From positions 510,001 through 542,000 of the forward strand of contig NZ_CP043316.1 in NCBI RefSeq assembly GCF_008189405.1: a stretch of 32,000 nucleotides of DNA, in the 5' to 3' direction. Made by a program: the position numbers and the translations under genes. This document shows, piece after piece, positions 1 through 32,000 of this stretch. The stretch is from Candidatus Saccharimonadota bacterium (GTDB taxonomy: Bacteria > Pseudomonadota > Alphaproteobacteria > CAJXXZ01 > 1604HC). Position 1 is the stretch's first letter, and each line of letters starts with the position of its first letter. Below the pieces are notes generated by a model. The model was not told the DNA's origin. It did no database searches and saw nothing but the letters and a program-made list of their open reading frames with translations.

Positions 1-95
1 CTCAATAAACTGATTTAATAATTTACCGAATGCTTTCTTCTTATATAAACATATCAAACAGTTCAATAATTGACAAAAACACAGATATGCAAACA

Positions 96-779
96 CTAAA
101 TGCTCTCACAATTATGCCATGCATTTTGCACATCATCATGATCTTCCAAAATATCTATAAATTTACTTAATTTATCAATATCATTCACATTAATCATATT
201 TGTTGGCTTATAAATCGCTTCACAGATTACTTTTTCAAACTTTGCATCGAGTGCTTTTTGGATCTCTGACATTTGAGAAAAATCAGCAATCACATTAATT
301 CCATCATCTTCATATATATCTTTGATATCATAATCAATTAAAGTTTCTAATACAGTATCTGCATCAGTATTTTCAATATTTGCAATCATTACATGATCAA
401 ACATAAAAGATAATTCCGTCAATCCATTCCCATGTTTGTTAAATAACATCCTTAGTTCAGTTACAGTACGATTTGTATTATCTGTAATTGCTTCTATTAG
501 GAATGCAGTGTTTTCTGGTCCATACCCTGTATATCTTACTTCAATATCAGAGTTCTTATCTGCTGCCTTATTAATTGCCCGTTGAATATTCTCATTAGGC
601 ATGTTTGCTCTTTTTGCAGTATCCAAAGCAGAACGTAAAGATGGGTTCATTTTTGGATCAATTCCACTTCTAGCTGCAATAGTTAAAATTTTACCTATTT
701 TTGTAAACACTTTTGCTCTCTTTGCATCTTGAGCATTTTTACGATGCATTATGTTCTTAAATTTCGAATGACCTGCCAT
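96..779 (-). CDS. yebC: YebC/PmpR (TACO1) family DNA-binding regulatory protein
   Basis: Full-length 227-aa ORF with an ATG start. The N-terminus MAGHSKFKNIMHRKNAQDAKRAK is the signature opening of the YebC family. Confidence 0.9.
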   Translation of the reverse strand: MAGHSKFKNIMHRKNAQDAKRAKVFTKIGKILTIAARSGIDPKMNPSLRSALDTAKRANMPNENIQRAINKAADKNSDIEVRYTGYGPENTAFLIEAITDNTNRTVTELRMLFNKHGNGLTELSFMFDHVMIANIENTDADTVLETLIDYDIKDIYEDDGINVIADFSQMSEIQKALDAKFEKVICEAIYKPTNMINVNDIDKLSKFIDILEDHDDVQNAWHNCESI

Positions 780-1043
780 ACAATCTGTACTATAACACTT
801 ATATACAATTATGCCTATTTATGAATAATTGCATTAATATATACACTTATTTCTAGATTTTTGTATACTTCTGAATCCTCATATACTATGATCGATCATA
901 CTATTACTTGCAAATGGTAATATTAATTACGTTTTTCTCGAAATAATAATGTTTAATTATTTTGATTTACTATAATTTGTTAAAAAAAATAATTTGTGAG
1001 CTTAAATATACAAAAAAATCATACCAGAATTTTTGTCTTCTTC

Positions 1044-1949
1044 TTAAATAAATTCATTGTAAAAATGGTCAAATCCATTTTCAATATAATCACTGGGATC
1101 TGCTACCCAATTATCATCAGAATCAGATCCACCTTGAATCATCCATACCATATGCATATTACATGGCAAATCTTCATCTAATACATCTAATACATCATTT
1201 TTGAAAACAGCCACTTCATATAAATCTTGATCACCATCCCCGTATACAGGCACACCAATCCCAACTGATTTGAGATTTGCAAACATTTCAGGATTTTTCC
1301 TATAAACAAAATTCACCATCCTTGCTACTTTATCGCAATCTTTACCAGCATAAAAAGATAATTCCTGAGCAGAAGCTGTATTAATGAGATATTCAACAAT
1401 CTCATCTTTTATATTAATATCATCTTCTATATTAGGCTTGCTATCTTTCTTTTCTGTATTACATGTAATTTCTAGCTTTTTAAATGTAAACTTCTGATTG
1501 AATTGATAGAATTCTCTATTTGGTATCATTGCATCAATATTCAACTCGTGATCAAAACAATCTATTGTTTTAAAGCCAAAACACTGCATAAATGTTAGCA
1601 TGACATATACAGTGCTGTCGGCCGTATCTATATCATCGAAATAGTCTAGTATATGAGTATTCAAACAGCCAACTGTATCAGTTTGACTCATAAATGGAGC
1701 AATCAAATCTCGCAAATTATCATCATTCAAAATACGGTCATCTATTTGCAATTTATTAATTATCTCTTTATCTGCAATTGATATAGCGCTATTTTGCGCT
1801 CCCAAAAACCTCAGATATATATCAGACTCTGCAGACCTTCTTCTAACTGGACTGCTCACATCATGATCACCTTCATTCCAAAATTTATCAAACATTTCAT
1901 CAATTATCATATTAGATATAAAATTCATATTAACCCTACTAGAGCTCAT
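1044..1949 (-). CDS. Hypothetical acidic protein with no recognisable family
   Basis: The long ORF 1044..1994 starts with TTG in the track. In-frame ATGs lie at 1964 and 1949, and the one at 1949 (MSSSRVNMNF...) has GGAG 9 nt upstream. The protein is strongly D/E-rich, with no obvious signal peptide, TM segment or catalytic motif. Start choice is uncertain. Confidence 0.55.
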   Translation of the reverse strand: MSSSRVNMNFISNMIIDEMFDKFWNEGDHDVSSPVRRRSAESDIYLRFLGAQNSAISIADKEIINKLQIDDRILNDDNLRDLIAPFMSQTDTVGCLNTHILDYFDDIDTADSTVYVMLTFMQCFGFKTIDCFDHELNIDAMIPNREFYQFNQKFTFKKLEITCNTEKKDSKPNIEDDINIKDEIVEYLINTASAQELSFYAGKDCDKVARMVNFVYRKNPEMFANLKSVGIGVPVYGDGDQDLYEVAVFKNDVLDVLDEDLPCNMHMVWMIQGGSDSDDNWVADPSDYIENGFDHFYNEFI

Positions 1950-2006
1950 AATATATATCTCCATGCCATAATGCCCACTAACGCATTTCAGCAAACTGTT
2001 CTGAAT

Positions 2007-2022
2007 TGTTCCACGTGGAACA
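2007..2022. repeat. parS-like 16-bp perfect palindrome TGTTCCACGTGGAACA (copy A)
   Basis: Exact palindrome read from the sequence. Each half-site TGTTCCAC equals the left half of the B. subtilis parS TGTTCCACGTGAAACA. Intergenic, 13 nt beyond the maximal ORF start of the orphan gene. Confidence 0.6.
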
Positions 2023-2139
2023 TTTGAAACTTTTCAAACATTCTCTACCTAGCTATTGAAATTCATTTTTTATAGCTTTAAGATTCTTTTGAATTTATTG
2101 CAAATGATTAATTTAATTGTTTTATAAGCTGATTTGAAT

Positions 2140-2155
2140 TGTTCCACGTGGAACA
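2140..2155. repeat. parS-like 16-bp perfect palindrome (copy B)
   Basis: Identical 16-mer, and the identical 23-mer TGAATTGTTCCACGTGGAACATT is shared with copy A. Lies 133 bp from copy A and 26 nt downstream of the prfB stop. Confidence 0.6.
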
Positions 2156-2180
2156 TTCTATAAATATATTAGCTTAATCA

Positions 2181-3269
2181 TTATAGTTTGAGATATGAGA
2201 TCAAAAATTCCTTAATATCACCATCTAATACTTTATCTGCTTGTGTAGATTCTGTTCCAGTTCTAACATCTTTGATCATTTTATACGGATGCAATACATA
2301 TGAACGAATCTGACTTCCCCATGCATTATCTTTTTTAGCAGCCATACCCTCTACAGCAGCCTGTCTTTTCTTCTCCTGTTCAAAAGCATAAAGCTTTGAT
2401 TTCAACATACTCATTGCTTGATCTTTATTTTTATGCTGTGATCTATCATTTTGACATTGTACAACGATACCAGTTGGGATGTGAGTGATTCGTACAGCAC
2501 TATCAGTCTTATTAACATGCTGACCACCTGCACCAGAAGCTCTATAAGTATCCAATCTAATATCCTTGTTTTCAATTTCAATTTTAATGTCATCATTGAT
2601 AACGGGTGTGACATATACAGATGCAAAGCTAGTATGGCGCCTATTATTTGAATCAAATGGAGAAACACGAACTAATCTATGTACACCAGACTCCCCTTTC
2701 ATCCATCCATACGGAAATGATGCCTCTCCTGATGAAATCTTAATAGTAGCAGACTTTACACCAGCCTCTTCTCCCATCAATTGATCTGTAATCTCACATT
2801 TATATCCATTCTTCTCAGCAAACCTAATATACATTCTTAATAACATTTGAACCCAATCTTGCGATTCAGTACCACCAGCACCAGCATTAAAATCTACATA
2901 ACAATCTAGCGAATCAGATTCATCTGCAAATAATGTCTGAATATACCATGACTCCGTTTTCTTGAATAAACTCACTATGTCTTCATTGATTAGTTCAGCC
3001 AAACTATCGTAATCATCATCAACTGCATTTTTTGTATCTTCCAATACTGCTTTTGAACTTTTAAATTCCTGGTACATATTTTTCAATTTAGATAGTTCTT
3101 GTAAGATTTTTTTTGCAGAGCTTTGATCATTCCATAAATCAGGATTCCCAGCTTTCTGCTCTAAATCTACAATTTTAGCTTCTATATTATTCTTCACAAT
3201 ATTCGCACTCCAGAAATCTAGGTACTTTTCGATTTGCTCTATTTTTTCTATTACATCTTGCTTTTGCAT
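2181..3269 (-). CDS. prfB: Peptide chain release factor 2
   Basis: SPF tripeptide (RVSPFDSNNRRHTSF) and GGQ motif (SGAGGQHVNKTDSAVRITHIPTG). Collinear with E. coli RF2 over the full length. A single uninterrupted ORF with an ATG start. Confidence 0.95.
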   Translation of the reverse strand: MQKQDVIEKIEQIEKYLDFWSANIVKNNIEAKIVDLEQKAGNPDLWNDQSSAKKILQELSKLKNMYQEFKSSKAVLEDTKNAVDDDYDSLAELINEDIVSLFKKTESWYIQTLFADESDSLDCYVDFNAGAGGTESQDWVQMLLRMYIRFAEKNGYKCEITDQLMGEEAGVKSATIKISSGEASFPYGWMKGESGVHRLVRVSPFDSNNRRHTSFASVYVTPVINDDIKIEIENKDIRLDTYRASGAGGQHVNKTDSAVRITHIPTGIVVQCQNDRSQHKNKDQAMSMLKSKLYAFEQEKKRQAAVEGMAAKKDNAWGSQIRSYVLHPYKMIKDVRTGTESTQADKVLDGDIKEFLISYLKL

Positions 3270-3290
3270 ATAGGACCATTTTCGGATTAT

Positions 3291-3319
3291 TTGTAAAGCC
3301 TGTCAAATAGATGTAAAAT
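3291..3319 (+). promoter_or_regulatory. Candidate sigma70-type promoter for the ferredoxin-NADP reductase gene
   Basis: TTGTAA (3291-3296), 17 nt spacer, TAAAAT (3314-3319), then GGAG and the ATG at 3335. AT-rich background makes chance matches likely. Confidence 0.3.
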
Positions 3320-3334
3320 ATATAAATTGGAGAA

Positions 3335-4336
3335 ATGATGAATATTGTAAATAATACAATTGAAACTGATGTTGTTGTGATTGGGGGAGGGCCTAGTGGA
3401 CTATTTAGCGTGTTCATGTTGGGTCAAGTAGGCTTAAAATGTATTTTGATAGATTCACGATCAGAAATAGGAGGGCAATGCACAGCATTATACCCAGATA
3501 AATATATATATGATGTTGCAGGGTTCAAAGAGATATATGCACAAGATCTTATAGACCGATTATATAATCAAATGATTCAATATAATCCACAAATCCTTCT
3601 AGATACTGCTATACAAAATGTAGAGAAAAATGATAAACACTTTATATTACACACTCAACACAAAGCGATTAAAGCTAGAGCTATGATTATTTCATCTGGA
3701 GCAGGGTCTTTTGCTCCTAAAAAACCAGATCTGCAAGATATTGATTCATATAACAAAGTATTTTATAAATTAGAAAATCCTGAACAATTCACAGGAAACG
3801 TAGCTGTAATAGGCGGTGGAGATTCTGCTGTAGATTGGTGCTTAACATTATCTGATTATGCAGACAAAGTATTTTTAATTCACAGAAGAAATAAATTTAG
3901 AGCTATGGATGGATCTATGGACAAATTACATGAAATTGCAAAAACTGGTAAATGTGAAATTTTAACTCCATATACAGTAGAAAATCTAAATGGGTGTACA
4001 GATCGCGTAATACGTAACTTAAAAATTAAACATAAAGACACAAAAGAATCAAAAGAAATTTCAATTGATACTTTAATTCCATGTTATGGATTACAAAGCA
4101 ATAATGACCTTGTATATAATCTAGGTGTGGATTTATATGGATCTAAAATTAAAATCAATCCAGCTACTGGACAAACTTCATCAGATGGAATATATGCTGT
4201 AGGAGATGCGTCATATTACCAAAACAGACACAATTTAATAACATGTGGATTTTCTGAAGCTTCATTAGCAAGCTTACACATTAGGAAAAATGTTTTTGCA
4301 GAATCTCCATATATCAAACCCCCTTACACTGTATAA
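3335..4336 (+). CDS. Ferredoxin--NADP(+) reductase, thioredoxin-reductase-like (YumC) type
   Basis: VVVIGGGPSG FAD site, GGQCTALYPDKYIYDVAGF, GGGDSAVDW NADPH site and HRRNKFRA. Collinear with B. subtilis YumC-type FNR. Confidence 0.85.
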   Translation: MMNIVNNTIETDVVVIGGGPSGLFSVFMLGQVGLKCILIDSRSEIGGQCTALYPDKYIYDVAGFKEIYAQDLIDRLYNQMIQYNPQILLDTAIQNVEKNDKHFILHTQHKAIKARAMIISSGAGSFAPKKPDLQDIDSYNKVFYKLENPEQFTGNVAVIGGGDSAVDWCLTLSDYADKVFLIHRRNKFRAMDGSMDKLHEIAKTGKCEILTPYTVENLNGCTDRVIRNLKIKHKDTKESKEISIDTLIPCYGLQSNNDLVYNLGVDLYGSKIKINPATGQTSSDGIYAVGDASYYQNRHNLITCGFSEASLASLHIRKNVFAESPYIKPPYTV

Positions 4337-4509
4337 TTTATCATCCAACCTATCATACAAAACAATAATATTAAGCAATAATGCTAAATACATATCTCAA
4401 GCTCAATTCAAACAAACAAAATTCAAATGCAATAAACAGAATAATCGTATAAATACAAATAAGAAAATATAACCACACATAAAGCAGGAAAATCTCGCTA
4501 TGAATAAAT

Positions 4510-4525
4510 TGTTCCACATGGAACA
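4510..4525. repeat. parS-like palindrome, one-mismatch variant TGTTCCACATGGAACA (copy C)
   Basis: 15/16 identity to the other copies (CACATG core). Same AAT...TTT flanks. Lies 137 bp upstream of copy D. Confidence 0.5.
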
Positions 4526-4646
4526 TTTGCCCAAAATGGTGTAGCTATAGATTCTAATATAATGCTTTAGCTCATGTGTTTTTATCAGATTCACTTTATA
4601 TATTTGCTAATGCTGGATAATACATTCTCATGACCATAATTACAAT

Positions 4647-4662
4647 TGTTCCACGTGGAACA
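4647..4662. repeat. parS-like 16-bp perfect palindrome (copy D)
   Basis: Exact TGTTCCACGTGGAACA, intergenic. Confidence 0.6.
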
Positions 4663-4780
4663 TCTCTAAATAATTTCAAAGCATATTGTTTGATTTATAT
4701 ACCATGCAAAACATTTAGTTTTATACTAGTAACATTATTATTCAACTCAGCACATTACCAATAAACATCACAATGCAAAT

Positions 4781-4796
4781 TGTTCCACGTGGAACA
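4781..4796. repeat. parS-like 16-bp perfect palindrome (copy E)
   Basis: Exact TGTTCCACGTGGAACA, 134 bp from copy D, intergenic. Confidence 0.6.
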
Positions 4797-4974
4797 TTAC
4801 AGCATATGCATTGTTAAGCACATTAACATTAATGTTATGCTAATCAATATAAGTCAATACAACAATCATTCATACTGCATACCATTGCAAATATTTCTCA
4901 ATTAAATATACAAACCTTAAAATTATAAATAAATATTCAGAAAAATTAACTAACATTCAATGTGGATTTTGTTC

Positions 4975-5013
4975 AAAAAAAATGAAGTGAGCTTACAGTA
5001 AACTGCAAGTCAC
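4975..5013 (-). terminator. Candidate intrinsic terminator downstream of tRNA-Glu
   Basis: The minus-strand RNA GUGACUUGCAG-UUUA-CUGUAAGCUCAC forms an 11-bp stem with one bulged C and one G.U pair. It is followed by UUCAUUUUUUUU (U-run 4975-4982). The stem begins in the last 3 nt of the tRNA. Confidence 0.45.
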
Positions 5014-5083
5014 CCTCAACGGGATTTGAACCCGTGTTACCGCCGTGAAAGGGCGGCGTCCTAGGCCTCTAGACGATAAGGGC
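5011..5083 (-). tRNA. tRNA-Glu (anticodon UUC)
   Basis: The 73-nt reverse complement is GCCCTTATCGTCTAGAGGCCTAGGACGCCGCCCTTTCACGGCGGTAACACGGGTTCAAATCCCGTTGAGGGTG. The acceptor stem has 7 bp including two G.U pairs. The anticodon stem is CCGCC/GGCGG with loop CTTTCAC, and the T arm is ACGGG-TTCAAAT-CCCGT. Near-identical D and anticodon arms to E. coli tRNA-Glu. CCA is not encoded. Confidence 0.92.
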
Positions 5084-5092
5084 AACCCCCAC

Positions 5093-5121
5093 ATTATATG
5101 CAACTAACAATCAAAAATCAA
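5093..5121 (-). promoter_or_regulatory. Candidate sigma70 promoter of tRNA-Glu
   Basis: On the minus strand: TTGATT (5121-5116), 17 nt spacer, consensus TATAAT (5098-5093), then the G-rich discriminator GTGGGGGTT and tRNA position +1 at 5083. Confidence 0.5.
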
Positions 5122-5288
5122 TATACATTTACAATATCATCAAAAAACAGATCGTATAGTACTTAAATATCAAGAAACTTCAATACTATACATAAAGCAC
5201 AAATATATAATAGCAGAATTATTATTTAAGATATTTTATACAATCGATAATTTATCAGCTTTGTTTCATGATATAGCTTATAACAATA

Positions 5289-5304
5289 TATTTCATGTGG
5301 AGCA
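5289..5304. repeat. Degenerate parS-like relic (12/16 match: TATTTCATGTGGAGCA)
   Basis: Weak match, noticed only because it sits 140 bp before copy F and so echoes the 133-137 bp spacing of the other copies. Confidence 0.2.
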
Positions 5305-5428
5305 TCGTAACCATTCTACATTACCAATATATATATCATTAAGATCAAACCATTATATTAAGAGATTAGGATAAGGGTAACAGTATAATTATATTAACAA
5401 ATCTTTTCATTATAATTATAAATAAAAA

Positions 5429-5444
5429 TGTTCCACGTGGAACA
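5429..5444. repeat. parS-like perfect palindrome (copy F), extended to the 18-bp palindrome ATGTTCCACGTGGAACAT
   Basis: Exact 16-mer, intergenic between rnd and tRNA-Glu. Confidence 0.6.
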
Positions 5445-5501
5445 TATGTTCAATTGATTGATTAAATAGCAAAACTAATTTGCATGACAATCACGCACAC
5501 A

Positions 5502-6161
5502 TTACAAATGTGCAAAAATATCAACATCATGCCATCCAGCACAATCCAATTTCACACGATTTTCTAGAAAATCAAAGCAAGACACTGCTAAATCATGCCT
5601 TCCTTCACGCAACAACATTGCAGTAAGTTTATCTTGTAATTTATGCAAAAATATAACATCTTTCGCTGCATAATTTTTTTGATCATCTTGCAATTCAGCG
5701 CTTCCCCAATCAGAAGACTGCTTATCTTTCGAAATTTCCACACCAAGTAGCTCTCTACATAATTCACGCAATCCATGTCGTTCTGTATATGTTCTTATTA
5801 ATTTAGATGCAAGCTTTGTACAGTAAATCGGCCTAGGCATCACTTTAAAAGCTTGATATAAAATTGCCATATCAAATCGTCCAAAATGGAATATTTTTTC
5901 TATATTTTCATTTTCGAGAATAGCCGTTAAATTTTTAGCTTCTTTTTGATCTTTATCGATTTGAACCAAATGACAAATCCCATCATTAAATGTTAATTGA
6001 ACCAAACACAGCCTATCTCTATATAAATGCAATCCTGTAGTTTCTGTATCTATAGCAACTGAATCAGATATTTCAATATCATCAGGCAAATCATTTTCAT
6101 GCAATATTACTTTGCAAGCCTGCCCTCCATAATAATTTATTTTCACTACACATAATATCAC
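5502..6161 (-). CDS. rnd: Short RNase D-like DEDD 3'-5' exonuclease
   Basis: Exo I motif AIDTETTGL, then CLVQL and the FHFGRFD/YAAKDV regions typical of RNase D. About 200 aa, as in Rickettsiales short RNase D. The track start is GTG at 6161 and the true N-terminus is uncertain. Confidence 0.75.
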   Translation of the reverse strand: MILCVVKINYYGGQACKVILHENDLPDDIEISDSVAIDTETTGLHLYRDRLCLVQLTFNDGICHLVQIDKDQKEAKNLTAILENENIEKIFHFGRFDMAILYQAFKVMPRPIYCTKLASKLIRTYTERHGLRELCRELLGVEISKDKQSSDWGSAELQDDQKNYAAKDVIFLHKLQDKLTAMLLREGRHDLAVSCFDFLENRVKLDCAGWHDVDIFAHL

Positions 6162-7042
6162 ATGCTCAACTTATTTTCACTATTTAAATGCTATCATGTT
6201 TATTAGCGATATCAGTGCTATCTACTCTTTAACAGCTTATACTATTCATTAATAACCTATTGGTAACATATAAACCTATGCCTTATTTATTATAAGATAT
6301 TTCTATCTATTATATATATTGAATAAGCATATACTGATATATATAAATAATATAAAGAATAGTATACGCTACCATTACTAATAGTTATTTCTTGATCAAA
6401 TGAGTATCATAATGCATCTGAGCAATAACTGTAAAACTAGCAGTATATGAAAATCTATTCTTTGTGCAAATAGTATAAAAATAACATTCTCATCCTACTT
6501 TAGTATTTCTCATTATATAATTCTATTTTTATTGCATATTAATTAACAATCTAATATATAGGGATAAATGCTACTATTTAAGAATATATACATTCACGGG
6601 TAACAGCTAAATCACATCATAAATATGCAGTAATTTAATATGCCTAATTATTATTAAAGCACTAAATATTATCAAATCAAACAATCAGTAAGCAAATAAT
6701 ATATAATCAAAATAACAATATCATCAATAAAATCAAGAGAATATAACCTTATAAATTTAATTAAAACAGCAAGAATTTAATTGAGCAAGCATTGATTTTT
6801 GAATTTCAAACTAAATTTCAATCATGCAAACAGTATAGATATCAAACATTCTAGCAATAATATTTATTTCTTTGAGCACATTAAGTTCTTTGAAAAAAAT
6901 TAAAATATTTATAAAAACTTCATAAAACTGCAAATCTTAGAAAAGAAATTAGCAATTAAATTTTAAACTAAATTAATGAAAAAATCTTAAAATAAATATG
7001 GAAATTTATATATACTAATTCCCAATTAAGTCAGGTTACAGT

Positions 7043-7393
7043 TTAAACTAATTCTATAATAGAAATAGGGGCTCCGTCACCTTTACGGAAACCAACTTTG
7101 ATAGTTCTGGTATAACCACCATCTCTATCCTGATACATAGCAGATATCTTTTCAGATACATTTTTAACGTAATCTTTATCTCTGAAAACAGAAATCAATT
7201 TTCGTATAGAAGCTAAATCACCTTTTCTCATCAATGTAATCATTTTTTCAGAGAATGGTCTACAAGCAGCAATTTTTGCTTTTGTAGAGCAGATTTTTCC
7301 ATGTAACAATAAGGATCTAGAAAGGTTCATAATTAATGCCTTTCTGTTTCCTTGCTTTCTATTTAATTTTACTTTACTAACGCAATGACGCAT
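7043..7393 (-). CDS. rplQ: 50S ribosomal protein L17
   Basis: MRHCVSKVKLNR and GGYTRTIKVGFRKGDGAPISIIELV are collinear with E. coli L17. 1-nt TAATG overlap with rpoA. Confidence 0.95.
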   Translation of the reverse strand: MRHCVSKVKLNRKQGNRKALIMNLSRSLLLHGKICSTKAKIAACRPFSEKMITLMRKGDLASIRKLISVFRDKDYVKNVSEKISAMYQDRDGGYTRTIKVGFRKGDGAPISIIELV

Positions 7394-8319
7394 TATAACA
7401 CCATACCTTTAGGTCTAATTTCAGACCAATCTTCTATTTTTGTATCTAAATCAAACTTATATTTAGATTGCAATACTGATCTAATTTCATCAACAGTTGT
7501 TCTACCACAACCAGCAACAGAAAACAGATCTTTTTCTGTCGCAGTAATCAAATCACCTATGTAGATAAACTTCAAATTTGATATCACATTCTGAGCTCTC
7601 TTAGATAATTGTAATGAAGAAGCAATTTCATCATTCCACCTAGCATCTGCAATTACTTCAACTTCTTCTACCTCTTCATCAGAAGCATCATCTTTTTCCA
7701 TCAAATCAACAGATTGATCCTTTAAGATTTTAAAAGCTTTCATTAACGCATCATAAGAGTCTACACTGCCATTTGTTTTAATATTAAAGCTTAATTGATC
7801 ATAATCAGTTTTCTGACCAACTCTCATATCTTTTACGTTATAAGAAACTCTTTCAATAGGACTAAAAGCTGAATCAAGCTTGATAAATCCTTCTGGAACT
7901 TCAAGCATATCAGATGAAACATAACCTTTGCCTGATTGAACAAAAATCTCAATAGAAATATCAGCAGAATCAGACAAATTACAAATATATTGTTCTGGAT
8001 TTAAAATTTCCACACCTGGAACAGAATCAAACATACTTGCATCAACTTTACCACCCTTAGCATTAAGAGTCATAGAAAATTCTTCTAAATCTGATTTGAA
8101 TACAATCTTTTTTAGATTTACAGCAATATATTCTACATCTTCTGAAACACCATTAATTGAGGAGAAAATATTATTCACTCCTTTAATTTTGAAACCTACT
8201 AATCCCAAACCTTTTATAGAAGAAAGTAAAATTCTTCTTACAGCATTACCAAAAGTTATACCATATCCAGGCTCTAACGGTCCAAATACATATTCATTAC
8301 TATTCTGAATATCAGACAC
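7393..8319 (-). CDS. rpoA: DNA-directed RNA polymerase subunit alpha
   Basis: GNAVRRILLSS in the N-terminal domain and a C-terminal domain LSKRAQNVISNLKFIYIGDL. GTG start at 8319 preceded by AAGGAGG 4 nt upstream. 308 aa, slightly short at the N-terminus. Confidence 0.93.
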   Translation of the reverse strand: MSDIQNSNEYVFGPLEPGYGITFGNAVRRILLSSIKGLGLVGFKIKGVNNIFSSINGVSEDVEYIAVNLKKIVFKSDLEEFSMTLNAKGGKVDASMFDSVPGVEILNPEQYICNLSDSADISIEIFVQSGKGYVSSDMLEVPEGFIKLDSAFSPIERVSYNVKDMRVGQKTDYDQLSFNIKTNGSVDSYDALMKAFKILKDQSVDLMEKDDASDEEVEEVEVIADARWNDEIASSLQLSKRAQNVISNLKFIYIGDLITATEKDLFSVAGCGRTTVDEIRSVLQSKYKFDLDTKIEDWSEIRPKGMVL

Positions 8320-8704
8320 GACGCCTCCTTGGCATTTTTACTCCATTAAAAGGGAAACTAGTTCTGTCTAATATAGTCTTCACACTAAAGTTTCTAGCTT
8401 GAAAAGTTTTAGCAGCAGAATCTCTACCATTTCCAAGACCTTTAAAAATAATTGAAAGACTTTTTACACCAAAACTACTCATTTTATTACAAAGATCTTC
8501 TGCTGCAGCTTGTGATGCATATGGCGTAGATTTTCTAGCACCTTTGAATCCAACAACTCCTGGAGAAGACCATGCAATAACAGCTTTAGTCTTATCAGAA
8601 AAAGCACTCATAATGATATTATTAGAGCTTGCACTAATATAAACTGTCACATGTGAATGTGTTTCTTTTTTTCTACTTGGTGCATTTCTTCTTGCTTTAA
8701 TCAT
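8312..8704 (-). CDS. rpsK: 30S ribosomal protein S11
   Basis: C-terminal FPFNGVKMPRRRRV and GARKSTPYASQAAAE. TGA stop. Confidence 0.95.
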   Translation of the reverse strand: MIKARRNAPSRKKETHSHVTVYISASSNNIIMSAFSDKTKAVIAWSSPGVVGFKGARKSTPYASQAAAEDLCNKMSSFGVKSLSIIFKGLGNGRDSAAKTFQARNFSVKTILDRTSFPFNGVKMPRRRRV

Positions 8705-9057
8705 TACATCACTTTCTTTCTACGCCTAACAGACTTAGCATTAGATTTAGTTCTTTGCCCACGTACTGGGAGACCATACAAATGCCTTCTACCTCTTAAG
8801 CTACCATTAGTTTGAAGTCTTTTAATATCGTTATTGATAGATCTTTGCAAATCTGGCCCAATGATAAATCCATACTTTTCAATTGTTTTACCCAACTGAA
8901 CAGCATGAGAATCATCAAGATCATGAACTCTAACAGAATCTTCAATGTTCATATCTTTACATATAATCTCAGCCCTATGATGACCTATACCATAAATCGC
9001 TCTCAAAGCGTATTTAAAAACTTTTTTCTTAGGTAAAACAAACCCATAAATTCTCAC
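8704..9057 (-). CDS. rpsM: 30S ribosomal protein S13
   Basis: RIYGFVLP start and GLPVRGQRTKSNAKS. GTG start at 9057 with GGAGG 7 nt upstream. Confidence 0.95.
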   Translation of the reverse strand: MRIYGFVLPKKKVFKYALRAIYGIGHHRAEIICKDMNIEDSVRVHDLDDSHAVQLGKTIEKYGFIIGPDLQRSINNDIKRLQTNGSLRGRRHLYGLPVRGQRTKSNAKSVRRRKKVM

Positions 9058-9095
9058 TTAGAGACCTCCAACAGAGAAATTATAAAGAAAAAGAA

Positions 9096-9728
9096 TCAAC
9101 AGATCAAGCTTAAAATGCTATTTGTAACATCATTAAAATTTTGATCAGCATTAATCTTATGCAAAATGTTTTTTGCAGCATAAAATTCAAGAATTTTTTT
9201 TGACTCTTCGCCAAAAATTTGCAATCTATTTTGAATTGCATTTTCAGAGATATCATCATCTCTTTTTTCTATATTAAATGACCCACATTTATTGCAAGCC
9301 AGGTCATTATTATCAATAGATAGTATAGCAGAGCAATCAGAGCATATATAACGCTTTTTCAGCCTATTAATCACATCTTCTGATGATATTTGAAACTCAA
9401 TAACACATGATAGCTTCTGCTTTAAATCACTTAACGCATCATCTAAGAAAATAGCTTGATCTATATTACGAGGTATTCCATCAAATAAAATACCATGATC
9501 TGCAGATTTAACTTTTTTATGAATCATATCTTTTATTATGTGTATAGGAACTAAATTTCCTTTTGATATAAGTTGATTAATCTCATTTCCTAACACACTT
9601 CCTGACTCACATTCTTCTCTTAGCATATCACCCATAGAAACTAAATCTAACTTTAGCTTTGCTGACACAATAAGTGCTTGAGTCCCTTTTCCAGATCCAG
9701 GAGGGCCCAAAAATGCTAAATTCAACAT
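9096..9728 (-). CDS. adk: Adenylate kinase (Cys4 zinc-lid type)
   Basis: P-loop GPPGSGKGTQA and lid CSDC...CNKC. Its position between secY and rpsM is the alphaproteobacterial arrangement. Confidence 0.93.
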   Translation of the reverse strand: MLNLAFLGPPGSGKGTQALIVSAKLKLDLVSMGDMLREECESGSVLGNEINQLISKGNLVPIHIIKDMIHKKVKSADHGILFDGIPRNIDQAIFLDDALSDLKQKLSCVIEFQISSEDVINRLKKRYICSDCSAILSIDNNDLACNKCGSFNIEKRDDDISENAIQNRLQIFGEESKKILEFYAAKNILHKINADQNFNDVTNSILSLIC

Positions 9729-11011
9729 TATCTTCTAAATTTTCCTGTCTTCATCTTATTAGAGCTAATATGAGAGTGTACATGTGAGAAAAATTCTAAT
9801 GTTACACCAACAATAATCAATAAACTAGTTCCATTTATATATATATCACTAGATTTATCAAGCAGAAAATCAGGAATAATAGAAATGCTCACTAAATACA
9901 CAGAACCAAACACTGTCAAATGTGTAATTAATTTTGTAAAAAACTGTTTTGTTTTTTCTCCAGGGCGAACTCCAGGAACAAAAACCCCATTCTTCTTTAG
10001 ATTATCAGCAACTTCTTCTGGGTTAAAAGTCATAGTAGCATATACAAAGGCAAAAAACATAATCATAATAGCTTTTAACGCAATATTCAAATTATTATTG
10101 TGTAGTAAATTTTTATACGAATCGCTTAAATTCAAAAATGACAAATTCAAAAGACTGTTTAGTCCAAATATGATAAAACCTAAAAACATCTGAGCAAACA
10201 TAGGAGGTAATACACCTGATACATTTAGCTTTACTGGCATCTCATGATTTTTATTCATCATCATTCTATTGTTAGGAAATTGAATAGGAACAACCCTCAT
10301 TGCACTTTCAAAAATAACAACAATAAGTAACAAAGTGCATATAAGCGCAATATAAAACAATGCATATGGCAATGAAACATGTCCTTTAAAAATCATCCCA
10401 ATAAAATTGATAGATCCTATGAATGACGCACTTATAATATTAACAAAAATCAACATTGAAGAACCATTTCCAATTCCTCTTGCTGTAATTTGCTCAGCAA
10501 ACCACATCACAAGTAATGTAGATCCCATCAAAGACAACACTGTAGATATTCTAAAGAAATAACCAGGATACATCACTAACGGATTATTAGCCTCGCTAGA
10601 ATATTCTAAGAATAAAGACAAAGAATATGATTGTAATATTACTAATAGCAATGTTAGATATCTAGTATATTGCTTGATTTTTGCTTGACCTGAAGGTCCA
10701 TCTTTTTTCAATTCTCTAAATTTAGGAACAGAAGACGTTAGCAATTGAATAACAATGCTAGCAGAGATGTAAGGAGCCAAACCCAAAGACATGATAGACA
10801 TTCGCTCTAAAGCTCTTCCAGAGAAAGAGTTAAATATACTAAAAAACTTCGCATTAAATTTAGTTTCTAGAAATGAAGATACGGCTGTTAAATCTATACC
10901 TGCAATAGGAACAAAAACTGCAAATCGGTATAAACAAACAATAAAAAAAGTAAATGATATTCTAGACATCACGTCCTTAAAGGTTTTCATGTTGTTGAAA
11001 ATGGAATTCAT
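9728..11011 (-). CDS. secY: Preprotein translocase subunit SecY
   Basis: 427-aa polytopic membrane protein with GLAPYISASIVIQLL. Sits at the rplO-secY-adk position. Confidence 0.95.
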   Translation of the reverse strand: MNSIFNNMKTFKDVMSRISFTFFIVCLYRFAVFVPIAGIDLTAVSSFLETKFNAKFFSIFNSFSGRALERMSIMSLGLAPYISASIVIQLLTSSVPKFRELKKDGPSGQAKIKQYTRYLTLLLVILQSYSLSLFLEYSSEANNPLVMYPGYFFRISTVLSLMGSTLLVMWFAEQITARGIGNGSSMLIFVNIISASFIGSINFIGMIFKGHVSLPYALFYIALICTLLLIVVIFESAMRVVPIQFPNNRMMMNKNHEMPVKLNVSGVLPPMFAQMFLGFIIFGLNSLLNLSFLNLSDSYKNLLHNNNLNIALKAIMIMFFAFVYATMTFNPEEVADNLKKNGVFVPGVRPGEKTKQFFTKLITHLTVFGSVYLVSISIIPDFLLDKSSDIYINGTSLLIIVGVTLEFFSHVHSHISSNKMKTGKFRR

Positions 11012-11463
11012 TATATTCCTTCTACTGCACCATTCGCAGATTCAATAGAACTTTTTGCCCCTGATGTAATTGAGTTCAACTTGATTTTAATTGGGAAAGT
11101 TATCGACCCTTTTCCAATCAATTTTAATTTGTCTTCAGATTTAGCAATTTTTACTGCTTTTAAGGACTCTAAGCTAACAGTTTCATTTTTATTTAAAATT
11201 CCTTTTTCAAAAGCAAAAAGCAAATCTCTTAAATTCATTGTATAAGTATTATCTAAGGTTTTTTTCCTAGAAGTAAAACCAATTTTTGGCAAACGCCTAT
11301 ATAAAGGAGTTTGACCACCCTCAAAACCTTTAATAGAAACTCCTGATCTTGCACATTGTCCTTTGTGACCTGCACCTGAAGTTTTTCCGGTTCCAGAACC
11401 AATTCCTCTGCCAACTCTTTTTCTATTTTTCATATTAGATGGCTTAATTAAATTTAATATCAT
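11011..11463 (-). CDS. rplO: 50S ribosomal protein L15
   Basis: KRVGRGIGSGTGKTSGAGHKGQ motif. Confidence 0.95.
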   Translation of the reverse strand: MILNLIKPSNMKNRKRVGRGIGSGTGKTSGAGHKGQCARSGVSIKGFEGGQTPLYRRLPKIGFTSRKKTLDNTYTMNLRDLLFAFEKGILNKNETVSLESLKAVKIAKSEDKLKLIGKGSITFPIKIKLNSITSGAKSSIESANGAVEGI

Positions 11464-11593
11464 GCTAATAAGATATCAGAGAAACACAAAAATTACAAAG
11501 CTAAATTATATTTATAACCATAATAATACACTAAGAGAAATTCAAATTGGAAAATTTATAATGTTATGTTTGCAAATAAATCAGTAAGTTTTA

Positions 11594-12205
11594 TTAAACG
11601 TTTTTACCAATTATTTTATCAAACTCTACCCCTCTTCTTAGGGCAATGATTTTTGGAGATTGCATGCTGAATATAGCCTTAAACAAAGCTTTAACAACAT
11701 TGTATGGATTGTTACTACCAATAGTTTTTACAACGGCATCTTTCACTCCCAATGCCTCCAAAGAAGATCTTACAACTTCACTAGCAATGATACCAGTTCC
11801 AGATGGAGCAGATCTTAAACAAATTCTTGTTCCACAATATTTAGTCTCTACATCATGATGGAATGTTCTTCCAGCTTTCAAAGAAACTTTAAACATAGAT
11901 CTAGAAGCTTTATCAATCGCTTTTCTTACTGCATCTGAAACTTCTTTTGACTTACCTAAGCTATAGCCTGCAGATCCATTTCCATCTCCAACAATAACAA
12001 AAGCACAAACTCTTTGTCTTTTTCCACCTTTTGTAACAGCTGCAATCCAGTTTAATGAAAGAACGTTCTTAATCAAATGGTCATTCACTTTTTTTCTAGA
12101 AGTATCAAATTTTCTAGGACGTCTAGAAGCATCAGATGTTTTTGAAAAATGCTGATTTGATTTTTTTTGATTTATATTTGCATTGCTTTCTTGCATATTA
12201 TTCAT
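11594..12205 (-). CDS. rpsE: 30S ribosomal protein S5 with a roughly 40-aa basic N-terminal extension
   Basis: VTKGGKRQRVCAFVIVGDGNGSAGYSLGKSKEV core. Confidence 0.95.
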   Translation of the reverse strand: MNNMQESNANINQKKSNQHFSKTSDASRRPRKFDTSRKKVNDHLIKNVLSLNWIAAVTKGGKRQRVCAFVIVGDGNGSAGYSLGKSKEVSDAVRKAIDKASRSMFKVSLKAGRTFHHDVETKYCGTRICLRSAPSGTGIIASEVVRSSLEALGVKDAVVKTIGSNNPYNVVKALFKAIFSMQSPKIIALRRGVEFDKIIGKNV

Positions 12206-12570
12206 TAGAACTCCAATCCATTTTCTCTTGCAGTATCAGCAAGAGCTTTAATACAACCATGCATTTTCCATCCACCAATATCGAAAACAATTTTTGTTTT
12301 ATTTTTCGCTTTTAATTTGTCAGCAATTTGCTTTCCAATCCATTTAAAGCTTTCCATACCATAAGTTTTCAATGAATCTTTTGGAAAATCTTTAGAATTA
12401 GAGCTAACAGAGGCGATAGTAATGTGGTTTGCATCATCTATAGCTTGGGCATATATAAACTTATTAGATTTAAAAACAGATAATCTTAATCTATTACCAG
12501 CATTATTTAACCTTAATTTATATCTTCTTCTTTGCTGTCTTCTGCAAAATGATATAGCCAATCTAGACAT
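12205..12570 (-). CDS. rplR: 50S ribosomal protein L18
   Basis: RLRLSVFKSNKFIYAQAIDD, at the position between rplF and rpsE. Confidence 0.93.
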   Translation of the reverse strand: MSRLAISFCRRQQRRRYKLRLNNAGNRLRLSVFKSNKFIYAQAIDDANHITIASVSSNSKDFPKDSLKTYGMESFKWIGKQIADKLKAKNKTKIVFDIGGWKMHGCIKALADTARENGLEF

Positions 12571-13109
12571 TATCTTTTACCTGCTTTCTTAATTACACCT
12601 TTACCATCGGGCAATATTTCACCACCTTTATATGGTATTGGCTTTCTATATGCAACAACTTCTGCTACAAACTTACCAACTTCTTCAGACTTAATTCCAT
12701 AAACTTCTATAAGTGTAGGCTTAACACATACAACTTTTAAAGAAGGTGGAACTTTCACTTCAATAGGGTGACTATATCCAAGTGACATCTCTAAAATATC
12801 TCCCTTTATAGCACTTTTATAACCAGTTCCAGATAACTCTAAAGTTTTTTTGAATGGGTTATTAATGCCCTTAATAGCAGAAACTATTTGCGCTCTAATA
12901 GTGCCTAACATAGGAAAGTTTCTACTTTTCTTTCCAGCTGGATCATTCAGAGAAATCATCATGGATTTATCAGAAACATCCAAATCTAAGAAATATGGAA
13001 TTTTGATTTGAATCTCACCATTAGATCCTTTGATCGCTAAAACTTTGTCAGCAAAAGTACAAACAATGCCATCAGCATATACAATAGGATTTCTCGCCAA
13101 TCTAGACAT
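12570..13109 (-). CDS. rplF: 50S ribosomal protein L6
   Basis: MSRLARNPI start, 179 aa, conserved position. Confidence 0.95.
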   Translation of the reverse strand: MSRLARNPIVYADGIVCTFADKVLAIKGSNGEIQIKIPYFLDLDVSDKSMMISLNDPAGKKSRNFPMLGTIRAQIVSAIKGINNPFKKTLELSGTGYKSAIKGDILEMSLGYSHPIEVKVPPSLKVVCVKPTLIEVYGIKSEEVGKFVAEVVAYRKPIPYKGGEILPDGKGVIKKAGKR

Positions 13110-13492
13110 TAGTAAACCTCACAAACAAGCTCACCACCAACACCTTGAGCATATGCTTTGATGTCAGATAGAACTCCATTAGGCGTACTAATAACAGATA
13201 AGGCAAATCTTTTTCTTCTCATGTTCTTTAAGTCTTTAGACTGAACATAAAATCTTCTTGAAGATTTAGAAATTCTTTTCATTCCTCTAATTACAGGAAC
13301 ACCCTTTATATCATACTTTAAAGTAACATTCATTGATCTATCAGATTCTTCTATATCTGCAATGAAACCTTCACTTTTCATAACCTCTAAAATGCTCTTA
13401 ACAAATTTAGATTTTTGTACTACAACAACCTCTTTACCAACTAAATAAGCATTCCTTATTCTAGCTAAAGTATCAGAAACTATATCATTCAT
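13109..13492 (-). CDS. rpsH: 30S ribosomal protein S8
   Basis: VSDTLARIRNA motif, 127 aa. Confidence 0.95.
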   Translation of the reverse strand: MNDIVSDTLARIRNAYLVGKEVVVVQKSKFVKSILEVMKSEGFIADIEESDRSMNVTLKYDIKGVPVIRGMKRISKSSRRFYVQSKDLKNMRRKRFALSVISTPNGVLSDIKAYAQGVGGELVCEVY

Positions 13493-13501
13493 AAAACCAC
13501 C

Positions 13502-13807
13502 TCACCAGCTCGCTTGCTCAACACCTGGAAGATATCCAGCCAAAGCAAACTCTCTTATTTTAATTCTGCAAATACCGAATTCTCTATGTACACCTCTTGG
13601 TCTACCGGTCAATTCGCATCTTCTTCTATATCTAATAGAAATACTTTTCTTAGGAAGATCATTCAATTTTTTCATTGCAACAACCTTATCTTTCCATTCT
13701 AATTTAGGATCCCTAATTGTTTTTTTTAATTCTTTTCTTATACTCTCAAATTTCTTACTTAATCTTAGTCTCTCTTTATTTCTATAAATCATACTAGTTT
13801 TAGACAT
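13502..13807 (-). CDS. rpsN: 30S ribosomal protein S14 (long, non-zinc type)
   Basis: RCELTGRPRGVHREFGICRIKIRE and a C-terminal ASW. Confidence 0.95.
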   Translation of the reverse strand: MSKTSMIYRNKERLRLSKKFESIRKELKKTIRDPKLEWKDKVVAMKKLNDLPKKSISIRYRRRCELTGRPRGVHREFGICRIKIREFALAGYLPGVEQASW

Positions 13808-14345
13808 TTTGAACCCTTTCTCTAAATGGAAATAACAAGCCCTCTAAAAGAGCTTTGCATTCTTTATCAGTAGTAGCAGAAGTAATAATTGCAATATTCA
13901 ACCCAAATGAAAATGCATCATCACTTTCGAAAAATATAGTATGATCTCTAATTCCAAGATTATAGTTTCCATTTCCATCAAATGCATTTAAAGACATTCC
14001 ATGAAAATCTCTAACTCTAGGAAGAGCTAGATAAACCAATCTATCTACAAAATTATACATAGCATCTTTTCTTAAAGTAACATGCACCCCAGATACCATA
14101 CCCTCTCTAACAGAGAATCCAGCAACAGATTTTTTAGCTATAGCTCTTACAGGCAATTGACCTGTAATTTTCATAATTTGCTCAAAAACAAAATCAATCT
14201 TATTTTGCTCTTTTAAATACTTACCACATCCAGCACTAACAACAATTTTTGAAAGCTTTGGAACCGCAAATGGATTACTTAATGAAAGCTTTGTTTGAAC
14301 TTCAGAAGCAATAGATTTTTTAAATAAATTACTTAAACGATTCAT
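13800..14345 (-). CDS. rplE: 50S ribosomal protein L5
   Basis: NPFAVPKLSKIVVSAGCG, 181 aa, conserved position. Confidence 0.95.
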   Translation of the reverse strand: MNRLSNLFKKSIASEVQTKLSLSNPFAVPKLSKIVVSAGCGKYLKEQNKIDFVFEQIMKITGQLPVRAIAKKSVAGFSVREGMVSGVHVTLRKDAMYNFVDRLVYLALPRVRDFHGMSLNAFDGNGNYNLGIRDHTIFFESDDAFSFGLNIAIITSATTDKECKALLEGLLFPFRERVQNV

Positions 14346-14665
14346 GATCTAACCTCTTTTTCAGATTTTTTAAACACTAAAACTTTTTTATCATCTTTAA
14401 TGCTATATGTAACTTTAGCAGCTTTCCCATCCAAAACATGCGCAACATTAGAAATATGCACAGATTTTTCCATCTCTACTATTCCACCTTGAGTGTCATT
14501 TGTAGGCTTTTGGTGTTTCTTTTTAATATTTACACCTTTAACCACAACACGCATATTCTTCTTATCTACTTTTAAGATTTCTCCAACTTTACCTTTATCA
14601 TTACCACAAGTCAAAATCACAGAATCCCCTGTTTTGACTCTTAGATTAATATTCTTAATATTCAT
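14342..14665 (-). CDS. rplX: 50S ribosomal protein L24
   Basis: KOW motif VKTGDSVILTCGNDKGKVGEILKV. Confidence 0.95.
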   Translation of the reverse strand: MNIKNINLRVKTGDSVILTCGNDKGKVGEILKVDKKNMRVVVKGVNIKKKHQKPTNDTQGGIVEMEKSVHISNVAHVLDGKAAKVTYSIKDDKKVLVFKKSEKEVRS

Positions 14666-14666
14666 T

Positions 14667-15026
14667 TTAATACACCTTCAAAGCTCTAGATGTAATAGCA
14701 GAATCAGTAGCTCCACTTTCTCTAGCAACACATCCTAAAACTCTAGTTCCAAGCATTTTACCCTTAGCGTCAACTAATACAACTGCATTGTCACCACTTC
14801 TCCATTTAAGACCATTTTTTCTATAGATCATGGATTTTGTTCTAACTATTACTGCGTAATGAACTTCACCCTCTTTAACATTAGCATTAGGCTCAGCTCT
14901 TCTAACGGACACTCTAATTTTATGCCCAACACGAGCATCTCCATTACGAGAACCCATATTAAAACATTTCACCTTTTTAGCTCCAGAGTTATCAGCAACA
15001 TTTAATATAGTCTCTTTATAAATCAC
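14667..15026 (-). CDS. rplN: 50S ribosomal protein L14
   Basis: (M)IYKETILNVADNSGAKKVKCF. GTG start at 15026, overlapping rpsQ by 11 nt. Confidence 0.95.
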   Translation of the reverse strand: MIYKETILNVADNSGAKKVKCFNMGSRNGDARVGHKIRVSVRRAEPNANVKEGEVHYAVIVRTKSMIYRKNGLKWRSGDNAVVLVDAKGKMLGTRVLGCVARESGATDSAITSRALKVY

Positions 15027-15255
15027 TGACTACCTCCACGAAACACCAATGTTTTCTCTTAGAAATTGGAGCGCAAGCCTTCGCTTTGACGTTATCCCCA
15101 ACTTTACATGTATTCATAGGATCATGAATCATGAATTTCTTAGATCTAGTAATAATATTTTTATAGACAGGATGCTTGAATCTTCTCTTAATTTCAATAG
15201 ACACAGTTTTGTCAGCAGAGCATGACACAACTTTCCCACTTATGTACTTAGTCAT
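15016..15255 (-). CDS. rpsQ: 30S ribosomal protein S17
   Basis: GKVVSCSADKTVSIEIKRRFKHPVYKN. Confidence 0.95.
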   Translation of the reverse strand: MTKYISGKVVSCSADKTVSIEIKRRFKHPVYKNIITRSKKFMIHDPMNTCKVGDNVKAKACAPISKRKHWCFVEVVSDL

Positions 15256-15394
15256 TCTTCACCTCTATAGTCTTCATTTTAGCAATCTTTCTCCTAATTT
15301 TCTTCAATTCAGAAGTATTTTTTAGGGCTTTTTTAGAATGCTGAAACTTCAACTCTAGATAGCTACTCATAAGTTCTAATAATTTTTCAGACAT
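15248..15394 (-). CDS. rpmC: 50S ribosomal protein L29, N-terminally short (48 aa)
   Basis: Below the 60-aa threshold of the ORF track, so translated by hand: MSEKLLELMSSYLELKFQHSKKALKNTSELKKIRRKIAKMKTIEVKND. It aligns with E. coli L29 from about residue 13 (FNLRMQ.. / ..VRRDVARVKT). It sits at the canonical position with an ATGACTAA overlap onto rpsQ. An in-frame TAG 5 codons upstream of the ATG prevents a longer ORF. Confidence 0.8.
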   Translation of the reverse strand: MSEKLLELMSSYLELKFQHSKKALKNTSELKKIRRKIAKMKTIEVKND

Positions 15395-15663
15395 ACATAA
15401 AATGTACTATATATTCAAATTTAAATCTAGAGAACCAAAGATAAGAAAGTTGGTATGGTTAACATAGCTTATTTAACTAAAGATAAAAAGGTTAACTAAC
15501 TTATATAGCTCACTCAACCAAACATAAAAATCATTTTTCTATGAGTGATTTGTAATCATAACACTATAAATATCCCCTACAACGAATTATAAGAATACTA
15601 TTGTAAAGATATCATAACATTCACCTTAAGCTTTCAGTATCAACTTATATCAAATCTTTCACT

Positions 15664-16170
15664 TCAACTACTTTTAATACCAACATAAATGTCAAAAACT
15701 GAATTGCTAGGATCTTTAGCGCGCTCATCATAAACTTCAAAATCTGCGATATACGCGCGTTCTCCACCAAGGTCACTGCTATTCATTCCCCAGATCTTCC
15801 TCCACGCACTAATACAGACACCTGGCATTTCTCCAGGCCCTTCTGTGAATTTCATATAACTTTGCACAGGAATATTCAAAACTACTAAAGCATCAGAATC
15901 TGCATTGACTAGCTCAGCCCCTTCATATACTTCCTCTCCAACAAAGTAAGTGTACTCATCATGCTCATCTTTTTCATAATTAGCATAAACACAATACATA
16001 ACACCTGGATTCTTTCTATTCGGAATCTTAGATGAAATGTCATTGTTTAAATACTGGTTGATTGTATTCAATATTTTGCCTTTTGTTGGATCCATTTCGT
16101 TTGCATTGCTGGTTTTAACTGAAATTCCAATTAATTTCATTCCCAACAATGTTGTTTGCTTTTTATTCAT
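15664..16170 (-). CDS. GyrI-like / Cass2-type small-molecule (effector) binding domain protein
   Basis: 168 aa from the ATG at 16170, with GAAGGAAG 7 nt upstream; the track ORF extends to 16254. The pattern LLGMKLIGISVKTSN..EMDP..GKI...IPNRKNPGVMYCVY.NYE.DE..EYTYFVGEEV...PGEMP....AWRKIW......GGERAY.ADFEVYDERAKDP.NS.FDIYVGIK is the typical stand-alone AraC-effector-binding/GyrI-like fold signature. Confidence 0.8.
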   Translation of the reverse strand: MNKKQTTLLGMKLIGISVKTSNANEMDPTKGKILNTINQYLNNDISSKIPNRKNPGVMYCVYANYEKDEHDEYTYFVGEEVYEGAELVNADSDALVVLNIPVQSYMKFTEGPGEMPGVCISAWRKIWGMNSSDLGGERAYIADFEVYDERAKDPSNSVFDIYVGIKSS

Positions 16171-16672
16171 AACCACTTCTTCCTTCAACCTATATTGTAT
16201 ATTAAATTTGGAAGAGCAGGGCAATACCCTATAATTATTTGCATATATCTCCATATTAAATATACATAAATCCCCATGACTTACCTTTGAATTTCATAAT
16301 TAATTTGATGCAATAGCATAACTTATTAAGTGTATGGTTTATATACAGCGCATTCATGATTCAAACTATATCTAATGCTTTGTTCGCATACAACATAGTT
16401 TCAATAAAATATCTCTGCTTATTTATTTACGCTACTGCTTTTTTATTTATATGCTCAATTTACTAACCAATCAATATTCTCATAGCTTTACGCAGTATAC
16501 TCAGCCTTATAGCTCTCAAAATATATCACTATAAACTTGATTTGCTGATCTTTAAATATATTTATTAGGAAATGCTTTTAATTATAAATTAATACTCCTT
16601 TATATATTCAATCAATTATTATGCAATCTATTAAACATCAAAATTCCAACAACCTTACAATAAGCCCACTTG

Positions 16673-16722
16673 AGATTATAATATCAGGCGATTTGGAAGA
16701 TTATAATATCAGGCGATTTGGA
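16673..16722. repeat. Perfect 25-bp tandem duplication (AGATTATAATATCAGGCGATTTGGA x2)
   Basis: Read directly: 16673-16697 equals 16698-16722. Each unit contains the self-complementary ATTATAAT (TATAAT on both strands) and GGCGATTTGG. An inverted third copy of GGCGATTT (as AAATCGCC) lies at 16775-16782. Confidence 0.9.
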
Positions 16723-17217
16723 GTGTTATTGTTTTATTTATGCTTATTTTATTTATCACTATCATTATGAAACTAAATCGCCCACCATTTATTAGTTTGA
16801 TTCAGGATTATATATCAATCATATATATCATTCATTTCAGTTCATGAGAACAATTTGAATTCAATAAAAACATAACTAAATTCTATTCCCAAAATAGCTA
16901 GGCTTAATAAAAAATCATATATATCATTTCTTAAAGTATAATCGCTTTAAAATATCTTTTATCCTGTAAAACAATTCTTATTGTTAAAGTCATTTCTAAT
17001 AAATATAATTATAAGGTTTGATATTTACAGCATACCTATTCATTATAAAGTATATAATCTCATATATATTGGAAACAATAAAAAATAATATTTTTGTAAA
17101 AATTTGATTATGTAAATTCACATAAAAAGCATTATCTAAATAAATTTAACAATTGCTGAACACAACAAATATGCTGCTCAATCTAATTTTATGGCAGAAA
17201 TGCCAGAGTGATATAAA

Positions 17218-17634
17218 TTAAAAAACACCTTTTTCAACAAATTTCACTTGCATAGGAAGCTTTGCTGCAGCAAGAGCTAACGCCTGCTTTGCAGTTTCTC
17301 CAGTCACACCAGCAATATCAAACAATATCGCACCAGGTCTAACCATAGCTACATATCTATCAACACTTCCTTTACCACTACCCATTCGGACTTCTTGCGG
17401 TTTAGAGCTAATAGGATTATGTGGAAAAATTCTAATTAACAATTTACCAGCACGTTTCATAGAACGTCTAATCGCACTACGACAAGCCTCAATTTGCCTT
17501 GAAGTAACACGTGCATGAGCCATGGCTTTTAATCCATACTCTCCCTGCAAACTAAAACCTCTAGTCGCCATACCTTTTGGAACTTTTTTCAATCCATATT
17601 TGAATTTTCTTTTTTTAGGTTGTAACATACTCAT
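17218..17634 (-). CDS. rplP: 50S ribosomal protein L16
   Basis: MLQPKKRKFKY and RMGSGKGSVDRYVAMVRPG. Start at 17634, or at the third codon (17628). Confidence 0.95.
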   Translation of the reverse strand: MSMLQPKKRKFKYGLKKVPKGMATRGFSLQGEYGLKAMAHARVTSRQIEACRSAIRRSMKRAGKLLIRIFPHNPISSKPQEVRMGSGKGSVDRYVAMVRPGAILFDIAGVTGETAKQALALAAAKLPMQVKFVEKGVF

Positions 17635-17638
17635 TTAA

Positions 17639-18271
17639 TTATTTACTCCTTATTCCTTTATAGGTCCATACTTTCACACCACATAAACCAGAGTTGGTTT
17701 TAGCAACAGCTAATGCATAATCTATATCAGCTCTTATAGTATGCCTAGGAACACTACCTTGTGCAATTGCAAACTTTCTAGCGATTTCAACTCCACCCAA
17801 TCTACCAGAACAAATAATTTTAATTCCTTTAAGACCAAATCTCATTGCATCAGCAACATATCTTTTAATCAAAAATTTATATTGCTTTCCTTTAGAAATA
17901 TCAAAAGCGATTTTTTCTGCTATGCACTTAGCATCCATCTCTGGCTTTCTAACAGGATTAACCTGTATTTTCAAAGACGCAGTTTCAGGCAAAGCTGAAG
18001 CAATTCTATCTTTCAATAAATCTAAATCTCTCCCAGATTTACCTATGATAATTCCAGGTCTCGCAGCCTTAATCTCTATATGTATATTATTAGATAATCT
18101 AGCAATATTTACAGCAGACATATCCCATCTATAAGCTTTATCAAAAGATCTCATTAAAGATCTTATTTTTTCATCTTCAAGAATATTCTTAGCATATGAT
18201 TTGTAATTACAAAACCAATCAGAAGAATACTTCTTTGCCCATAAATTAAATAAAGGTACCTTATTACCCAT
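17639..18271 (-). CDS. rpsC: 30S ribosomal protein S3
   Basis: MGNKV start, KH domain and GRLGGVEIAR. Confidence 0.95.
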   Translation of the reverse strand: MGNKVPLFNLWAKKYSSDWFCNYKSYAKNILEDEKIRSLMRSFDKAYRWDMSAVNIARLSNNIHIEIKAARPGIIIGKSGRDLDLLKDRIASALPETASLKIQVNPVRKPEMDAKCIAEKIAFDISKGKQYKFLIKRYVADAMRFGLKGIKIICSGRLGGVEIARKFAIAQGSVPRHTIRADIDYALAVAKTNSGLCGVKVWTYKGIRSK

Positions 18272-18289
18272 TAAACACCAAACCTTACT

Positions 18290-18625
18290 TTAAACATTTT
18301 TTAAAACCACTCTTATATTAGAAAAAGGTCTGTACTTAGTTCCAACTCTTCCTCTACCTTTAAACTCTATTCTTTTCAAATACTTTCCTCTTCCAACTAC
18401 AACTTCATCTACTATTAATGATCCATCAATACCTTTGTCCATCGCGTTAGCAATAGCTGAATCAACCAATGTTTTCAAAATTCTAGCATATTTCCCTGGC
18501 ATATGATCTAAAGCTCCAACAACTCTATGAGCATCACACCCACTCATTGATCTAGCAATCATTTGAAAACAAAATGGCTTACCATATATTTTATTGCTTT
18601 TCGCAACTACAAATCTATTAATCAT
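18290..18625 (-). CDS. rplV: 50S ribosomal protein L22
   Basis: 111 aa, [15 protein letters not shown] and [12 protein letters not shown], conserved position. Confidence 0.93.
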
Positions 18626-18894
18626 TTATTAGCCCTCTTATTTCCATGAGGCAAATGCTTTCTAGTAAAAGAAAATTCACCTAACTTATGACCAATCATA
18701 GCTTCTGTAACATAAACAGGAATAAACTTTCTCCCATTATGTACCAAAAAAGTTATACCAACAAAAGATGGAATAATCATTGATCTTCTAGACCAAGTTT
18801 TAATTGATCCAACTTTTTTTCCTTCTTTATTTCTCTCAACATGTTTGAACAAGTGAGAATCAACAAAAGGTCCTTTAATTATTGATCTACTCAT
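18622..18894 (-). CDS. rpsS: 30S ribosomal protein S19
   Basis: [12 protein letters not shown] and [20 protein letters not shown]. Confidence 0.95.
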
Positions 18895-19745
18895 TTTTTA
18901 GATCCTCCCACAATCATTTTATTTACTTTTCTCTTAGATCTTGTCTTCTTACCTTTAGCAGAAAGACCCCAAGGAGAACAAGGGTGTCTACCACCAGAAG
19001 TTTTACCTTCACCACCACCATGAGGGTGATCAACTGGGTTCATGGCAACACCACGCACATGAGGCTTAATGCCTTTCCATCTGTTTCTACCAGCTTTACC
19101 AATTTTCTCATTCTTATGATCAGGATTTGAAACAGATCCAATTATACACTTACAATCTCCTAAGAATTTTCTTTTTTCTCCAGAGGTAAGTTTCAGAATG
19201 ATATATTCGCCTTCTCTACCCAATATAGTAGAGTATGATCCAGCAGATCTAGAAACCACAGCTCCTCTACCAGGAACTAATTCAATGCTATGAACTTGAA
19301 CACCATTAGGCACATTTTTCAAAAACGTTGCATTTCCAGGAACAACAGACACTGTTTCACCAATTTCTATTTTATCTCCTTGCTTCATTCCAGCAGTAGT
19401 TAGCAAATATTTTCTTTCATTTCCAAAATCCACTAAAGAAATAAATCCAGTTCTGGAAGGATCATATTCAAATCTCTCAATAATTCCAGACTTATTCCAA
19501 ATAGATTTGTCATAAAAAGAAACCATTCTCATTATATATTTCGATCCACCACCTCTATATCTTACAGTCAATTTTCCAGAAGAGTTTCTTCCACCTTTTC
19601 TAGCAACACCTTTAACTAAAGATTTTACAGGAGACCCTTTCCACAAAGATCTTTTATCAACTAATACTGTTCCTCTTTGAGCTGGAGTCATAGGATCATA
19701 ATATTTTAAAACAACTTCTTGAGATGTGATTATATTGCTTTTCAT
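18891..19745 (-). CDS. rplB: 50S ribosomal protein L2
   Basis: [23 protein letters not shown]. Confidence 0.95.
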
Positions 19746-20053
19746 GATGCAACCTCCGTAATCTTAGAAATATCTTCTTTTGAAATTCTAACAAATGCTT
19801 TTTTGAAAGATGCTTTCTTTCCTTTCACACCCTTAAAGAATTTCGATTTGCTTTTCACATTACAAGTATTAACATCAATAACATCTACTCCAAGCATATT
19901 CTTACACATTGATTTAATAATGCTTTTTGAAATATCTTTGCTAAATTTTAGTGTCAACACACCATACTTAGACATAGCTATCGCTTTTTCAGAGAAAATA
20001 TTCCCGCTAAATTTCTTGATAATCGAGCTTAACAACATAATTTCTTGATTCAT
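19742..20053 (-). CDS. rplW: 50S ribosomal protein L23
   Basis: 103 aa at the position between rplD and rplB, with the KFFKGVKGKKASFKKAFV tail typical of L23. Confidence 0.9.
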   Translation of the reverse strand: MNQEIMLLSSIIKKFSGNIFSEKAIAMSKYGVLTLKFSKDISKSIIKSMCKNMLGVDVIDVNTCNVKSKSKFFKGVKGKKASFKKAFVRISKEDISKITEVAS

Positions 20054-20742
20054 TTTAATCTACCTTCCATATCTTCCAAAACATTCTTATCAAATACAAC
20101 GATATCATGCTTTAAAATAGACAAAGAGTTAAGACCTGCTAATTTCAATAAATTCACATTATGAAGATTTGACGCCCCTCTTTCAAACGACTCTTGAAAA
20201 GTATTTGCAATAAACAACACTTTTATCTTAGATTGATCTTTCAAAATTTTCTTATCTTTATCTTTAAACACTTTTTTTGCGCTATCTTTCAAAATGTTTT
20301 CTAGCATTTTTGAAAAATCAGAAGTTTTATTAGATGAGTGATTTGCAAGATCATCAACAAACAAAATACTTTCTTCATTCATTTTTTTAGAGATAGACAT
20401 TTTAACTGCTAATTTCTTAACTTTTTTATTAAGATCAAACTCATAAGATCTAGGCTTTGGGCCAAAGGAAACTCCACCACCTCTAAAGTGAGGCTCTCTA
20501 CCATCACCCTGCCTAGCTTTTCCACTTTCCTTTTGAGGTCTACACTTTTTTGTAGAACCAGAAACTTCAGAAACGCCTTTAGTTGAGTGAGTTCCTTGTC
20601 TATTTTTAGACATATGCCATCTAATCACTTCATACAAAACAACTTGATTCACTTTTACTGAAAATATAGATGGATCCAGATTCACATTTCCAACAGACAC
20701 ACCTTCAAAATTCAAAACGCTATTCATTAATTCTTTATTCAT
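20050..20742 (-). CDS. rplD: 50S ribosomal protein L4
   Basis: RQGTHSTKGVSEVSGSTKKCRPQKESGKARQGD and GGGVSFGPKPRSY. Confidence 0.95.
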   Translation of the reverse strand: MNKELMNSVLNFEGVSVGNVNLDPSIFSVKVNQVVLYEVIRWHMSKNRQGTHSTKGVSEVSGSTKKCRPQKESGKARQGDGREPHFRGGGVSFGPKPRSYEFDLNKKVKKLAVKMSISKKMNEESILFVDDLANHSSNKTSDFSKMLENILKDSAKKVFKDKDKKILKDQSKIKVLFIANTFQESFERGASNLHNVNLLKLAGLNSLSILKHDIVVFDKNVLEDMEGRLK

Positions 20743-21401
20743 AACTTCTCTCCCAAAGATACAGATTTATACAAACCACAGAAAGAGCCTTTAGATCCAG
20801 GCACGGCACCATAAACACCAACAATAGATCCACCGCTATCTAATAAATCAACTTTTTCTTCGATATATTTGATTTTCATATTCTTAACAGTAATTGTTTC
20901 AGCACCATATCTTCCAGCCATTTTCTTACCTTTTAGAACTCTGCTTGGCTTTCTAGAACCTGTAGAACCACCACTCCTATGTGCTTTTGACACACCATGA
21001 GAAGCTCTTAATCCACTAAATCCATGCCTTTTCATACCACCAGAGAATCCTCTACCAAGACTAATTCCTTGAACATCAACGAATTCATTTTGAGCAAAAA
21101 AGTCTGAAACAGAAATAGCGTCACCTATGTTGAATTTCTCAACATTCATAACTCTAAACTCTTTTACTTTTTCAAACACTCTTCCTTCATATTGACAAAG
21201 ACCATGTTGAGATTTGTTCCAAGATTTCAAGCTTGAATTACCGAAACCAATTATAACAGCAGAATAGCCATCACGATCCATAGTTTTAAAACCAATAACA
21301 ATAGGAGACTCAATATATAACAATGTAAGAGGAATAAAACTTCCATCACACATTACTTGAGACATTCCCATTTTCTTACATAACAATCCAAAATTTTTCA
21401 T
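20739..21401 (-). CDS. rplC: 50S ribosomal protein L3
   Basis: GLLCKKMGMSQV start and GFSGGMKRHGF. Confidence 0.95.
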   Translation of the reverse strand: MKNFGLLCKKMGMSQVMCDGSFIPLTLLYIESPIVIGFKTMDRDGYSAVIIGFGNSSLKSWNKSQHGLCQYEGRVFEKVKEFRVMNVEKFNIGDAISVSDFFAQNEFVDVQGISLGRGFSGGMKRHGFSGLRASHGVSKAHRSGGSTGSRKPSRVLKGKKMAGRYGAETITVKNMKIKYIEEKVDLLDSGGSIVGVYGAVPGSKGSFCGLYKSVSLGEKL

Positions 21402-21790
21402 GCTTTAATCTCAATCTCCACTGATGCAGGAATGGAACAACTTCCATCCAAAATATCCATCACTTCTTTCGAAGAGGGTAGTTCTATAATTCTTGTTCTC
21501 ACAAATCTCTCAAGCTGATGTCTAGCTTTTTTGTCAATGTGAGGACTAGAAAGAATAGTCCATACTTTTCGCTTTTTAGGCAAAGGCACAGGACCTATTA
21601 CATTTCCAGAACCTATTACTTTTTTAACATTTTCTACCAAAAGCAATGCAGCTTTATCTAATGAAAATACATCAGAAGATCTTAAAATAACTCTAACAAA
21701 GCCTTTTTTCTTAAATTTCTTCTTTAATATTCCACTAACTGAATCAGTTTTCTTTTTCTGCTCAGTATTCATATTTTCCCTTACTATCAT
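21398..21790 (-). CDS. rpsJ: 30S ribosomal protein S10 with a lysine-rich extension of about 27 aa at the N-terminus
   Basis: Core VRVILRSSD...GPVPLPKKRKVWTILSSPHIDKKARHQLE. The track start at 21796 is TTG. The ATG at 21790 has GAAGGA 6 nt upstream. Confidence 0.93.
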   Translation of the reverse strand: MIVRENMNTEQKKKTDSVSGILKKKFKKKGFVRVILRSSDVFSLDKAALLLVENVKKVIGSGNVIGPVPLPKKRKVWTILSSPHIDKKARHQLERFVRTRIIELPSSKEVMDILDGSCSIPASVEIEIKA

Positions 21791-21836
21791 AAACAATCCT
21801 TCACGAGATTAACGCATATTATCAAATAAATCAATC

Positions 21837-23897
21837 TCACTTTAAAATACTTTCTACCAAATTCTTAGGCACAGATCTGTAATGATCAAAAGACATAGAG
21901 AAAGTAGCTCTACCTTGAGTACTAGATCTCAAATCATTAATATATCCAAACATAGAGGATAGAGGTACAAAATACTTAATAATATTAGTTCCTCCAGCCA
22001 AATATTCTTTGTCTTCAAAAACACCACGCCTTTTTGTCAAATCACCTTCAATGCTACCAACATACTCTTCTGGCGCAATGACTTCTACTTTCATCACAGG
22101 CTCTAGAAGTACTGACCCACTCTTAATTGCTTGCCTAAAACCTTCTTTAGCAGCAATTTCGAACGCATAAACACTAGAGTCAACATCATGGTAAGATCCA
22201 TCAATAAGGCTCACTCTAAAGTCAACAACAGGATAACCATACAAACCAGAAGTCAATGCAGATTTTAATCCTTTTTCAACTCCAGGAATATATTCAATAG
22301 GAATCGCTCCACCACGAATTTTGTTAACAAATTGGAAACCCTCTCCTCTTTCTAGAGGTTCGAAAATCATTTCCACTTTCGCATATTGACCAGCTCCACC
22401 ACTTTGCTTTTTGTGCTCATACAAAATTTTAGAATCTTTGCTAATAGTTTCTCTGTATGCAACCTGAGGATTACCAACAAGAGCATCAACTTTAAATTCT
22501 CTTTTCAATCTATCTACAATAATTTCAAGCTGCAATTCACCCATTCCGTGAATCAAAGTCTGATCTGTTTCATGATCTGAGCTAACCTTAAATGAAGGGT
22601 CTTCTTTTACAAGAGATTCCAAACCTTTAGCAAGCTTATCTCTATCTGCTTTGGTTTTAGGCTCAACAGAAAGAGAAATCACAGGATCAGGAGCTGAAAT
22701 TGTCTCCAACACAATCTTGTTTTGGGCATCACAAAGAGTATCACCAGTAACAGCATCAATTCCACAAAGCGCAATTACATCACCAGCACTTGCATGTTTA
22801 ATATCTTCTCTATCATTCGCATGAAGAATCAACATTCTACCTACACGAACTTTAGATCCGCGACTACTATTGTAAATCTGATCTCCAGCAGAAATCTTAC
22901 CAGAATAAACTCTGAAATATGTCAAAGAACCGACAAATTGGTCACATGTAATCTTAAATGCAAGACCACAAAATGGCTCATTTTCATCAGCTTTTCTAAT
23001 AATTTCTTCTTTGCTAACAGGATCAATTCCCTTTGTAGCAGGCAAATCCAAAGGAGATGGCAAGTAATCTATAACTGCATCAAGAAGTGTTTGCACACCC
23101 TTATTTTTAAATGCAGATCCACAAAATACAGGAAAGATTTTAGATCCAATCACAGCAGATCTAATCGCATCCTTTATTTCTTGCGCAGAAGCTTCTTCAC
23201 CATTCAAGTATTTGCCCATAATATTGTCATCAAATTCTGAAACAACATCAATTAATTTTTCTCTATATTCATTTGCTTGCTCAACCAAATCTTCAGGAAT
23301 ATCAATCACATCAAAAGATGCACCAAGGTTATCACCTTTCCAAACAATTGCATTCATCTCAACGATGTTTACAATTCCTTTGAACTCAGATTCTGAACCA
23401 ATAGGAATATTAAGCGCAACACCTTTTGCACCCAATCTAGATTTGATCATATCAAAACATCTGAAAAAATCAGCTCCAGATCTATCCATCTTGTTTACAA
23501 AACAAATTCTAGGAACTGCATGCTTATCAGCTTGCCTCCATACAGTTTCAGATTGAGGCTCAACACCAGCAACACCATCAAAAACAACAACTGCACCATC
23601 AAGAACCCTCAAAGATCTCTCTACTTCAATTGTAAAATCAACGTGACCTGGAGTGTCAATCAAATTAAATTGATGATCTTTCCAAAAACATGTTGTGGCA
23701 GCAGAAACGATAGTAATTCCACGCTCTTGCTCTTGAGCCATATAATCCATAGTAGCCGCACCATCATGAACTTCACCAATTTTATAAGTTTTACCTGTAT
23801 AATAAAGAATTCTTTCAGTAGTAGTGGTCTTACCAGCATCAATATGAGCAACAATACCAATATTTCTGTATAACTTTAAATCAATTTTTGAAGCCAT
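21837..23897 (-). CDS. fusA: Elongation factor G
   Basis: [27 protein letters not shown] and NKMDR. 686 aa. Confidence 0.97.
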
Positions 23898-24370
23898 TAC
23901 TTGCTCCCAAAATGTTCAAATGCTTTGTTAGCCTCAGCCATCTTATGAACATTTTCTCTCTTGGTCATTGCATCACTTTTTCCACCACTAATAATGTTTA
24001 TTAATTCAGAAGAAAATTTCTTGATCATGCACATGCCTTTTTTATTATTTGCAGCATCAATAGTCCACTTCAAAGCAAGCATGTAAGCTCTCTTAGGCCT
24101 TACTTCAACAGGAACTGGATATGTAGATCCACCAACACGTCTAGACTTAACTTCAACTATAGGCTTGACCTTATTGATCACTTCTTTAGCAATTTTTTGA
24201 ACATCATTATTCAACTCTTCTGAAGCAATTCTAAATGACTCATTTACAATATTTTCAGCGATTTGCTTTTTACCATCTTTCATTACTCTTCTAACAAAAC
24301 TACCTAATATATCTCTATCGAATAATACATTAGAATCTGATTTGCTTAATTTACTTTTTCTACGACCCAT
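23897..24370 (-). CDS. rpsG: 30S ribosomal protein S7
   Basis: [15 protein letters not shown], with AGGAG upstream of the ATG. Confidence 0.95.
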
Positions 24371-24379
24371 AAAAACTCC

Positions 24380-24760
24380 TTATTTCGGCTTAGAAGCACC
24401 GTATCTAGAACGAGCTCCCCTTCTTGCTTCGACACCTTTAGCATCTAAAATACCTCTAACTACCCTATAGTTTACACCAGGCAAATCAGGAGGACCTTTT
24501 CCTCTTACAAGCACAATAGAATGCTCTTGCAAAGAGTGACCTTCACCAGGAACTGCAGCAGTAACTTCGATTCCAGTTGTAAGCATAACCCTCACAACTT
24601 TTCTTTGAGCAGAGTTAGGCTTTCTTGGAGTCATGTTAAACACCTTAACACACGTCCCTTTTCTTTGTGGGGATCCTCTTAAAGCTGGAAACTTAACTCT
24701 ACTAGCTTTATCCTGTCTTCCACCATTACTTTTTCTACACAATTGTCTTAATGTTGGCAT
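24380..24760 (-). CDS. rpsL: 30S ribosomal protein S12
   Basis: MPTLRQL start, [12 protein letters not shown] and [13 protein letters not shown]. See the finding on the substituted streptomycin-resistance positions. Confidence 0.95.
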
Positions 24761-25098
24761 TATGACCTTTTATACCTTTCTTTTAATCTTGCTTTCTTAC
24801 CCTTAAGATCTCTTAGATAATACAACCTAGCTCTACGAACCTTTGCAGATCTTAATAGTTCAAATTTTACATTAGAATACAAGGGGAAAATGAATTCTAC
24901 CGCTTCATTTCCTATTACTTCTCTAAGCAATGCTGTAGAAGCACTTTTTCTAATGCACACCCCAACAAAAGGTTTAGAGCTTTTTTCTTCAGACTGAATA
25001 TGAGCAGCAACAGTATCTCCAGCTCTAAAATTATCTGAATTTAACCTTGCTACTGCTGCTTCCTTCTTTCGCTTTTCAAACAGTTCAAGAATGTACAT
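24760..25098 (-). CDS. rplS: 50S ribosomal protein L19
   Basis: FRAGDTV and [21 protein letters not shown]. The track start at 25125 is TTG. The ATG at 25098 has AAGGAG 4 nt upstream and overlaps the trmD end by 14 nt. Confidence 0.92.
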
Positions 25099-25867
25099 TT
25101 TTCTCCTTCTTTCTAATATACTCAACCCACAAATCAGATCTCCTGTTTTTGGTCAAAGTTTCACTGTTACTTTGCCTCCAACTAGAAATCTCTTTATGAT
25201 TTCCGGATTTTAGAACACACGGCGTATTGTACTCCATTTTACTATCCTTTGGAACCCAAATATCTGGCCTAGTATATTGATCATGCTCTAAAAGGCCATT
25301 TGAAAATGTATCACTTTCAATAGATTGCGGATTTCCAAGAACTCCAGGAATCAATCGAACGCAAGTTTCTACGAGAGTCATTGCAGCAACTTCCCCTCCA
25401 CATAAAATATAATCTCCCATACTTACTTCTTCTATTTCCCAATGCTTTAGCAATCTTGAATCTACACCTTCATATCTGCCACAAAGAATATGCAGATCAG
25501 TTTTGATTAATTCTGACGCATAACTTTGGTTGAAAGCCCTTCCTCTGGGAGACATATATATTATCTTCCCGCGATTACGAATTTCCTTATATTTATCATT
25601 TTTTTCTGCATTACTTTCAGAGTTATTTGCATGATTATAAGACTCATGTAGCCACGCATCTAAAACATCACACTTCATAACCATGCCAGGGCCACCTCCA
25701 AATGGAGTGTCATCAATAGTTTTGTGCTTGTCTTTTGTATAGTTTCGCAAATCTTGCACAAATAGGTTCCATTGCTTCCCATGAGATTTGCCCAAACAAG
25801 ACACACCTAAAGTTCCAGGGAAAACATTTGGAAATATAGTTCCAATATTTACATTCCATACAGACAT
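25085..25867 (-). CDS. trmD: tRNA (guanine37-N1)-methyltransferase
   Basis: DDTPFGGGPGMVMK and CGRYEGVDSRL SPOUT-knot motifs. Confidence 0.93.
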   Translation of the reverse strand: MSVWNVNIGTIFPNVFPGTLGVSCLGKSHGKQWNLFVQDLRNYTKDKHKTIDDTPFGGGPGMVMKCDVLDAWLHESYNHANNSESNAEKNDKYKEIRNRGKIIYMSPRGRAFNQSYASELIKTDLHILCGRYEGVDSRLLKHWEIEEVSMGDYILCGGEVAAMTLVETCVRLIPGVLGNPQSIESDTFSNGLLEHDQYTRPDIWVPKDSKMEYNTPCVLKSGNHKEISSWRQSNSETLTKNRRSDLWVEYIRKKEKNVHS

Positions 25868-26020
25868 GATCTTATGTTATGATAAAGAAAAATACATATC
25901 AATATATCAAATCATTATGACAATGCCACAAATACCATATCAATCGCACTAACAAGCATAATAGATCATAACTAAGCATGAAAGTGGACCTAATAATATA
26001 CAATATGGAAATTCGAAATT

Positions 26021-26644
26021 TTAATATGGAAATGGAGCGAATTCTATGTCGAATACGATATTGTGTAATCGCATTCTGCTTTTAAAATCATTATCACCAA
26101 CAACAGCACATAAACCAGCGCCTTCCCAAACCGTAATATCTTGATTGCTGTTTCCAATATACATGAATTGCACATTATAACTCTTACTTAAATCATCATG
26201 CTCAATATTTTGCACATAACTTCGTTTATTAATATATTTATTAATCTCTATCAATTTCTTTTCTGATACGCATCGCAAATCTCCATGAGAGCCAATCACA
26301 CCATCAAACAAATTATTTAAATAAATATTTAACCTTTCAGCTATTTTAATAGGGGATCCAGTTGCTAAAATTATTTTTTTACCTCTTTTCTTTTCACATT
26401 TTATAAAATTTACCAACTCTGCGTGAAAATCTAATTTGGCAAAATTAAGATACATGGCATATTTATTTAAGATGTCTATATTCAACATCTTTCTGTTCAT
26501 AAGAAAATTTAACTGTACTTTTAATGCAACAAATGGACATTTAAATATCAAAGCCTTAAATAGCTCAAAACCTACATTTTGCTTTACTAAAGTCCCATCT
26601 AAATCTACAAAAATATACGAATAATCAATCATTAAAGATATCAT
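26021..26644 (-). CDS. HAD-superfamily hydrolase (subfamily IB-like)
   Basis: Motif I FVDLDGTLV, motif II ATGS, and C-terminal GNSNQD/GDN acidic motifs. Substrate unknown. Confidence 0.6.
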   Translation of the reverse strand: MISLMIDYSYIFVDLDGTLVKQNVGFELFKALIFKCPFVALKVQLNFLMNRKMLNIDILNKYAMYLNFAKLDFHAELVNFIKCEKKRGKKIILATGSPIKIAERLNIYLNNLFDGVIGSHGDLRCVSEKKLIEINKYINKRSYVQNIEHDDLSKSYNVQFMYIGNSNQDITVWEGAGLCAVVGDNDFKSRMRLHNIVFDIEFAPFPY

Positions 26645-26671
26645 ATGCTTATAATAATAATTAGCAAATAT

Positions 26672-26699
26672 TTGTATAAAACTATATTCATGTTAGAAT
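26672..26699 (+). promoter_or_regulatory. Candidate extended -10 promoter for the BI-1/RND/rpsP unit
   Basis: TTGTAT (26672-26677), 16 nt spacer, TGT-TAGAAT (26691-26699), followed by AGGAGG (26713-26718) and the ATG at 26724. Confidence 0.4.
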
Positions 26700-26723
26700 A
26701 TGTTGTTTTATTAGGAGGTTATC

Positions 26724-27401
26724 ATGAACAGAGAACATATAGTACATTCTGACTCTGGATTGAGAAGATATTTTGTGAATATCTACCAAAATGTAGCAAT
26801 TGGATTGGGAATCATGGGATCAGTTGCTTTTTTTATGCATAGCATACGCTTTTATCCCAGTGGAGCAGGGGGAATGCTTATAATGTTTTTGCCCTTCATT
26901 ATAAGTATGGCTTTAAGCTTTAATATCAGGAGTATTTCTGTCGAAACAGCTCAATTATTATATATTGCTTATAGCGCTTCTCTAGGAATGTCATTATCTT
27001 TTGTTTTTGCCATTTATACTGGAGAAAGTGTTTTCAATGCATTTTTATCAACTGCTGTTGTTTTTGGAGTTTTATCATATTACGCGAGAACAACTAATAA
27101 AAATTTAAGTGCTATGGGAGATGTATTACAAATGGCTCTTATTGGAATGATTTTAGTTGGTATTGTGAATATTTTCATAGGGTCATCAATGATGAGTATG
27201 TTATTGTCTTTTGCAACAATTATTATTTTCTCTGGCTTTATAGTGTATGATCAACAACAACTAACAAATCTTTATTTTTCAAGAATAGATACTGAGACAA
27301 AAGAAAAAATTGCAATAATTGGATCACTACAATTATTAATTAGCTTTGTAAACATATTTATCTCCTTATTACGCCTTTTTGGTGAGCGTAGAAGAGATTG
27401 A
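26724..27401 (+). CDS. BAX inhibitor-1 / YccA family inner-membrane protein
   Basis: GLRRYFVNIYQNVAIGLG opening, about 7 TM segments, and a charged C-terminal tail (ERRRD) typical of the family. Confidence 0.85.
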   Translation: MNREHIVHSDSGLRRYFVNIYQNVAIGLGIMGSVAFFMHSIRFYPSGAGGMLIMFLPFIISMALSFNIRSISVETAQLLYIAYSASLGMSLSFVFAIYTGESVFNAFLSTAVVFGVLSYYARTTNKNLSAMGDVLQMALIGMILVGIVNIFIGSSMMSMLLSFATIIIFSGFIVYDQQQLTNLYFSRIDTETKEKIAIIGSLQLLISFVNIFISLLRLFGERRRD

Positions 27402-27453
27402 ATAGGAATATTTAAATGTCAAAAATGAAAAATTATAGAAAGCAAGGGACTAA

Positions 27454-28515
27454 ATGAACTTCAATTATCAAAATCTTAATTACAAGAGAATAGCAATAGC
27501 ATCTTTATTAGGTATAGGGGTTTTGTTTTTTTTCAAAAGAAGCAAGCCATCAAGACAAAAAGAAGCGCAAGCTATAGTGCTTGGAGCAGAACGCATTAAA
27601 CGTGGATCCATGTCTGAAAGGCGTGTGTTTCCTGGTGTTTTAAAAGCTGATAAATCCGTAAATATCACAGCAGAAAAGTCCGCCACAATCAAACATATTA
27701 GAAAAGATGGTGAACAAATCAAAGCTGGGGAATTAATTATGGAGCTTTTCGATGATGCTGAAAAAAACAATGCATTAAGCGCTGAAGCTGTAATGCTTGA
27801 ACAAAAATCACAATATGCAAGAGCAGTCAAATTACGTAAAGAAAACATTATTTCAGACGCTGACCTAAATAGCAAAGAAAGTGCATATAAAAAAGCTAAT
27901 GCTGACTATCAGAGAGCTCTTTCTGAAGTTTCTAAGATGAGATTCAAAGCTCCATTCAATGGAATTCTTGGATTAATTAAATATAATGAAGGGTCTGTTC
28001 TTCCATATAATCAAGAAGCAGCTGTATTTATATCTGATGGACCATTATCTGTATTTTTCTCAGTACCAGAAACAAATGCATCTGAAATCAAAAAAAATAC
28101 TGAAGTTGATGTATATCCGGACACACAAGATGCTTTGCCTAAAACAGCTACTATAGTTGCATATGAGCCACAAGCTGATTCAACACATAGCATTTCTATA
28201 AAAGCAAAACTAAATGATGAAAGCACAAACCTTATTCCAGGACAATTTGTAAGGGTAAATATTCCATTGGGAATGAAGCATAATATTATTATGGCTCCTG
28301 AAGCAGCTGTAAGAACTCATCAAGGCAGTTCATATGTATATAAAATTGAAAATGGGAAAGCTAATTACTCTCCTGTAAAGCTAGGAATTAGAGATGATGG
28401 GAAGGTTGAAATTGTTGATGGGCTTTCTGATGGAGATATAGTTATTACTGAAGCAGGAGATAGCTTGAATGATGGATTGAAAGTTACACCTCAAATCTTA
28501 GGAGAGAAGAATTGA
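27454..28515 (+). CDS. RND efflux periplasmic adaptor (membrane fusion protein)
   Basis: N-terminal TM anchor, coiled-coil hairpin region, beta-barrel C-terminal part, and a 4-nt overlap with the RND pump gene. Confidence 0.85.
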   Translation: MNFNYQNLNYKRIAIASLLGIGVLFFFKRSKPSRQKEAQAIVLGAERIKRGSMSERRVFPGVLKADKSVNITAEKSATIKHIRKDGEQIKAGELIMELFDDAEKNNALSAEAVMLEQKSQYARAVKLRKENIISDADLNSKESAYKKANADYQRALSEVSKMRFKAPFNGILGLIKYNEGSVLPYNQEAAVFISDGPLSVFFSVPETNASEIKKNTEVDVYPDTQDALPKTATIVAYEPQADSTHSISIKAKLNDESTNLIPGQFVRVNIPLGMKHNIIMAPEAAVRTHQGSSYVYKIENGKANYSPVKLGIRDDGKVEIVDGLSDGDIVITEAGDSLNDGLKVTPQILGEKN

Positions 28516-31500
28516 ACAATAATGAATTAAGTAATAATTTAAAAGAGCAAAACACAAATAATAAAAATTTAAAAAGCAGTTTTGCATCATTTTTCATATC
28601 TAAGCCTGTATTCACATGGGTTATGTATATTTCCGTTGCAATCGTTGGTATGTTTTTATTACAAAATACTAATTTACGTGAAAACCCCAAAGTTGAAACT
28701 CCATCAATATCCATTGAAATGGAATATCCTGGAGCAAGTACTCAGGTTGTAGAGTCTCAAATCGCAAATTTAATGGAAGAAGAATTAGCAGGAATTGAAG
28801 GCTTAAAAAGCATGAAAACTGTAGTATCTAAATCTGGGCAAACAAAAATAGATATGCATTTCTCAGGAAATAGAAATACTGACTCTATTGCTACTGAAGT
28901 AGAAACCAAAATGCGAAGAATTAAAAACTCATTCCCACAAGGGTTAAAAGATCCTAGCATTAGAAAATCTGGTGGTGATGATCGAAATTTAATGACATTA
29001 GCAATAAGTGGAGGGAAGTACTCTGCATCTGAGTTATCTGATATTGGTTATCGTTATGCAAAAAGCGAATTTGAATCTATTAATGGAATTGCATCTGTAA
29101 AAATTTCTGGAATTTCTGGAGAAGGCCGTACATTTAGAATTGATGTATGGTTAGATCCAGATAAATTATATGCATTTAAATTAACTCCAATGGATGTATA
29201 TAACGCAATTGCAAAACAATCTTACTTACACCCAGCAGGTCATATTGAGATCAATAATATTAGGTATAATGCTACAATTGCAAATGATTTAAAATCTGCT
29301 GAAGAGTTTGCTGATGTTGTATTAAAAGAAAAAAGTGGAAAAGTTATCAAAGTACAGGATGTGGCTAGAGTAGAAATGCAAAAAACTGATGAAGAAGTGC
29401 GAACAAGGCATAATGGTCAAGTTGCATCATTTATTAATATCGGAGCACAACCTCAAGCAAATCAAATCGAAGTTGCAGCCCAAATCAAAAAGAAACTAGT
29501 TGGAATAAACAAAGGATTGCCTCATGGGATAAAAATAGAACCTATTATGGATCAATCTGAACCTGTAAAACAATCTCTAAACAGAGTGGTACAAACTATT
29601 TTTGAAGCAATTATTTTTGTTGTTATTGTTATGCTTTTATTCTTAAAATCATGGAAATCTTCTATCATTCCGTTAATTGCAATTCCAATTTGCCTGCTAT
29701 CAGGAGTGATTACAATCGCTGCATTTGGATACTCAATTAATGTTATAACTTTGTTAGCCATGGTATTAGCTGTTGGATTAGTTGTTGATGATGCTATTGT
29801 TGCTATCGAGGTTATACATAGAAGAATGCAAAAAGGTGAAAATGCGAAAACTGCATCTATTCACGGTATGGCTGAAATCCAATTTTCAATTATCGCTATG
29901 ACATTAACATTAGTTGCAGTTTATGCTCCAATTTCCTTATCCACTGGACTTGTTGGGAAAATGTTTACAGAGTTTTCAGTATCACTTTCAGTTATGGTAT
30001 TAGTGTCTGGAATAGTTGCTTTAACTTTGACGCCTGTCATGACTGCATCATTATTACAAAATGACAAGCAATTAGATTGGAAAATTATTAAAAAATTCGA
30101 TAAATTACTTGTAAAACTAGAGAATACATATAAAAAATATCTTACACATACTATAAATTATCGAAATTACGTTATGCTAGGAGCTTTTATCTTTGGATTG
30201 CTTGGGTTTATCACAGCAAAATATGGAATAAAATCTATTATTGTTCCAGAACAAGATAAAGGAGTAATAGCTATTTCATTAACACCAACTAGTGGTGCAA
30301 ATGTAAAATATATGGAATATACAATTTCCAAAGCTGAGACTATAATCAAAAAGCAAAGTGGCGTTGATTCAGTATATTCTGATTTCCATAGTGGTGGTGA
30401 TAGAGCTACACTTTATGCATTGTTAGCACCATTTGCAAACAGAAAATCATCTAAAATCATTGCTAAAAACATTGAATATGACTTCAAAAAGTCTTTGCCT
30501 GGAACTCAAGCACATATATCATCTGATATTGGATCACTAGGTGGAAACTCACAAGAAATAACAGCAATTATTAAAAGTAATAAATCATATGATGAGCTTG
30601 AAAGATTAGGATTGCGTTCAATAAGAACATTTCAATCTCATCCAGCTATTGAGAATATTAGATATAGTCGAGTTGTGCCTGAAAAAACATTTAACATGGA
30701 AGCCAATAGAGGGCGTGCATTATCTTTAGGTGTTGATTTATCTGCTCTGAGAGATAATGTTGCTATGATAATGAGAGGAAACCCTCCTGCAGTACGATAT
30801 GAGCGAGATGGAAAGCGTTACCCTGTAAGTGTATGGGCAGATGAAAAGTTCAGAAAAGACCCTGAAGGAATTAAACGATTCCATGTTTATACTAATATTC
30901 CTGATGAAAAAGATAGATCTGCTAGAAAACTGATCTCTTTGAAAGATATTATTCAAGTTGTTGAATCATCATCTAGGCCGATGATTTTACATCAAGATGG
31001 AGTAAGAGCCTTTGAGATCTATGGGTCATTAAAACCTGGTTATGATACAATCACAACCTATAAAGACATTGAGTCACAATTATATGCATCATTACCATCT
31101 GGGTATGTTGTTAGTCCAGGATTGAATGTAAAAAACCTAATGGAGGAAGGAAGTAACTTCTCAGTCATTCTGATCTTGGCTTTGATTTTCATTTTCTTGA
31201 TCTTAGCAGCTCAATTTGAAAGTTTTTATGATCCATTAATTATCATGACATCTGTTCCATTAGCGCTTTCAGGTGCTATTTTAACTATATTCTTCATTCC
31301 AGGATTAAGTTTAAATATATATAGCCAGATTGGACTTGTCACACTAATCGGTTTGATTACAAAACATGCTGTTCTAATTGTGGATTATTATAAAAAAGAA
31401 CTTGAAGCAAAAAATGACATTATAAAATCAGTTATGAATGCTTCATTACTACGATTAAAGCCAATTCTAATGACTACACTTGCCATGGTTCTTGGTGCTG

Positions 31501-31688
31501 CACCACTTATTTTAGCTGGTGGATTTGGATCTGAATTCAGGAGAGAAATTGGATGGGTAATCGTAGGTGGAATGTCTTTTGGTACATTTTTCACATTATT
31601 TGTGATTCCAGCAGCGTGTATTGTATTTGCAGACTTGCGCTTTTTGATTACAAAAGTTAAAATGAAGGACGATAATGGGAGACAATAA
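28512..31688 (+). CDS. RND efflux transporter permease (AcrB/AcrD/AcrF family)
   Basis: 1058 aa with a 12-TM, two-large-loop architecture, FFISKPVFTWV N-terminal motif, and QFESFYDPLIIMTSVPLAL...GLITKHAVLIVDY. TTG at 28512 (GGAGAG 5 nt upstream) is the only possible start upstream of the conserved N-terminus. Confidence 0.93.
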   Translation: MNNNELSNNLKEQNTNNKNLKSSFASFFISKPVFTWVMYISVAIVGMFLLQNTNLRENPKVETPSISIEMEYPGASTQVVESQIANLMEEELAGIEGLKSMKTVVSKSGQTKIDMHFSGNRNTDSIATEVETKMRRIKNSFPQGLKDPSIRKSGGDDRNLMTLAISGGKYSASELSDIGYRYAKSEFESINGIASVKISGISGEGRTFRIDVWLDPDKLYAFKLTPMDVYNAIAKQSYLHPAGHIEINNIRYNATIANDLKSAEEFADVVLKEKSGKVIKVQDVARVEMQKTDEEVRTRHNGQVASFINIGAQPQANQIEVAAQIKKKLVGINKGLPHGIKIEPIMDQSEPVKQSLNRVVQTIFEAIIFVVIVMLLFLKSWKSSIIPLIAIPICLLSGVITIAAFGYSINVITLLAMVLAVGLVVDDAIVAIEVIHRRMQKGENAKTASIHGMAEIQFSIIAMTLTLVAVYAPISLSTGLVGKMFTEFSVSLSVMVLVSGIVALTLTPVMTASLLQNDKQLDWKIIKKFDKLLVKLENTYKKYLTHTINYRNYVMLGAFIFGLLGFITAKYGIKSIIVPEQDKGVIAISLTPTSGANVKYMEYTISKAETIIKKQSGVDSVYSDFHSGGDRATLYALLAPFANRKSSKIIAKNIEYDFKKSLPGTQAHISSDIGSLGGNSQEITAIIKSNKSYDELERLGLRSIRTFQSHPAIENIRYSRVVPEKTFNMEANRGRALSLGVDLSALRDNVAMIMRGNPPAVRYERDGKRYPVSVWADEKFRKDPEGIKRFHVYTNIPDEKDRSARKLISLKDIIQVVESSSRPMILHQDGVRAFEIYGSLKPGYDTITTYKDIESQLYASLPSGYVVSPGLNVKNLMEEGSNFSVILILALIFIFLILAAQFESFYDPLIIMTSVPLALSGAILTIFFIPGLSLNIYSQIGLVTLIGLITKHAVLIVDYYKKELEAKNDIIKSVMNASLLRLKPILMTTLAMVLGAAPLILAGGFGSEFRREIGWVIVGGMSFGTFFTLFVIPAACIVFADLRFLITKVKMKDDNGRQ

Positions 31689-31978
31689 TGTTAAAATTAA
31701 GATTTGCTAGAGGTGGTAAAAAGAGAAATCCTGTGTTCTTCCTTGTAGTTGCTGAAAGCCAATCGCCAAGAGATGGAAGATTTGTAGAAAAACTAGGGAC
31801 TTATACTCCAAAACTAAAAAATGAACAAAGGTTTATTTTTAATGAGGATCGTATTAAGCACTGGATTTCTAAAGGTGCTCAATTAACTGATAGAGCACAA
31901 TATCTACTTGGCTTACAAGGTATAGTAAAACCTATAGTAAGAAAAACAGTAGAACCTGTAGCTGCAATAGCAGAATAG
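31688..31978 (+). CDS. rpsP: 30S ribosomal protein S16
   Basis: MLKLRFARGGKKRNPVFFLVVAES and GRFVEKLGTYTP. TAATG overlap with the RND stop, and GGGAGA 5 nt upstream of the ATG. Confidence 0.95.
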   Translation: MLKLRFARGGKKRNPVFFLVVAESQSPRDGRFVEKLGTYTPKLKNEQRFIFNEDRIKHWISKGAQLTDRAQYLLGLQGIVKPIVRKTVEPVAAIAE

Positions 31979-32000
31979 TACATACTTTAAAAACTTATGG

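Follow-up and report, generated by a model that had tools for sequence, protein, structure and literature searches.

A probable parS centromere array downstream of rplQ in the protist endosymbiont Candidatus Cytomitobacter primus

Results

Gene content and palindromic sites of the locus

The window analyzed here is a 32-kb stretch of the genome of Candidatus Cytomitobacter primus (622 kb), a Holosporaceae endosymbiont of a diplonemid (protist). Our examination of C. primus DNA covered 48.6 kb of that genome around the locus. Six copies of a 16-bp palindrome are found in the window, together with a gene for peptide chain release factor 2, an oxidoreductase gene, a tRNA gene and an exonuclease gene, a short distance from the end of the ribosomal-protein/rpoA cluster (Table 1). 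The total span of the sites is 3.4 kb. A previous sequence-only reading had described this span as wholly intergenic, which was inaccurate: it includes prfB, the FNR-like gene and tRNA-Glu, and the gaps in which the sites are located amount to ~1.4 kb. The accompanying claim that all copies lie outside genes was borne out for the six copies, which are distributed among three intergenic gaps. Two are found in a 231-bp gap between prfB and an orphan gene (1044-1949, minus strand), three between the FNR-like gene and tRNA-Glu, and one between tRNA-Glu and the RNase D-like gene.

Table 1. Palindromic sites and genes in and beside the array (window coordinates)
Feature	Position	Strand	Remarks
Putative parS copy 1	2007..2022	no strand	exact TGTTCCACGTGGAACA; 58 bp upstream of the annotated start of orphan gene 1044-1949 (-)
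Putative parS copy 2	2140..2155	no strand	exact; 26 bp past the stop codon of prfB (- strand)
prfB, peptide chain release factor 2	2181..3269	-	enclosed by the array
FNR-like NAD(P)/FAD oxidoreductase	3338..4336	+	enclosed by the array; 100% identical to a Ca. Cytomitobacter primus protein
Putative parS copy 3	4510..4525	no strand	TGTTCCACATGGAACA, one mismatch; 174 bp past the FNR-like stop
Putative parS copy 4	4647..4662	no strand	exact
Putative parS copy 5	4781..4796	no strand	exact; 213 bp from the tRNA-Glu 3' end
tRNA-Glu(UUC)	5009..5084	-	within the array
Possible decayed copy	5289..5304	no strand	TATTTCATGTGGAGCA, 12/16; not separable from chance
Putative parS copy 6	5429..5444	no strand	exact; 57 bp past the RNase D-like stop
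RNase D-like 3'-5' exonuclease gene	5502..6146	-	borders the array
rplQ (L17)	7043..7393	-	last gene of the ribosomal-protein/rpoA cluster

A motif scan of the window confirmed five exact matches to TGTTCCACGTGGAACA (starting at 2007, 2140, 4647, 4781 and 5429) and a sixth copy at 4510 with a single mismatch and a CACATG core, the mismatch being a G-to-A transition in the central CpG. Six matches compare with a chance expectation of ~0.07, and none of 100 shuffles reached this number. As previously claimed, the window holds no other match, here at up to 3 mismatches, and the motif is likewise absent from the remaining 45 kb of examined C. primus sequence, including ~7.5 kb of other intergenic DNA. 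Were sites distributed uniformly over intergenic DNA, all six would fall within 1.4 of the 8.9 kb with a probability of about 1e-5. A further sequence at 5289, put forward as a relic, does exist, yet its status as a relic is inseparable from chance because equal matches with four mismatches occur within coding DNA at 2253 and 11795.

Start-to-start spacings in the window are 133, 137 and 134 bp, and the spacer DNA among the copies shows no alignable similarity; on both points the sequence-only reading was correct. That the array arose through a recent tandem duplication was considered and rejected, as the spacers retain no residual similarity.

Identity with experimentally validated parS sites

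Sites of the parS type are expected to be 16-bp inverted repeats fitting tGTTNCACGTGAAACa or a validated variant of it, and the palindrome found here matches such a variant at 16/16 positions. TGTTCCACGTGGAACA is parS2/parS3 of Pseudomonas aeruginosa, which have been validated experimentally and whose mutation disrupts segregation (PMC4368675). The P. putida site in a review table is the same 16-mer, and the 22 sites of Myxococcus xanthus, TGTTCCACGTGGAACG, differ from it by one base (PMC7022226). The likeness to Pseudomonas extends to the presence of several clustered copies and of variant sites one base off. In contrast, Pseudomonas has four sites over ~15 kb beside oriC plus scattered ones, whereas Cytomitobacter has six within 3.4 kb; ParB binding has been demonstrated experimentally in the former and is predicted in the latter.

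Centromeres built from multiple sites in one chromosomal region are also found in Caulobacter, Corynebacterium and Streptomyces. In M. xanthus, too, many near-identical parS copies in one chromosomal region form a single centromere (PMC7022226). The clusters of these four organisms adjoin parAB and oriC, whereas the Cytomitobacter array is located downstream of rplQ and lacks parAB over 10-25 kb.

Regularly spaced partition-protein sites that nucleate one partition complex are well known from plasmids, such as sopC of F with its 12 tandem 43-bp repeats. The regular spacing is a point of likeness between the Cytomitobacter array and those of plasmids and prophages. However, in plasmid and prophage centromeres a whole unit with a plasmid-specific motif is truly repeated in tandem, while the Cytomitobacter copies have nothing but the 16-mer in common, with unrelated spacers and in a context of chromosomal housekeeping genes.

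Arrays in related genomes

The sequence-only reading had proposed a comparison of relatives. With the RNase D-like gene as an anchor, we located arrays of 3-8 copies with diverged flanks in three genomes. The metagenome-assembled genome (MAG) CP060235 carries 8 copies of the same 16-mer flanking the prfB-FNR pair, a 619-kb Cytomitobacter genome carries 8 sites, the first of them 18 bp past rplQ, and a second Cytomitobacter relative (622 kb) carries 3 sites after rplQ. Overall, the array lies 0-8 kb downstream of rplQ in 4/4 genomes. In the next relative, Ca. Nesciobacter abundans, the 41.6 kb surrounding the orthologous genes contain no site. Spacings in the relatives range from 57 to 373 bp, so that the proposed ~135-bp period is true of this genome but is not conserved.

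Comparison of the flanks covered 25 sites in the four genomes. They were unalignable (best non-overlapping score 32 vs a null maximum of 31), and enrichment was confined to A at -2 (22/25) and T at +2 (21/25); a longer consensus, AAT...TyT, suggested from the window, fails in the relatives. Since the DNA between and around the copies is unalignable in relatives, selection acts on the palindrome alone. All variant copies among the 25 sites (6/6) are G:C-to-A:T transitions, a pattern that would be expected of AT-biased mutation restrained by selection. Individual sites are gained and lost fast, while the motif and the neighborhood downstream of rplQ persist. As expected of chromosomal parS, the copies are few, clustered, absent from the rest of the C. 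primus DNA examined and, with arrays at the equivalent place in three relatives, kept by selection.

The same 16-mer in metagenomes

Close pairs of the exact 16-mer, 116-146 bp apart, were present in more than 120 metagenome contigs, with arrays of up to 23 copies. The GC content of the array-bearing contigs was varied, AT-rich genomes included. ParB-like genes were found in 45/120 of these loci and ParA-like genes in 67/120; Pfam confirmed ParB_N, HTH_ParB and ParB_C (ParB) and AAA_31 (ParA). Among well-flanked arrays, parAB was ~1 kb away in 4 of 6. Like the Cytomitobacter array, those in metagenomes consist of the exact 16-mer in 3-23 copies at close, often regular spacing in non-coding DNA. 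They differ in that most are ~1 kb from parAB or at dnaA (for example, loci L067, L126 and L017 adjoin parAB, and L111 is upstream of dnaA-dnaN), and in that spacings of 40-100 bp are commoner than the ~135 bp of Cytomitobacter. The density, intergenic position and regular spacing of the sites had been regarded as unusual. Given that metagenome arrays are dense and regular, that the same 16-mer is closely paired in so many contigs and that relatives do not share the period, this view is not supported.

Search for partition genes and for the replication origin

No parA or parB was detected in the 48.6 kb around the C. primus array (Pfam lists, tblastn) or in ~140 kb of relatives' DNA (Pfam lists, with tblastn on part), and in the four genomes parAB was absent from at least 10-25 kb around the array. 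To probe for ParB, the GERRxRA motif was sought in six frames and approximate Spo0J and Caulobacter ParB sequences were used in tblastn; neither gave a match in the Cytomitobacter, Nesciobacter and MAG loci covered, and loci L009-L011 and L132 were covered by Pfam lists alone. The same probes recovered ParB and ParA in metagenome loci and therefore work. A literature search returned no statement on ParB in Cytomitobacter. The possibility that neighboring orphan genes encode a divergent ParB was rejected; one product is a 316-aa acidic protein with no Pfam match. The 294-aa orphan protein in locus L009 appears to be secreted, and ankyrin-type repeats are apparent in the sequence of a 307-aa protein in locus L006. 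No homology was found between the window orphan and the L009 orphan in a comparison of these two.

Likewise, neither dnaA nor a cluster of DnaA boxes was seen in the 48.6 kb examined, and the coordinates of the sequence records gave no pointer to the origin. DnaA boxes at up to one mismatch show no enrichment in the window (7 vs 12.5 expected) and none falls in the site-bearing gaps. A sign change of GC skew at 26.7 kb is lost when third codon positions or intergenic DNA are considered; it tracks gene orientation, not replication, and an origin at this position was rejected. Intergenic GC skew is about -0.2 on either side of the cluster, with no sign change at it, and no replication-type skew switch was seen in the C. 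primus DNA examined. An oriC would be expected to combine several TTATCCACA-like DnaA boxes with a skew sign change at the locus, and the cluster displays neither.

Discussion

Taken together, we consider it very probable that the six palindromes constitute the chromosomal centromere of Ca. Cytomitobacter primus, a parS array for the loading of ParB. The initial proposal of parS-type centromere sites is supported by their identity with sites of P. aeruginosa, by the arrays in relatives and by metagenome arrays beside parA/parB. The array resembles a chromosomal centromere of an ordinary and familiar type, and we infer that C. primus encodes a ParB which would bind these sites, and that the array would be near the origin. 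From established ParABS biology, a ParB dimer would recognize each 16-bp site via its helix-turn-helix domain. Site-bound ParB would then take up CTP, close into a clamp and slide onto adjacent DNA, and several loading sites within 3.4 kb would give rise to one partition complex over prfB, the FNR-like gene, tRNA-Glu and the RNase D-like gene. This complex would be moved by ParA and/or used for SMC loading, allowing sister chromosomes to separate. If confirmed, a protist endosymbiont of ~0.6 Mb would retain a multi-site ParB centromere under strong selection, and parS would become a useful landmark for annotating such reduced genomes. The common occurrence of dense regular arrays of the exact 16-mer in uncultivated bacteria corrects the view, drawn from model organisms, of few and scattered parS sites. 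Current understanding of ParABS is unchanged by these findings.

We regard as doubtful a variant in which the centromere has become detached from parAB and oriC and sits, clade-wide, at the end of the ribosomal-protein/rpoA cluster. It would then be used by a distant ParB, for example mainly as an SMC-loading or nucleoid-organizing site in a 0.6-Mb genome that may be without ParA, or by another protein after loss of ParB.

It is improbable that the sites descend from parS and are now bound by some other protein, such as a ParB paralogue or a transcription factor, that regulates the neighbors or organizes DNA, the chromosomal ParABS having been lost in genome reduction. Use by another protein had been raised as an alternative in the sequence-only reading. 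The extreme reduction of the genome (622 kb), the two sites upstream of an orphan gene, and the lack of nearby parAB in four genomes, when comparable metagenome arrays usually have these genes ~1 kb away, would fit such a change of use. However, the 16/16 identity with a validated ParB site, maintained without change across four diverged genomes, finds its simplest explanation in a conserved ParB helix-turn-helix. Most sites are at gene 3' ends rather than promoters, no candidate regulator is linked to the array and the neighboring orphans are devoid of DNA-binding features. In addition, other Holosporales examined have retained ParB: it is present (COG1475) in every Holosporales genome of a published table, to which Cytomitobacter does not belong (PMC11724238 supplement).

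Even less credible is the idea that the palindromes work not as DNA sites for a protein but as RNA hairpins, be it as intrinsic terminators or as a REP-like repeat between genes. A simple scan does mark four sites as terminator-like on the minus strand, and four sites in MAG CP060235 are 5-22 bp from a stop codon. Copy 6 resembles a weak terminator because of a T-rich tail 3' of it on the minus strand (7-bp stem and TTTTATTTAT tail, located 57 bp past the RNase D-like stop). Nevertheless, the stem is generally short and weak (6 bp, 3 G-C pairs), fold energies are inside the shuffle range in 2 of 4 contexts and the tails are mostly not U-tracts. Moreover, the 48.6 kb from C. primus contain ~55 further gene ends without a copy, none occurs in ~140 kb of non-array DNA from the relatives, and several copies follow one another with no intervening gene. 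REP elements or terminators would be dispersed over intergenic regions or gene ends, with a stable G+C-rich hairpin and a U-tract; in the DNA examined, the motif does not behave in this way.

Finally, it is scarcely plausible that the cluster serves to bind DnaA, whether as oriC or as a DnaA-titrating locus: the half-site TGTTCCAC(G/A) resembles the DnaA box, agreeing by direct reading with 6-7 of its 9 positions, the sites are multiple, clustered and intergenic, and one AT-rich metagenome contig carries an array of 21 copies immediately upstream of dnaA-dnaN, but the box counts, the skew and the lack of a nearby dnaA argue against it, and the unit conserved among the genomes is the full 16-bp dyad rather than a 9-mer.

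parS copies in the window

A motif search allowing up to three mismatches detected six matches to TGTTCCACGTGGAACA in the 32-kb window, five exact and one with a single mismatch (Table). Dinucleotide-preserving shuffles gave a mean of 0.07 matches, and none of 100 contained six. The five exact positions and the single-mismatch copy reported by the sequence-only reading were all recovered, as were its start-to-start spacings of 133, 137 and 134 bp, and the spacers are indeed mutually unrelated, their similarity not going beyond chance. All six copies are non-genic. Instead of the claimed 3.4 kb of intergenic DNA, they occupy three gaps, ~1.4 kb in total, separated by two genes and a tRNA. The supposed relic at 5289 has four mismatches and cannot be counted as a site, because coding DNA at 2253 and 11795 matches equally well.

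Every letter of the 16-mer, a perfect palindrome, is identical to Pseudomonas aeruginosa parS2/parS3, whose role in segregation was established by mutation (PMC4368675). A review table gives the same site for P. putida and lists 22 sites, given as TGTTCCACGTGGAACG, for Myxococcus xanthus (PMC7022226). The earlier assignment to parS thus stands, while its "14/16 match" to the consensus was too low and understates the case. Judged from sequence, the six sites very probably represent a well-conserved chromosomal parS array, i.e. a putative centromere of ordinary type, in an unusual organism.

The window was placed on the 622,378-bp chromosome (OX638200.1) of Candidatus Cytomitobacter primus, which has a protein sharing 100% identity with the FNR-like one. 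This member of the Holosporaceae lives as an endosymbiont in the diplonemid Diplonema japonicum, and its genome has ~30% G+C. Beyond the array, the 16-mer was absent from the rest of 48.6 kb of C. primus DNA (the window plus loci L003 and L008), including ~7.5 kb of other intergenic DNA. The orphan protein encoded beside the array has no Pfam match, and orphan genes adjoining the relatives' arrays are unrelated to it. Elsewhere in the window, the ribosomal-protein cluster is interrupted by a Cass2/GyrI-like gene and ~1.4 kb of non-coding DNA, and no L29 ORF was seen there, at the usual place of rpmC.

Table. Coordinates of parS copies and associated features
Sequence	Position (strand)	Feature	Remarks
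Window	1044-1949 (-)	orphan gene	acidic protein, ~301-316 aa; two parS copies in 231 bp upstream
Window	2007, 2140	exact TGTTCCACGTGGAACA	between orphan gene and prfB
Window	2181-3269 (-)	prfB
Window	3338-4336 (+)	FNR-like oxidoreductase gene
Window	4510	one-mismatch copy TGTTCCACATGGAACA	between FNR-like gene and tRNA-Glu
Window	4647, 4781	exact TGTTCCACGTGGAACA	between FNR-like gene and tRNA-Glu
Window	5009-5084 (-)	tRNA-Glu
Window	5429	exact TGTTCCACGTGGAACA	between tRNA-Glu and RNase D-like gene
Window	5502-6146 (-)	RNase D-like exonuclease gene
Window	6147-7042	896-bp non-coding, ~23% G+C	between RNase D-like gene and rplQ; zero parS copies
Window	15016-15255	rpsQ (S17)
Window	15256-17217	break in ribosomal-protein cluster	between rplP and rpsQ
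Window	15664-16254	Cass2/GyrI-like gene
Window	17218-17634	rplP (L16)
Window	26.0-27.5 kb	orientation switch	HAD hydrolase (-) to Bax1-I/HlyD/AcrB (+)
C. primus (622 kb), window		6 sites	1.6-5.0 kb downstream of rplQ, around prfB-FNR
MAG CP060235 (558 kb; FNR 66% identical), L006		8 sites	prfB-FNR flanked here too
Cytomitobacter sp. (619 kb), L009	3366-5661	8 sites in 2.1 kb	first 18 bp past rplQ stop; post-rplQ position equivalent to window 6147-7042
Cytomitobacter sp. (622 kb, second genome), L132		3 sites	208-1313 bp after rplQ
Metagenome, L111 (27% G+C contig)	4008-6607	21 copies (up to two mismatches)	spacings 100-160 bp
Metagenome, L131	12230-13979	23 copies	very regular 41-46-bp spacing
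Metagenome, L131	12444-13187	ParA-like gene	flanked by the array

Arrays in related genomes

Orthologous loci were obtained via the FNR-like, RNase D-like and SspB proteins. This comparison, suggested as a check by the sequence-only reading, revealed 16-mer arrays in three further genomes, and in all site-bearing genomes (4/4) it is found downstream of rplQ, which ends the ribosomal-protein/rpoA cluster, at a distance of 0-8 kb. In the 619-kb genome prfB-FNR has been relocated and has no parS sites there. Spacings in MAG CP060235 are 109, 71, 120, 119 and 89 bp; the regular ~135-bp spacing is absent from the relatives' arrays, so there is no evidence for its functionality. Ca. Nesciobacter abundans, a co-resident endosymbiont, showed no copies (up to three mismatches) in 41.6 kb around its prfB-FNR and RNase D orthologues (L007, L011); its array is either elsewhere in the genome or missing.

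Across the 25 sites of the window, L006, L009 and L132, the 60-bp flanks were unalignable (best non-overlapping score 32 versus a null maximum of 31). The only flank enrichment, A at -2 (22/25) and T at +2 (21/25), is symmetric and suggests a weak 20-bp dyad. Variant copies all carry G:C-to-A:T transitions (6/6), mostly within the central CpG (5/6). Such a pattern would be expected for a protein-binding site where selection opposes AT-biased decay and copies are gained and lost. Use of these parS-type sites by another binding protein is unlikely, as it needs a new protein recognizing the unchanged canonical parS in four lineages. As a parS array, the cluster is mildly interesting for being kept in a 0.6-Mb genome, for adjoining the end of the ribosomal-protein cluster instead of parAB, and for the quick turnover of individual sites.

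Terminator, partition and origin signals

In a simple scan four sites appeared terminator-like on the minus strand, but the hairpin is short and weak, most tails are missing the U-tract and copies are absent from the many other gene ends in the DNA searched, making terminators or REP-like elements a very improbable explanation. DnaA boxes or an oriC are less credible still, with DnaA-box matches unenriched in the window and absent from the site-bearing gaps, and with negative GC skew on both sides of the cluster.

Neither Pfam lists nor tblastn detected parA or parB in the C. primus DNA covered (48.6 kb) or in ~140 kb from relatives. We found no mention of ParB in Cytomitobacter in the literature; other tabulated Holosporales retain it (PMC11724238).

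The skew changes sign at 26.7 kb, where gene orientation switches. To the right, minus-strand genes still have strongly negative skew at third codon positions and most intergenic DNA is negative or near zero. An origin at this point was rejected, since neither measure switches: the change tracks gene orientation and is not evidence of an origin.

Arrays in metagenomes

We scanned metagenomes for two exact copies of the 16-mer 116-146 bp apart, and at least 120 contigs matched. Among the matches listed, contig G+C ranged over 27-71% and arrays contained up to 23 copies, which were often very evenly spaced at 43, 60, 83 or 100 bp. The density, intergenic location and periodicity that had been called unusual are therefore not so. 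Among the 120 loci listed, ParB and ParA probe sequences picked out ParB-like genes in 45 loci and ParA-like genes in 67. Four examples were checked with Pfam, which confirmed the ParB_N, HTH_ParB and ParB_C domains of ParB and AAA_31 of ParA. Where at least 4 kb was available on each side, parAB lay ~1 kb from the array in 4/6 loci among the matches listed. Overall, the scan indicates that dense, regular, intergenic arrays of the exact 16-mer are common and linked to ParAB and origins.

In L111, the copies fill a 3.3-kb gap directly upstream of dnaA-dnaN, with YidC and a class I tRNA synthetase on the opposite side. The L131 array resembles a plasmid-style tandem centromere made of the chromosomal parS motif.

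Follow-up and report, generated by a model that had tools for sequence, protein, structure and literature searches.

A GyrI-like/Cass2 gene in an expanded rplP-rpmC gap of the ribosomal gene cluster of the endosymbiont Candidatus Cytomitobacter primus

We found that rplP and rpmC are separated by 1,823 bp in the ribosomal gene cluster of Candidatus Cytomitobacter primus, a Holosporaceae endosymbiont of the diplonemid Diplonema japonicum with a genome of 622 kb. The gap (positions 15,395-17,217 of the window, meaning the whole 32-kb stretch of DNA that was analysed) contains one intact, co-oriented gene for a 168-aa Cass2 protein together with AT-rich DNA. The explanation that we regard as best overall, and hold with moderate confidence, is that the junction was already a boundary when the gene came to lie there: rpmC would have a promoter of its own, the DNA ahead of that promoter would be a free spacer, and the Cass2 gene would be a passenger brought in by ordinary rearrangement. 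The occurrence of a gene in this gap is real but fairly ordinary, and its product is an unremarkable GyrI-like/Cass2 protein whose gene has an unusual location.

The gap is bounded on one side by rplP (L16; 17,218-17,634, minus strand; Pfam Ribosomal_L16, E = 2.7e-40, and the contig gene table), which is the final gene of the upstream ribosomal block trmD-rplS-rpsL-rpsG-fusA-rpsJ...rplP, and on the other by rpmC (L29; 15,248-15,394, minus strand; Pfam Ribosomal_L29, E = 1.3e-11), which encodes only 48 aa, has no Shine-Dalgarno (SD) sequence and is probably the first gene of an rpmC...rpsE unit. On the gene-carrying strand of the gap, the Cass2 gene (15,664-16,170, minus strand) is the sole open reading frame of at least 60 aa, one antisense frame of 65 aa lying inside it, and the flanks of 1,047 and 269 bp each lack a frame of that length. 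All other junctions from trmD to rplQ overlap or span at most 46 bp, except for the 130 bp between rpsE and rplO; re-measurement upheld the initial annotation on the gap, its flanks and these tight junctions. The contiguous S10 operon of the Escherichia coli type (rpsJ to rpsQ), with rplP, rpmC and rpsQ tightly adjacent, is thus not what is found here. The distance from the end of the L16 gene to the start of the L14 gene is 2,191 bp in the window, compared with 444-947 bp (median 611) at 80 other loci, one relative with 1,466 bp excepted, and it is held at 444-947 bp in 78 unrelated genomes. A chimeric assembly, with a segment from elsewhere joined in between rplP and rpmC, has, in our estimate, a negligible chance of being the cause. 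The sequence derives from a PacBio HiFi metaMDBG assembly (GCA_951805245.1) with a closed 622-kb contig (PMC13598402), and the NCBI-annotated C. primus proteome contains the identical 168-aa protein, which together make a chimera over 1.8 kb very unlikely; moreover, the composition of the spacer DNA in the gap is typical of the intergenic DNA of this genome, such as the 881-bp, 22%-GC spacer after rplQ, and expanded spacers occur at the same junction in relatives.

The comparison with relatives argues against the original view that an insert had split a tight operon, since the same junction is open in all three relatives compared there (loci L003, L085 and L086; C. indipagum and N. abundans were absent from the L16 homologue matches). 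The gap measures 106 bp in L003 (L16 79% identical), 389 bp in L085 (74% identical) and 1,069 bp in L086 (68% identical), the last having independently gained an antisense ankyrin gene (Ank_2, E = 1.9e-29) that is unrelated to Cass2. Neither an L29-alignment scan nor a DNA-pattern scan of the conserved block described below yielded further metagenome relatives. Rather than a point at which an insert broke an operon, rplP|rpmC is by our inference a boundary between operons that dates from an ancestor and readily accommodates incoming genes, and the Cass2 gene probably lies in this gap because the junction was already a transcription-unit boundary in the group. In Cytomitobacter-like Holosporaceae, the ribosomal cluster would then consist of transcription units cut at rplP|rpmC and at rpsE|rplO, with a free spacer at the former whose length ranges among relatives between 106 bp and 1.8 kb and which would have gained unrelated genes at least twice. 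Interrupted or rearranged S10/spc/alpha clusters are found in other bacteria as well, in which a conserved cluster is cut or gains unrelated genes. Rickettsia, for example, has a fusA-rpsJ arrangement, and in C. primus fusA is likewise followed directly by rpsJ, with no tuf (contig gene table). The organisation of ribosomal clusters is said to have been surveyed by Coenye and Vandamme in 2005. The break described here differs from the other interrupted clusters in lying within the equivalent of the E. coli S10 operon (rplP/rpmC), in recurring across the clade with variable content and in having a promoter-like block at rpmC. In the literature searched, we found no description of a clade-wide rplP/rpmC break with such a block, and nothing relevant on rplP/rpmC insertions in endosymbionts.

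Directly 5' of rpmC, a block at 15,395-15,435 (minus strand), which we consider a putative ancestral promoter, is conserved in the four genomes, and the spacers outside it are not alignable between them. In C. primus it comprises a -35 hexamer TAGATT (15,424-15,429), 17 nt, a -10 hexamer TACATT (15,401-15,406), 6 nt and the ATG; the four-genome consensus, TRGAYT-N17-TAnATT with the ATG 6-8 nt further on (6 in C. primus and 7-8 in L003, L085 and L086), reads as a sigma-70 promoter. This pattern has a single match in the 32-kb window, the rpmC site, and occurs at the homologous site in L003, L085 and L086, a recurrence that speaks for conservation rather than function, since the counting was done in the four sequences that had supplied the pattern. 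The -35 hexamer agrees with TTGACA at just three of six positions in two of the four genomes, and a generic promoter scan did not list the rpmC site. In all four genomes rpmC starts with ATG and has no purine-rich motif at a usable distance, the GAGG of L003 being only 1 nt from the ATG. We propose that rpmC is driven by its own ancestral sigma-70-type promoter; with a -10 box ending 6-8 nt before the ATG, the mRNA would begin at or next to the start codon, so that rpmC would need no SD, and a leaderless or near-leaderless rpmC mRNA is predicted. Given a promoter at rpmC, the DNA from the rplP stop codon to that promoter would be selectively free. The possibility raised in the initial annotation, a new promoter brought to rpmC-rplQ by the insert, finds no support: the promoter-like block is kept in relatives that lack the insert, so that the putative promoter predates it.

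Similar architecture was observed at other gaps in the window. The gap-following genes rpmC, rplO, trmD and a HAD-family gene all lack an SD, whereas nearly all internal ribosomal genes have one; a TAnnnT ends exactly 6 nt before the ATG in each of these four, and a TTGACA-like hexamer stands 17 nt upstream of it in three. Upstream of rplO, after the 130-bp gap, the order is TTGTAA, 17 nt, TATCTT, 6 nt, ATG (11,470-11,498, minus strand), and upstream of trmD it is TTGATA, 17 nt, TAACAT, 6 nt, ATG (25,874-25,902, minus strand); the resemblance of rplO to rpmC supports the view that gaps in the ribosomal cluster are operon boundaries. In a census of seven loci of the clade, with gene starts taken from automatic gene calls, an SD motif was present in 61 of 73 internal genes versus 10 of 47 gap-following genes (Fisher p = 1e-11), and a TAnnnT lay 5-7 nt before 22 gap-following starts versus 8.5 expected (P about 7e-5). 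Absence of an SD together with a TAnnnT near the start is a published in silico signature of leaderless genes (PMC3160421). As with the leaderless genes that have TANNNT about 10 nt upstream (Zheng et al. 2011, PMC3160421; GeneMarkS-2, PMC6028130), the TAnnnT-AUG distance is short and fixed, an SD is lacking and only operon-first genes are concerned; known leaderless genes, however, are mainly those of Actinobacteria, Deinococcus-Thermus and some others, whereas the Holosporaceae case is deduced from sequence. Our literature search found no report of leaderless genes in Holosporales. The published RNA-seq data for D. japonicum are poly(A)-selected.

Alternatively, the conserved block may work at the RNA level or bind a protein. 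On a read-through transcript it might enhance translation independently of an SD, serve as a processing site or act as a ribosomal-protein operator, and the cluster would then still be one operon carrying a passenger. We consider this unlikely, although it would suit a block that is conserved yet has a weak -35 hexamer, the failure to find a terminator, and the gap of only 106 bp in L003, which makes co-transcription of rpmC with rplP plausible in that genome. Against it, the geometry of hexamer, 17 nt, hexamer, 6 nt and ATG recurs at the unrelated trmD, rplO and HAD-family genes, and across the clade SD-less first genes show a positional enrichment of TAnnnT 5-7 nt before the start; both observations are more in keeping with a promoter than with an RNA element specific to one gene. 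In addition, no Rfam family matches the block.

The spacers on either side of the Cass2 gene are poor in recognisable features. The larger one (16,171-17,217; 1,047 bp, 24.8% GC) has no detectable gene, RNA family, terminator or homology, and the downstream one has 269 bp with 25.3% GC, its non-conserved part being 15,436-15,663. Rfam searches of the gap were negative both at gathering scores and at E<=1, and tRNA and tmRNA genes were likewise not found; the ten longest stop-to-stop fragments from the six frames of the 1,047-bp spacer gave no pseudogene remnant against Pfam (E<=1); and neither blastn and tblastx searches of the spacers against 13 loci from relatives and Cass2 homologues nor a self-blast against the window revealed a match or remnant. 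A perfect 25-bp tandem duplication in the larger spacer (AGATTATAATATCAGGCGATTTGGA x2; 16,673-16,722; 100% identity) is most simply explained by recent slippage in unconstrained DNA. Prediction gave no intrinsic terminator downstream of either rplP or the Cass2 gene (fold z-scores of -1.0 and +0.5, respectively), the sole terminator-like match being within the Cass2 coding sequence; rplP-cass2-rpmC read-through transcripts may therefore exist, and the units are perhaps not cleanly separate.

Transcription of the Cass2 gene would start from a promoter within the 1-kb spacer or reach the gene by read-through from rplP. Its start codon is preceded at a distance of 5 nt by the SD-like sequence GAAGGAAGAAG (16,176-16,186, minus strand), in agreement with the strong SD ascribed to it at the outset, and no TAnnnT occurs within 12 nt of the start, so that the gene looks leadered. 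It is possible, though less likely than not, that the gene is expressed mainly on the S10 transcript, with transcription from a promoter upstream of trmD or rpsJ continuing past rplP; a binding protein would then be made in step with ribosome synthesis, and its position would be functionally meaningful, a reading compatible with our main explanation. The co-orientation of the gene, a strong SD like that of operon-internal genes, the absence of a predicted intrinsic terminator after rplP and the lack of a TAnnnT near the start all accord with such expression. It is weakened by the 1,047 bp of untranslated, 25%-GC DNA between rplP and the Cass2 gene, as untranslated stretches of about 1 kb usually favour Rho-dependent termination or RNA decay, and by the unrelated contexts of the homologues elsewhere (beside fabI, between Band_7 and HtrA-like protease genes, and near an ABC transporter), which indicate that association with ribosomal operons is not conserved in the family.

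The position of the gene is lineage-specific, as none of the three related genomes (L003, L085 and L086) carries a Cass2 gene at rplP|rpmC, and in the congener C. indipagum a homologue 55% identical to it adjoins fabI. The suggestion that accessory cargo had been acquired by, or relocated into, the operon therefore holds as far as the lineage-specific position is concerned, but the gene does not look recently foreign: its GC content is 36% and its GC3 0.30, compared with 0.22 +/- 0.05 in neighbouring genes, with composition and codon usage within the neighbours' range. Our repeat analysis agreed that no mobile-element signature is recognisable, in that no transposase, terminal inverted repeats or convincing target-site duplication were found; inverted repeats were at most 27 nt long, 74-88% complementary and away from the borders, and direct repeats of 13-15 nt were as frequent as chance predicts in AT-rich DNA. 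A 14-nt direct repeat at 15,522 and 17,120 was rejected as an insertion border, being one of several chance-level matches and having one mismatch. An integron cassette was likewise rejected: 3' of the gene, neither a significant structure nor an inverted repeat was detected and the spacer has no attC-like structure (fold z-score +0.49), and no integrase was recognisable in the gene calls, which span about 27 kb of the 32-kb window.

Recent horizontal acquisition, in which a mobile element or integron cassette landed by chance in the ribosomal cluster, nevertheless has points in its favour. The family takes its name from an integron cassette protein, and GC3 is slightly high. The C. primus and C. 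indipagum proteins (55% identical) are no closer to each other (distance 0.69) than to those of unrelated bacteria (median distance 0.60), whereas the two species share 85% identity in FabI; in neighbour-joining analysis of 120 homologues, C. primus paired with C. indipagum in only 14 of 100 bootstraps and with a Rickettsiaceae MAG in 44 of 100. We nonetheless judge this origin quite improbable, given the lack of a transposase, integrase, terminal inverted repeat or credible target-site duplication, the lack of an attC-like structure 3' of the gene, the overall composition and codon usage inside the neighbours' range and the very few mobile elements reported in these genomes (bioRxiv 10.1101/719211). 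Gene order in the group is fluid, as the genes around fabI are not the same in C. indipagum, L094 and L095 and the ribosomal cluster of L003 is broken after rpsE. The Cass2 gene, whether moved from elsewhere in the genome or gained separately, may have arrived by ordinary rearrangement or recombination in such a genome, with no recognisable mobile element.

The GyrI-like/Cass2 identity first proposed for the product is backed by profiles, solved structures and the predicted fold. The 168-aa protein matches Pfam Cass2 (PF14526) with E = 1.3e-22 (81.1 bits against a cut-off of 27), residues 10-165 aligning with profile positions 7-150 of 150, and Pfam GyrI-like (PF06445) with E = 5.3e-11 (43.4 bits against a cut-off of 26); NCBIfam has no model for it. 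It retains all 21 invariant columns of a 57-sequence alignment, and its best match among solved structures is PDB 3gk6 (Vch_Cass2; E = 5.6e-11, about 23% identity). A longer reading of 196 aa from 16,254 was discarded, as it adds residues only ahead of the domain, the homologues have 162-168 aa and NCBI annotates 168 aa. The GyrI-like fold is a tandem pair of beta-alpha-beta-beta modules. The AlphaFold2 model (pLDDT 92.7, pTM 0.88) has two successive strand/helix/strand segments, and Foldseek matched it with probability 1.0 to structures of this fold, at TM scores of 0.70-0.75 for the BrlR C-domain, Cass2 (3gk6, 0.72) and SAV2435 and about 0.6 for Rob and SbmC, and also to CTR107. Over the wider set, which includes BmrR, SbmC/GyrI and CTR107, the shared fold gives TM scores of 0.60-0.75.

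Vch_Cass2, a Vibrio cholerae integron cassette protein that reportedly binds cationic drugs, is like the C. primus protein in being a single GyrI-like domain of about 150-170 aa with no DNA-binding domain, but no integron is recognisable around the C. primus gene in the roughly 27 kb of the window that the gene calls span. BrlR, Rob and BmrR differ in having DNA-binding domains and acting as regulators, and the polyspecific GyrI-like binders as a group share 12-24% sequence identity with the C. primus protein. Several of these structures contain a pyocyanin analogue, tetraphenylphosphonium or rhodamine 6G, and since the structural neighbours were solved with such planar aromatic or cationic ligands, the most likely role of the protein is to bind or sequester a small hydrophobic molecule, probably a planar or cationic one. 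The cyclopropanoid hydrolases of the YtkR7/lin2189 type are represented by a weak structural match (lin2189, 5x5m; E = 2.6e-4, TM 0.51, 8% identity), compared with TM scores of 0.72-0.75 for the binder types. The Cass2 subfamily to which the protein belongs, labelled 'YdeE' by JGI, is distinct and well populated, with members in Rickettsia, Orientia, Legionellales and Aquicella; our literature search found no 'YdeE'-labelled member with a tested function and nothing relevant on GyrI-like proteins in Rickettsia. We regard as very doubtful a functional reading of the position, in which read-through from the ribosomal promoter couples the protein to ribosome synthesis and the protein protects translation or the cell by sequestering a small toxin from the host or from the co-resident Ca. 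Nesciobacter abundans; if true, it would make this a small-molecule immunity factor embedded in a ribosomal operon of an obligate endosymbiont.

The genomic context is more useful than the insert, which alone would be a small piece of comparative genomics. Throughout a clade of protist endosymbionts the adjacency of rplP and rpmC, which ranks among the most conserved in bacteria, has been relaxed, plausibly because rpmC has an internal promoter immediately before it, leaving the spacer ahead of that promoter neutral. The start-site patterns suggest that these Holosporaceae, with genomes of 0.6 Mb, begin most operons with leaderless mRNAs, which, if true, would affect both the annotation of gene starts and the view of how translation initiation evolves under genome reduction. 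The Cass2 subfamily, being kept in many intracellular bacteria (Rickettsia, Orientia, Legionellales and Cytomitobacter), is a reasonable target for ligand discovery.

In Candidatus Cytomitobacter primus, a member of the Holosporaceae that lives as an endosymbiont in the diplonemid Diplonema japonicum, all genes of the ribosomal cluster are carried on the minus strand of the window, and rplP (17218-17634) and rpmC (15248-15394; 48 aa), both assigned by Pfam, are separated by 1,823 bp (15395-17217). The sole ORF of at least 60 aa on the gene strand of this gap is the Cass2 gene (15664-16170, minus strand; 168 aa), which has GAAGGAAGAAG ahead of its start and is flanked by spacers of 1,047 bp (24.8% GC) and 269 bp (25.3% GC). 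Elsewhere between trmD and rplQ, neighbouring genes overlap or lie at most 46 bp apart, except for rpsE/rplO (130 bp). When the distance from the end of the L16 gene to the start of the L14 gene in 80 other loci was used as a baseline, the window had 2,191 bp versus 444-947 bp (median 611), and the lone outlier among the 80, at 1,466 bp, was a relative of C. primus; the 1.8-kb gap with one co-oriented gene described in the initial annotation is thus borne out. In addition, the L16 protein and a 196-aa reading of the inserted ORF matched the same contig, OX638200.1 (GCA_951805245.1, 622,378 bp), in a metaMDBG assembly of PacBio HiFi reads (PMC13598402).

The cluster (7043-25867) is unusual in its make-up: trmD-rplS overlaps rpsL by 1 nt, fusing the trmD and str operons; rpsJ directly follows fusA and tuf is absent, as in Rickettsia; rpmD, rpmJ and infA are also absent; and the 48-aa L29 is missing roughly the first 11 Pfam profile positions. 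Directly after rplQ is a gene-free stretch of 881 bp at 22% GC (6162-7042), showing that spacers of about 1 kb are not confined to the rplP-rpmC junction in this "gene-dense" genome.

We compared the same junction in three related genomes, ordered by L16 identity to C. primus. The spacer is 106 bp without content in L003 (OZ247501.1, 621,866 bp; 79%), 389 bp and gene-free in L085 (619,361 bp; 74%), and 1,069 bp in L086 (CP060235.1, 558,489 bp; 68%), where it (L086:5415-6483) contains, besides a 45-aa ankyrin fragment, an ankyrin-repeat gene of 169 aa in antisense orientation (Ank_2, E 1.9e-29); here the spacer was filled independently. None of the three has the Cass2 gene at this position, and none has tight spacing; the junction has therefore been repeatedly expanded and independently filled in the clade, and the placement of the Cass2 gene is lineage-specific. 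The earlier proposal that accessory cargo had split an essential operon is consequently only partly right, as the junction was already open in relatives and no tight operon was broken. Moreover, in L003, the nearest complete relative, the cluster is broken after rpsE (L003:10281-12408); next comes a 259-aa ORF consisting mostly of GGDRGGRSGGF repeats, then an antisense 330-aa ORF, presumably a histidine-kinase/receiver-like gene, and rplO was not found across 2.1 kb beyond the break. Unannotated ORFs likewise follow rpsE in L085. The fabI genes of the L003 and L085 genomes have other neighbours again, with no Cass2 gene nearby, which together with the L003 break shows that gene order is fluid in this clade.

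The four rplP-rpmC spacers could not be aligned except for about 45 nt directly 5' of the rpmC start, where we found a conserved block of T(A/G)GA(C/T)T, exactly 17 nt, TA(C/A/G)ATT, 6-8 nt and ATG; in C. primus it reads TAGATT (15424-15429), TACATT (15401-15406), TTATGT and ATG. This pattern occurs once in the whole window, at rpmC, and at the homologous site of every relative, although it was derived from these same sequences, so that its recurrence indicates conservation, not function. No usable Shine-Dalgarno (SD) sequence precedes rpmC in any of the four genomes. The suggestion that the insert supplies a promoter for rpmC to rplQ is not upheld, since the putative promoter block is shared with relatives lacking the insert and would be older than it. 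In the simplest reading, rplP/rpmC and rpsE/rplO would be transcription-unit boundaries in the clade, with rpmC transcribed from an ancestral promoter of its own and its mRNA leaderless or nearly so. The DNA from the rplP stop codon to the putative promoter would then be unconstrained, which would explain both the variable spacer length and the settling of two unrelated genes there with the 19 downstream essential genes unharmed. No intrinsic terminator was predicted downstream of either rplP or the Cass2 gene, and transcription may read through from rplP into the latter.

Similar signatures were observed at other genes of the window. A purine-rich SD is present in almost every operon-internal ribosomal gene but absent from trmD, rpmC, rplO and a HAD-family gene, all of which follow a gap and have a -10-like hexamer, TAnnnT, ending exactly 6 nt before ATG: TTGATA-17-TAACAT-6-ATG for trmD (25874-25902), TAGATT-17-TACATT-6-ATG for rpmC (15395-15435), TTGTAA-17-TATCTT-6-ATG for rplO (11470-11498) and TATTAT-6-ATG for the HAD-family gene (26651-26656). 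The Cass2 gene is the odd one among gap-following genes, having an SD but no nearby -10 box. A TATATT at 16259-16264 ends 4 nt before an upstream in-frame ATG (16254) of the Cass2 ORF, and could be the -10 of a Cass2 promoter whose transcript would have an SD-containing leader of about 80 nt. In a census of gene calls from seven loci (L001, L003, L083, L085, L086, L094 and L095) of C. primus, C. indipagum and three relatives, SD-like motifs preceded 61 of 73 internal versus 10 of 47 gap-following genes, i.e. those behind a gap of at least 60 bp (Fisher p 1e-11). TAnnnT hexamers are concentrated 5-7 nt before the starts of the gap-following genes, with 22 counted where the upstream background predicts 8.5 (P about 7e-5); leaving out the four rpmC sites gave 19 (P about 4e-4). 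In published work, the in-silico mark of leaderless genes is a TANNNT box about 10 nt ahead of the start (PMC3160421). These sequence patterns suggest that leaderless mRNAs are common in Cytomitobacter-like Holosporaceae; for Holosporales, a literature search yielded no account of leaderless genes.

The Cass2 protein, named by NCBI as a GyrI-like domain-containing protein, matched Cass2 (E 1.3e-22) and GyrI-like (E 5.3e-11) in Pfam over its full length, and its top solved relative by sequence was the Vibrio cholerae integron cassette protein Vch_Cass2 (PDB 3gk6, E 5.6e-11). An AlphaFold2 model built from 57 homologues (mean pLDDT 92.7) gave TM scores of 0.70-0.75 to BrlR-C, Cass2 and SAV2435 and about 0.6 to CTR107, Rob and SbmC, several of which contain planar or cationic ligands, confirming the fold assigned initially. 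The protein has no DNA-binding domain and retains all 21 invariant columns of the 57-sequence alignment. The family is a known one, of which the protein is an unremarkable representative; it falls within a large subfamily (162-168 aa, 50-58% identical to it) that occurs in Rickettsia, Orientia, Legionellales and Aquicella and on numerous metagenomic contigs, for which we found neither an NCBIfam model covering the protein nor a functional study in the literature. Most likely the protein is intact and functions as a binder of small molecules.

The closest of the set to C. primus, as judged by 85% FabI identity, is C. indipagum, whose Cass2 homologue (L083:10001-10489; 55% protein identity, 74% nucleotide identity over the 5' half) lies downstream of fabI, outside the ribosomal cluster, with non-homologous flanks. 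As to whether the C. primus gene was relocated from such a fabI-side position or acquired separately, the two proteins resemble homologues from unrelated bacteria at least as closely as they resemble each other, and neighbor-joining bootstrap was uninformative on their kinship. The family has no conserved neighbourhood; for example, close homologues are flanked by Band_7 and HtrA-like protease genes in a Rickettsiaceae MAG (L089:985-1482), and adjoin an ABC exporter and a nitroreductase, with transposase and ankyrin genes near, in L091 (6001-6489). The composition of the C. primus gene is close to native (GC 36%; GC3 0.30 vs 0.22 +/- 0.05 in neighbours). As first noted, and now borne out, no transposase, terminal inverted repeats or credible target-site duplication was found around it, nor was an integrase or attC-like structure. 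Its spacers contain no pseudogene remnant, RNA family or homology to the compared loci, their only notable feature being a perfect 25-bp tandem duplication of AGATTATAATATCAGGCGATTTGGA (two copies, 16673-16722), probably a recent slippage event. Each copy contains a TATAAT on the minus (gene) strand.

The Cass2 gene has a lineage-specific position at a soft spot of the ribosomal cluster that already existed throughout the clade, and other bacteria are already known to have interrupted ribosomal clusters. Of greater interest than the insert are the promoter-like rpmC block and the leaderless operon-start signature in these reduced endosymbionts; from sequence, we infer that the block may serve as a promoter and that leaderless operon starts may be widespread.
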